Source: Cyanophora paradoxa CCMP329 (taxonomy: Eukaryota > Plantae > Glaucophyta). From it: 52,917 nucleotides of DNA. Each line of letters opens with the position of its first letter. Position 1 is the first letter of the stretch. Shown here piece after piece: positions 1-52,917 of this stretch. Below the pieces are notes generated by a model, which was given only the letters and a program-made list of their open reading frames with translations, ran no database searches and had not been told where the DNA came from. The translations under genes were made by a program, and so were the position numbers. Location: NCBI GenBank assembly GCA_004431415.1, contig QPMI01000086.1:1-52917 (forward strand). Reading direction: 5' to 3'.

Positions 1-608
1 CCATTCACTCGACCATCAGTAAAGATTCCATCAGTGAGAGCATCATAAACTTGGGATTTGATTGGGGAATTCCATATCTTCCAGGATCAAGACCAAGCAG
101 TCTAGCTGAACTCAATAGCTTTTGGATTGTTTGTTGGCTTGGTTTACAGCAAGTGAGAAAGCCAGGTAAAAAGGCACTGCCGAGTGGAATATAATTCGTT
201 TCAGTGACTCATCCCATTTGCAGCGAATGGATGGTTGGGAGTTCTGCCAATGAATTTTGAGTTGATTACATTCACCAGCTGTTGGTGGCTTTGGATGGGG
301 GTCTCGCGATTTACCATGAATTGTTTCCATTGTTCAAAATCAGCAGCTGGGCGAGTTGTTGGAATTCCTGAGCTTCCAGCTCCTGGAGTTTGTTCAGAAT
401 AATAAATACTAAATGTGTTATCAACTGTTACATCTCCTGCTTTGGTTTCACCACTCACCATAGGGATGCTGTTATAAAATTCGGCTGAGACCAGTCTCAC
501 AGCCCTCACATTCTCATAACTACTGGGGAGTCTAGCCACAAAGCTTGATGTGGGACCATCACCAGAGATTGTATTAAATGAGCTAACCTCGATGTAATCC
601 ACAGGCAT
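1..608 (-). CDS. Minor capsid/penton-like protein 1 (frameshifted in this sequence; runs off the window start)
   Basis: N-terminus YIEVSSFNT...SSFVARLPSSYENVRAVRLVSAEFYNS matches the NCLDV/PLV penton N-terminal pattern. A shifted frame near 80-110 gives ARLLGL, resembling the LLGF motif of these proteins. Confidence 0.65.
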
Positions 609-636
609 TCTTCTTTTATCTATATTATATATTAAA

Positions 637-1566
637 ATGAACCGGCTTGTTAATATTGATAGCAGGGATAGAAGCCAAGGACAAAATGAAAACTCTTACA
701 GGGTCACCCTCACAACTCCAGTAGAGAGACCAAGGGAATGCAGGGTTCTCTATGCAGAGATTCCAAACAGTATCTATAACAGTGTGGGAACTGATCATCT
801 AACAGTTCAGTTTAATTACCAAGATGGTTCATATAACCAAGTGATCACACAACAAGTGTATCCCCTTCCCAGTGGCTACATCAATCAGGGTCATTTTGGG
901 GTAACACACCCTTATAATTATGGGCTGAACTATTCAAGCTTCCAAACCATTGCAGGCAAACAGTAGCTTTTTGAGTTCAAGATATTCTACAATCCAACTA
1001 CCTATAAAGTGGAGTTTTACAGTAATCATGAGTTTCGTTTTATTGCAAGCAACAAGCGAATAGGGAAGCTTTTGGGTGTGAGTTCTACTGAATACACCAC
1101 TGGTATTATAGCACTCCTCCTGTTGGTGGATCTCCCTATCGACCTGAGAACTTTTTAAAGTTATGATGGCAAACCTATTACACCTGATCACCCAGCATGG
1201 GAATCACCTTCTCAGGACCCAGACTCTCCTCTAAGCCCTTGCCAATATTATTTTGACAGCAGGAAGATGTCTGATATGAATGCTGAGCAGTATCTGTACA
1301 TGCATATTAAAGAGCTGTCCCCCTTTGCCAGCAGACACAATATAATTCCAAAATCCAACCACAAAACCAGGGAGCTATCCTTAGATTGCAATTGAGTAAG
1401 GATATAGGGGCTATGTTTACCATAGTGGTGAGCATGCAGAATTTATTCAAATCAATGACAGAAACCTGGTGATAAGGAACTCACAGTTGAGTTTAAAGAT
1501 TACTTTGGTGAACTGATTGATATGAATGGAATCGATAATTCGTTTCAGTTGGAGTTTATCGAATAA
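637..1566 (+). CDS. Minor capsid/penton protein 2 (single jelly-roll; several frameshifts)
   Basis: Starts MNRLVNIDSRDR...YRVTL...VLYAEIPNSIYN. Later frames give IGKLLGV, EQYLYMHIKEL and the C-terminal FKDYFGELIDMNGIDNSFQLEFIE* (stop 1564-1566), which are typical penton motifs. Confidence 0.8.
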
Positions 1567-3101
1567 AGGCACCTGTAAAGTCCACTCTCATTGTGGGAGC
1601 ATTCACATACACAAGGGGATAAATGCGAATATATTTGATTCTCAGAGAAAAACCTATGTAAAAAGCATCCTTGATGCTGAGAGGAAATCCACTCAATAAA
1701 GCAACATCACCTGAGTTGTGAGCATTGTTGATGTTCTCACAGACATATATTTTGTTCTGCCCATCTGATCGAATAAAAGACCAGTTGATCCCATCAGTGG
1801 ATGTTGCCACATTGAAAGTCTTAATAAAAGCATTGGTGTCCCCTGATCCATAGGCAATCACAGAAGAGAGTTCAAAAGTATATGGAAAAGCAACTTGTAG
1901 GTATTCAGTGGGGTTTCCCATATCTGTTCAGGAGCATAGGCTCCAGCTTCCCAGCCAAATGCTGAAGGTCTAGCCATGAAAGCTCTTTACCAGTCACAGA
2001 GGATGAGGCAGTGAAGGCATCATCTGCAAGCTGATACCAATTAGCATCCAAAGGTGGTGATGTAGTGAGAGTGGATGAGATGTAAGCCTTTGTAGGGTTC
2101 TTTAATTCATAGTTTGCTACTAGAATGCTGCAAAGCTTATTAATCATATCATTGTTTGCTGCTATGTATGTTTCTGTGAAAGAAAGCATATCTGGGATTT
2201 TAGAAGTGTCATCCAGGGAGCTTACTATGTGATTCGGAAGACGGTACTGATAACCTATAGTATCTCCCATAATCCTGATCATAGTTGTAGGTAACAACTC
2301 CTCCATCTTATCAAGGGCAGAAAGCTCACTTGCAGCCATGAGCATGTAATCAATGGGCTTCCATCTGTTGAGGCAATCCATGAGAGAATGCCCAGCTGTT
2401 GACAGTCTCATAAGCATAACCCACATAATCAGACTCTAAATGTGGGTCCACCTCTCCACAGAGATACTTATTACTATAATGTCATCATCATCACTGTAAA
2501 TCTTCTTTGCATGGCTGTAACCACACACACTGGATTATTGTTTCCCGAAATGGCACCATCAATGAGACAGACATATACTCCCCGATTGAAATCAACAATG
2601 CTTACAGGTGAAAAGTATGTAGGAGCAGCAGAAGTAGCCCTAGCAGCAATCTTACAGGGCATAAAGTTGTAATTGTTATCATTGTGATAAATATTGGTTT
2701 CATATTCTGAGTATCAAAGATGTAATCACAATGTCCTTTAGGGAATCCTGTATTAGTGATTCCCCAGTAACTGAATTGATTGCAGTCTCCAAGGGTCCCA
2801 CATCATACTTTGTGTTAAATAGGGCATTTTCAATGATATTTCGAGGATTGCGAAAATCAAAGGCAGTTGAGTTAGGTAAATATTGTGTAAATCGTTTGCT
2901 GTCAGTTTAGGTTCACCTGGTCTATCAGGATGCCTTATATTCAACCTATTGCAATGATCCCACCAGTGGAAGTTCCACTCACAAGATCCACAAGATCGAT
3001 TATTCTCCTGCCAGTTCGATTTTCGATTTCTTTAGCAGCCTGGTTATGATAATGCCCCTTGCACCCCCGCCAGAAAGACTTAAAACGACCTTGAGAGGCA
3101 T
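1556..3101 (-). CDS. Patatin-like phospholipase fused to a C-terminal discoidin (F5/8 type C) domain (frameshifted)
   Basis: Manual translation from ATG at 3101 gives MPLKVVLSLSGGGARGII (Gly-rich loop), then DLVSGTSTGGIIA (GxSxG nucleophile), then LIDGAISGNNNP (catalytic Asp motif, ORF 2474-2662). The C-terminus EYLQVAF...STDGINW...YIRIYP...MRVDF is an F5/8C signature. Confidence 0.82.
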
Positions 3102-3143
3102 CTTTTACTTATCAGGAATTTATAAATCCATATAGTAAAAGCC

Positions 3144-6100
3144 ATGAGCTTCAATTACCCACCAAATCTAGAAACCATTCAAGATGATAATGCAAGCAGC
3201 ACCAAGCATGTGAACTTTGATAATATTAAAGTAAAGGGTTCAGTTTCAATTGACCACAGCTCTGATAATTCATCAAAGACTCAATCAAGGGAGCATGCTT
3301 TATCTGTGAATCAAACCGATCCAGATAAAGAGGATGTCAGTGTAGCCTTTAGTTGGGTAATGTGAAAGCAAACCAAGTGGCAGAGATCAAAGCAACAAGA
3401 AGGAGACCTAGGAAACTAAAAACCAGTGGCACTCACCAGATATACCTTCCAGGTTCGATAGTGGTCGATTGATTTTCAATGTTCAAGATGAGCAGGGCAA
3501 ACAGAACACAGCTTGCGAATTTACAATGAGGGCAGCACTGCAAAAGCTGAGGTCCCCAAGTATTGCAAGTGGGTCCCATTGCCAACACAAATCAGGTCTC
3601 CTACACAAATGATGTATACCCCAAGGATATTACATATGACTTTGCGAGGAATGAGCCTTTTGGGTTTTTACTCCAAAAGATGTCCATCAAAAAAAGCCAT
3701 CAATTACAATCAACAGTAGCCCCAGTCAACCAGTAGCAATCCATTTACATCCTGATTTAGTCGAAATGGATAGGCACCTTTTGCCTTTGTATAGCAATGT
3801 GAAAGACCTTGGAATTAGAACCAGGCAATGGCGAAATATCCATGGCAGCAATGTGTATGCAAATGGGAGAAACTTGTGAGTGAGAAAACTCTAAGGGAAA
3901 TAATTGAGCATTATGGTCCCAATGGACCAACAGTTCCATTCCCTATTCCATTTCCAAATGGACCTCCCGATTTAACACCAAAGAAACAGCCTGGAAGAGA
4001 ATACACAGCAACTGAAGATGTAGCCTTTGGGCAGCATATTGTTAGTTGGGAGCAAGTTCGCAATAAACCTATAATTGAACCCAGAAAGCAAATAGATGAG
4101 CAGTATTACCTCCTGAAGTCGATATATTAGAGCTTGATGAATATCAATTCGTTCCAGATGAGGAAGAGTATTTACCAGATGGTTTCGACCCACAAGAATA
4201 TGAGTATGATCAGTTTGACCCCAATGAGGAGGAGATACTCCCAGATGGTTTTGACCCACAAGAATATGAGTATGAACAGAACTATGAACCTGATGAGGAG
4301 TATTTACCAGATGGTCATGATCCACCAGCTGTTGACTATGAGCAACCTTATGAACCCCATGAGGAATTGTTACCAGATGGATTTCGACCTGAGATCTGGG
4401 AGTTCTTCCCTGATTATGAACAAATTAATAATAAACCTGCAAAGTATCCCCCAGAGGATCACAATCATGATTGGGATGAAATCTTGGGGAAACCTCAAAA
4501 GTATCCACCAGAGAATCACAGGCATGATTGGGGAGAAATTGATGGGATACCTACTGAGTTCCCACCAAGCAAACATGAACATACTTGGGATGAGATCAAT
4601 GACCAACCAGAATTCGCAAAGGTAGAGCCTCTTGATAACTTGGGGGTTTCTCTTTATCAGACTTGTAATGTCCCAGAAAGAATCTTTTTGAATGAACACT
4701 ATGTACATGTGAATGGGACACTTGCAAATTCAGCTATGAGAGGACCACTTCATATTAGGACATTACCAGGCTCTTTGAAACCCACCACCACCAGGAGCAA
4801 CCATACCAAATATCTTTGTGTCAAGCTACATGGAGGCTGACATTCCCACAGATACATTCAGAGTCCCAACAGACCCAGCAACCTACCAAAATTACAACTC
4901 TGCTATACAGGTTCATGTAGCAGATGTAAGCAGCTTAGATGGCTCAAGACCAATGATAGTTTTCAGTCGAGATAAGTATTCCTACATTCCCATAGTGGGA
5001 ACTGCAAATGATAATTATGGAAGGGCAGAGCTTGCATGGATTAAAACAGATTATGGTGGGGTTCTGGAAGCCAATCAAAGAATGGCTGCAAAAAACATAC
5101 ACAATGAGAGCATTTCGAGAGTAGTCACAGAGGATTACCTTCAAGCCCAAAACTACATAGATGAAACAGAGCTGAATGTAATCATTGCAGGTATAGGTGT
5201 AACAGGCAATTACCTCCCTCTCACAGGTGGAATAATTGATGGAACAGTAACAGCATGTAACTTCTTTGTCCATACTGAAAGCAATCAAACCTTTCCTGTG
5301 GTTCATCCAGGAGGTGAGTATGAGATACCTGATGATCCAGCTATTATGCCCATTAAGATTGATCTCCCTTCTGATTATGTTGGAAGGGGTGAACTGAAAA
5401 CGATCTCTTTCACAGGAGATTATAATGATCTCCTCAATAAACCCACCCCATCCAATTTACACCCTGTTGCATACTCAGGTAGTTTCCTTGATCTGAATAA
5501 TAGATCACACACCCACACAAAGGCAGAAATTATAGATTTGCACACACTCACACCAAATCCCAGATAACAGATTTTGCTCACTTCCACACCAGAGCAGATA
5601 TTACGAATTTCGCTCACACTCATGTTAAATCTGAGATCTTAGATCTCGGAAATGTTGCATATGTTGGTCACACCCATACCAAGGCAGAGATTACAGATCT
5701 TGGAAATGTTGCATATGTAGGTCACACCCACACTAAGGCAGAGATTACAGATTTTGCACATACTCATGATTGGAATACAGATATTTATAACAAACCAGCG
5801 ATTTTCTCGGGCAACTACAATGATCTGACAAATAAACCCACCCTTGATCCCTTTACAGCAAATAATATCACTGCAAATGCAAACCTTCTCATTGGATCAG
5901 GTTACTTTCTCGATTATGACCCATATATTATGCCTGATCCTCCTGTTATTTGGAATTTCCACAATTCAACCCTTTCTACTAACTCTATATCTTACTATCA
6001 GGATAAAACCCTACTTGTTCGTGGAAATGCATATGCAAGAGAAATGTGGGTCATGGATCCTCGGGACAATTCAAAGGTTACTAAGCTGGCTCCTCAATAC

Positions 6101-6408
6101 ATGCTTGATAACCTGATTAGAAAAGGGAGACATGAAATGACAATTGCAAATCCTCAAATTGGGGCAGTTCAGCAAGGCAAAACCATACCATTACATTAAA
6201 TTGGAGTCCTGCCTTTGCATCTGCTCCATCTGTTGTTGTAACATTGCAGGGACTACCTGCAACAAATGTGGAAATCGATTATAAAATAGGAATATCAAGC
6301 AACTCAACAACCTCTACCACAATCAATCTTGTTATTTGGGCAGCAGGATGGGTAACCATTCAACCACAGTGGCTTCAAATTGCAATTCATTGGATAGCAA
6401 CAGCATAA
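3144..6408 (+). CDS. Long virion fibre/adhesin-like protein (split by frameshifts; may be 1-2 genes)
   Basis: Consecutive + fragments contain acidic LPDGFDPxEYEY repeats (~4150-4400), HxHxWxEIxxKP repeats, FSGxYNDLxNKP, HTHTKAEITD repeats (~5505-5770) and YLPLTGG, all typical of phage tail fibres. The C-terminal FASAPSVVVT...IHWIATA* resembles an H-type-lectin/gp53-like tip. Confidence 0.65.
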
Positions 6409-6433
6409 TTAAGATTCTCACACTATTACAAAG

Positions 6434-7493
6434 ATGACCTCTCTATTAGAAATCCCAATTATGAACTTGCAGCCAAATCACTCCATAGCACCTCTCATGG
6501 AGTAGTTGATTCAACACCTGGGTATATTTGCACTGAAACTTCAAGTAATACCTCTTTCACAGAGAATAATATACTCAGAGTCAAAGAGATTAGATGTGAT
6601 CGAAATGGAGGCAAGATTAGAACCACAGGCATTATAATCTCGAATAAAAATCAAGTCCAATCAGTCAGGTAGTCCCGGATTCAGCAATATATGATAATGT
6701 GGGTGGAGTCACCACAGCACAGATAGTGACTTTTGGAACACAAGCAATAATTCCGCTCTTGTAGTCAAGAGTGGAGGAGCCTACATTGGAGATGGAGCAA
6801 ATGTAGCAGAACTGTCACAGCAAATCAACTATCTGTGAGTGGGACAAGTAGTTTTGGTGGGTATATGAATCTCAATGGTGGGCTTTCAGGGAATATTCAG
6901 TATGGAACACTCACGCTTTCCACAAGAATAACACACCTGAGATTGACAACATGAGTGACACAGTCATGAATTACAAGAGGAATGGGACACCATCTTTTCT
7001 CTTCAAAAAACAACTCAAATAGATAACACAACTGTTCAACATCTGACACTTCCGACAAGCAAATATCTCAAATTAAGTAGCCATCCTCGTTTCTTTGCAA
7101 CAAAACAGCAACCAAATGGGTCAATAACTGCAACAATTTCCTCAATAAATATATATCCAACAACAGGAGTCATAGTGAACCAAGGAAATCATTTCGATCC
7201 TGCGACAGGGCTTTTTACTGCCCTGTTACAGGAAACTATCTTGTCACATTTAGTGGATCCTGTTATTGGACTGGAAGAACAACTAATATTGTTACATTTT
7301 ACAGAAAAACGGAAGCTCATCTGGAATTGAAGTTAATACTAATTATGCATCTGCATATGCAAACAATGGGTTCGAAATTATTGTAGACCTTCAAGCCAAT
7401 GATTCCATCAGAATATCATATAATAGCAGTGGTGGAGGTTCTATATATTATAATATCAGATGGTTCTTTGGATGTATGCTTGTCCATTCATAA
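6434..7493 (+). CDS. Fibre paralog A: shared N-terminal module plus C1q-like head (frameshifted, absent from ORF track)
   Basis: Manual translation gives ILRVKEIRCDRNGGKIRTTG...ALVVKSGGAYIGDGA and then HPRFFA...NQGNHFDPATGLFTAPVTGNY (C1q motif). DNA is similar to 7516-8533. Confidence 0.72.
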
Positions 7494-7515
7494 TATTGTC
7501 TACATAATATAAAGA

Positions 7516-8533
7516 ATGTCTACACAAATAGCAGTTCCTGTTTTCTGTTATGCTGCCCGAAATTACATCAACTCAATCACACAGTAACAGATGCAACCCC
7601 TGGGTTTATTTGCACTGAAACAACAGGAGCCGATTCGTTTTCTCAAAACTCTGTGATCAGATGCAAAGAAATTCGATGTGATCGCAATGGGGGCAAGGTG
7701 AGAACCACAGGTTTAATAGTTTCAAACAAGAACCAAGTTCAATCAGGTCAGATAGTCTCAGATTCCACAATATATGATGATGTAGGAGGGTTCACCACAC
7801 CCAAAATAGTAACATTTAACAATACAATCAATAACTCTGCTCTTGTTGTGAGAAGTGGAGGAGCTTACATTGGAGATGGGGCAAGGGTTGATGGAACCCT
7901 AACAGCAAATCAGGTAAGTATTACAGGAACAAGCACCTTTACAGGATTGGTAACAGCAAATGCTGGTATTTCACTACCAATTGCCTCACAATCCATAATC
8001 ACAGCAACAAACAAGGTTGTCACACCAGAAATCGATACAGGAGCCAATGTAGACCTTCTTCTCAAACGAAATAGTAACACTGTCGCTACTCTGGAAGCGA
8101 ATAGTTTGACAGTTAATACAGGGTGTTATCTCAAAACATCACATCCACGATTTTCAGTTCAACTTGGCTACAATCACACTGCTACAACTTCTGCTGATCT
8201 AATAAACTGGGCAACAGTTCGAGTAAACAATACCAATTCATTCAGCACATCAACTGGAAGGTTCACAGCACCTGTTGCAGGACACTATCGTTTTTCAGTA
8301 TTCACTTCTTCAACCACAACTTCTGCTATTGAATTGTTTCTCAGGGTAAACAATGCAGATCCAGGGGATTGAGCATTTCCCAAGTTCACAATCTGTCAAC
8401 AACAAATAAAGCGCTGTGTTTCTCTTGCATTCTCAATCTTGCCCAAAACGAATTTGTTACACTTGTTACAAATTCAGTCGGTTCATATGCAAGTCAAACA
8501 GCCTTCTCAGGTGAATTAATAAGCATCGTTTAA
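7516..8533 (+). CDS. Fibre paralog B: shared N-terminal module plus C1q-like head
   Basis: ORF 7653-8372 has KEIRCDRNGGKVRTTG, SGGAYIGDG and FSTSTGRFTAPVAGHYRFS (C1q). A shifted frame ends FSGELISIV* at 8533; likely start ATG 7516. Confidence 0.78.
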
Positions 8534-8555
8534 TTTTCTTATGGTAGTTTAGGAA

Positions 8556-8822
8556 ATGTCGAATATTTACCAAGTGGTTCTATCTGATATTGAGAAGTTG
8601 GGAATGGAATTTTGTGCTGCTTCTGTTCAGGATTGGATCGATAATGCTGCCCATAACAGAGCAAGAATTGCAATTGATGAGATTGTTCAGAAAGAAATCC
8701 ATTCTTGCATCTCAGGTGGAGTTCAAATACCAACCTCAAAGGAAGCGATTGTATTACAGGCATTCCAAAGGGGAACTGTGAAGAAAGCAATTGAGTATAA
8801 CAATGTCACAGAAGAGCTGTGA
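8556..8822 (+). CDS. Small phage-like protein, putative fibre-associated/assembly partner
   Basis: Intact 88-aa ORF. The motif SVQDWIDNAAHNRARIAIDEIV...IPTSKEAIVLQAF resembles small proteins I recall adjacent to C1q fibre genes in tailed phages (recollection, not searched). Confidence 0.6.
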   Translation: MSNIYQVVLSDIEKLGMEFCAASVQDWIDNAAHNRARIAIDEIVQKEIHSCISGGVQIPTSKEAIVLQAFQRGTVKKAIEYNNVTEEL

Positions 8823-8857
8823 ACATTATTTTTCTTTCCTTCTTAGTAAAAGAAGCA

Positions 8858-9703
8858 ATGGGTGAATATAATCGAGTTCAACTGCCTATATATTCCCTTG
8901 GATCCCCAGCAATGCACTTTCGCCAGCATGAAGTTAATGATGAGGTTCGTGGTTTAGAATCCACAGAGAGACCCAATTCCAATGGCAACTCCTTTGATAA
9001 AAATTCGATTATTCGAGTTAAAGAGCTGAGAGCTGATAAGAATTCTGGTGTGGTTAAAACAACTCGACTTCTTGTCACAAATGCTAACTTCTTTCAGCCT
9101 ACTAATGGAGGTCCTGATGCTTACAGTGTTGATCTGAAAGCCCTTGATTATGATAAAAACACTGCTGCTGTAACTGTGAGATCAGGAGGAGCATTTATTG
9201 GTGGTGGCTGCAGAGTTTCAGGTCAACTTTCATCCTCAATTTCGTATAATGATGTCCCAGATACTCTTGAACAAAATGTAGAGAACCCACAACGAATTCG
9301 ATTATATATACCAGTTGCACAACAGCCAGTTATTCAATTTTACCAAGGTTATACTGTCACACTTGAAAACTCTGAATTGATTGAAGGAACCAAAAGAGTA
9401 ATGAGAGGGCTGGTCATTCCTTCTGCAATGCTTTCTTTATGTAGAGCCAACAATAACCAGCCAGGTCACAGATACAATTTCAGTGTTCAGGGATATGATC
9501 ATTTTGGCACAGGGTTCTGTGTTTATAATAACAATTTCACCTATGATCTGTTTGTTACAGATATTGGAAAATATACAATTACAGTTATGGGTATCAGAAC
9601 AGATATAGCTGCTGTCTCAGCTCTTAGAGGTGTTACTCCTGATACTCTTTCTCAAACAGGGTTTTACCAAGAGCCAGATGTAATTGATGACCCAACCCCA
9701 TAA
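8858..9703 (+). CDS. Fibre paralog C: shared N-terminal module plus phage-fibre-type C-terminal domain
   Basis: Intact ORF (track 8819-9703; likely start MGEY). Contains IRVKELRADKNSGVVKTTRLLVTNANF, SGGAFIGGG and C-terminal YTITVMGIRTD. Confidence 0.72.
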   Translation: MGEYNRVQLPIYSLGSPAMHFRQHEVNDEVRGLESTERPNSNGNSFDKNSIIRVKELRADKNSGVVKTTRLLVTNANFFQPTNGGPDAYSVDLKALDYDKNTAAVTVRSGGAFIGGGCRVSGQLSSSISYNDVPDTLEQNVENPQRIRLYIPVAQQPVIQFYQGYTVTLENSELIEGTKRVMRGLVIPSAMLSLCRANNNQPGHRYNFSVQGYDHFGTGFCVYNNNFTYDLFVTDIGKYTITVMGIRTDIAAVSALRGVTPDTLSQTGFYQEPDVIDDPTP

Positions 9704-9726
9704 AAGATATATCCCTTTAATGTAAA

Positions 9727-10560
9727 ATGGCTGAGCAACCCCCACTTGAACGAATTATTACACCACAGCTATCATTAGCTGCCCCAGCAAACCATGTTCT
9801 ACAGCATGCTACCTTTGATGATGTAGAGGGTCTCCAATCGACAGAGGTCCAACCTACAATGAACACCTTTGGTTCCACCCATAAACTGAGATTACAGGAA
9901 CTCAGATGTGATAAAAATAATGGAATAGTTAAGACAACTAAGCTACTTGTTACCAATGCAAACTTTTCTGCTCATTATGGAGACCCAGATAGCTATGGAG
10001 ATCCTCTTTCTACTTATTCTTTTGAATCTAGGTCGGGAGCTATTAACTGCAAATCGGGGGGAGCTTATATTGGTGATGGTCTTAGGGTTGGTGGGGCTGT
10101 TGGAGCGCCTCTATTTGTGAATGATCAACCCAATCCCATTGATCCCAACACAAGAATTCGAACCTATGTCCCCAGCATGAATGCCCCCTATATAATCAAG
10201 ATATTCCCCATTGTTGTGAATGAACAAACAGCAGTAGTAGATTCTCTTGTTGAGATTGGTGACCACTACAAGGTAGTTGTGGATATTCCACCAGATGTTT
10301 ATGCTCTTTGTCAAGTAGAGGGTGGAACTCCTAATTTTGCAGTTGTGATCACCCCATATGATAATTTTGGTATTGCTTATCATGGAGTCAATTTCGGTTT
10401 GGAAGACTATCAGTTTCTGGTTAGAGCCACCAAGTTTGGTATCTACAAGTGTGTATTATATGCTGAGAGAACCGATTTTATTGCAAAGCAGAATACCTAT
10501 GCTGAATACTATGGGACAAATCGATATTTCCCCATTTTCGGGCAGGATACTGCTCCATAA
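9727..10560 (+). CDS. Fibre paralog D: shared N-terminal module plus phage-fibre-type C-terminal domain
   Basis: Intact 277-aa ORF with LRLQELRCDKNNGIVKTTKLLVTNANF, SGGAYIGDG, FVNDQPNPIDPNTRIR and ITPYDNFG...VLYAERTD; paralogous to C. Confidence 0.75.
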   Translation: MAEQPPLERIITPQLSLAAPANHVLQHATFDDVEGLQSTEVQPTMNTFGSTHKLRLQELRCDKNNGIVKTTKLLVTNANFSAHYGDPDSYGDPLSTYSFESRSGAINCKSGGAYIGDGLRVGGAVGAPLFVNDQPNPIDPNTRIRTYVPSMNAPYIIKIFPIVVNEQTAVVDSLVEIGDHYKVVVDIPPDVYALCQVEGGTPNFAVVITPYDNFGIAYHGVNFGLEDYQFLVRATKFGIYKCVLYAERTDFIAKQNTYAEYYGTNRYFPIFGQDTAP

Positions 10561-10582
10561 GAATATTGGTTATATATAGAGT

Positions 10583-10855
10583 ATGGATAGTAAAACAAAA
10601 AAGTTTATTGATGCTGCTATGACAGTCCATGGTAAAGATAAATTCGATTACAGTGAGACACATTACATCAAAGCTCAAGAGAAAGTATCTGTTAGATGTT
10701 TGCAATGTAACAAGGTGATCCTAACATATCCCTTTAATCATGTGAAGGGATCAGGGTGTAGGGACTGTAACAAAAGAAAGAGTCAAGCACACAGGAAAAG
10801 GGCTACTTCATCAATCAGAGTAGAGTATAGGGATATTTGCATTAGGTTTGACTAG
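10583..10855 (+). CDS. Zn-ribbon protein (DUF723/homing-endonuclease-associated repeat)
   Basis: FIDAAMTVHGKDKFDYSETHY...KVSVRCxxC...HVKGSGCRDC matches the repeat found in phage and giant-virus endonucleases; no nuclease domain is attached. Confidence 0.7.
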   Translation: MDSKTKKFIDAAMTVHGKDKFDYSETHYIKAQEKVSVRCLQCNKVILTYPFNHVKGSGCRDCNKRKSQAHRKRATSSIRVEYRDICIRFD

Positions 10856-10878
10856 TTAATTTTTCTAAGGTATTCTTA

Positions 10879-11277
10879 ATGGAGACTAAATACAGAGGCT
10901 TTCATGTTATGCTTGATTACAAGGCTAAATCAGCTATTGCAACAGGACATGAGCATGTAAGCTTCCTAGGTAATTGGATTATGGGAACCCTTGAACAAGC
11001 AGTATTAAGACAAGGCATTAGGATTGTTCATAAACACTGTGAGATATTTGATGGCAAAATATCACCTCCTGGTTTTGCATTGGTTCTGCTATTAGATGAA
11101 AGCCATTGCACAGCTCATTGTTATTCCAATGAAGGCATGTTAGCAATTGATATATTCAGTTGTGGTAAAGAAGCTCAGCATAAAACACAAGCAGTTGCAG
11201 ATGAGATCGATAAAACAATGAATTTCTTAACATTTGAGAAGACTGAGAGACATAAACATGATAGATTCCCGTTTTGA
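10879..11277 (+). CDS. speD: Prokaryotic-type S-adenosylmethionine decarboxylase proenzyme (or neofunctionalised homolog)
   Basis: Intact 132-aa ORF with GFHVMLD, PPGFALVLLLDESHCTAHCY (E-S self-cleavage site) and AIDIFSCG. Confidence 0.88.
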   Translation: METKYRGFHVMLDYKAKSAIATGHEHVSFLGNWIMGTLEQAVLRQGIRIVHKHCEIFDGKISPPGFALVLLLDESHCTAHCYSNEGMLAIDIFSCGKEAQHKTQAVADEIDKTMNFLTFEKTERHKHDRFPF

Positions 11278-11693
11278 TGGGTTTCTATTATGGTGATCAG
11301 GGTGATTTACCTTTTTATTACAATGGCAATCGTTAAAAAAGGATATAATATATCCTTTCCTACAATAGCTTTCTACAATGATTTTCTTTCTACAGTAGCT
11401 TTTGTTACAATAGAATTCTACTGTATGATGTAGCCGAAATATGAATGCACCCTACATTAAGCAATGTCAAGTATTTCGAATACTATTCGATTTCCTTACA
11501 ATAACACTCAGCATCTGCCCTAGATTCCCCCTATTATATTATATTTATATTTAAGTGGACTCAAGGTTGACTCATATTAATCGTAAAAGTAGTAAAAGTA
11601 TATGGATTTTGTTACGAATTCAATGCAAGGGTTGACTAAGTGGGTTGAGTTGACTCAAATTTCACAGGAAATAACAATGAATCAGAGTATAAA

Positions 11694-12153
11694 TGCATTT
11701 TTTGAATCAACTACACCAACTAACACTGAGATTTTACCAATATATGAGGTCCTTACTGAATATGGTTTGTGTGACAGGTGTGACAGGTCTATCCCAAACT
11801 TTTCTATAGCATAAAAATGAACTCTCAAAAGTTTGGGATGGACCTGTCACACCTGTCACACTCGATTATTTCATTTGTTTATTCAAGTAGAATTACATAG
11901 ATAAACTTCTTACTTATTGTTACTGAGTTTTTCATTATAAAAGAGATCCTTACTGAATATGGTTTGTGTGACAGGTGTGACAGGATGCATTTTGTGAATC
12001 AACTACACCAACTAACACTGAAATTTTAACATTAAAAGAGATCCTTACTGAATATGGTTTGTGTGACAGGTGTGACAGGTCTATCCCAAACTTTTCTATA
12101 ACATAAAAATGAACTATCAAAAGTTTGGGATAGACCTGTCACACCTGTCACAC
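11694..12153. repeat. Duplicated ~165-bp unit, each containing a 35-bp inverted repeat of GTGTGACAG(G) iterons
   Basis: Arms 11769-11803/11827-11861 (1 mismatch) and 12061-12095/12119-12153 (perfect), each with a 23-bp spacer. A half copy lies at 11966-11984. Confidence 0.92.
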
Positions 12154-12405
12154 CCAATTATTTCAAAAATCCTAAGGGTCCCCCCTTAGAATCATTAAAA
12201 CATGATAAAAACATATAAGTTTCATGTATAATTACGATTGGATTCAATAAGAGATCGATTTGTTTTATTAAACAAATGAATCTAATATGGATCTTAATCG
12301 AGTTAAGCGATATATTTCCGATTAAATGAATTAAATTTAATTAAATTTAATCGAGAAAGTACATGAATATAATATCGATTAAATCAATTAACTTTTAGAC
12401 CAATC

Positions 12406-12688
12406 ACACATAGTAAAATGCGGAGTTTTAACCAGAGGCAAGATCTAATTGAGATTCAGTTATATTATTCGGAAATATATACAGATTATCGATAGACTCA
12501 GTAAGACTAATCGGAAAATAAGAGAAATTTACGATAAAATATCGAAAAGAATACAAAATAATCGAAATAAATGAATATTCGATAAGATATACACAGATTA
12601 TCGATTGATTGAAATAGAATATACGAGATATATCAACAAAATCAATTAAGATAAGCCGAGGGTTAAAACTCCGCATTTTACTATGTGT
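12406..12688. repeat. Terminal imperfect hairpin of the viral element (28-bp perfect stem)
   Basis: ACACATAGTAAAATGCGGAGTTTTAACC (12406-12433) is the exact reverse complement of 12661-12688. The interior shows patchy inverted symmetry. Confidence 0.88.
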
Positions 12689-13801
12689 CACAGCAGCTGA
12701 TTCACTGCGACGACGTGCTGCGAAACCTTGAAGCCCAAGGCATAGCCAACGATTTCGACGGATACCGGTGCGTACAAGTCTAGATCTACACTCCAAATCA
12801 GAAAACATGCGTGTCTTAGTTGCATGCAATAGGGTGCATGCACCCGTGTTCGATCTATCCATAAGCTGATCGAACTTGGCCTCAGGTATATGCTCACGAA
12901 GATTATGCAAAGTACGAAGGACATCCCAGAGCAGTTCGCGTTCTCCGGGGCTGAGAAAGTCTGGGACAACCTGTACGGCTACATGACGCCGGAGGTGGCG
13001 AGCAACTCTATCTGGGCGCAGACGGTGACGAAGACCATGACGGAGAAGGACGTGCAAGCCGCCATCGCCAAGTTCGATGCGGCCGGCGACAACGATGGGA
13101 TGCTGGACAAGAGCGAGTTCCTGGCGTGCCACGAGCCCGTCATGTCTACATTCAACCCGAACTCGACCGAGGTGCGCGAGCTTCTAGGCGAGCTATATGT
13201 AGGTTGATATTAAAATCGGACTGCACGAGCAAGCGTACGTATATCAAACTTCTCTTTTTCCGCAGCTCACATACAGCACCGACCCTGCAGCGGTGCGTAT
13301 GCGCATGTTCTTCATTTCTATCGTTTTCAGCCCAGAACAGCATGCATACCGCCTTCCTTCTAGAGATAATCCCATTCGAACTTGACTTCCATGATTGTCA
13401 CTCGGGGTCTCTGAACGTGCACGCAATCGCAGGATTTTGAGTACCAAATGAAACTGCAGCAGGTGGAGATGTTCAAGCAAATGTTCGGGCCCGGGGAAGA
13501 TTACATGATGTACATGGATCATTATCACGTGCGCATACGCATGCGCATAAACACGGGCCACAACTCTCATAATGATAACTTGACATGGGGCGCGAGCTCG
13601 AGGGCGCGAACCCCTCTGTACAGTGTCCCGCTAGCGCTACCCCAGCCGGCCGACCCCGACGCCTGTGTCGCCGGGCAGGTGGAGGAGCCGTCCGACTTCG
13701 AGGCGGCGGAGGTCGAGTTTGCTGAGAACGCTGCCGCCGACGAGGCCGCCGCCGCCGCTGCCGAAGTCGCCTGCGCGGACGAGCAGTGCCTGGCTTCTTG
13801 A
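12689..13801 (+). pseudogene. Host EF-hand-containing gene, copy A, 3' part cut off by the viral insertion
   Basis: Near-identical to 30,247-31,358; EF-hand-like DAAGDNDGMLDKSEF. The acceptor gtagg of copy B reads ataag here (~12,861-12,865). Confidence 0.75.
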
Positions 13802-14193
13802 TCCCCTGCATCGCGTCCACGACTGCTATACTATAGCTATCGTTGTTTGTCTGCGTGCCCGCCAAACCGTCGACAGCGTGTCTGCCAACGCGTACGTAAA
13901 CCGATCGCTATAAATGTAAATATTTATAGATGATCGTGATCAGTCACCTGCACGGTATCTGTCTTGGTTGTTGATTGAGCAGCCGAATTTTCATACGTGT
14001 TCCAGGAGCGGGCGAGCTGAGCTCAGCCAGAGGGAGAGTATATATATGCATTGTCCAGCCTGAGATCGCCTACAGCTAGATATAGAAACATATATGTCTA
14101 GATACTTTGACTAGTGGCCAAATAACGCGCTGTACCAAAATAACGCGCCCGCGGCCAAAACTAGGTACCGGGTTGATTTGACATACGTACGTA

Positions 14194-17100
14194 CTAGTGG
14201 CCCGGCCGCGATTCTCGCGCCGGGGGTGCAAGGGGGGAACCGGGATCTAATGAAAGAGTCCTAGTGGCGCGCACATGCGCGCGGCAGAACGACCCCGGCC
14301 CAGTGCGCGCGGCAGGTCGAAGGTTAAAGATAAACACAGATTATGATTGGAAAAATAGAAAAGGCCCGATAAGCACACGCTGCGATCAAACCGAATAACG
14401 TGATGCTACACAAACTGCCGGATTTCAGACAGCTCGAGAGCTTGGGCTCGAGACTCGGGCAGCCACCCGAGACCTCGGGACGGGTAGCAGAACTGGCAAA
14501 AAACGGGTAGCACGTAGGGACAGTTCGCTACAAAGAGGCACGAGATGCCGCAACAGCACGCAACCGCGCGGGAGAGCGAAGAGCGTGTACCGGAAGCACC
14601 GGGCGGGTAGCTAGGCGCGCTGGATAGCTCCCCGGCGCCCGCGCCGCCGACCGACCCGACACCCTGTCTTCGGCGCGTTCGCACGCCCCGCGCGGCGAGT
14701 CTGGCCTAGTCTGGCCGCTGGGGTAGTTGTATATATGTTGCAGCCGGCACGTAGCTAGCTACAGCCAGCACCGCGGACGCCCCGCGCCTTGTGTGAACGG
14801 CCGACCTGTGCGGCTTCGGTGACTGGGTGCGATCCATCGCTCCAGGCGCGGCAGTATCGCTTCCCAGGGTGCCACATACATGCTATTGCACTTACGCTAC
14901 TGCGGCCCCTTCTCTGACCGCGGCCGCAGTGTCACAGTGTGCTCGGGAGAGCGCGGGCCGGGGCGCTTCGCGGGGGCAAGCGTGGTGCGGTGCCGTCATG
15001 CGGAGCAGGGTTCTACACAACTAAGAGCAGCGTTTGTCATCACAGAACAAGTCCGCACTCGCTGGCGCGGCACGTCGCTGTCCACCGTGCTTCTCTTGCT
15101 CTCGCAGAACAAGTCCGCCCTCGCCGGCGCGGTGCACCGCTGTCTGCGGCGCCGCCAGCTCACGCCGAGCCCGCCCGTGCAGCCCCGCCCGCGCCCCCCG
15201 CCCGCCCGCCGCGCGCCCCGCCGCAGGAGGCCGCGGGGCACCGCCCCGGGCGCCTCGGACGCGAGGGGACGACGCCGCGACGCCGCCGACGCCGCCAGCT
15301 CACGCCGAGCCCGCCCGTGCAGCCCCGCCCGCGCCCCTCGACCGCCCGCCGCGCGCCCCGCCGCAGGAGGCCGCGGGGCACCGCCCCCGGGCGCCTCGGA
15401 CGCGAGGGGACGACGCCGCGACGCCGCCGACGCCGCCAGCGGACGCCGAGCCCGCCCGTGCAGCCCCGCCCCGCGCCCTCCACCCGCCCGCCGCGCGCCC
15501 CGCCGCAGGAGCCCGCGCCGGGCAGCCCCCGGGCGCCTCAGACGCGAGGGGACGACGCTGCGACGCTGCCGACGCCGCCAGCTCAAGCCGAGCCCGCCCG
15601 TGCAGCCCCGCCCGCGCCCCTCGACCGCCCGCCGCGCGCCCCGCCGCAGGAGGCCGCGGGGCACCGCCCCCGGGCGCCTCGGACGCGAGGGGGCGAGGCC
15701 GCGACGCTGCCGACGCCGCCAGCTCAAGCCGAGCCCGCCCGTGCAGCCCCGCCCCGCGCCCTCCACCCGCCCGCCGCGTGCCCCGCCGCAGGAGCCCGCG
15801 CCGGGCAGCCCCGGGCGCCTCAGGCGCGAGGGGACGACGCCGCGACGCCGCCGACGCCGCCAGCGGACGCCGAGCCCGCCCGTGCAGCCCCGCCCCGCGC
15901 CCCCCACCCGCCCGCCGCGCGCCCCGCCGCAGGAGGCCGCGGGGCACCGCCCCCGGGCGCCTCGGACGCGAGGGGCGAGGCCGCGACGCTGCCGACGCCG
16001 CCAGCTCAAGCCGAGCCCGCCCGTGCAGCCCCGCCCCGCGCCCTCCACCCGCCCGCCGCGTGCCCCGCCGCAGGAGCCCGCGCCGGGCAGCCCCCGGGCG
16101 CCTCAGGCGCGAGGGGACGACGCCGCGACGCCGCCGACGCCGCCAGCGGACGCCGAGCCCGCCCGTGCAGCCCCGCCCCGCGCCCCCACCCGCCCGCCGC
16201 GCGCCCCGCCGCAGGAGGCCGCGGGGCACCGCCCCGGGCGCCTCGGACGCGAGGGGGCGAGGCCGCGACGCCGCCGACGCCGCCAGCGGACGCCGAGCCC
16301 GCCCGTGCAGCCCCGCCCTCACTCCCCGCCCGCCCGCCGCGCGCCCCGCCGGAGGAGCCCGCGACGGACCGCCCCCGAGGGCCCAGGACGCGAGGGGGTG
16401 AGGCCGCGACGCCACCGACGCCGTAGATCAGCCCCCTAGGCCCTGAGGCCTAGCTTCATGTAGCTTTGCTTTCTCGCCTCAGAGGCCCACTTTCGCGACC
16501 CAGAGGCCTTCCTTTAGCCTATGTTTTGTTCCAAAAGCATGTAAATGACTTGTATTCTGCGCCCTGAGCGCTGTATGCGACTGGGCGGGCGAGGATCACT
16601 CAGGAGGCATCTGGGGCCCCAATTTCCAGTAGTTTTTGAATACGGGCCCAGGCTTTGATCGGCGGCCTTCGGTACCACCACCATCGTCTTCAGCACCCTC
16701 GAAAACCCCCGGGGACGTGAAATCATCGTTGTTGAGTGAGTTGATGCTTCAATCAGGCATCATGAGCACGTCGAAGTGGCATTTTGGAACTTGAAAACTG
16801 AAAAGTTCCAGAGAGGGTCCTACGAGTAAAGTTCAAAACATCGGTCCGGCCCAAAAACACTTCGGATCACCCTGTATCTTCGTGCAGTGATATATCTACA
16901 TGTGATAATGATTCTGGCTGAAAGAGCGCCCGCTGGGGCCAGCCAGTCGCCCAGGAACTCACTGGCTCACTGGAACTCATGAGCAATCTCTGCTGGGGAA
17001 GCGCGCGCCAGGGCCGCGCTGCATCCGCGCATGCGCTATTCATGCGCTAATTGAATCGCGCTACGGCGGCCCTGCGAGTCCTCGCGGTGCTGAGCCCTCG

Positions 17101-19396
17101 GAGAGAGATCAAATTGCCCAGGTGCATACACGGCAGGAGCAGGCGACGATCGAGGCGGGCGCGCGCCAGAGCCACGGTGCATCCACGCAAGCTCTATCTA
17201 GGCGAGCGTCGATTCGCGCTCCCGGCGGCCCGTCGCGCCCTCGCAGTTCGCAGCGGAATTGAATCGCCCAGGTGCCCCCTCTGCAGCTGTGGCAGGTGCC
17301 GCTGGCGGCGGGGGCCCGTGCCGCTGCCCGTACGTGCGCTCTGCGCGAGCTTTAGATGTGTCTCGTGACCCTAGACATCTCAACCCACATCGCCTCGCCG
17401 TCGCAGCCATGCCATCTGGAACCGCAGGACATGCGCATGCATATGCTTGATTGCACACGAGAGCGCATCTGCCTGAGGCGCGGCGGGGCATGAAGCGGAG
17501 GCTTGGCGGGACCTACGCAATGCAGGCGAGCGGTGCGCGGTCTCAGAGGCGACGAAAGATGCCTCGGCGGCCCGAGGCCTGCGAGAGACAGATCCATTCA
17601 GGGCGGGGCCTGCGAGCGCGACGGCGCGGGGCTTGCTTATGCACCTACACGTGATGCTCATCATGGATACGAGCGATCAAACGCTGTCCCGGTGCTGCGT
17701 TGTCGCTGCGAGGGAGAGAGATGATCGATATCGGGGAGGACCCGAGCGCGCGGGCCTTCGCCACGCACCTCTCGGCAAAGTGCACGTTAGCTAAGAGCCG
17801 ATCGATTGGTCGTGGCACGCCTCCGCTCCAGCTGCGCTGTTGTTACGCTTCCGATGCGAGGGCGGCCACGCGGCCGTGCTTAGCGTGCCACAGCGACGCA
17901 TATGGTCTCCTAAGGCCTCGCACACGCTCTACGGGCGTCGCGCGGCCGCGGAGAGCGTCCTCCGTTTCTATGGGAGAACTGCGCCGACGTCCAGCGGACC
18001 AGGGAGCCTATCTTCCGGGGTGCTTCTGAACGGAATCCGAAGCACCTTGATAGCCACTACACCGTAGTTAGGCCCGAATCGGCCTAGCTAGTACTAGTAC
18101 GCTAGTACGCTGCTTGGTCCCGCTCGTTCTTCGCTCTAGCTCTAGCTACGCGCGCTTCTTTGGCCCAAAGATGCTGCTATGGGTCCGAAGGCTGCTCTGA
18201 AGCGTGCGGCAGCTCCGTCGGAGCGCCGGCGGCTTCGCCGGCCATGCGCGCGACTTGCGTATGGAGTAACCCGGTGCAGGTTCATCCCCGGCGATTTGCC
18301 CCCCCAACTCGAGCTCTCGAGCTAAGCTATCGGGTCTGAAATCTGGCAGTTTGTGTAGCATCACGTAAAGAAAAGCCTCAATCAAAGGCCAGACTCAGCG
18401 CACACTATATGAAAGATTGTTCTGGAGCCAAAAAACGTTCCGCATGCGCATCAACTCTGTTCGCACGGCCTACCGCTAACCCTGAACAGCTGGCTAAAAG
18501 ATGATGGTGCTGTCTGCAGAGGGCTCGCCGTAGACGTAGTCGATCCAGGCGGAAGTCGACCTTCTAGATCTGGAGGGGATCGGGGCGGAAGTCGACCTTG
18601 GGGGTGAGCGGCAGCCAGCGGCGCCGGTCCTGAAGAACGCCGTGTTGCAAGAGCATGGTGAGGCGGCCTGCCGCCTCGAGCGCCCGCAGAGCCGCTGAGC
18701 GGCGCGGCTGGCGCGCTGCTCGCTCCCGCCGCGCATCTGGTAGCTATAGACAAGGTCTTGAATTTCGACGTCCGCGAGGCTGGCGTCGCGCAGGCGCTCG
18801 ACGACCCCCTCGTGGAGGTCCTCGATCGCAGCACGTCGTGCGCAGCACGCGAACTAGTCTGCTGGCCGGGTGCCGACCGCAACAAGAGCGCCTGGCCCGG
18901 CAGACGTGCTCGGCCGGCGCACGCGGTTCTGCGGCGCACGCGATGTCGGCGGCTTGCTGAGCGCAGCAAAAGACTACAGTCTGGACGGCCGCGCGAAATT
19001 TAGAGGAGATCTAGACAGCTGGGAGAATTACGAAGTGGTTAACGTTGCCATGCAAAACCGCCGCGTGACACCGCAGCGCCGCCCGAGGAAGAGACCCGGA
19101 GAGCCCAGATCTATAGCTAGAGGAGTGAGAGAGCAGTTGGTCGACGTCTTCCCCGCGAAAACCACTTTTCCCGAGTTCGAGAGAGCACTCGCGAGCTCGA
19201 GTTTGGCGCTCGAAAGTCGAAAGCTGACGGTTCACCGCGAGCCAATCGGATCGCGAATAGAGCAACATTTTTTCTGGTGTTGCATACTGGACCTCGAAAA
19301 CGGCCTCATAGAAAAAGTTTGGCTGAAGCGAGGGAACGGGAAGCAAGCTGCAGCTGGGAGAAGCCCTTCGGTCTTCGTCCCCCCTTGCAATCATAG
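14194..19396. mobile_element. ~5.2-kb TA-flanked DNA-transposon-like insertion (same family as 39,737-40,685)
   Basis: The left ~110 bp match the left end of the 39.7-kb foldback element; 18,870-19,070 resembles its interior; the right end is degenerate (cccccttgca...tag|ta). Joined flanks match the empty site in the paralogous region near 31,720-31,757. Confidence 0.7.
15151..16425 (+). repeat. Tandem array of ~9 x 141-bp GC-rich units with alternating variants
   Basis: The unit gccgccagc...gccgagcccgcccgtgcagccccgcc...gacgccgccgac recurs at ~15151, 15291, 15432, 15575 and onward. Confidence 0.92.
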
Positions 19397-19479
19397 TATA
19401 CCGCGCTAACTTCCTGCTGCGAAGTCGCCCTTCATATACATTATAGTAATTACACCCCCCAACCCCCACACGCTCCCCT

Positions 19480-21985
19480 GCAAGAGGCCCCGCGGGGGCC
19501 TCGGCGCCCTCCTGCACCTCCGCAGGCTCAGCGGCTCGTCGTAGACCTGCCCCCCGCCGCCCGACACGCCCTCCGCTTCCCCGGCGCCCGCGCCGCCCGC
19601 CGAGTACCTCCACTCCAGCCGTACGCGTGCGCCCCGTGCACCCGCTCCGCCTGCCCCCCCCCTCCCCCCCCCCGGGACCCCCCCCCCCCACCCCCCACCC
19701 CCCCCCCGCTGAGCGTGGCGCGGAGGAGAAGTGGAGTCCGGGGAGGGCTTTCTCAACCTCTCACAGTCGGGCCTGAAGGCGTGCACGTGGCCCGCCAAGG
19801 AGATCGCCGCCGTCGGCCCCGCGGCCGAGAACGTCCGCGAGCTGCGAGCTCGACCTTGGCGCCCCCCCTCCCCCCCCCTCGCCTTGACCTCGAGCTCTCG
19901 AGCTCGCCCCGCGCATGCGCAGCGCCGCCGCGCCCCGCCCCGCGCGTCCGTGACCATACCATACGTGATACGTATACGTGACCATACCGACGTCCGTGAC
20001 GGGACGAAAAACCGCATCATGCATATGGCATTGAATTCGAAAGCCTCCGTCCCGGTGCCGAACCCGCTTAAAGATGTCGAAAAACCCCGCCCCGGTACCG
20101 AACCCGCGCACGGATCGTTCGGCAGCATTTTCTCGGCTGTAGCTAGCAGCGAACTGCGCGGCGAGAGGAGCTGCTCGGCAGCTTCGAGGGAGCTGTACCG
20201 ACGATTCGAGGGCGGGGCGGACGATTCCACGGCGTCCGTCGATAAATCGTCACCCTTTCGTCGGCTGGAGAGCGTCGTGGCGTGCTCGTCTCTAGCTACG
20301 CCTCCGTCGAATTCGACTCCGGATCCGCGGGCCCGGGCCCGGTGGGCGCGGTCGGGCGCGGTCGGGCGCGTGGTACCGGTGCCACGGTGTTCGGCGGCAT
20401 CCGGGGCGAACTCGAGGACGCCCTGCGGCCATCGCCGCTCGTTCCCGGATCCCCGGAGTCCGCGGGGCGAGATTTCGACCAGCCGGCGGTCAGCTCCTCT
20501 CGGCGGCGCTGCGGAATGGTGCGCTGGGACGCGGCGAGCGGCGCGCTCGTCATGAAGGAGGAGAAGAGGAATTCGAAGCATGCACTAGCCGCAGGACGAG
20601 GTCCAGCTGGCCGGCCCGGACCGCCTCCGCCTCCTCGACCTCGCCGACAACAAATCTCGTCCATCCTCGGCGCGCCGCGCCGCCTTCGGTCCCGCCGCGT
20701 CGCGTCGCGCGCGGCCGCCAGCTGCAGCTGACAGGGCCCGTGGCGCCGGCGGGCCGGCGCGCAGGGAAGAGCCTGGCGCCGCTCGCGAAGCTGGATGTGC
20801 TGTTCCTCGACGGCAACGGGCTCAAGGCGCTCCCGCCGGAGATCGGGCGCCTCACAAACCTGCGCACCCTCGGCTTGAACCGGAACAAGTGCGCCGCCCG
20901 CCCGCCCTTTGCCCGCCTGCCCCCGACCGAGCGCGCCGCGCCGCGCCACAGGCTTGCGCACATCCCGTCGAGCTGCGGTGCGCCGCGCCGCCGCCGCGCC
21001 GCCACGCCCACCGGCGCGGCGCGCCTCACGGCGGCGCCGGCGCGGCAGGAAGCTGGGCGTGGAGCGGAACGAGCTGGCGGCGCTGCCGGCGTCGCTGGGG
21101 CGCTGACGGAGGCGCAGCCCGCCGACGAGCCTGGAGGCGCAGCCCGCCGACGAGATCGCCGCCGTCGGCCCCAAGAACGTCCACGAGCTCGACGTCGGCG
21201 GCAACCTAATCCGCTCCCTCCCCGGCCCGCCCCGCCCCGCCCCGCCCCGCGCCGCCCCGCTCCGCCCCGCGCCGCGCCGCCCTGCTGACCGGGGCGTGAA
21301 CGTGCACGCGCAGGGCCCGAGCTCGCGAAGCTGGTCAACCTCACCTGGCTGCGCCTCACGCACAACCTGTGCGCGCCCGCCGCCCGCACCGCCCCGCCCT
21401 CCCCCGCCCGGCCCCCTAGCTATAGGCCTCGCGCTGAAGCCCGGCAGGCTGACAGAGCGCTAGCTGCCGCCGGAGCTGGGGCGGCTGACGCGGCTGCGGA
21501 CGCTCCTGCTGCGCGAGAAAAAGCTTTTCAGCCTGCCCTGCGAGGGCGGCGCCCTGGTCAACCTGCGCGAGCTTCGCCTCTCCGGGAACGGCCTGCAGCT
21601 GCGGGCCCTGCCCCCCGAGCTCGGCCGGCTGCCCCGGCTCGAGGTCCTGCACCTGTACCCCAACGAGCTCCTGCGGCTGCCCCCCGGCTGCCGCGAGGGC
21701 GACCCGCCCGAGGCCCTCCTCGAGTGCCTCCGCTCCCTCGCCGCCTCGCCCCGTGCGCCGCGCGCCCTCCGAGGCCCCGCCCCCGCCCTCGCCCGCCCCT
21801 CACCGCTCGCCGCAGAGTCCTCCTCCGGCCCCTTCGGCTCCCGCCTTCCGAAGTTCTGGTACCGGTGCGCCCCCCTTCCCTTCCTTCCCGGCGTGCTGGC
21901 CCCCGCCCGCGGCGAGCCGCCGACGTGGCGCCAGCGCTAGCAGCGCGGCCCGGGGCCGCTGGAGCTCGCCCCGGGGCGCCTCCGC
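19480..21985 (+). pseudogene. Leucine-rich-repeat gene, copy A (multi-exon, 3'-truncated)
   Basis: Exons encode LAKLDVLFLDGNGLKALPPEIGRLTNLRTLGLNRNK, LPPELGRLTRLRTLLL and LRELRLSGNGL. 21,460-21,975 is paralogous to 31,970-32,475; similarity stops at ~21,975. Confidence 0.75.
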
Positions 21986-22283
21986 CTTGCCAATGAGTGA
22001 GTACTAGTTGCCATTTCGCTCGCCGGACCTTGTCGAAACGCTAAGAAACAGCTGTATGTACCCCCCCTACGCATTAAAACGCATGAATTCGGTGCCGCAT
22101 TAATAGCCATTACAGGGGTCCGGGTCCAAAAACGCATTGATTATCCTTAATATTACTACCTACGGGGGGTTCGCCGGGGAACTTCGCCCCACCGTAGTCT
22201 CTTAAAAACAAAACCCGCATTAATTACTGGCGTACCCGGTAGTGTTACTGGGAGTGTTAGGGTTAGGGTTAGGGTTGAGTGCC

Positions 22284-22753
22284 TAGTGCACTGCCTACCC
22301 CCTATAGCTAATTACTTAGTATACGGTAGCCTCGCCCCGGGCTTTAAGAGGCGGCCAGCTGGCCGGTGGCACTGGCTTGGGCGCAGGCTTGAGGCTAGAG
22401 GTGGGGCTTGAGGGGGAGACTTGATGACATCAACAGCGCTTGTTATTAACAGGGGTTAACCGGTTATAAACCAGTTAGAAATGCGGGTTTATGTCACGGC
22501 TTTGATTTAACAGGGCGGGCTCCAAGGCTGGCCGGCTGGCCAGCCTGGCCGACGAAGAGGCTGGCCGCCAGCTGGCCGGCCAAGTTTAGGCTGGAGGCTG
22601 GCGGCCAGCCCCGGCCCGGGCCAGCCCGGCCCAGCGGCCGAACTTCGGCGGCTTGCAATTGGGCTGGGCCGCCGGCCAATGCGAGACCCGGGACCACCTC
22701 AGACCCCCCGCCGGGCCCCCGGCCAGCCTGCGCCGGCCCTGCGGCAGTGCCCT
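22284..22753. mobile_element. Degenerate hAT-like MITE related to 35,624-36,092
   Basis: Ends tagtgcactgcc / ggcagtgcccta. Internal blocks ggggcttgagggg and gccagctggccggccaagttt are shared with the 35.6-kb copy; no clear TSD. Confidence 0.5.
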
Positions 22754-22971
22754 AAGCACTGCCCTTAGCTGCCCTATCGATATCATAGTATATAACTTAT
22801 CCAGGCCTAGGTGGGCCGAATCGTCACGGCGTGCACGATGCAAAGAGGGCCATTGAGACTGATTGAGTCAGTGGCATGGACATTGGACACCCGGTGACCC
22901 ATTGTCACTGATTTAATTTGTCAGAGCTCGAGGCTGCGCAGTGCGCATGCAGAGCTCCAAGCCTCCGAGGC

Positions 22972-23477
22972 TAGGGTTGCCAGTGACTTGCCACTTACGA
23001 CTTACAGACTTACGCGTAAGTCCGTAAGTGTAAGTGGCGACTTACACTTACGGGCCCCCGAAATGGGACTTACGGCCGTAAGTCGTAAGTCCCCATGGGG
23101 ATACCCCCTGCGAGCAGCAAAAAGAGCGTAGATTTAAGTTAAAATCGATCTAAATCGAGTAGATTTGCACATCTTACAGATTCAGCCGTGCTTTTAGGCC
23201 TCTGAACGGGGTGAGAAGATCCCGTAACGGGCCTCCGGTGGTCATGGTGTCTATCTGGGATGGCACTTTTACTGCTTAAACAAGCCCCATTCCTTCCCAA
23301 ACACACCGAAAAAGACTGAAGACAATCTATCTCGCAGATTGAGACGTGTTTTCTGTGGTTTCTGGCCGACTTACGGCCGACTTACGGCGGACTTACGACT
23401 TACACTTACACTTACACTTACACTTAAATAAGCTTACGGCGGGTTTTGGGGGACTAACGCCGTAAGTGGCAACCCTA
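22972..23477. mobile_element. hAT-type MITE
   Basis: TIR TAGGGTTGCCA...TGGCAACCCTA, perfect 8-bp TSD TCCGAGGC (22964-22971, 23478-23485), and subterminal ACTTAC repeats. Confidence 0.9.
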
Positions 23478-26400
23478 TCCGAGGCTCCGCCGCTCCGACC
23501 GTCGGACTCAGCCTCCGAGGAAAAAAGGTAGTCGGCGCCTGCTCTTAGGAGGCCGATCGACTCTCATGTACGTGAATCCTCCACTCCAGTTGAAGGAACA
23601 CCGACTGTTGAGCCAATAGGAGCTCGAGATTATAAACCGCGCATCAATTAATATTCCGGTACCGTTGAACTTTCACGTTTTTAATTTCGGAACGGACGAC
23701 TCACGAACGTATACGTGTAAGTTACGGTGTAACAGGAAAATACCAGCTCGGAAATTGTACCGCGGCCGTGTAACACGACTACCGTGTACCGGTAGTACCG
23801 TCACAGTACTACCGTGGCCACTACCACGTGTAACACGACTACCGTGTAGTACACGTCACAGTAGTAATTATTTTCAGGCCACTAAACAGGCGGGTTAAAG
23901 GCCAAACCCCGGGATTACGTATAATAATTAACAGGGTCTTAAATATTTCCCGACTATTAATTATAGTCGGTACTGCGGCAGAATCCGTGGAAGCATTGCC
24001 AAGTTGCCAAGTTGGAAGGACTCCCGGGATCCAATATTTAATTTCATCCAGATCATCGTCCCCAGTCCTGAATCACGCCGGCGGTCAGACGGACTCAGAC
24101 CCCTGATATACCGTATACTATGATAGTTAGCGCATATACCGGTAGCTCCTTCAAGCCTCCTTGCAATCGGGCCCGGGTGCGCATGCTTTCGAATTCGCGC
24201 GACGAGGTAGAACTCGTAGGAGTATTAATATTGCCAGCTTGGTAGGATCCCCAGTCCTGATCGTTAGCTCCTTGTAATCGGGTGCGCATGCTTTCGAGTT
24301 CGCACGAGATTTCGAATTCTCGTTGTTAGAATTAGCGATAGCGCGCTTCTTACACGTGCACCTTGATCAGCTACAGGAGCACGAGATGATCATGAATATG
24401 GACCAGGATCCCGCGCCATGCGACGCCCTCGAAGCGATGCCCGGCACCTTGATCGAGAAGGTAATCATATATAAACGCTTCGTTACAATCACCGCTGCTA
24501 GGCTAGATCTGCTGCACTTGCTGCTCGTGTTCTGCGCGCAGCTGATGCCGCCAACCCTCAGGGGACGTACGAGCTCCCATTCTCGTACGTATATATGCGC
24601 CGCGGCGCGTTTCTTGCGCACTAGAGGCATTTGTGGTGTATATATGCGTATACGTACGCGGCCGTGACTGTCGACGTCACAGGGAGGTGGGAAAGATCCG
24701 GTCCTCGGGCTCAGAGGAGGTGTGTCCATGCGCGCTTCCATGAAACCGTTGAACGCTTCGGATCTAGACAGCCGCCTGCGTCTTCTATAGCTAATAACGC
24801 CCTGGCCGCTCCTGAACTAACCGGCCCTCTCATCTGCAGTACCACGGCTCGGGCGCGTACAAGCTCCCCGCGACCTTGACTCAAACTTACACGTGCGTAT
24901 ATATTATGGTAGCTATAGCCAGATTTAGACTTTGCCAAAAGTTGAGACGACCGATTGCAACTGCATATGCCTGTACCTATCCATCCTGTGTCCCACATGC
25001 ATATGCATGTGCTACACGTGCACAGCGATAGGTCTTCGTATATATATTCGAAATCGCGGGATTCCGGTACCCCGGAAAATTGCGCGAAGGCCCGCGGGCG
25101 AGTAAGCCGGCGCAGTGGGGCTTCCCCAACGAGGGTGCCTGCCAGCACTGCACGTGGCCGGTCCCAAAACTCGCGGCGCCGACGCCCAACGACCAGCACG
25201 GCCCGAACGCGCAAAGTAGGTCCGCCGGGCGGGCAACGACAGCCGCAGCGACACCACAGACATCTAGAAGAGCAGCTGCGCCCCTGTTGGCGCCGCGACT
25301 CGCGCCAGCTCCCGCGGTAACGTGTTTAAACGGGCCGGTCCCCGCCGCCTTCTCCTGCCACTCCGAGCGCGCCGAGAGACGCCACACAACATCTAGAGCC
25401 AACATACGCTCGTTTAAGCTCCCGTCCTCGCTCCGCCCGCCTTCCCGCCAACGCATGCCACCCGCGCATGCGCGGCTCGCCTGAGCTCACGCCCACAGCG
25501 CACGACGCACAACTCGACTCGACTCCGCGCAGTCGGACGCGCGGCTCCGCCAACGCACCCGGCTCCGCTGCCGCCGATCATGCGGGACCCTCCCGCGCCC
25601 GTCGCTCACGCCTCCGCCCGCGCCCCTCCTCTATGAACTCTGACGCCGGCCCCGTACGGCCACAGAGCACGCCGGCGCCGGCGGCCCGTGCGCGGGGCCG
25701 CCCACGCCAGCACGACACTCAAGAACCACGGGGCCGCGTCCCCCGCTCACTTGGCTCTCCGTGACGCGTGCGCGACGCTCGCAGGCCTCTGGCGGGACGC
25801 GGAGCAAGCGCCCCAAGACGCGGCGGTGGACAGAGCCCGAGCTGTGATGCCGCCTCTGCTGGCGCCGCTGGCGCCGGCATGCAAGCCGACGACCCCTACG
25901 TATACCGGGCGCATGAGCACTCAAACGCTCGCCCAGCTACCACCGCGGGGTCTGAGCCAGACGGCGCTCGCCTGCCTCAGGGCCGGCCTCGCCGGGACCC
26001 GCCCTCGTGGGGTCCGAGCCTGATGGCGCTCGCCCACCATCGGACCCGGAATCCCCGGGCTCCGTCGAAGACTTCCAGCGGCGGGCAGTGCGTCCCCGGC
26101 GGTCGCTGCCAGGCCCGCGCCGCCCGCCCCTCATGCCCGCCGGTCCCCCTCCCACGAGGCGACTGGTCCCTTGACACCCCCCGGGCCCGCGATGCAAGCC
26201 TCCTATACGGTCGGCGAGCTTGAGGGGCGCCTGCGATATCGATATACACACGAATAAGTCGGCCCCCGTCTGCTTTGGGATGCCCTTAAAAGCGTGGCCC
26301 CTAGTGGAGCAATTCGAAAGATTTTAACTGCACGAGGGAGCTGGGCACCCTCGCTCGAGCTCGAACTTGCATGCCAGTGCACAGGCCTGTAGCAGCCATT

Positions 26401-26616
26401 ATGCAAATCTCTCAGAGTCTAAACGTTTAACAAGAGAACTAGGACAGGGTCCGCGTACGGTATATATATACTGCATGCGGACATCACCGCCCAGTCCCGC
26501 AAGCGCGCGATTGAGCGCTTCGGCCCGACGCCGTCAAGAAGCGCAAGGGCGGTGCCGCCGCCCCCGCCCCGCCGCCGCAGCCGCCGCGGCCGCCCCGCTG
26601 CTGCGCCAACGCCGCC

Positions 26617-26649
<33 letters not shown>

Positions 26650-27616
26650 CCGCCGCCCCGGCGCCGGCCGCCGCTCCGCGCCCGCCCCGGGCCGGCCCCG
26701 CCCCCGGCCCCGGGCCGGCCACCATCTCGCTCACCAACTACCAGGCGGCCCAGCGCGTGCTTGCCGAGCTCACCTCGGCCCTCGGGGGCCCCGCCGCCAT
26801 CGAGGCCCTCCTGGCCGGCCGCCGGGCGGCCGCCGCCGACAACGCGGCAGCGTAGACCTCCCTCTCTTTTTGATCTCAAAGGCCTCGGCCCTTTACCCTT
26901 TCGGCCTCAGTTTTCTTTTCACCTTTCTCTCTTTACAATCCGCGGTAGCATGACTGCCGAAGAAGGGGCTTCTTGACGAGCCCACCACCCCTCTCTCTGA
27001 GTTAGATAGCTCCATGAAGCAATGTCACCTCCCTACCCCGCCCCGCGTATAGTCCTGCCCACTTGCGGGCCCGCCCCCCCCCCCCCCCCCCTAAAGCTCT
27101 TCCCCTGGCCCCGAGGCTAGCGACAGACTAGCCCACGGCCGGTACCCCCGCCACGCCCCTCTGTCCCCGACTTCACTAGGGCGCCTACCCCGCCCGAAAC
27201 CGACCGCCCCCGCAGCCCCTCCCGATAATGCCTCTTCCCAGGACCACATAACCCCGCGCCCCACACGCAATAAAAATAAGGGGCGCGCCCGCTACCCTAG
27301 CCCGCGTCGCCCCCACCCCCCCTCCCCACCCCTCTCACCCGCCCGATAAGACTGGCCCCTCGGCGCCGAACTCCACGCACCTACCGTAGTACACTCAAGA
27401 ACACGACAAACGACCCCTACCACGCTCCCCTACAAGAGAAACGCTCAGCCGTAGCGTCGAAGCGCCTATCCCTGTGTTCCGGCCTCAGGTTATGCTCTGA
27501 CCCAGAGTTCGGCCATTTCCGAACCGGTAGTGCGTACGATAATGTTACTGAACAAATACAATCGCCACCGCCCTTGATATGGGCTTTGTGAAAAAATATT
27601 CGAAATCGCGCCTACG

Positions 27617-27659
27617 CGTATATATACTTATATATATATATATCGAGCGACATATATAT
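27617..27659. repeat. (TA)n microsatellite, interrupted
   Basis: tatatatacttatatatatatatatc...catatatatg. Confidence 0.7.
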
Positions 27660-29157
27660 GGATGATCTTGATTTGCGTCAATGCTGCGCGTCGACGTGCG
27701 AATGAGCTATGCATATGCTTGATGCGTGCGACACGCATCGATATCGGATCCCGAGCGCAGGTACTCCGATCAGTTCAAGGAGGCGAGGACCCTCGAGGAA
27801 ATCGACTCGGTGACGGAGACTGGTGCCAGGGTGCGTCCGCTAAGCTAAGGCGAGCCCGCGTTAAGCTCATGATCATGCATATATTATATGATCCTGTATC
27901 TGAACAATCGTCGACGTCCGCAGGTAACTTCGTGCTCCGTCAGATCGTGAGACCCAGAAAGTCTTGTACGGGGAGTTCACGAAAATTGCAGCCGGGTGCG
28001 ATGCGCAGCCACGCGCACATGAACTTCAAATATAATTATAGATTCTCGCATCTAGCTAGCCGCTGAGCCGTGATCATGATCATGATTCACAAGAGCGAAT
28101 CTTTCTGCTTTCTCTTAATGGGCTCTTACCCGTCATGTCAAATGCGTGTAGGTCGCCGGAGGAGAACCAGTCGCCCGGTGCGTCATCTGCGCATGCAGAT
28201 CGCGAGCTGTCGCAGTGTATGCGCGTCTGATCTCGATGCGGCAGCCCCGGACGCGGTGCAGTGGACGCGGGACCCCGCCTCCGAATCCTATGTGGGAGCG
28301 GGAATCCCCCAGCAAGGCCCTCGCATTCCGGATGGGCCTCGCGTGCCGGTGGAAGGCCCCGCGGGCCAGTGGGCGCCGATCGCGCCGCCCTCGTCAAAGC
28401 CAGCAACGCTTCCATCAGCGTCGCCGAGCCGGTCCAGGCGTGCGGCGACAAGCCCTGGTGAACATCTCCAGGCAGTGCCCTGTCCGGGCTTCCTAAAGCT
28501 TCATCGTTTAAGGCGATTGCGCATGCGCAGCTTCCAGTCGCATCTGGCATCACTCGCGGTGGAGAGCGGGGCGCCGATGGTGCATGTAGGGCAGCAGACA
28601 GCACTGTCCAAGTGGAGCTGGCTGCCAATAACATCCTGCTCCAAGCTCTTGAACTTAATGTGCGCCGCAGCCTGCGCGTTCCCAGCTTGCGATTCCGCCG
28701 ATTTCATGCGTAAAACGTCCGACGCAAGCAGGAGTCGTCTGACGCTCCGAAGAAAGAGCTGCTTCTCTCCGGGACGCGCTCGTCAAGGTGTGATTCTATT
28801 CGCATTGGTGTGATTCTTATGTGTGTGAGGGCGGCTGAGAAGCTCGCAGGACGTCGGCCTGATCCCTTACACACTCCATTACAACTTGTCCAAGAATTCG
28901 CATGAGTCACGCGTGCTCGAGGAGAAAGGTGATTCATGCTTAGAAGTTATTTCAATACTCTTAGCTATAGATCTCAGACGGGCCAGCCGTTAGAGCCCCT
29001 TTCACGCGCGATAGCTTCCTGTCGAAATCATTCCGTAATAAGTGCCTGAACGAGTTTGCGGCTCGCAATTACAGGAACGTTCTCCGAAACACTGGTGTGT
29101 GCATGCGTCCCCGACCCGGGCCCGCGCGTTTGATTTTGTTTTCTTCGACCTCGCAGT

Positions 29158-31358
29158 CTGTCGAGGTCAACGGCCAAGGCACCTACATGTACTCGCACGG
29201 CGGCCTCTACGTCGGCGATTACGCCAAGCCCGGTCTCGAGGCGAGCGAACGACTTCAGATAAATTCAAACATGTGGTCAGAGAGACCGTCGGACGATCAG
29301 ATGTGCTAACCAGACGGCGAGCTCAGGTCGGAACGTACGAGATCTATGCCCGCGACGTCAAGTCCTCAGCCGTCGAAACGCCGGTGCACTCATCGGAAAA
29401 TGTGGACCCTAACCAGGTACGCTCACGCTCGCAACTGCAAACTTGTAGTTTAGGGTCTTCCGATATCCAGCTGGATATCGCTCCTCGAAAGCTCGTCGCT
29501 GATGCAGTGCATATCCATGCTCTGCACGCAGGAGCAACTGCCCCGTGGCACCTCAATCCGGCTGGGGACCCATCATCACCCCGGACGGCGAGGCCACGGG
29601 CGACCGCGTGCGCATGCGCTGATCTGTCTGATCTCTCTCAGCTGAAATGCTGATGGACGGACCGGGTACCGGCACTATGTCACTCGCGCAGGTCCCGCGT
29701 CGGAAGTTCTGGAGGCGTCGGACAGCACCGACCTGGAGCCGCGGCAGACAATCTCTGGTCCGCGATCCGCTTTGCTATCCGATGTCCCTGCTTGACGCTA
29801 CACTGTCCACGCTGCCGGCAGGGATCTGAAGCTCATTCCCGAGTTCAAATCGGACTCGATTCCAGGGCCCAAATCATGCCCCACGGTTCGCTTACGCGCT
29901 TCTCGCTTCGCTAAATTGAAGTGCTACAAGAAGAACATGCATATGCTTTCTCACGGCAAACTTCGTTTGTCTGTGTCATCGCAGGGAGAGTGCCTGGACG
30001 TCCAGGCCCCCATCCACAACGCTACGGACTTTCTCAAACCGCCTGCGAGTGCGTTTCGCATACTTTAAACCTCACGCACAAATATATATATAGCATACAT
30101 TTGCATATATACGATTTATAAACCAGCGTCGAGGTTCAAATTCGAATTCAGGGCCAGACGTTGAGATCGCGCGCGCGTGCGGTTTCGCAGCAGCGAGTCG
30201 GCCACCTGCGAAGTGCCCGTGGGCTTGAAGTGCCCGCTTGCGAACGCACAGCAGCTGATTCACTGCGACGACCTGCTGCGAAACTTCGAAGCCCAAGGCA
30301 TAGCCAACGATTTCGACGGATACCGGTGCGTACAAGTCTATATACAGCTCGATTCCAAATCAGAAGTCATCCGTGTGTTAGCTGCATGCACTTGGGTGCA
30401 CGCACCCGTGTTCGATCCGTAGGCTGATCGAACTTGGCCTCAGGTATATGCTCACGAAGATTATGCAAAGTACGAAGGAGATCCCAGAGCAGTTCGCGTT
30501 CTCCGGCAAGGAGGCAATCTGGGACACCCTGTTCGGCTATATGACGGCGGAGATGCCGAGCGACCTTATCTGGTCTAATGTTGTGAACAAGACCATGACG
30601 GAGAAGGACGTGCAAGCCGCCGTCGCCAAGTTCGATGCGGCCGGCGACAACGATGGGATGCTGGACAAGAGCGAGTTCCTGGCGTGCCACGAGCCCGTCA
30701 TGTCTACATTCAACCCGAACTCGACCGAGGTGCTTGAGATACAAGGCTATATAGCTCGCTAGAGACCGATGCACGTGCAAGTGCACGTGCAAGCGTACAT
30801 ATATCAAACTTCTCTTTTTCCGCAGCTCACATACAGCGACGACCCTGCAGCGGTGCGTATGCGCATGTTCTTCATTTCTATCGTTTTCAGCCCAGAACAG
30901 CATGTATACCGCCTTCCTTCTAGATATAATCCCATTCAAACTTGACTTCCATGATTGTCACTCGGCCGCGGGTCCCTGAACGTGCGCGCGATCGCAGGAT
31001 CGTGAGTACGAAATGCAACAGCAGAAGGTGGAGATGTTCAAGAAAATGTTCGGGGAAGATTACATGTTGTATATGGATCGTTATTTCGTGCGCATATGCA
31101 TATGCATGGGCCACTTTAAATTCTCATAATTATAACTTGACATGGGGCGCGAGCTCGAGGGCGCGAACCCCTCTGTACAGTGTCCCGCTAGCGCTACCCC
31201 AGCCGGCCGACCCCGACGCCTGTGTCGCCGGGCAGGTGGAGGAGCCGTCCGACTTCGAGGCGGCGGAGGTCGAGTTTGCTGAGAATGCTGCCGCCGACGA
31301 GGCCGCCGCCTCCGCTGCCGAAGTCGCCTGCGCGGACGAGCAGTGCCTGGCTTCTTGA
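29158..31358 (+). CDS. Host multi-exon gene with an EF-hand-like motif and acidic tail, copy B (uninterrupted; 5' limit uncertain)
   Basis: Short exons bounded by AG and GT/GC encode SVEVNGQGTYMYSHGGLYVGDY, VGTYEIYARDVKSS, CEVPVGLKCPLANAQQLIHCDDLLRNFEAQG, FDAAGDNDGMLDKSEF and VEEPSDFEAAEVEF...CLAS*. Confidence 0.65.
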
Positions 31359-31821
31359 TCCTCGCATCGCGTCCACGACTGTGCATCGCGATCACTTGCA
31401 CGGGATCTGTCTCGGTCCTTGAGCAGTCGAATCATTGAATTCGCAGTTAAATATGCATCTACCCACTTGAGAATCCGAATCTCTCGACACATATATACGT
31501 GTCCCGATCCAGCATTAATATTAGCAATCGCAGCCTGGCGAGCCAATTCTCGGCGCGCATGCATTGTCACGCTTAAGATCGCCTGCCAGCTGAAGGCTGA
31601 GGCCCTTCCGTTTGGCTCGGAGATCTAGATCGATATCTACATACATGATTTCGATCTAGATACATGTAGATACTTTGACTAGTGATAAATGAACGCTGTA
31701 TCAAAATAACGCGCCGAAGTCTTTAGATACCGCGTTAATTGATAAACGTACCGCGCTATAGCTATATAGCTAACTCCCTGCTGCGATGTCGCCCATACAT
31801 TACACTCCCGCGGGAACCTCG

Positions 31822-34777
31822 CGATCGGCGCCCTCCCGCACCTCCGCAAGCTCGTCGCGGACGGAAACCCGATCTCCAAGGCCGACCTGCCCCCCGCCGC
31901 CCGCCGCACCACACTGGTGGCGGCGCATCCCCTTAATGATCAGCTCATCAAAACGCGCGCCGTCGTCAGCCGGCGCCGCCGGAGCTGGGGCGGCTGACGC
32001 GGCTGCGGATCGGACGCTCCTGCTGCGCGAGAACAAGTTTTTCATGATCAGCCTGCCCCGCGAGGTGGGTGCCCTGGTCACCCTGCGCGAGCTCCGCGTC
32101 TCGGGGAACGGCCTGCGGGCCCTGCCCCCCGAGCTCGGCCGGCTGCCCCAGCTGGAGCTCGAGGACCTGCACCTGTACCCCAACGGGCTCCTGCGGCTGC
32201 CCCCCGACTGCCGCGAGGGCGACCCGCCCGAGGCCCTCCTCGACTGCCTCCGCCCCCTCGCCGCCTCGCCCCATGCGCCGCGCCTCCGCCCCCGCCCCCG
32301 CCCTCGCCCGCCCCTCACCGCTCGCCGGCAGAGTCCTCCTCCGGCCCCTTCGGCTCCCGCCTCCTCGTGCGCGCCCCTTCCCTTCCCTCCCGGCGCGCTG
32401 GCCCCCACCCACGGCGAGCCGCCGACGTGGCGCCGGCGCAGGCAGCGCGGGCTGGGGCCGCTGGAGCTCGCCCCGAGGGGCTACCTGAACCTCGAGTGCC
32501 GCGGCCTGATCGAGTGGCCGGCGGCGCTGATCGAGGCGGCGGGGCCGGCCCGCCTCCGCCGCCTCGACCTCGACCGCAACAGCATCGCCGAGATCCCGCC
32601 GAGCGGCGAGCGCAGGCGGGGCGCTGGCACGCCTCGCGGGCCTGCAGAATTCGAAGCTGCACCTCGGGGGCAACCACCTGCGCCTCCGCTCCCTCCGCAA
32701 CCTCACCGTCGACGTCCACGGCAATCTCATCCAGGCGCGCGCACCCCCGTATTCCCCCCCCCCTTCCCTCCCCCCCCTCCCCCTCCCTCCCCCGACCCCC
32801 CGCCCTCGCAGGCGCTGCCGCTCGGGCTGGCGCAGCTGCCGCGGCTGGTGTTCCTGGCGGCGCTGCCGAACCCGGTGCAGGAGCTGCCGGCGGCAGCGCT
32901 CGCGATCGCCATGGCCAGCGACGAGGCGCTCCTCCGCCACCTCCCGCAGCGTGCGCCACGCCGCCCCGCCGCTCCGCCGCCCCGCCTTTCCCTCCTTGAA
33001 AATATTTACGCCTGCGGCAGTGTCCGACGAGCCGAGCGACGAGGCCGCCGCGCCCGCCGGCGGTCCGCCGCGCGAGGCCGGCACCGGCGGCGCGGAAAAG
33101 GAGCGGTCGCTCTCCGCCGCCCGCCCCGCCACCGACGCCCTCGCCGCGCGGGAGGCGGGCGGGGCGGAGGGGACGCCCGCAGGCGCCCCCAGCCCCGTCA
33201 CCGTGCGAGGTGGTGCCGCCGCTGGATCCCGAGCCGGCAGAGGCGGCAGGAAAGGCCCGCCGGAGACGCCGAGAGCAGCGGCCGAGGCGGCCCTAGCGGC
33301 GCTGCCGCTAACGCCGCCGGAATTCAAAACGGCGCGGATGCCGCCGGCCCCGCCGCTGACACCGACTCCGGGGGCGGGGCCAGCCCGCCCCGCCGGCCTC
33401 GCCGCCATGTCCGTCGACGACGTCGCCGTGTGGCTCCAGTGCGCGCCGGCCGCCTCTCCCGCCCCGCCCGGCCGTGCCGACGGGGCCGGGGCTGCAGGCG
33501 GGCGGGCTTCGGGGCGCTGGAGGGGGCCTTCCGCGCGAACTTCGTCTCTGGGTGGGCCCTCCTGCGCCTCGAGGAGGCCGACCTCGAGCAGCTCGGCCTC
33601 GCCGCGCCCCTCGCCCACAAGAACTTCCGCCTCGAGGCCCGCCCCCGCACCCTCCGCTGAGATTGACCTTGAGCTTACTGCGCCGGCTTGCCCAGCTGGA
33701 CGCCCTCGAGGCGCAGGCGGAGGAGGCGGAGGCGGCGCCGCGGCCGGCGCACGTGCACGTGCACGTGCCCCCGGGCCTGGGGCCCCTCTCTACGACGCTT
33801 TCATCTTTGCGCTAGCGCTACTGGAAATCCACCCCGCCCCGCCCCCGTTCTGCGAGCTGACAGGCGCGCATGCGCAGCTACGCGCAAAAAGCGTGCAGCT
33901 ACCGACCGACCGGCGGTACGTATACGTCGAGCGGCGCGAGGCCGCCGGCCTTTCCCTGTGGTGCCGGCGCCGCCCCCGCCCCGCCCCGCCCCGCCCCGCC
34001 GCGGCCCGAGCGGGCGGGCGCCGCGCGCGGCAGGGTGGACCGGAGCTCAAGGCCGGCCAGCAGCGGCTGGAGGGCATCGCGGTGCGCCCCGCTCCTCCCA
34101 GCCCGCGGCCCGGCCCCTCGAACCGCCCTCGGCGTCGACGCGGGAGACGCCGGCGCAGGAGGCGGACGGCGTCTCAGCAGACGTACGTCTGCTTCCTCTC
34201 GGCCAGCTACCTGGCCAGCAAGAACTGCGACGACGAGATGCAGGCGCGCTGAGGGCCAGTCGGCCCGGCCCCGCGGCTCCGACCGCGATCGCGGCCCGGC
34301 CCGGCCTGACCGAAGTCGGCGTCGCGCTGCGCAGTACGCGCACCTCAAGCTGCGCATCCCGAAGGTATCCGTCTGGCTCTGCGACCCCGCCTCCCCGGGC
34401 TCAAGATGAAGAGGGCGCGCCGCCGTCTCCCCCCCCCCCCCCCCCCCCCCCCTCCTCTTCCCCCCGTTTTCGAGGGCGGACCTCTGAGTAAATGGCGGGG
34501 GCAGGACTACGAAGTGATGCTGGCGGGGCTGACGCACACGGCGCAGCTGGGCCCCGAGGCGCCCCACGTCGACGCTGCCTGCCGCGCCCTCGCCGACGGC
34601 CTCCGTCCGCCCGCCCGCCCCACCCCGGCCCGCCCTCCGGGCCTCCGCCTCAGGGCTTGCGGTCGCTTGCGGACCAAACGCTTGCCGGCGCTCGCGCACA
34701 GGGCGTTCGGGCTCCCGGGACCCCGCGCCGCCCCGCACGGTGGCCGTGGGCCGCACCACGGACCGGCGACGCCTTGA
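31822..34777 (+). CDS. LRR-SAM-TIR protein, copy B (multi-exon; some frame disruptions)
   Basis: LRRs include LRELRVSGNGLRALPPELGRL and LRRLDLDRNSIAEIPP. SAM is MSVDDVAVWL/GFGALEGAFRANFVSGWALLRLEEADLEQLGL (33,407-33,636). TIR is LYDAFI...LSLW...YVCFLSASYLASKNCDDEMQ/YAHLKLRIPKVSVWL (33,788-34,400). Confidence 0.75.
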
Positions 34778-35050
34778 AAGTTGAAACGACTTGGCGAGGC
34801 GATGGATTCGCTGACCACGCCCAATACTAATAATTGGATAATAAACGCTGCACAGTGGGGCGGCCTGCGCCGCTGCGCAGATCTTATATATAAATGCATA
34901 TGCCGGGCGCGGGCCCGCGACCGCAATTCCGAATTTCGAAATCGATCGGGATTAACATTCCGGATTTCCGACTATATCACCTATTCCGGATTTCCGGATT
35001 TCCGGATTTCCGACTATATACTAATATATAATCATATACTATAGCTAATA

Positions 35051-35289
35051 CTGTAAACGTAGAAATGTTCGTCGAGACTAAATTTCGACAAAACCCGAAA
35101 ATCGTGACGAAAATATGGTTCGACAGCATCAAATTTTCGTCAGCCCCGCGACTCCGCCATAGAAGGGTCAGCCGTTAGTACCCCTGTCCATACAAAATTT
35201 CAGTTCAAGAGTATCAAATATTCGTCAAAGTGCAGGGCTGACGAATATAGACGAAATAAAGACGCTGTCGAAGATTCCTACGTTTACAG
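35051..35289. mobile_element. TA-flanked MITE
   Basis: TA|CTGTAAACGTAG...CTACGTTTACAG|TA with internal gacgaaa repeats. Confidence 0.8.
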
Positions 35290-35623
35290 TATACTGTAAC
35301 TACTAGTAGTCTGTAAGGCGAGAATGTTAGACCGTATATATGCCCTGCAGTGCCGCGGCCCGCGGCCCCGCGGGTCGAATTCGCTTGCCAACGTTAACGT
35401 TAACAATGCCAAGTTGAATATTACTGGTGTTAACGTTAAACATGAATCGGATGGAGGCCCATCAGTGGGCCATCACGGCATTTTGAGGGCTAGATCTAGT
35501 CTCATCTACTAGTACTCCGTACTAGACTCAACTAGAGTCTCAGTAGTACTGGTAGATCTGGAGTTCGCCGGCCTATACCGCCATAATACCGGGTAGCTAG
35601 GCCTAGGCCTCCGAGGCTCCGAG

Positions 35624-36092
35624 TAGGGCACTGGCCAGCGGCCCGGCCGAACAGCTGGCTGGCTGGTTTTGGACTTTTAGGCTGGCCCAGCCGGCCTAGC
35701 CGCCCGATTTGTTGACCAGCCGGGCCAGCCTTTTTCGGCTTTATCGGGCGACCAGCCGGTCGGCGACACTGGCTGGGGGGTCGGCTCCAGGCTAGGAGTG
35801 GGGCTTGAGGGGTGGCTTGATAAGATCAATAGCTAATATTCTTAACTGTGCATAATAAAACAGTTACAAAAGCGTTCCCAAGACACCGATTTCATTTAAG
35901 AACGTGGGCTCTGCGGCTGGTCGTCTGGCCAGCTGGCCTAGCCGAGTCTTCGGCTCCTAGCTGGAGGCTGGTTGCCAGCTGGCCGGCCAAGTTTTCGCTG
36001 GAAGCTGGCGGCCAGCCCCGGGCCGCTGGCAAGGCTTCGTCGACTTGGGCTGGCCCGCTGGCCAGAGGGAGACCTGGCTGGCCAGTGCCCTA
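35624..36092. mobile_element. hAT-type MITE
   Basis: TIR TAGGGCACTGGCCAGC...GCTGGCCAGTGCCCTA with a perfect 8-bp TSD GCTCCGAG (35616-35623, 36093-36100). Confidence 0.9.
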
Positions 36093-36170
36093 GCTCCGAG
36101 GCTCCTGGCAGGCTCGGATGAGGCTCCTGCGAGGTCAACGTCCGGCGCAAAGACAGTCGAATTTCAATTA

Positions 36171-36418
36171 CTGTAGGATTGCTTTTTTTAGCCGATGTTT
36201 TATATTGCCGCATATACTTTTTTTTGGCGCATATACCGCCGAGAGGCCAAATTCGGCAATTTTAAAGCCACGGCAATTCTCAGGGCGTAGGGCTAAACGG
36301 CCGCTTTTGTATGGCGCCATAGAAGAAATCCAGAGTTTCGGCAATTTATCGCCACGGCAATTTCGGTTTTGGTCGAATTCGGCAATTTAACTACGCGGCA
36401 ATTTAAGCATTCCTGCAG
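36171..36418. mobile_element. TA-flanked MITE
   Basis: TA|CTGTAGGATTGCT...AGCATTCCTGCAG|TA (imperfect TIR) with internal cggcaattt repeats. Confidence 0.65.
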
Positions 36419-37324
36419 TATCATAGTATGATCATGAAGAGCGCTCGAACGGTTGGCTTCTGAGACACATATTCGCGCACACGATTGGCGCGCCTTTATT
36501 TGAGCTATTACGAGGCTCAAGCTCCTAGGCCCTTTCTTTTTGTTGTTTTTGCGTTTTTCAACTCAAGCTCCGAGCCTCCGACACCCACGACTCTGGGCCA
36601 CGAGCTCCGAGCCTCCGGAGTCCGACCGCCCTCCGAGGCTCAGGGCCTCCGGAATCCGGATCCGGATCCGAGATGTCGACGAGCCTCCGCCGGCGCCGGC
36701 CCTGATCCGGCGAGTCTCTGCAGACTGCAGCCGGGCCGGCGCCGCGCCGCGGCCGAGACTCCGCCGCCGCGGCGCCGCGGCCGCCGCCGGCGACTCGAGC
36801 TCGCGATCGCGCGCCGAGTCGAACTTCCGAAGTTCGGAAGCTCGGCGCCGAGTCGGCGGCGACTCGCCGCCGATTTCGATCGCGACTTTAATTTCTGGAG
36901 AGTCCGGAATCCGGACGCGTACGGCGTCGCCGAATCGACCCGGCTCGCGCCCGCGCCGCGGCCGCCCGGCCGCAAGCTTAAGCTTGCAATTGCCGGAGTC
37001 GCCGCCGAGTCGGCGCCGACTCGCCGGAGTGCAGCAGCTGGATATGTACATGTATGCAGCCTGCGCACGGCGCAGCTGCATGCAGCATCCAGCCTGCAGT
37101 GCGACGTCGCCGGGCGCGCGGCCGCCAGCTGCAGATATCGATGTATAGCTATAGCTAGATCTAGAGGAGCCTGGCAGCGCTAGCGTGCGCGTGGCGCTCT
37201 AAGCAAGTCGGTGCGCCGCGATCCGATCGCGCGCGGCTTTCTGCGACGTTCCGACGGTCGGACCTGCGCGCAAATTGAATTCGAAGACGCCGCCTGATTC
37301 CCGCGGGGGCGTGCGCAGGGCGGC

Positions 37325-38272
37325 ATGGAGTTCGTCAAGAAGAAACTGAATTTCGTGCAGAAGATACGGGAGGGGTTTTCGCGGGGCGCCGGCGGCCCCG
37401 GCAAGGCAGCGGCGCCCCCCTCCGAGCCGGAGCCCACAAACGGCTGCAGCGGCCGTCGAAGCAGCGGGCGCGGGGAATCCGGACGCTACCGCGGCTGGAT
37501 GGGCGGGACGAGCTCGAGGATGGGGCGGGCCAGGGGCGGGGCCCGCGGCCGCTGGTTGTCGCCCTGGACGTCGACGTCGACGGCGATTCGCAGCCGAGCG
37601 CCGCCTCCGCCTCCTCTGAGGAGGAGGGTGCCCCCGAACTGCCCGAGCTCCGCCCCCCCTCCCGCAGCTCCGACTCCTCCTGCCGCGCCCCCTCGCCCCC
37701 GCCCCCTGACCGCCGCCTCTCTGTCTCGGCGGGGCCGCCCTTCGGACTTGGGCGGCGGCGGCGGCGGCCCTCGCTGCCGGCGGACGGAGAGGACACGGAA
37801 TTCGAGTTCGAAGAGGCGGGGGGCGGCGCGTGCTTCGCCGGCCTCGGCCTCCCGCGCCTCGCCTCCCGCGCCGTCGCGATCGTGCGCCCCGCCCCCCCCT
37901 CCCCTCGCCCCCCCCTTCCCCCCCCCCCCCCTCCCCGGCCCTGGCCCCAAGCTCGACCTCGTTTATCGACCTCCCCCGCTATATAATATAAGGTCGACTC
38001 ATATATTATAAACGAGGCGCCGGCCCCCGGCCCTAATTATAGCTCGACCTCTTTAGCATTGCGGCGCCCGCCCCAGTTCCGCCGGCCGCACAGCTGGACG
38101 CTCACGGTACCCCCCGCCCCTCCGCAGATCTGGAGGGCTGCGCTCGCCGGGAGCGGGGGCCGGTGGGCGGGCGATCCTCGCGGGGCGGCCGCGAGGAGCG
38201 CACGGCGGGTCGCGGCTGCGCCGGCCCTCGACTACGAGCGCTACGAGGCCTTCCACTTCGGTGCGGGGCCCC

Positions 38273-38303
<31 letters not shown>

Positions 38304-39042
38304 TCCTCCCCTCGGTCCCGCCCCGGCCCCCGCCCCGGCCCCTGCCCCTCGCTCACGCCCCGGCGCCGTCCGCAGCCCTGCACCGGGCGCTCACGCCGCT
38401 GTCGCGGGCCCCCGCGTGGCGGATGGCGGATGCCCGGGCGCTGGCGGCGGGGAACTGGCTCTCGGACGCGGGCGGGAGCGGCACGGGATGACGCGCGCGG
38501 CGTTCGAGGGGGACTCGTGGTCGTCGCCCGGGCCGTGGCGGAGGAGATGGGCCGGCGCGGCCTCGCCCCGCCCTGCGCCTCATCGCCGCCGAGCACGGCC
38601 TCCCCGCCTGCCCGCCTCCCTCGCCCTCCTCGCCTCGCCGCCCGCATCACCACCGCCGGCCCCCGCGGCCTCGGCGGCCTCTTCCGTGGCCCGTGCTAGC
38701 GCCACGTGTAAAGGGCCTCGCGATCGCCAGTGGGCCCCGCGCCGGTCCCGCGACCGATCGCGAGCCCGCGTGGCGCTGCGGCCCTGGCACGAGGTCGAGT
38801 TCAACGCCTGCTCGCTGGCCGCCATCGCTGAGCTCCTCGGGCCCCGCCCCGCTCCGCGCGCCCCGCCACGCTCCCCGCCTCGCGATCGATCGCGACGTCG
38901 ACCGGCCGCGGGAGGGGACGTCGGCGTCGACGCGGGAGCCGCTGGCCGCGTCCGTGGATGCGGACAGCCCCGGGGCGCGGCGCTGCAGAAGCGCGCCCTC
39001 CAGAACCGCCTCTCCGCCCTCTTTGAGGGGCGCCGCCCCTGA
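37325..39042 (+). CDS. Putative intron-containing host gene of unknown function
   Basis: Protein-like segments MEFVKKKLNFVQKIREGF, LDYERYEAFHFG, VALRPWHEVEFNACSLAAIAELLG and LQKRALQNRLSALFEG; exon structure unresolved. Confidence 0.35.
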
Positions 39043-39736
39043 CGCCGTGACGGCCGGCCCTTGGCCGTCGCCCGGATTCCCCTTCGAATCACTTTCGCAT
39101 TCCGGGATCCTTTTAATTGTAAATAATATTTAGTGCGAGATTGCTCGACTCGCCTTCTAGTGCTGCCTTCAGCTTGGCTTTGTATTTGTACATTTGCAAT
39201 TGATATCGGTTCCTTATAGTCATACTGTATCGATATCCGCAGTTTCTATGGACATGATCATGAGCGTTGCGATCGCTGTAAAACCTCAAATTTGAGTTCT
39301 ACCTCCCATGATCATGAGTGTCGTCACTTGTACTACTACTTGCAAATGCAATATTTATGTAATTGCAGATCCCGCTTGCCAAGTGGAATCCTCCCTCTCA
39401 TGAATGTCGTCGACGTCTTTTACAAATGCGATATACTTAGTTATAAATAATTACTGAAGACGCAAGCGACACTTCGAAAAAAAAGGTTGACGTCGGACAG
39501 TGCACGTGTAACATGTGGAAACACAAGCTGTCAAGCGCACCGCGCCGCGCCGGCCCTGGCGGAGGTCAACGGGCGGACGCGGAATTCGAGTTCGAGGAGC
39601 TCGAGGCGGGGGGCGGCCCGGCGGCGCGTGGTTGGCCGGCCTCGGCCTCCCGCGCCTCGCGCCCGCCACCTGTTTCACGCAAACGGACAACCGACACGCG
39701 TGAAATCTCTCTCCCTCCCGCCTCCTAAGGCAAATA

Positions 39737-40685
39737 CTAGTGGCCCGGCCGCGATTTTCGCGCCGGGGGGGCAAGGGGGGAACCGGGATCTAATGAAAGA
39801 GTCCTAGTGGCGCGCACATGCGCGCGGCAGAACGACCCCGGCCCAGTGCCGAGCGCAACAAGAGCGCCCGGCCCGGCCGGCGTGCTCGGCTGCGGGCAGC
39901 GGCGCACGCGGTTCTGCGGTATAAGCTCGATATCGGCAGCGTGCTGAGCGCAGCAAGAGAGCACGGTCTGGACGGCCGGCGTGCTCGGCTGCGATCAGCG
40001 GCGCAGCTAGGCAGCGGCGCAAGCTTGATGCAGTGAAAAGTAGTCCAGGCGGCACGCGTACGGGTACCGTGCGGCGTACGCGGCGCACTGCGAGGAAGCG
40101 GAAATCTAGAGGAGACAGCTATGGAGTAGTGGTTCCATGCAGAACCGCGCAACGAATTCGAAGAGCTAGTAATATAAACTAGTATTACAGTTACCACTTC
40201 TCCCTAGCTGTCTCCTCTAGATCTAGATTTCGGCTTCGTCGCAGTGCGCCGCGTACGTACGCCTTGCTCTTCGTTGCGCGGTTCTGCATGGAACCACTAC
40301 TCCATAGCTGTCTCCTCTAGATTTCCCGGAGTCCGCTTCCTCGCACTGCGCCGCGTACGCCGCACGGTACCCGTGCAGTCTGGACTACTTTTCACTGCAT
40401 CAAGCTTGCGCCGCTGCCTAGCTGCGCCGCTGATCGCAGCCGAGCACGCCCGGCCGTCCAGACCGTGCTCTCTTGCTGCGCTCAGCACGCTGCCGATATC
40501 GAGCTTATACCGCAGAACCGCGTGCGCCGCTGCCCGCAGCCGAGCACGCGTGACCGAGCCGAGGGGTCGCGCGAAGCGCGCGACCCGAGGGGAGGACTCT
40601 GCGCATGTGCGTGCCACTAGGACTCTTTCATTAGATCCGGTTCCCCCCTTGCACCCCGGCGCGAAAATCGCGGCCGGGCCACTAG
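39737..40685. mobile_element. Foldback-type non-autonomous DNA transposon (~950 bp, ~400-bp inverted arms)
   Basis: TA|CTAGTGGCCCGGCCGCGATTTTCGCGCC...GGCGCGAAAATCGCGGCCGGGCCACTAG|TA. The arms ~39,737-40,160 and ~40,265-40,685 are largely reverse-complementary. Confidence 0.9.
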
Positions 40686-40859
40686 TATCATTCGAAATTC
40701 CCACAAGTGATTCTTCATATATCATGTCCGCATCGATGTAACTGGTGGGCTACGAAGCGACATAGATCCAGTCGACTTCAAATTCGGAACAACATTATGG
40801 TGCACGATACTCCTGTTGACATCAGAATGGCGACTGCATCTAATATAAGAAGTTACACG

Positions 40860-43800
40860 GAAACGTCGATCCAGCCTATTTCTGTATTTAGCTACACGGC
40901 AACTGCAGATACAACTGCCGTGAACCCCAGAGCGTTCTGAATATTATCTGCTTTGAGAATGAGAGGTAGTAGTATAACCGTAAGAGCCGCTCGTAGTATT
41001 AGATCTAGAGGTAAAAAGTTCCGTACCGCTCGTGAACCGCACGTAGGCGTAGCGGCCAGTCGTTTGATATGAAAACGGCGTCGAAAGAGTCCCATGCCGC
41101 TCCGCAAGCATGGTGGCGCTCGTAGAAGTGCCGTCGTAAATCTGCGTTATTCACGCCGTCAACGCGCGCGCCACAAGTGCGCTATCGAACCGCGAGAAGC
41201 CCATACCCTCACGTAGTCATAGCCCTGCTCCCTGTGACCGCGGAGAGACAAGGCGCAGTAAATTGAATGATGATCAGCGCGACTCAAAAACATTTTAGTA
41301 CTTATGACTCACGTGTCGAAAAATGTGAACTGAATATTAACTCTGAAGCCGCTCGGTGCCGTGATCAACCTACCATGCCACAATCGCGAAGACAGTGAGC
41401 GACATCGATCATATGCATATCAGAACGTCTCACGGCATGCGCAGGCATTCGCATTTGCTACAGACCGCCCTCGATCCCTACAGATTTTATACAAAAGGAT
41501 GTATTCGAAGGACCCGCACCACTTTCGGTCAGTGTCAATCTCGTATGGCGTATCCGGGATGCCATCTTCGAATGCCGTGGCATTCGCCGTCGCGTTGAGC
41601 AGGCACGGGTCGTAGTTAGATCCGGGGCATGCTGGATCTATAACTGGAGACATGGAAGAATTAAGAATGTGCGCATGCATGCATAGCACAGAATATGGAG
41701 GTCTTGCAGAATGTGCACCGGCGCCTGCAGCTGGTCCGGATGCGCCGGGTGTCGGAGTAGGGGTGGGAAGTGGCGTCGGAACCGCATCGCAAGGCACGAC
41801 ATAGGTGGAATTGTAGCGGCGGTCGGAGCACATGTCGTTGCAACTGTAGTCCATGCAGGGAGCATATGGAAATAGGCAGTCCTTGCGAGCTTGGCCGAGG
41901 TTGCACTCACAGTAGCCTGCTCGCAGTCATCGGTAGCTTGCAACGATGCAGCTTGCGGTAGAAGGAGGCTGCGAAGAAAAATCAAAGTTTCCGCACCGGA
42001 TGCGTAAACATTTATGATTGCCGACCCAGCTTTGTCATTGTACGCTTCCCGCGTTCCACTCCACACGCAGCCTCCCGTCTGAGTTGTTCGCCTTAGACAA
42101 TCGCAAGGCTTTTGGAAGCCAAAAGCACCTGCTTCCAGCACAAGGCTTCGCTTGGCTTGCACCCGCCGAGACCTGCCACGCGCACGCGCTGTGTGACACT
42201 TCGAATTCTGCGGACTTTGCGTACAGATTTACGGACCAATGATAGCGGCGGATCCGGATGTAGCTGCTGGCACTGATTTGATTGTTGCGTTGAACCCCTC
42301 CCGATGATATCGCCGTCTGCACTCCCATCGGATTGCGAATGGTGGAAGCTAATAATTCAGTGAGGAAGCCACAGACTGCTCGTGAAACAACGAAGGCGTA
42401 TCGATCCGCTGTCTCGTATGAGAACGGCGTCGACGGGGAACCGCTCAGCTCCACAAGTTTTGCCGCGCTCACTGACTGGCCGTCGAAAATCTGTCGACCA
42501 TGAACATGAATTGAGTTTTCGTCGAATTCGAGAGTGTTCATTCGCATCTTATAATTATACATATCGCACCTGCACGAAGTCGGCGCCGCTTTCACTGCAC
42601 CCATTAGTCAGTACAACGATTAAAGTTAACGTTCGTATGACCTTTTGATCAGCTGAAGCTCGCGCACGTGTTAAATCGGGTGAACTGGATGACAATTTTC
42701 GAGCCGGCGGCGGCCGTTATTCTCCTGATTTCCGTGCGCATCACTATGTGCTCGAATTTCTGCTTTCATATTATAAATGCGACTACAGACTCACCATTTT
42801 TGTTTGCATTGTTAAAATAATGCCGGCCGGTAGGACCCTCCTCAAATGTTGTTGGATTCGCGGTTGCGGTGAGGTCGCACGGGTCGTAAGAATTGCATCG
42901 AGGATCGATAGCTAGGCTCAATGTTAGCGTCAGCTCCGTCTCGTGAGAGATTGGAAGGCAGAGTATATGCCTGCCGATGGAGAAATCGCCGAGATTTTAG
43001 CCGCAAATCCTTGTCTGACGACCGAGCCATCTATAACAGCATACGAATCAGCGCGATGCAAAACAAAATAGTGGCAGCGACGGCCCGACCTGTGACGAAA
43101 TGCACAAATGCGCTACTGGCTGATGTCTCAAAGGGTATTAAAGTGGCGATTGCAAGAGCTCCGTGCAAGAAAGCAAGCCGATTGCCCGTGCAACTTGACG
43201 TGCAAGTCGCGGTGCCATCGTACACCTGCGTATACGTAGCGCAGAGGATCCGATTTGAGACCGGAGACGAAGGCATTAATAAGCAGCACTTATATTATTA
43301 TTTCGCGCACGGAAACAAAGTCGTAGCCTGCTTCGGTATTGAATGTTGTGAACTGTACATGTTGACGGGAGTCAACTCCTGTGAATAATCTAAGGAATAC
43401 TCATCGCTTAGCCAGACCTCGATGCGAACGTTCATGCCGCTCGGGGCAGTGATGCGCCTGAAGTTGTGCACGAGAGTTCAACGAATGTGAGCGAGAATTA
43501 CACGATATCGATAACAAATACGTTGCCCACCATTTCCGATCGAGGCTGTTGCTGTAGTCTCCAGGGGGTCCTTCTTCAAACACCGTCACGGTTGTATTTA
43601 CGCTAATTTCGCATGGGTTCCAGACCACGCAGGCTCCGTTTACCACTGGCGTTGCGCAAGCGAATTTCAATCAGGCTTGGGCACGAGACTCTGCCTTTGC
43701 ATGTATGGAGCACTCACGTCCAGAGACCAGCGGGTAGGCGACGGACTCGGGGTTGGAGTGGGCGCGGCGTGCTTACAACGACTGCGAAAGGCAGGTTGTG

Positions 43801-46800
43801 GCGTTCGCACCTGGCGCCGACCTTCTAGCGTCCATGACCAAAACGTGAGACGCACCCGTACCCGTTTTAGAAAGCTGGAGTCGCACGAACGCAGCACTGT
43901 CTCTACCCCAACTATCAACGACACCGTCGTCGCCTGTAGCGGCAAATCTGCGAGCGCGGTTCACAAGATCAGATCAAATCAGATTGATATTGATTGGAAT
44001 GCAGGCGCACATGGTGCAATTGTCCGGATCACTGCCGTACACAGAGAATTGCAGGTTCACTGCAGTCAGCGCCGGCTGGCCGTGGTTACGGCCGTTCCCT
44101 CTGTGCTTGATGTTCAAGGCTGCATCTCTAGCTATAAATGGTGTCGTAGGGACGCCGGCAGACGCACCGGAAATGCTGAATATACGTGGTAGCGCTTCTT
44201 TGATTCCCAGCATGAGCACGTTGTGGACGAGACACCCGCCAGAATGGGTCCTTGCGTCTGAGACCCGCCCTTGCTGAATCCGGGTACCCTTCCGAGGAAG
44301 TTGTAAACCCGACTGCCGGCCATGGAAGGCGACAAATCCACGGAGCTGAAAACGAAATTCAAGATCAGCTACAATCTTACAGACTCATAACCATCTCCAA
44401 AGTGATCTGCGCGCGTACGCACAAGACTTCGGCGGTGGTTGGGAAGTTATTAGGATTTATCCAGCCAACACGCCCAGCTGAGATATAGAGCTTCGAGCCT
44501 GCATCCAAGGCTCCGTTGACAGATTCCGGGAGACGGGAACGAAATTAGCACTCAAATAGGCACCATGCGAGCGCAGGCTGGAGCTTCCCGTGGGTTCAGT
44601 GAGTATGGGTTGGAATTTTGTTGTGCAATCTCTGTTCTCCAAGTGTTGTTTGCGATCGAGTAGCGGATAAGGTCGTTGCGTATTCTTTCTCCTGGGTGAA
44701 AGGGTACGAGCTGACGCCAGACACAATTTCGAATTGGTGAACCCTCCAACGACCTATTTGGCGATTTAATTGGAAAGAATGCTTTAGCAGGCGGTCGAGG
44801 GAGGTCGAGGGAGACAGAGTGCACCCAGACAGAGTTGTCATACACGGTCAGGCAGTGGCTGTATCGGCGCAAGGCAGTGGGAGGGCATATCGTATCGCGA
44901 GTCCAGAGTAATTGGGAACCTCCAGAAATTCGCGTATATATTGTCCCAATTTGTCGCACCGCCCGCACAATAAATAAAGGATCCTCCATCCCAGTCACAC
45001 GAGTGGGCTTGAAAGCGAGCATGCATCTTTGCCGTTTGGTATTCCCATACGCTTGAAGCAGAGGCCGTCGAGATGCATCTGCACGCGAGATTTAAGAGGC
45101 GCATGGAGTCTTTGAGACTGTTCCGTGCGCGTGTACATGTTCGGAGGCGAGCGTTGTAAATGAAATATGCGAGCTACATGTACACGCGCACCGACGTCAG
45201 CAGTCCAAATATCGTTGAAGCCATTGTTGTAAGCGTCTCTTCCTCCAGAAACCATCAGGTAGCGGCGGTTGTTCCTCATAAAAAGCGTTCCCGCAGCTGA
45301 TATTCGAGGACTGAATCCAGTGGCCAAAGACGTAATGGCGATCGGCTCTGCAAAGCGGCTTTAGAGAGCTAGCGTTAGATATCGCGCTGAAGTAATTATA
45401 GCGCAACGCAATCCGGCATTGGTTGGTGGGGGCGTAGGTGATGGGGTCGGCGACGCCGGAGCTGCGTATACGTCGCCGCGAAGATGTAAGGGCCGGGTGA
45501 GCGACGAAATGGATTTCCTACTTTGCGATACTGACCTACAAAGTATGAGTAGTAGTTTGCGGTGAATCCAGGGAAGGTCGAGCTGGGGTTGCTTTGGAAC
45601 TCTACAAGGATGTGGTTGGCCGTGGAAGTGAAAGGCGTGAGGGCGCTCGCTGGACTCTTTCCCGAGAGCGTTACGCCAAGCTGGGTTACATTTTGCCTTG
45701 GGCGTTGGAGGCAAAGACCTACGCGAGCTGCATGTAAATTTGTCGAGATCTGGCTGATGCTCAGAAGCTGCGCACTTTAACGGTATCCTGGATAGCCTCA
45801 GTGTCGAAGGTAGCGACTGGGAAAGTGATTTGGATGCGATGATTCAGTGGAGCGGCTATGAGCCTGCAAACAAACGGAATCAATATCATGATTAAATTAC
45901 ATCTGAGGCCTTCAATTTTCATCGCCCGCCTGCAGCTGACCTCTAAATTTTCATCGCTCTATCGTCTGCGCACGCATTTGCATGCTCACCATCTCAAAGT
46001 GATGCTGTTGGAATATTCGGTACCAAGCCAATCGGCAGTGCCAAATACTTTTCTCGAAGCATCATAGTACCGGTTGCATTCAACAGGCAGAACGATGAAA
46101 TCTGCCACGGATCATACGAAGAGCACGAAGCTCTGCGTGGAGCGGGTCAGATTCGGCGGCACACGTACGCGTGTACAGTGCGATGGGCACCGACAGCCTT
46201 CACGGTAGCTGTGAACTTAGCGAATGGCCTAGGATCCGGACAAGACTTGATCGCTTCTCGTAGGTAATATATGCATGGCTGCCAGTCGTCCGGTAGACGA
46301 TGGACGCAGCGTCCGTAAGATCAGCTGCCAAATTCATGTCCAGTTCGTCGGAGTATGCTCTGGAGGCTCCTGATCCAAAAAGCATCTGTTCAAACGTCTC
46401 GATTTCGCGACTGATCATGATGGATTAATTAAAATTTTTACCTTGAAGTTACCAATTCCCCGGACCCCAGACGTAGGACTATGGGTTGCAACGTCTCGAA
46501 TTTGATCTCCAAGCCCATTCCTGGGGTGCATTGAAATACCTAATCATGACATATTTTCAATATCAGTCAGATCGAGATCGAAAATCTGTTGAATGAAGCA
46601 CCATCGAATGTCGGTGAAAGCTTGGTGGCTTTCATCAACTCCGAAAGAGAGCGCTGTTATTGTAACATTACGCATGCACTCTCTCTCCGATACGCACTCC
46701 AAAACTGGACAGACCCTCGTTGGAAGGCGGTGGCACTCCCTACAGAGCGCACGCGCACCGTCAAGAAGCGGAATTGCCGCGTATCCGCGATGAATCCGTC

Positions 46801-49800
46801 GTCGACGATAGCATGATTGCTGGTGAAGCGCACAAGCACAGCGTTTGCAGCCGCCGTCGTTCTCACCGTACTTTGAATGATATCCGTGTTTAAAGATCCA
46901 GAAAAAATAGAAGGGACTTTGTAGCCTTCAAGATCCGACGACCTCGTTTCAACCGTAACGTCGATAAACGTTGATAAACGTCTGTGAAATTTGACAAAGG
47001 CCATCCAGGGATGTGAAAACGGTCGGGATGTATTCAATGCGTATATCTGCACACGCACGGACGTCGACATGTACCGAAACCGAAAACGATTTAACCATAC
47101 ATGTACAACGACAGTGCGCACCTCAACGAAGTCCCTACTCGGTTCAGTCGCCAAGTGGAGGAAACGCAGCCTGATGCGCTGGTTAAGAGGAGCCCCGATT
47201 AACCTGCCCGTATGGTCGTAATGATCAGAAGAAGAACCAGACACAGAAGGGACAGCGATCCAAGTCAGACAAGACGCGCACCAGTAGCGTTGCAAATTAT
47301 TCGCGTAGGAGGTACTGGAAGGCCCTCTTCAAACGTATCGTCGACGTCCGTTGCGATTAGCCGGCACGGGTTGAACAAAGCGCATCTCACATCTGCGCGG
47401 ATATATATGATCATGACACACATATGAAGGCTGCGCCGAGCGCTAGCGCCGCCTGGTAAAATCAAATTGAATGCGCACTTTCAGCCTGAACTGAGCTTTG
47501 AACCCGTGCCCTGAGCTGCGATTGTTGGGACTGGAAGACCAGATAAGCCCGGCTGCTGCTCGACTTCAGAATTCGAACAGGAGGTATGTTCGCGATTGAG
47601 ATGTCTGGATGGTCTTCAGACGAAAAGATCATCACGCCGCTCTCGGCATCCCCATCGTAAACCTGATAGCTCCAGATTTTGGTCCGATAATTTAAAAATT
47701 CGAATTCAGCATCGCAGGTTTGGACTCACGTGCAGTTTGTCTCCGGGCTGCATACTCCAGAAAATAAACTCAATGATGATGCCCTTCGGAAGAGCAGCCG
47801 TACTGTCTTCGGCGGTGATTGACCTGATTATGAGCGAGAGGGAGCGCGATGGGAGGCGTACGAGTCAGCTACGCAGCATGCGGGTTTGACATCTAGATCC
47901 TGTTGCGCACGCGAGCTTGTAATGCGCATGCTCACCATTGTCTTGTCACGTTTGTCGGGTACAGCATCCCAGTCGGGCCCTCCTCGAGCTCCTGGACTTC
48001 ACTCGTAGCCGATAGCGGACATGGCGGGTTGTAGAAGTTGCACCGAGATTCTGCGCATGCGAAAGAGAATGAGATTTGTGGGGACTTGAAACTCGGGATC
48101 GCAACACGAAGCGTGGGAAATCTCACCAACAGCCTTGAATACGGCTGCAAATCCGTCTGGTCTGCCATAGGCAGGCAGCACCGTCCGGTTTTCATAGACC
48201 AAAAAGGCATCCTTGCTCGTTCTATACCGCCCGCTTGGCAGATCCGGATTGAAAGGAGCGGAAGTCTCGACGACTCCAATCGGAAATTGAAGGCTGGCTA
48301 TCAAGGGTGCGGCGCTCGTGGTGCCGTCGTACAACTACGTTGCAAAATGCAAATCAGGTTTAATTATAAGCCAAACCTTGCATACGCATTCACAGCAGAA
48401 AGAAGGCCCACACGTACATGTACAGTACGTTTGGTAGACCAATGTCAAAACGAGAAAACTTATTTCAATTCCATAGCCGCTATCCGCTCTATTAACCTGG
48501 GAACATTAAGGTCATGGCGGTATCAGGCGCGTTCGCTTCCCAAAAAACTGTTTTGTTTAATCCTTTAAAGTTTGTTGGAATCACCGTGCACGCACCAGCT
48601 GCGAGTGACAGAGGATGCCGAGCCTCCTTCCAGAGTGGCAAGGTTGCAGTTGCTTGCAGGCTGCATTGCAATTGGAAAGCGCACTGTGAGCTTGATGTGT
48701 TTCGATCAGATGGATCTGCACAAAAGTGTGCATTGTCAAGCAGAGGAGCCACATATACAACACCACCATAACCCGCAATCACTGTGCAAACCCGCGGCTC
48801 GGAAACGCGCAACGAAGCCCATCCACGATAATTCACCAGAGCCAACAGATGTTATCTCAAACTGGCGTCGCTGCATCTTTATATGGGCCCGGGCCCAAGC
48901 GTTATTGACGGATCGTGGCGTTATGGGATGCCAGTGTCGTTGTTGCCGATAGCTGCAGCCTCGCCAGAGGCTCTGAACTTTGCTCGAATCCACCGCGGAT
49001 CTATTAGCAAGGTCAGGACGGAATGTCGATGGCACTTGGCAAACGCGCACCTCGACATAGAATTGACGGGGGAGATCGAGCTCGATATTTCAATGTGAAC
49101 GCTCTTTCCGGCAGGGCCTCAAAGAACCTGGGCGCCAAATTGGATCGGATTGCTGACAATGATGGACCCGGTCAATAGATGTTCGCCGTACCAGAACGTG
49201 GGTTGGAAATCTTCCAAAATTGCGTCTTGCAGCGACAGGCCATCCTCACCCACGCCAATTTGGCCGGGCAGAACAGGGCGGGTCGCGCGGGCATTCCGCT
49301 TCGAGAGGATAATCCATGAGCATCTTGCGTCCAGTGGATGCGTGACCACTCGGTAACGCGCGTTAATCGTGACACCGGACATATCGCTGACGCTGTGCTG
49401 ATGCCATTTGGTGCGGGAGACCGTCGCAGCGTCCACCACGAGGAAGTTGATAAAACCTCGGCGACCGCCAAGCCGAAAAGTGGGTTTAAAAGCGATGGGG
49501 AGCTTAGCCGCAGCATCTGCTGCACTCTCTATGACGACGCGATCTCTGTGCTCGCCTCCGTCTCGCAGAGCTGGCAGGCCAGTTCCGTAAATCCCTTCAA
49601 ACTGTACGCGTGCAACAATAAGAGGTCGGACCCGTGACGCTGGATCGTCTAACTGGAAACGAATCTCGTAGCGCACAGTTATAGTCAAAGGGTAGTTCAC
49701 AGAGCCCGAGAACAATATGCCAATTATCTCGAACTCGACTCTCGAGGCGTTCCACCCGTTCTCGATTTTGCTATATATATGGCGAAGGAAATCTTAACGA

Positions 49801-52800
49801 GTCAGTACCAGAGCGAGCGCAACATTGGAGCACAAAGTAAATGCGTCCGCACATTCTGGAGAGCTGTGAGTTCTCTCCCATCGTTATGTTCGTCCACTCC
49901 GTCGAACTCGGCAGCCAGCAAGTGTGAATTCGATCGACTTTGTGATGCGCAAGCTCGCAGTAGCGCCTCCGGATGGGACACGTCGGAAATTGAGCTGGAA
50001 CCCTGTTGTCGAACGACGAGACGTTTAGCTCTCCGAAATACCCGGGGAGCACATTGGTCCCCAAGAAGTCGCCGCTGTCGGCCGCGGGCTTTGCCAGTTC
50101 GTCCGCTGCGTCAGATTGCTGGGCCACGCCGTTTGACGAAACGCGCCAGAAGAAATCACTGTAGAATCCAAACTCCAAGGCCGGCGTGGAAGGGCCAAGA
50201 GACATGAAGGACGGAGAGTCAGCCGCGAGCACAGTCGAGGCTGCGGGCGACTGCCGAGAGCCAGCTGCAACGAAAGCTCGGCACTCGTAGGCTGTGAATG
50301 GGCTCAGGTTCACAAGACTAAATCTTGCCAGTGCAAGTTTTGGAAGTACTCCTCGAATCGTTTCCCGCAAATTTGTAGGCTTCCGGGTCGGGCTGGTGCT
50401 GTCGCGCAGGAGGGCTCCCCGAAAGCCAATATAATCAGTCATGTTGACGGCCAGCACGGAGCTGCCTTGCGGGTTGCACTCGATCACTGCTGTTTCCGGA
50501 GCTGCGTCCCAGATGCGGGTGCTGTAACGAAGGCTGTGGCGGTGGTGGCCGACGTGCGAACGAGCTGAAGAAGAGGCGCGGCAGGGTCCCATTCCACGGC
50601 GTCGACACCTGAGACCGGGCGCGTTGCAAAGTTCGCCGCGCTCGCCGAGGTGTACTTTTCACACAGCGTCTGCACATTAGACGAGGCGTTGTTGTTTCCG
50701 TAAGTGCTTTCGAGCTCGCTGTTGCTGAACGTCCGACTGACGCGCGAACACGCCTCAGCAAGCAACGAGTCACGTGTAAGGTCGATCACGCGGATGGCGA
50801 AGTCTCCGTTTGGCTGCCTGTAGCGGATCGCCATGTAGTCGCTGAAGAAACGCGAGTTATTAAAATAAAATGGAAAATAAGCGAGAATATTCTCACCCAT
50901 TGTCGCTAGGAATCGGCACTGCTGCAAGATATTGGTGCGGACTCGTCGACGAAAGTCTCATCGACAGGGACCGTGCGAACGTTCTCGCTGGACTGAACTT
51001 GCGCGCCCTTTTCCAGATCGTACATGTTGAGCTCCGTTTGCGATTGCCACACAGCGATAAACCGTCCTGCCAATCGCGGTTTAGTGCAATTGCACTGATC
51101 AGCGCGCGCGAGCTCGAGGCGCAAGAAAATGGCAAGGACGGATGGCGCTCGCACCGTTTTTGGAGGTTCTGGGAGCGTACAATCCGAACTTGAGCTTTAA
51201 ACCCTTTGAATCCAAAGATGTTGTTTCATCTGCAGCTGGTGTACTAGTGCTGCCAACGCTAGAGCTAACAACTCTGGCGGCATCCCATACGGCATCCTTT
51301 GAACTGTATCCGATGGCCGGAACGGAATCCACAATCCACAGTGTCCGAGCCGTTCGAGGACAAATAAACAGAGCAGTCCGCTGTGAGGTTAACGTTGCAG
51401 TCAGCTAGGGCTAGCTATATAGCTCTACATATTCTTTTGGAGAACGGATGAAGATCAATGACAGACGAGCTCACCGTATGTAGATCTGAGAAGAATTATT
51501 ACGATCGAATGTACGTAGAATTCGAATGAGCAATCGCATAATGTATTAAAGCAAACTCACCCCCCGCGAGCATTTTTGATGACACGATGCTTTGAGTCAA
51601 CGTAATCGAAAAACCTGCGCACGATTCGATATGAACGGCACAGTTTGAACAGCTTGAAAACAGCTTGAACGAACTTATTTCCTTCGATGGTCGACTGCCT
51701 GCTTGTTGTTGGGTTGTCAAGAACGTTGTCGGGCGATGGAATGCCTGCGAGAATAAAATAATCAGCGGCTTTTATAATTATGAGAGCTATTTTTCCTAAT
51801 TTTATAATGAGGGCTTTTGGAGGCGAATCGGACTTGTGCGCTGCAGTATCTGCACGAAGCTTCCAAGGGATCCATCCGCCTGGATTTCTGCAAACATTAC
51901 GGCGGCGCGCCTGGCCGACAACCGTAATTTTAAAAGCGTTTCATTGCAATTGCGTGTGTGCGCGTCACTCACAGATCCACGACGAGAAGACTTTGGCTTT
52001 CCCAATAGAAGATGCGTCGGCAGGAGCGCATAGATTTGGCGAGATTGGCCCAGTGCGGCTCAGGGACCTTCAGGGCACCTCGGATGCTCCACATATTTTG
52101 CTAGACGCGCGGACCCATGAGTAGCGCTTAGAACAGACAAAACTGCACGTGCTCAGCGACGAACCATGCCCGAAGCAAGGGCCGAACGCTGGGCTGAGAG
52201 AAGCACAACCGTCTCGATGTCCTCTGCGTATCCCCCTTGCACGGAGCTGCAAGAGCGATGCAGGCAAATATAAGCTTCGATTGGCTGGTTGGATCACTTG
52301 ACCAGCTGCAGGAATTCGGCACCTGATCGTGAAAGAATTCTGACTGTCCGAGCCTTCCGACGCGAAGAGGTCGTAGTCGAAGTCGTTCCAGTCAAACTTT
52401 CTGTCAGACACAACGCCATATGAGCTGAAGCAGAAGAAGCAGAGGGACGCGTCTCTGTTAAATCCGGCGGCGTGTTGAATGTCTGGGGCGAAAGCCCAAT
52501 CAAGAACTCGCGATCGAAAGCACAACAATAAATAAAAATGAACACCGTATGCATGAAAGTAAGCTTCCTTCTCGGAGCCGGTGGCAGAATTCTTTAGAAC
52601 CTGCTGTAAATCAAAGACATTCCGTTTGTACGCTGTGCAGTCCTCCAATTCTCGACTTTCTCGATCTGGTATGTCTTTGACCGAAGTAGAAGTCCGAATG
52701 AAACAAGTTTCTTTCATCCTGAAAAAGTTGTCGCTAATGCTGGGCTTGAAAAGCTCCTTCCGCACTGCGTCCATATTTTCAAAGATCGACCAGGACTTAT

Positions 52801-52917
52801 CACTGCTTGAGACTGGTAGCCCCTGAGGACACATAGATTAATGCAGGAAGCGCGCCGAGCTGTCAAGCGCGCACATTTTCGTCGAGGGTGTAGACAATGC
52901 CAGCCAATGCCGCGTAT
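40860..52917 (-). CDS. Very large multi-exon membrane/secreted protein with CUB, Kelch, Cys-rich and FN3-like modules (attractin/MEGF8-like organisation); 5' end beyond the window
   Basis: Minus-strand exons encode CUB motifs (IRLRFLHLATEPSRDFVE, YDGTTSAAPLIASL, VLVRFTSNHAIVDDGFIA, CSWII) and Kelch motifs (IYCAGGA...FWRF, RYSHCLTVYDNSVWV, LMVSGGRD...FNDIW). They also encode an FN3-like LVNLSPFTAYECR, PTPSPTP linkers and hydrophobic segments at ~40,900-41,030. Confidence 0.65.

Follow-up and report, generated by a model that had tools for sequence, protein, structure and literature searches.

What occupies the first 12.7 kb of contig QPMI01000086.1 of Cyanophora paradoxa CCMP329, and exactly where does it end? 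Within the stretch analysed here (52,917 nt, hereafter the window), positions 1–12,688 form a block of 40% GC; GC per kilobase is 0.34–0.42 as far as 13 kb and 0.48–0.84 beyond. A first-pass annotation had described an AT-rich, intronless viral block, and the GC step at about 13 kb, the intergenic spacing of 22–36 nt in the clean right half and the lack of any sign of introns there bear this description out. The five rightmost open reading frames (ORFs) of the block are all intact; to the left of 8,400, frameshifts disrupt most genes in the assembly, a point absent from that annotation. No alternative set of stop codons opened all the broken genes consistently, and the standard code was kept. 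Rfam and ARAGORN found no matches in the window, and a sigma-70 promoter scan matched only at chance level. As detailed below, positions 1–12,688 very probably come from an integrated DNA virus that encodes pentons, of which they form the right-hand 12.7 kb. Its terminus is found again at other host sites, and it is likely a Polinton-like virus (PLV) of the kind catalogued from glaucophytes, with insertion predicted to proceed through a retroviral-type (rve) integrase.

Table 1. Features of the viral block and its host flank (window positions).
Feature	Positions	Strand	Remarks
Penton (minor capsid) gene 1, N-terminal part	1..608	-	Frameshifted as assembled, leaves window; HMM and aligned motifs
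Penton gene 2	637..1566	+	Divergent from gene 1, 28-nt AT-rich spacer; frameshifted as assembled
Patatin-like phospholipase and following discoidin (F5/8 C) domain; probably a single fused gene	1556..3101	-	In pieces as assembled
Long fibre-like gene, one or two genes	3144..6408	+	In pieces as assembled; domain order in text
Fibre-like paralogue A, C1q-like head	6434..7494	+	tblastn from paralogue B; C1q weak, E 0.04
Fibre-like paralogue B, C1q head	7516..8533	+	Pfam C1q E 8.5e-10; N-terminal domain common to paralogues
88-aa ORF, no convincing family	8556..8822	+	Intact ORF
Fibre-like paralogue C, 281 aa	8858..9703	+	Intact; 35% identity to paralogue D
Fibre-like paralogue D, 277 aa	9727..10560	+	Intact; 63-64% identity to P0002, P0003
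90-aa zinc-finger-like ORF, resembles non-catalytic part of HNH endonucleases	10583..10855	+	PHROG
Prokaryotic-type S-adenosylmethionine decarboxylase (AdoMetDC) homologue	10879..11277	+	Intact; Pfam PF02675 E 2.8e-11
181-bp direct repeat, two copies, each with 35-bp-arm hairpin (11769-11861, 12061-12153)	11693..12165		
Terminal 283 bp between arms of 28-bp perfect inverted repeat; element end at 12,688	12406..12688		
Host flank, one copy of duplicated host segment	12689..13825	+	89% identity to 30247-31381
Virus-free paralogue of flank, proxy for empty site	30247..31381	+	Alignment to 12689..13825

The right-hand end of the block is sharply defined. Homology between the flank and its virus-free paralogue begins at the first flank base, 12,689, and therefore fixes the junction at 12,688/12,689, as precisely as the earlier reading had claimed; the insertion point lies 201 bp upstream of a 105-aa host ORF. 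The palindrome-rich end is likewise real, comprising two 35-bp hairpins and a 28-bp perfect terminal inverted repeat, and end-region folding gave z-scores of −10.9 and −9.2, and in neither case did any of 100 shuffles fold as stably. Maverick/Polinton transposons have termini of the form 5'-AG...CT-3'; the right end at 12,688 reads ...GTGT, and termini of that type were rejected. As for a target-site duplication, which measures 5–6 bp in rve-type PLVs, the X1 empty-site contig breaks where a duplication of 6–7 bp would branch, and the X4 contig runs through. A literature search returned no matching description of this terminus structure, and the accessible parts of the texts on glaucophyte PLVs give none.

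The same terminus is found elsewhere in the genome. Short-read contigs place it at four other flanks (five in all), and single terminal contigs reach depths of 6258 in X1 and 2595–3297 in X4, answering the earlier call to look for other copies. From depth ratios, which are a rough measure open to GC bias, we estimate some 50–90 termini per genome, with the 12,688 junction itself at single-copy depth. Terminal inverted repeats at both ends are a further PLV feature; with one end seen, terminal depth in X1 is about twice that of the gene at 9380–9662 (6258 versus 3024) and similar to that of 2681–3553. Of the features that mark endogenous PLVs, the sharp boundary, the GC offset and insertion at several host sites are present.

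At its left the block encodes minor capsid proteins. A penton HMM, built without window sequences and without the intact homologue P0004, matched both strands, at 640–1560 (+; iE 2.7e-15) and, more weakly, at 411–632 (−; iE 3.8e-4), in line with the two pentons originally proposed; a further PLV feature, the single jelly-roll minor capsid protein, is present in the window. Penton gene 2 is 45% identical to P0004 across the full length of the latter. Among solved proteins, the penton profile matched PBCV-1 P1v1 (E 5.8e-18) and P1 (E 2e-7) and no others at E ≤ 1. PDB sequence searches with the window penton and with alignments A2 and A3 yielded no significant match. A structure model of P0004, which represents this homologue and not the window's own penton (mean pLDDT 59.5; 150 of 314 residues below 50), had Sputnik, mavirus and PBCV-1 capsid chains as its best nine Foldseek matches, suggesting a penton fold common to P0004 and mavirus; folding P0004 from its sequence alone gave nothing usable (pLDDT 33). 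The Atlas score of the penton was 0.97 to Nucleocytoviricota, Preplasmiviricota and Sputnik V18/19 clusters. Phage records contained no match to the penton, and an IMG/VR search with the penton alignment returned one distant giant-virus contig. The closest relatives of the pentons are thus giant-virus pentons, with PBCV-1 P1 and DUF5901-like proteins nearest among solved structures and contigs. The metagenomic giant-virus-like homologues share about 20% identity and, unlike the element described here, belong to large genomes, not multi-copy insertions.

The remaining genes form an accessory set. The lipase named at first reading is a patatin, matched on separate pieces (Pfam Patatin E 9e-6 and 4e-4), and a discoidin domain (F5_F8_type_C E 1.8e-7) follows it downstream in the same orientation. 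The count of five fibre-like genes also holds, as one PTR/H-lectin gene, possibly two, plus four paralogues (A–D) with a common N-terminal domain; family matches in this set are confined to PTR, H-lectin and C1q, and two paralogues are fibre-like by paralogy alone. The long gene contains acidic 22-aa tandem repeats, phage-tail-like repeats (PHROG tail down to E 6e-8), PTR repeats (Pfam PTR E 9.7e-9) and a C-terminal H-type lectin (H_lectin E 7.5e-4). Paralogue A has at least five frame changes as assembled, and the Atlas look-alikes of paralogue D are unnamed viral clusters at 0.93. A grouping with Caudoviricetes only was rejected: the pentons match eukaryotic viruses and only the fibre domains are phage-like, and such domains have already been reported for PLVs. 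The zinc-finger-like ORF matches PHROG 681 (E 3e-9) and 559 (E 3e-8), each over about 66 of some 600 positions. The predicted AdoMetDC, also named at the outset, aligns its E-S cleavage motif to the solved enzymes PDB 1vr7 and 1tlu and matches TIGR03330 at E 1.4e-11, under the curated cut-off; among phage records, six from cyanophages match it at 31–39%. Homologues of this enzyme can use arginine or ornithine as substrate instead (PMC9992855). IMG/VR searches with fibre D, alignment A1, the terminal 18-mer, AdoMetDC and P0004 found no relatives, nor did JGI metagenome scans, and three window proteins had no exact-sequence match in the protein collection.

The window starts inside the element and holds no major capsid, ATPase, polymerase or integrase gene; for A32 ATPase, there was no Pfam match in 1–12,692 (both strands of 1–4,832 and 11,281–12,692, plus strand between). 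The element is at least 12.7 kb long, and PLVs range from 14 to 40 kb. Its tie to published glaucophyte PLVs is one of domain and gene architecture, not of sequence. Compared in this way, the available descriptions of those elements share with the window AdoMetDC, lipase, discoidin with patatin, PTR with a C-terminal H-lectin, a minor capsid gene and many copies per genome. Table S6 of Bulzu 2025 (PMC12220804) tabulates 156 glaucophyte PLV elements, among them 66 with AdoMetDC, 89 with lipase, 139 with A32 ATPase, 85 with rve integrase and none with tyrosine recombinase. That work has a single report of a PTR-PTR-H_lectin fibre, from a Cyanophora PLV, finds discoidin in 11 glaucophyte PLVs and notes a patatin fusion. 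Bellas et al. 2023 (PMC10120064) list 366 glaucophyte (Cyanophora paradoxa) capsid matches. A preprint (bioRxiv 2026.06.19.733378) describes phospholipases in several PLV groups and, as in the window, two penton genes in several Trimcap group B PLVs; Trimcap itself is defined there by three major capsid genes, and its group A is linked to marine stramenopiles.

The original reading of a virus that integrates, encodes capsid proteins and has a genuine end is supported. Its proposal that the lineage is undescribed and the gene set unusual is mostly unsupported, because the accessory set, two pentons and phospholipases have already been reported in PLVs. The main texts we searched did not pair polintons with AdoMetDC, but such blanks carry little weight because AdoMetDC appears in a supplement table of PMC12220804. 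What survives of the novelty is that, as far as the accessible text goes, the glaucophyte elements are unnamed and unplaced, with 2 of 156 matching standard PLV capsid models (PMC12220804), and that the available parts of the papers give no terminus, target-site duplication, penton-pair or composition data for them. The block is likely an end of a small DNA virus that has an exactly defined insertion point and an ordinary gene set. Mavirus and the endogenous mavirus-like elements (EMALEs) of Cafeteria are similar in that they are AT-rich and inserted in many copies into a GC-rich host genome, and they carry an rve integrase and a lipase. They are, however, defined by a virophage-type capsid and a cysteine protease, found in 0 of the 156 glaucophyte elements of PMC12220804.

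The giant-virus affinity of the pentons raises the alternative that the block belongs to a larger Nucleocytoviricota-related provirus and marks its end, the provirus being either a giant endogenous viral element (GEVE) or a Mriyavirus-sized relative, and not a PLV. Two Algavirales viruses have a functional AdoMetDC of the prokaryotic type (PMC9992855), Cyanophora carries GEVEs (PMC12344493), and Cyanophora EVE capsids match NCLDV capsids by HHpred in Table S2 of PMC10120064. GEVEs carry Nucleocytoviricota core genes over regions above 100 kb; the 12.7 kb seen contain none of these, and a stretch of this length lacking any core gene has been counted on the side of this alternative. Nevertheless, dozens of termini, one precise end and five flanks fit a small mobile element, elements with a matching accessory set have been filed as PLVs, and NCLDV-like capsid modules are reported from PLVs of 20–30 kb (bioRxiv 2026.06.19.733378). 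We consider a larger provirus improbable and the PLV assignment preferable.

The many breaks left of 8,400 invite a different doubt, namely that the element has decayed into a non-infectious relic, spreading now or in the past as a transposon, the terminal 283 bp being a separate miniature element. The inverted arms of this segment would suit such a relic, as would unequal gene depths, from about 10 to more than 50 times host level. However, X15 and X19 contigs run unbroken from about 12,200 to 12,688, linking the terminal 283 bp to subterminal DNA, and the intact rightmost ORFs and the avoidance of CG at synonymous sites (see below) also speak against decay. X15 and X19 are tentatively labelled as RNA runs, but both cover the non-coding end and carry no weight as evidence of expression. 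Short-read contigs contradict many of the assembled gene breaks. All 12 indels shown (of 95) extend a run of the same base, where 45% is expected by chance, and many frameshifts therefore look like assembly errors, although real slippage also favours such runs; the same artefact is described in section 7 of PMC10120064. Most frameshifts thus probably stem from mistakes in a repeat whose assembly was left unpolished, and we regard a relic as very unlikely. The suggestion that the virus is possibly still intact is accordingly plausible for the family and unproven for this copy: the contigs pool many copies, and therefore the one at 1–12,688 could be truly decayed. An assembly chimera of free or contaminating virus with host DNA is hardly credible, for although the window starts inside the element, where errors abound, and no contig satisfies the 31-letter bridging rule (just 27 letters of the junction contig are viral), that contig shows 0 mismatches at single-copy depth (98 in X1 and 37 in X4, versus 106–124 and 34–69 for host contigs), occurs in a 2012 run and a 2024 run, and half or more of the words are present in 14 of the 24 listed runs of the same organism.

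The composition of this PLV-like block is the part that a specialist may not expect. The block lacks GGCC, has almost no GTAC and is depleted in CG outside TCGA, a CG pattern seen in 0 of 32 control viral loci. Post-insertion decay is disfavoured as the cause of CG loss because the clean and broken halves are alike, the avoidance falls at synonymous positions within open frames, and the CG observed/expected ratio of five host repeats is 1.15–1.24. A depletion of CATG seen against dinucleotide shuffles was gone against synonymous shuffles (27 versus 19) and was dropped. Our literature searches found nothing relevant on site avoidance or CpG depletion in PLVs and no prior description of the GGCC/GTAC/CG signature.

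Judging from known families, the pentons would cap capsid vertices, fibres with C1q and lectin heads would bind the cell surface, the patatin-discoidin protein would breach a membrane, and AdoMetDC would support polyamine supply during replication. The published family table predicts a major capsid gene, A32 ATPase, pPolB or primase-helicase and rve integrase to the left, and the hairpin region is a likely candidate for the origin and integrase-binding end. A more speculative reading, which we think unlikely though worth stating, is that of an unnamed, still-mobile lineage of PLV size with a giant-virus-type capsid module, replicating in the factory of an unknown giant virus; the word avoidance would then be an imprint of helper restriction-modification, and the 50–90 termini would mark the ends of a latent arsenal against viruses, equipped with a polyamine enzyme of its own. 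If true, the imprint predicts the helper's restriction-modification specificities before its isolation.

The element adds one well-bounded terminus to a family that is apparently catalogued but barely described, with counts rather than anatomy, and it illustrates that genes of such elements can look broken through errors of assembly. Should the signature reflect either helper restriction-modification or a context bias of host methylation, it would provide a sequence-only clue to the replication partner of a silent provirus, and both readings are testable on existing methylome or giant-virus data.

The viral element meets host DNA at a single base. A virus-free host segment at 30,247-31,381, itself preceded upstream by host DNA, is 89% identical to the flank, and the homology begins at the flank's first base, 12,689. 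In assemblies of two short-read runs from the same organism (X1 and X4), a contig spanning 12,662-12,759 matches the window with 0 mismatches at depths of 98 and 37, against 106-124 (X1) and 34-69 (X4) for host contigs; it includes 27 viral letters, under the tool's 31-letter bridging rule. The base-precise junction proposed in the first-pass annotation is borne out by both observations, and runs from 2012 and 2024 both show this insertion fixed, at single-copy depth. A 6-7 bp target-site duplication would make the empty-site contigs branch; the X1 contig stops at the expected point, but the X4 contig continues through it. Further copies, which the first pass had proposed looking for, were found: the same element end precedes four other flanks (among 17/25 loose ends listed), and single terminal contigs reach depths of 6258 (X1) and 2595-3297 (X4), as rough ratios ~50-90x host. 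The end is genuine and sharply bounded, and belongs to an integrated virus present in many copies. Internal contig depth in X1 differs among gene regions (~1,150-1,550 in the fibre A/B region, 3,024 at 9,380-9,662 and 6,500-9,200 at 2,681-3,553), which suggests mosaic subfamilies among the copies, the depth ratios being rough. The ~5x lower contig depth at 6061-8606 (fibre A/B) than at 2681-3553 (patatin) suggests that fibre cassettes differ between copies.

The element is an AT-rich block, as first described, with per-kb GC of 0.34-0.42 until 13 kb and 0.48-0.84 past it. Its palindrome-rich end is likewise real. The last 1.4 kb, which gave no family match in six frames, contains a 181-bp direct repeat with a 35-bp hairpin in every copy; a 28-bp perfect inverted repeat encloses the final 283 bp, and the hairpin and terminal folds are each more stable than 100/100 shuffles. 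At 12590-12664 and 12385, X1 and X4 contigs leave the terminal region inwards into different sequence, a hint that other sites in the genome carry truncated or variant ends.

Features of the viral element and of the adjoining host DNA
Feature	Position	Strand	Basis or remark
Penton gene 1, putative	1-608	-	profile
Penton gene 2, putative	637-1566	+	profile
Patatin pieces with discoidin domain	right of pentons	-	family searches
Long PTR/H-lectin fibre	after patatin-discoidin		domain/family matches
Fibre A	6434-7494	+	
Fibre B	7516-8533	+	
Fibre C	8858-9703	+	
Fibre D	9727-10560	+	
Zinc-finger-like ORF	right of fibre paralogues		family searches
AdoMetDC homologue, intact	after zinc-finger-like ORF		family searches
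Tandem array, GC-rich (host)	15150-16423		141-bp unit x 9 copies
Duplicated leucine-rich-repeat coding segments (host)	21466-21979; 31975-32481		86% identity
955-bp element (host)	39734-40688		82% self-complementary; end recurs at 14192-14306, part at 18864-18991

On the host side, the 955-bp element looks like a foldback or MITE-type transposon, and the leucine-rich-repeat pair together with the 12689/30247 pair suggest local segmental duplication.

Coding is dense across the first 11.3 kb. The lipase and AdoMetDC of the first pass were recovered, as were its five fibre-like genes, four of which are paralogues with an N-terminal domain in common (C1q head clear in one, weak in another). Between 8,556 and 11,277 the ORFs are unbroken, with gaps of 22-36 nt; genes to the left are mostly split among frames as assembled. 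Comparison of short-read contigs with the window gave 95 indel sites. The best-supported 12 of these are single extra bases, all left of 3,600, and 12/12 lengthen a same-base run (45% by chance). False frameshifts of such kind in multi-copy EVEs are described by Bellas 2023 (PMC10120064, section 7). This argues for open frames at family level; because the contigs merge many copies and lose rare variants, the suggestion that the virus is possibly still intact is plausible for the family, and the argument does not extend to the window's own copy.

Two pentons were found by an independent profile (28/30 rows, excluding the window and P0004, an intact homologue of gene 2), whose best two of four matches lie on opposite strands, at 640-1560 (+; iE 2.7e-15) and 411-632 (-; iE 3.8e-4). 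The window thus carries two divergent predicted penton genes, the left one less firmly. P0004 (314 aa, 58%) is the sole close homologue of the ORF at 637 among 6 matches, aligning over 637-1560. Against the PDB, the 30-sequence profile retrieved PBCV-1 P1v1 (E 5.8e-18) and P1 (2e-7), with no others at E<=1; with the P0004 AlphaFold model (mean pLDDT 59.5, insertion region not resolved), the 9 best Foldseek matches were all Sputnik, mavirus penton or PBCV-1 chains. Atlas, a protein look-alike resource, concurs on penton at 0.97 (recognition value 1872, under the tool's 2300 mark).

The gene set, first thought unusual, appears mostly ordinary. Table S6 of Bulzu 2025 (PMC12220804) lists 156 glaucophyte elements, with AdoMetDC in 66, lipase in 89, minor capsid in 97, A32 ATPase in 139, rve in 85, tyrosine recombinase in 0, pPolB in 49, D5-type primase in 40 and the standard Polinton-like virus (PLV) capsid model in 2; AdoMetDC is also given for three cryptophyte sets (10/177, 17/57, 45/706). 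The same paper gives a single case of PTR-PTR-H_lectin, from a PLV of Cyanophora paradoxa, comparable to our long fibre; discoidin (alone, paired or patatin-fused, the fusion resembling our patatin-discoidin) is found there mostly in PLVs of rhizarians (23) and glaucophytes (11). On these parallels the host would likely be a glaucophyte or an alga of similar kind. A penton pair like that of the window is noted for Trimcap B PLVs in the 2026 PLV framework (bioRxiv 2026.06.19.733378), the available text of which, like that of Barth 2026, makes no mention of glaucophytes. Bellas 2023 reports 366 Cyanophora paradoxa capsid hits in two clusters from iterative searches, matching NCLDV capsids by HHpred. 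The element behaves as an endogenous PLV, formal membership resting on penton, boundary and copy number, with core genes expected outside the window. An undescribed integrating lineage had been proposed: integration and the precise end stand, and the family is most likely among these catalogued PLVs, not described in detail.

Compared with dinucleotide shuffles, positions 1-11,300 hold 0 GGCC versus 22.6 and 3 GTAC versus 22.4. TCGA is close to its neutral expectation (39 versus 40.6). CG is depleted about fourfold overall yet neutral within TCGA: 59 versus 189 expected with T before or A after on one side only, and 10 versus 220 with neither. Synonymous shuffles of nine open frames agree (CG 141 expected, 53 observed; GTAC 17.4, 1; TCGA 20.5, 21), and host repeats have no such depletion. 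Among 32 penton-bearing viral loci, many out of giant-virus bins and not endogenous PLVs, single-site avoidance was present (GGCC 3, GTAC 1) and TCGA-sparing CG loss in 0/32. One 4-base palindrome (TCGA, GGCC or GTAC) is almost wholly missing from L017, L018, L025, L026, L027 and L029 of these controls, near-loss typical of restriction-site avoidance. Literature searches found no account of missing GGCC and scarce GTAC with TCGA-sparing CG loss. The signature has two candidate explanations: the element may have been exposed to restriction-modification enzymes of a helper virus, or a host methyltransferase that spares TCG may have acted on it over a long time.

The window holds structural and entry genes and a precise mobile end. 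Fibres and lectin heads would bind the cell, patatin-discoidin may assist entry (a role proposed in PMC12220804), and AdoMetDC would supply polyamine synthesis. An rve integrase, judging from the family, would insert the linear genome and make a short duplication; the hairpins may serve as origin or end-binding sites. Of most note are the terminus and the composition signature. Viral genes in Cyanophora are reported to be silenced by host CG methylation (PMC12344493), which would plausibly hold the copies latent.

Follow-up and report, generated by a model that had tools for sequence, protein, structure and literature searches.

Palindromic ends have been described in endogenous viruses of protists. 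The accessible text of a preprint (bioRxiv 10.64898/2026.07.28.741278) reports palindromes that lie within the terminal inverted repeats (TIRs) and adjoin the target duplications of endogenous virophages and of one subtype of Polinton-like viruses (PLVs); in Halocafeteria seosinensis, they are found in virophage subtypes 1, 2, 5 and 6 as well as PLV subtype 4, the subtype 5 palindrome is 52 nt in length, hairpin priming is proposed, the palindromes are linked with non-pPolB replication genes, and the screen admitted gaps of no more than 10 nt. In the part of PMC7909422 that was available, the telomeres of poxviruses, ASFV, chloroviruses and Kaumoebavirus are described as covalently closed, incompletely base-paired and present in flip and flop forms, and the Kaumoebavirus ends carry a 102-nt flip/flop loop adjoining a 1032-bp TIR. 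Endogenous PLVs of protists, as portrayed in the accessible portions of PMC10120064 and PMC12220804, resemble the element studied here in their low GC content, many copies and long TIR (inferred in our case), and their accessory genes include phage tail repeats and discoidin, the latter either by itself or in fusion with patatin (PMC12220804). The terms "hairpin" and "palindrom" are absent from the main texts of PMC12220804, PMC8547959, PMC7805220 and PMC10120064. No long-loop end was found in the accessible text of the preprint, the supplements of which may list longer palindromes, or in the literature on hairpin ends of virophages, Polinton-like viruses and endogenous protist viruses, within which subscription papers were thinly covered.

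The window, a stretch of 52,917 nt, covers only the last 12.7 kb of an endogenous viral element that ends in a 283-nt unit (12406 to 12688). As far as the preprint text goes, this end is like those of H. seosinensis in that an inverted repeat at the tip of a TIR abuts host DNA in a multi-copy, low-GC endogenous protist virus; however, the palindromes described there are tight, whereas the 28-bp arms found here enclose 227 nt. Because this gap far exceeds the 10 nt allowed, the screen of the preprint would miss the 283-nt unit. The unit also recalls the telomeres of poxviruses, ASFV, chloroviruses and Kaumoebavirus, as described in the available part of PMC7909422, in being an AT-rich imperfect fold-back outside a TIR of approximately 1 kb, but it differs from them in that an extended duplex of 283 nt, seen in one orientation, is joined to host DNA. 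The sequence-only reading knew of no description of an integration route from hairpin ends; its claim to novelty has to be narrowed, as terminal palindromes and a hairpin-priming model are already contained in the preprint text. The concept of a terminal palindrome is known, and what is new is a long, loosely paired loop of fixed orientation across two subfamilies.

The two arms of the stem, the inner at 12406 to 12433 (+ strand) and the outer at 12661 to 12688 (- strand), form a perfect inverted repeat (28/28 pairs), the inner arm being an inverted copy of the terminal 28 bp of the element. No other match to the arm was detected in the window at up to three mismatches, and none arose in 100 shuffles. 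The stem is perfect through the last viral base, T12688, and the sequence beyond the arms adds no pair; the DNA fold of the unit, at -51.1 kcal/mol (z -10.6), was equalled by none of 200 shuffles. An Rfam search over 11200 to 13000 gave 30 matches at E values up to 1, all below the gathering score and none in the unit.

The position of the junction, 12688|12689, was set by a host paralogue at 30247 to 31381 (+ strand), which lacks the insertion and serves as a surrogate empty site. The host flank at 12689 to 13825 (+ strand) is one copy of a duplicated host region and matches this paralogue at 88.7% over 1154 columns, with 90 of 93 nt identical from 12689 onward and 1 of 30 nt identical just before it. 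As the identity begins at 12689, the stem finishes on the last non-host base. Thus, the perfect 28-bp stem around 227 nt and the exact coincidence of the hairpin with the integration junction, both proposed beforehand from the sequence, were confirmed. The G + C content is 33-42% to the left of 12688 versus mostly above 50% on the host side, and the junction of the window is crossed by one single-copy contig of run X2 and one contig of run X1. Judging from its sequence, the host would be a GC-rich microbial eukaryote. The duplicated host region has an EF-hand-like open frame, with the virus at the 5' edge of one copy. Elsewhere in the host DNA, a leucine-rich-repeat gene region is duplicated (21455 to 21783 and 31975 to 32303), and a GC-rich tandem array with a 141-nt period lies at 14880 to 16514. 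A 955-nt host element at 39734 to 40688 is almost entirely an inverted repeat, with arms 100, 84 and 57 nt long (96-100%), and ends in TACTAGT...ACTAGTA, possibly representing a foldback transposon; a 115-nt end fragment of it lies at 14192 to 14306, 1.5 kb from the viral junction.

To the left of the unit, the genes are those of a virus. A penton/minor-capsid-like gene with in-frame stops (637 to 1560, + strand) is 45% identical over 309 aa to an intact relative of 314 aa, P0153. The structural model of P0153 is of low confidence (pLDDT 39.7); with it, the mavirus penton occupied ranks 1 to 4 in the PDB at E values of 0.04 to 0.095, with no PDB match at 0.001 or better, and a viral library returned proteins of giant viruses and of a PLV, Tetraselmis viridis virus S1, at 2e-6 to 6e-4, the Tetraselmis viridis virus S1 protein at 4.5e-4. 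A model from the single sequence was unusable (pLDDT 32.9). No match to P0153 was found in the PDB by sequence, no Pfam match was obtained for this penton-like candidate, and the Atlas was blank for 637 to 963. Two open frames of L001, a giant-virus-like metagenome contig (16 to 1296 and 4267 to 5907), share the N- and C-terminal motifs of P0153 and were used as rows of the fold alignment. For the open frame at 204 to 608 (- strand), a penton-like character is not supported: longer proteins yielded no homologue, the Atlas gave no usable match, and the frame bears no likeness to P0153.

The remaining genes are mostly accessory in kind. A discoidin (F5/8 type C) domain (1556 to 1927, - strand; PF00754, E 2.3e-7) lies downstream of two fragments of a broken patatin-like phospholipase (2474 to 3108, - strand; PF01734, E 9.3e-6 and 3e-5, both below the curated cut-off). 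These are followed on the + strand by a fragmented fibre-like gene carrying phage tail repeats (4830 to 6199; PF12789, E 1.3e-6), with repeat matches in 625 representatives, and by a fibre-like frame with a C1q domain (7494 to 8372; PF00386, E 3.2e-8). Sequence comparison revealed two intact paralogous open frames of 281 and 277 aa, 35% identical, at 8858 to 10560 (+ strand), with no Pfam or PHROG match; together with 6508 to 7912, this region forms a set of tandem paralogous genes with a common N-terminal motif, and two relatives, P0001 and P0002, share 62-65% identity with the second of them. The last genes before the terminal repeat are an endonuclease-like fragment of 90 aa and an S-adenosylmethionine decarboxylase of 132 aa (10583 to 11277, + strand; phrog_681, E 3.2e-9, and PF02675, E 2.8e-11). 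Low GC content, a possible penton gene and, among the accessory genes, phage tail repeats and discoidin together with patatin recall the PLVs described in the accessible literature, and the gene content fits this group. Endogenous PLVs are marked by a double jelly-roll major capsid protein, a packaging ATPase, a minor capsid (penton) protein, TIRs of hundreds to thousands of bp and either an RVE integrase, with a duplication of 4-6 bp, or a tyrosine recombinase. Within the window, Pfam and PHROG revealed no gene for a major capsid protein, an ATPase, an integrase or replication. The element is a multi-copy endogenous virus, probably a Polinton-like one, this being the best label; as the core genes lie outside the window, no PLV subgroup can be named.

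The copies of this end were compared in contigs from 6 of 24 public runs, each of the six being a set of contigs; the stretch from 8500 to 12900 is present in 20 of the 24 runs, under one organism code throughout. The same end, ...TGTGT, is joined to at least five other GC-rich flanks among the loose ends listed (15 of 19). Two of these flanks are common to X1 and X2 and match the window through 12691 and 12692, so that their placement is probably owed to this extra match, while three further flanks in run X16 diverge after 12688 (two) or 12689 (one). T12688 is retained at all five of the other junctions listed, three of which do not have CA next. In addition, a GC-rich flank is present at 12404 in one X1 contig, where the junction may be assigned to either arm.

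On the viral side, the flank is constant. With single contigs compared to single-copy host contigs, the loop has a depth of approximately 33x in X1 and 63x in X2, and contigs tying the inner arm to the viral flank reach approximately 36x in X1, placing the inner arm next to viral sequence on its left in some 36 of some 40 copies; the depth ratio is 0.89 to 1.07, all of these being rough figures, as base composition affects depth and the ratios differ twofold between runs. By depth, the viral left flank is kept in nearly all of some 30-60 copies, and the four long contigs that cross the flank boundary all continue into AT-rich sequence. The end is thus precise, is joined to many host sites and has its inner arm attached to viral sequence; many right flanks combined with one viral left flank indicate the tip of a virus, as had been supposed when the stem base was taken for the end of a viral element. 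The insertion is multi-copy, with a precise end and a GC content that departs from the host's.

The depth in X1 is approximately 16x at 11312 to 11434 versus 33x at 12427 to 12528, and a contig of run X15 joins 998 unlike letters at 11510. This drop in depth together with the different interior suggests a TIR of approximately 1.2 kb (11510 to 12688) at both ends of the element, of which the window shows one. Within this region lie two copies of a 93-nt palindrome with 35-bp arms and twin GTGTGACAG motifs (11769 to 11861 and 12061 to 12153), which belong to a 292-nt duplication and constitute, from sequence, a candidate origin. Within 11693 to 12165, the twin GTGTGACAG motifs face each other across an AT-rich spacer, with a third half-site at 11966 to 11984; the arrangement resembles an iteron origin. 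One X15 contig is without one palindrome unit, skipping 295 nt, and the copy number varies between elements. Patterns of GTGTGACAG had no match in viral_contigs.

A diverged form of the end, subfamily B, is present at approximately 7x in X1, X2 and X3. It has 11 differences from the window copy over the 86 positions of 12402 to 12487, a replaced middle of 114 letters instead of 103, and an AT-rich flank of its own; both sides of the unit can still be aligned with it, and the contigs of this subfamily finish at 12688. Approximately five differences were counted per side of the unit. The two-arm geometry is preserved in this subfamily. Beyond this genome, the first 18 nt of the arm had no match in viral_contigs, and scans of the same collection for related loci with five protein or alignment queries confirmed none. 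The first 20 nt had a single match in metagenome_contigs, on L001, which is taken as chance because the match ends after 20 nt and no second arm occurs in the sequence examined.

The interior of the unit is of a different character from its stem. The loop (12434 to 12660, + strand) is A-rich, with 108 A and 59 T in 227 nt and 26% GC, and consists of a 19-bp imperfect stem extension followed by a 112-nt direct repeat. At stem positions 29 to 47, 10 of 19 pairs form, TAATTGA/TCAATTA among them. Past position 47, the exact register yields 23/94 pairs and a slip of 1 nt yields 41/92, each against 29% expected; the latter figure was reached by 17 of 2000 shuffles with the axis held within 3 nt on either side, by 35 of 2000 with the CG motifs held fixed, and by 226 of 2000 when the axis was free to lie up to 40 nt away on either side. 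Folding of the inner 189 nt does not surpass that of shuffled sequence (z -1.0 and -0.3), and the best local inverted match within them is unremarkable, being equalled by 1413 of 2000 shuffles; a gapped global fold-back alignment was matched by 31 of 1000. The direct repeat at 112 nt is significant, being reached by 4 and 9 of 2000 shuffles in two tests, and is made of CGA motifs approximately 10.5 or 21 nt apart with weak mirror pairing. Of the inverted blocks read earlier as preserving register, TAATTGA/TCAATTA does so, ATCGATA/TATCGAT is 1 nt off, and CGATA-AAA-TATCG, supposedly near the centre, is centred at 12538, 9 nt from the axis at 12547. Purine-purine mismatches, which had been singled out as a feature, number 38/71 in register and 29/51 after the slip versus 56% expected, a proportion that follows from the A-rich composition of the strand. 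Taken together, the stem is strong and the loop is loosely paired at most, and a direct repeat describes the interior at least as well as a fold-back does.

The CG motifs extend beyond the loop. From 12200 to 12660, across the inner arm, there are 17 CG outside the arm at spacings of approximately 10.5 or 21 nt, all 17 preceding a purine (15 A, 2 G); the phasing of the CGA motifs is modest (p approximately 0.03-0.05), and they continue to the left of the inner arm to about 12200. The observed/expected ratio of CpG is 0.25 in the viral body and 2.6-2.75 in the last 460 nt, compared to 1.15-1.2 in the host. The likeness of the left flank at 12170 to 12405 to an old inverted copy of the loop is weak: it was reached by 16 of 1000 shuffles in the inverted sense, and by 240 of 1000 in the direct sense.

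With regard to orientation, the loop lies as in the window in all seven informative contigs, which come from three runs of low depth and form a small sample; no flip/flop isoform was seen among them. Four of these contigs span flank, arm and loop (X15 record 12, X16 record 9 and X17 records 13 and 14), and the other three are X16 junction contigs that include two loop bases. None of the four joints listed changes strand, all being skips. The deep runs break at the arms and are hence uninformative in this respect. Runs X15 to X17, which are RNA by guess only and served as contigs rather than as evidence of expression, have long contigs over 11361 to 12688 and across other virus-host junctions, the host flank of the window itself being uncovered in them.

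Hairpin ends that prime their own copying are familiar from the parvoviruses, small viruses of ssDNA that possess an HUH nickase and whose hairpins are well paired, in which (AAV ITR, left end of MVM) a 3' fold-back pairing at the base of the stem can self-prime. AAV resolves its termini by means of a nick like one at 12405|12406 here, which inverts the loop, whereas the left end of MVM keeps a single orientation through asymmetric resolution. No HUH nickase gene such as those of parvoviruses was seen in the window. For the present element, we favour, as the probable though by no means secure explanation, that the 283-nt unit is the exact tip of the virus, that its stem self-primes from the 3' end, and that an integrase joins T12688 to the host. 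In a single strand, the 3'-terminal T12688 would pair with A12406 and its 3'-OH would point into the genome, which is the geometry needed for self-priming. Extension from the folded 3' end would leave a hairpin-shaped end; a cut at the stem base on the 3' arm could then free the same 3' end for transfer to the host by the integrase, and gap filling after the transfer would restore a duplex with the loop orientation fixed. Repair from the opposite terminal repeat would be another route to a fixed orientation, and a nick at 12405|12406 would invert the loop in every round. The single orientation may thus reflect either opening at the base of the stem, on its 3' arm, or repair from the other TIR. 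The phased CGA motifs may serve less for pairing than for the binding of proteins in an origin-like region. Against self-priming stand the weak pairing of the loop and the prediction by simple rolling-hairpin replication of both orientations, of which one was seen (7/7 in the three low-depth runs); no free or snap-back form of the viral DNA appears in the runs used, all of which are contigs. Opening at the stem base and joining of the 3' end fit the precise end and the single orientation, and the route proposed is that of the sequence-only reading without its pox-type flip/flop.

The chief rival is that the tip is the same but forms no hairpin, with the inner arm serving as a further site at which the integrase or an origin protein binds duplex DNA, like the subterminal repeats of many transposons. 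Such a site would itself predict the fixed single orientation, and it accords with the better fit of the loop to a direct repeat than to a fold-back and with the continuation of the CG lattice across the inner arm into 12200 to 12405. However, the inverted inner copy matches the terminal 28 bp to the last nucleotide, exceeding what a binding site needs, the residual pairing is found near the same axis (17 of 2000 shuffles), and a cleavable inner end should set free copies of the 283-nt unit, and these did not turn up in quantity. We therefore consider this explanation unlikely, while giving it the most weight among the rivals.

Pox-type telomeres and a transposon rank lower. Covalently closed telomeres of the poxvirus/asfarvirus type, resolved from concatemers and opened at the stem base upon integration, would account for the AT-rich loop (26% GC) with its weak near-register pairing and for the coincidence of the stem base with the junction, and they have a precedent in a protist virus, Kaumoebavirus, according to the available part of PMC7909422. 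Covalent closure and opening at the stem base are possible as such, but telomeres of this type occur in inverted complementary flip and flop forms, whereas the seven informative contigs all run one way (the X1 contig whose host flank lies at 12404 has no assignable orientation and does not enter this count) and none of the four joints listed changes strand; moreover, the loop has more than double the length and is for the most part without pairing. The likeness to pox and asfarvirus ends drawn from the sequence is accordingly not supported, as no flip/flop form appeared in the seven informative contigs and the interior is weakly paired, and we regard such telomeres as improbable. Finally, a 281-bp CAC...GTG MITE with a TCA duplication, sitting at or causing the virus-host junction, is suggested by the short non-coding unit with its TIRs, by TCA on both sides of the 27-bp arms in the window copy, by two other junctions that read TCA (likely placed because of that extra match) and by the GC-rich flank that one X1 contig has beside the inner arm, but it is largely refuted and very improbable, as the paralogue has G where the duplication requires T, three other junctions retain the T without CA, TCA thus being no target duplication, viral sequence lies to the left in nearly all copies by depth and in all four long contigs, and host sequence does not return to the left of the unit.

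If the end is copied by self-priming and opened at the 3' stem base as proposed, it would bear on how PLVs without a protein-primed polymerase copy their ends and integrate, a matter on which, in its accessible text, one preprint proposes hairpin priming with tight palindromes. In the long-loop form, the sole need may be a stem that ends at the last base, which widens the targets for screening. Dozens of ends from two subfamilies in one genome make the self-priming model directly testable, and loop orientation together with covariation of the arms would distinguish terminal resolution, opening at the stem base and duplex binding. More tentatively, and as a possibility that we do not expect to be the likelier outcome, there may be a family of PLVs whose free genomes bear long, loose hairpin telomeres of fixed orientation, with CGA sites in phase with the helix for an end-binding protein, and whose integrase opens the hairpin at the 3' stem base and passes it directly to the host DNA. 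If this were true, loose hairpin telomeres would escape current palindrome screens, and such a family would bridge the telomeres of giant viruses and the small viruses that integrate.

What the first reader, a model, noticed from the sequence alone, without database searches (positions are those of the whole stretch)
31822..34777. LRR-SAM-TIR protein: a SARM1-like immune receptor architecture in a protist, next to an endogenous virus
Splicing the GC-AG introns yields LRRs, a low-complexity linker, a SAM domain and a TIR domain. The TIR keeps the CxxE motif (SYLASKNCDDEMQYA) whose Glu is catalytic in NADase TIRs. Known: SARM1 is ARM-SAM-SAM-TIR, with SAM-driven oligomerisation activating NAD+ cleavage. 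Inference: an LRR-sensor version of this switch, a candidate cell-autonomous defence or death effector. Proximity to the virus may be coincidental.
Basis: partly seen in the sequence, partly recalled or inferred. Interest (0 to 1): 0.72.

Follow-up and report, generated by a model that had tools for sequence, protein, structure and literature searches.

The report
Dead copy of algal LRR-SAM-TIR gene
The gene in this window is a frameshifted, partly deleted copy, but its spliced and transcribed sister elsewhere in the same glaucophyte alga likely encodes one protein joining leucine-rich repeats, a SAM domain and a TIR domain, a SARM1-like layout that would be a candidate immune switch.

Summary
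LRR, SAM and TIR sequences are present, in that order, across 12 short introns. The copy at 31.8-34.8 kb cannot make the protein. Against its paralogue it lacks the start and 8 of 16 LRRs. It carries four frameshifts (about 32006, 32610, 33771, 34165), each inside a short-read contig that has the window's letters at that site, so they are not long-read errors.

The database labels the proteins Cyanophora paradoxa. A paralogue on another contig is annotated as two consecutive models: g23879 (LRRs) and g23880 (SAM plus TIR_2, E 7e-20, Glu kept). Spliced RNA-type contigs match the paralogue's residue in 17 of 18 variant codons. The two models are probably one gene of about 1,000 aa split by an indel, because g23879 ends in a 52% Arg off-frame tail. 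No contig bridges them.

It is not SARM1: no ARM domain and only one SAM. NADase and immune roles are untested. The virus-like block lies 19 kb away and nothing links them. Verdict: a pseudogene pointing to a probably real architecture that my limited searches did not find described.

The parts
31806..31911 (+). Orphan LRR fragment matching paralogue residues about 163-195; everything upstream, including the start codon and 6 LRRs, is absent
   Evidence: RNA-type contig X7 record 17 has 491 further letters upstream that do not lie on the window
31975..32272 (+). LRR exon (3 repeats) with a +5 nt frameshift at 32006 and two 6-nt insertions; about 90 paralogue residues are missing before it
   Evidence: LRR_1 21.2 bits; gaps table 4; X1 record 2 identical to window over 31980-32111
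32273..32331 (+). Intron with AT instead of GT donor (GT in the second window copy); not inside a listed short-read piece
32332..32950 (+). LRR exons 32332-32366, 32446-32734 and 32812-32950; +16 nt frameshift near 32601-32616 and an 8-codon deletion
   Evidence: X6 record 14 has 16 gaps; X1 record 3 identical to window over 32412-32750
33021..33438 (+). Single exon: Ala/Pro-rich linker running without a stop from the end of the LRR block into the first SAM helix
33498..33636 (+). SAM domain main exon (one SAM only)
   Evidence: SAM_1 23.0 bits; 96% identical to g23880; spliced to 33696 in X6 record 15
33696..33808 (+). SAM-TIR linker and TIR strand A (YDAFI), with a frameshift near 33771 that puts the TIR out of frame with SAM
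   Evidence: X1 record 5 identical to window over 33554-33956
33878..34081 (+). TIR exons 33878-33960 and 34034-34081 (helix A to BB loop); SY-A motif garbled, L to R and W to R changes; base missing at 34041 is an assembly slip
34159..34243 (+). TIR strand C and helix C exon with C-D-D-E (Glu codon 34235-34237); +1 nt frameshift in its first 22 bases
   Evidence: TIR_2 E 0.084; RNA joint 34082 to 34180 has 19 letters between against 20 in the window; X1 record 6 gaps lie elsewhere
34335..34777 (+). Last three TIR/tail exons (34335-34414, 34505-34604, 34702-34777 with stop); two unresolved single-base losses
19400..21979 (+). Second, truncated and decayed copy of the LRR half only (model g24273); no SAM or TIR sequence matched
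   Evidence: 86% identical to 31975-32481; P0004
1..12300 (.). Low-GC (0.34-0.42) virus-like block with tail-fibre-like repeats, C1q, F5/8, HNH-like endonuclease and AdoMet decarboxylase; context only

Best explanation
The locus at 31.8-34.8 kb is a broken duplicate (missing start, missing exons, four read-supported frameshifts) of a spliced, transcribed Cyanophora gene that likely encodes one cytosolic LRR-SAM-TIR protein, predicted to work as a ligand-gated TIR enzyme. Shown: decay of this copy; a paralogue with 16 motif-counted LRRs in three blocks (g23879) numbered next to a SAM-TIR model with the Glu (g23880); RNA-type contigs matching both halves. Inferred (about 0.75): the two models are one open reading frame of about 1,000 aa split by an indel in the GC-rich linker. 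Inferred by analogy (about 0.35-0.4): the LRRs bind a trigger and restrain the TIR, the single SAM helps cluster molecules, and clustered TIRs cleave NAD+ to deplete it or to make a cADPR-type signal. A role in defence is a further inference. The nearby virus-like block plays no part in this reading.
For: Decay: frameshifts, deletions; 223 of 253 and 230 of 265 matched residues identical to the paralogue; short-read contigs carry the window's letters across all four shifts; RNA-type contigs lack the 5, 6, 6 and 16 nt insertions. The annotated model of this copy (g24276, 506 aa) stops after SAM. The genome is reported as probably haploid, so the transcribed form is a paralogue rather than an allele (PMC6704402, passages). 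Paralogue: LRR_8 E 1.8e-47; SAM_1 E 3.4e-9 and TIR_2 E 7.3e-20; consecutive gene numbers on one contig. RNA variants give the paralogue's residue in 17 of 18 codons, including all 12 non-synonymous ones, in both LRR and TIR parts. One ORF: g23879 residues 653-696 are 52% Arg and 0% Ala and resemble the off-frame readings of the window linker, whose SAM-leading frame is open and scores best overall. The assembly lacks single bases at 14 places in 5,243 compared bases, and its authors say the gene models need manual curation. Enzyme analogy: the Glu aligns with the WCWDE motif of Cat1 (E 4.4e-5); the best solved-structure matches of the SAM-TIR model are SARM1 chains (E 8e-6).
Against: I never saw the paralogue's DNA, so the indel that splits g23879 from g23880 could be real. 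The window's open linker frame is weak support, since a decayed copy stays in frame one time in three, and one 63-nt linker window prefers another frame. The short-read run may be the data the assembly was corrected with, so it excludes long-read error but is not an independent strain. The Glu is in more than 70% of TIRs (PMC7075850) and 4 of 29 protist TIRs were active in a heterologous test (10.64898/2026.04.20.719644). The TIR alone matches MyD88, a scaffold TIR, almost as well as Cat1 (E 1e-4). One RNA codon (34211) differs from the paralogue's residue as far as listed.
Confidence: 0.62

Rival explanations
1. Both loci are decaying: the break between g23879 and g23880 is real, so no full LRR-SAM-TIR protein is made today and the RNA is residual transcription, or only an LRR protein or a SAM-TIR protein is made.
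For: The paralogue is annotated as two models; no listed contig bridges LRR and SAM; at least three further copies of the family are fragments (window copies A and B, and P0059); RNA contig depths are only 3-7.
Against: The paralogue's LRR blocks, SAM and TIR are free of the insertions and substitutions seen in the dead copies; introns are spliced out in contigs of two studies; single-base losses are common in this assembly.
Confidence: 0.2
2. The intact paralogue is one protein, but its TIR is a non-catalytic scaffold, as in MyD88 or most TLRs, in a general signalling pathway rather than a death or defence enzyme.
For: TIR matches to MyD88 at E 1e-4; Glu alone predicts activity poorly; the LRRs are generic SHOC2/RSU1-like or ROCO-like.
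Against: The Cys-x-x-Glu helix and the SY motif are kept in g23880, whereas MyD88 has no Glu at this position in the alignment; protist TIRs can be active enzymes.
Confidence: 0.35
3. The window copy itself is functional and its frameshifts are long-read assembly errors or are bypassed by unusual splicing.
For: The assembly does drop single bases, one of them at 34041 inside this gene; the copy has no in-frame stop at aligned codons.
Against: The 5- and 16-nt insertions and the shifts near 33771 and in 34159-34180 are in short-read contigs carrying the window's letters; the start and 8 of 16 LRRs are missing; the shortest intron here is 59 nt, too long to absorb the shifts.
Confidence: 0.04
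4. The gene is functionally or historically tied to the neighbouring virus-like block (captured by it, or placed to guard it).
For: Both lie in one 53-kb window; the LRR-only copy is about 7 kb from the block's edge.
Against: The gene is 77% GC with 12 host-type introns while the block is about 40% GC; 19 kb of host-like DNA lies between; the living paralogue is on another contig; the block has few of the palindromic scars that cover the host DNA (7 in 11.3 kb against about 6 per kb), which suggests a different or shorter history. Silent, methylated viral insertions are reported in this species (PMC12344493, passages).
Confidence: 0.04

Closest known systems
SARM1 / TIR-1 / ect4 (ARM-SAM-SAM-TIR NADase; PMC8295901, passages)
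   Same: Repeat domain, then SAM, then C-terminal TIR with a Glu in helix C; SARM1 chains are the best solved-structure matches of g23880 (E 8e-6) and SARM1/ect4 clusters the nearest Atlas hits (0.93).
   Different: LRRs instead of ARM; one SAM instead of two; a long low-complexity linker; the TIR itself matches SARM1 poorly (7 bits) and Cat1 or MyD88 better. Orthology is not shown; independent assembly is the likelier reading but no tree was built.
Plant TIR-NLRs (TIR-NB-ARC-LRR)
   Same: Cytosolic LRR plus Glu-bearing TIR in one chain; sensor-gated clustering is the model.
   Different: No NB-ARC or NACHT hit; order reversed, with TIR at the C-terminus; SAM would stand in as the clustering module.
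Toll-like receptors and choanoflagellate TLRs (LRR-TM-TIR; PMC6040629, passages)
   Same: LRR N-terminal, TIR C-terminal.
   Different: No clear transmembrane segment (highest 19-residue hydropathy 1.8, inside an LRR); SAM sits where the membrane anchor would be.
Algal and protist TIR proteins (Gephyrocapsa huxleyi, PMC12489294; enzyme survey 10.64898/2026.04.20.719644; both passages)
   Same: Glu-bearing TIRs in unicellular algae; some are upregulated in virus-resistant cells, some protist TIRs make cADPR.
   Different: The G. huxleyi TIR genes are reported to lack LRR and NBS domains; no LRR-SAM-TIR protein or glaucophyte appeared in the passages read.
LRR-Roc-COR (ROCO) proteins
   Same: The best non-Cyanophora match of the LRR exon is an LRR-Roc-COR protein (P0003, 45% identity); the LRR blocks end in a similar NP...ALLxYLR cap (by eye).
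   Different: No Roc or COR hit in g23879 or g23880.

Membership tests
Functional gene at 31.8-34.8 kb | Open reading frame after splicing, with start and all domains | tested here: not met
   Four read-supported frameshifts, missing start and 8 of 16 LRRs
SARM1 | N-terminal ARM domain | tested here: not met
   Only LRR families hit g23879
SARM1 | Two tandem SAM domains | tested here: not met
   One SAM stretch in g23880 (27-79) and in the window model
SARM1 | C-terminal TIR with catalytic-position Glu | tested here: met
   TIR_2 E 7.3e-20; Glu217 of g23880 aligns with the Cat1 WCWDE Glu; out of frame in the window copy
SARM1 | SAM-driven ring and NAD+ hydrolysis | not testable with these tools
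   Needs biochemistry
TIR-NLR | Central NB-ARC/NACHT STAND ATPase | tested here: not met
   No such Pfam hit at E up to 1
Toll-like receptor | Transmembrane helix between LRR and TIR | tested here: not met
   No hydrophobic segment there; maximum 1.8 lies inside an LRR at residue 114, maximum 1.4 in g23880 (hydropathy only)
LRR-SAM-TIR single polypeptide (paralogue) | LRR, SAM and TIR on one open reading frame and transcript | tested here: inconclusive
   Consecutive models, off-frame Arg-rich tail, open linker in the window copy; no bridging contig listed and paralogue DNA not available
LRR-SAM-TIR single polypeptide (paralogue) | Spliced transcription of both halves | tested here: met
   RNA-type contigs skip the introns and match paralogue residues in 17 of 18 variant codons

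The most novel reading that the evidence does not exclude
A glaucophyte independently built a SARM1-type switch by putting an LRR sensor on a SAM-TIR NADase: a cytosolic immune receptor class with no STAND ATPase and no membrane anchor, turning over by duplication and pseudogenisation like a resistance-gene family, in an early-branching lineage of the plant supergroup.
Probability: 0.25. Interest if true: 0.72.

Novelty: new variant of a known kind. Interest (0 to 1): 0.4.

Why it matters
The locus flagged is dead, so expressing it would fail; the target is the paralogue g23879+g23880. If that is one active protein, it gives a third way to gate a TIR enzyme (SAM clustering under LRR control, beside ARM-SAM-SAM in animals and NB-ARC in plants), in a lineage that informs what immunity looked like early in the plant supergroup. 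It is cheaply testable with RT-PCR across one linker and an existing bacterial TIR assay.

Tried and rejected
No whole genome is held for this window, so the paralogue's DNA and the copy number could not be read. A search with the intron-containing TIR frame found nothing among proteins of 315-1003 aa (g23880 is 303 aa, outside that range) or among 1.84 billion representatives; both queries were diluted by introns. The SAM exon found 2 of 84 candidates, both Cyanophora; the LRR exon found 58 of 642, none listed with a TIR family. g23880 against metagenome contigs: 597 pattern matches, none confirmed. The Atlas showed no cluster with LRR plus SAM or TIR among listed rows; it covers only clusters of 50 or more members, so this is no proof of novelty. 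Single-sequence AlphaFold of g23880 failed (pLDDT 37) and was not used. The SAM dimer job gave no answer. No RNA holder was listed for the window's own sequence, and the listed RNA pieces carry the paralogue's letters; contigs show presence only, so this is not evidence of silence. No listed RNA contig bridges LRR and SAM-TIR. An apparent shift at 31823 is an alignment artefact of an in-frame insertion (my reading). One viral ORF found no relative in viral contigs, so the virus-like block is unclassified. Paper searches for the architecture listed no LRR-SAM-TIR description; the library is open-access only. The assembly paper's supplement could not be read and may hold expression data for these models; the methylation paper's one readable file did not mention them. 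Earlier scan notes held nothing on this gene.

Full report
Observation. The region 31.8-34.8 kb is 71-77% GC and holds, on the + strand, pieces of LRR, linker, SAM and TIR spread over short exons. Of 14 exon-sized pieces scanned, one passed the LRR_1 cut-off, one reached the SAM_1 cut-off, and the exon with SYLASKNCDDEMQ hit TIR_2 at E 0.084. The junctions I fixed give 12 introns of 59-97 nt: five GC-AG, six GT-AG, one AT-AG. RNA-type contigs from two studies skip several of them, including the EMQ|YA intron. So the domains and their order are real.

Source and relatives. The LRR exon found three close proteins among 58 hits of 642 candidates, labelled Cyanophora paradoxa by the database: g24276 (this locus; 506 aa, ends after SAM), g24273 (a second LRR-only copy in this window, 19.4-22.0 kb) and g23879 on contig tig00000293 (696 aa, 16 motif-counted LRRs). 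The SAM exon found g23880 on that same contig: 303 aa, SAM_1 E 3.4e-9, TIR_2 E 7.3e-20. A further LRR fragment, P0059, clusters with g24273.

The window copy is dead. A frameshift-aware alignment to g23879 and g23880 gives 223 of 253 and 230 of 265 matched residues identical, but with residues 1 to about 162 and about 196-285 absent (8 of 16 LRRs and the start), an 8-codon deletion, many small insertions and net frameshifts. Four shifts lie inside short-read DNA contigs that carry the window's letters there: +5 at 32006 (record 2), +16 near 32610 (record 3), near 33771 (record 5) and +1 in 34159-34180 (record 6, whose three gaps lie at 34041, 34086 and 34113). The RNA-type contigs lack the 5, 6, 6 and 16 nt insertions and have 19 letters where the window has 20. 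The base missing at 34041 is an assembly slip; in the window it masks the +1 downstream, which may be why the TIR looks readable. Two more single-base losses (about 34392-34400, 34704) are unresolved. The TIR's SY-A motif is garbled, and a Leu and a Trp of the paralogue have become Arg. Caveat: the short-read run may be the one used to correct the assembly, so it rules out long-read error but is not a second strain.

The paralogue is transcribed. Of 18 codons with listed RNA differences that fell on aligned residues, 17 give the paralogue's residue, including all 12 non-synonymous ones, in both LRR and TIR parts; the exception (34211) lies in a piece with six differences of which one is listed. 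One listed difference (32165) fell next to a gap and was not counted, and differences beyond 34534 were not given to the script. The tool marks these runs as RNA by guess; the intron skipping supports that. The genome is reported as probably haploid and its gene models as needing curation (PMC6704402, passages).

One protein or two? g23879 ends in 44 residues with 52% Arg and no Ala, against 10% Arg in its LRR part, and this tail resembles the two off-frame readings of the window linker. g23880 starts at a Met that is internal to the window's linker exon, where the frame is open from the last LRR into SAM and scores best overall (-31 against -48 and -57), though one 63-nt window prefers another frame. 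The assembly lacks single bases at 14 places in 5,243 bases compared with short-read contigs. I put a single ORF of about 1,000 aa at about 0.75. It is not shown: I could not read tig00000293 and no listed contig bridges the halves.

Mechanism. For the paralogue I commit to: cytosolic (no transmembrane segment by hydropathy), LRR sensor, SAM-assisted clustering, TIR enzyme. The basis is analogy with SARM1, where ARM inhibits, SAM oligomerises and Glu642 is catalytic (PMC8295901, passages). SARM1 chains are the best solved matches, mostly through the SAM, and the Glu aligns with that of Cat1. Against over-reading: the Glu is in more than 70% of TIRs (PMC7075850, passages); 4 of 29 Glu-bearing protist TIRs made cADPR isomers in a bacterial assay (10.64898/2026.04.20.719644, passages); the TIR matches MyD88 nearly as well. 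Enzyme activity about 0.35-0.4; defence role no higher. TIR genes rise in virus-resistant Gephyrocapsa but lack LRRs (PMC12489294, passages).

Membership. Not SARM1 (no ARM, one SAM), not a TIR-NLR (no STAND ATPase), not a TLR (no membrane helix). It may work like the first two. Choanoflagellates have SARM1 homologues and other TIR fusions (PMC6040629, passages), so TIR domain shuffling in protists is expected. Searches listed no LRR-SAM-TIR description, and searches showed no such cluster or locus, but I could not run a proper pan-eukaryote architecture survey.

Virus. Bases 1 to about 12,300 are 34-42% GC with tail-like repeats, C1q, F5/8, HNH-like and AdoMet decarboxylase matches. No hallmark capsid or polymerase gene was seen among the ORFs scanned and one ORF found no viral relative, so 'virus-like' is as far as I go. 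Giant-virus insertions are reported in this species (PMC12344493, passages). The block is 19 kb away and the living paralogue is on another contig.

How it broke. Many insertions have the form triplet, reverse complement, triplet. There are 13 such 9-mers in the 2,020 exon bases (shuffle mean 2.8, maximum 12), most at the insertion sites by my comparison, and 117 and 102 in the two host flanks against shuffle means of 11.8 and 7.2; the virus-like block has 7 against 2.6. Nearly all triplets occur, and 4-, 5- and 6-base versions number only 7, 1 and 0. This looks like hairpin-type repair scars, from excision of a transposon with a 3-bp target duplication or from fold-back repair (recalled mechanisms; search listing only). 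The cause is not identified.

Verdict. Observation partly confirmed; interpretation partly supported; locus a pseudogene; family probably a new domain arrangement of known parts. Interest 0.4.

Noticed in passing
window 12400-52917: Host DNA is 10- to 14-fold enriched in triplet/reverse-complement/triplet 9-mers (117 vs 11.8 and 102 vs 7.2 shuffled; about 6 per kb). They coincide with most small insertions in the pseudogene and look like hairpin-type excision or fold-back repair scars with no target preference. Possibly a genome-wide mutational signature and of interest on its own.
   Followed up: partly
window 1-12300: Low-GC virus-like block with tail-fibre-like repeats, C1q, F5/8, H-lectin-like, HNH-like endonuclease and AdoMet decarboxylase; two related ORFs at 8801-10560; few palindromic scars; unclassified.
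   Followed up: partly
window 12689-13825 and 30247-31381: Duplicated gene remnant, 89% identical, with an EF-hand-like motif seen by eye (no Pfam support); one copy abuts the edge of the virus-like block, the other lies just upstream of the LRR-SAM-TIR pseudogene.
   Followed up: partly
window 19400-21979: Second decayed LRR-only copy with exons apparently out of order relative to g23879; a near-identical model (P0059) exists on another contig.
   Followed up: partly
window 39734-40688: 955-bp element that is one long imperfect inverted repeat (82%), with an end copy at 14192-14306; MITE-like.
   Followed up: no
window 15147-16423: Tandem array of about 141-bp, 84% GC units, about 90% alike.
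   Followed up: no
window 22260-22277: Three interstitial TTAGGG telomere-type units just after the truncated LRR copy.
   Followed up: no
window 27900-30320: Nine single-base losses relative to short-read contigs in about 2.1 kb: ORFs in this assembly may be split by errors.
   Followed up: yes
window 34188-34243 (X3 record 12): A second, more distant RNA-type contig matches the TIR helix C exon, hinting at further expressed TIR genes in this species.
   Followed up: no
P0060 residues 83-106: The g23880 model appears to retain a 24-codon intron between SAM and TIR that an RNA-type contig splices out (X6 record 15).
   Followed up: partly
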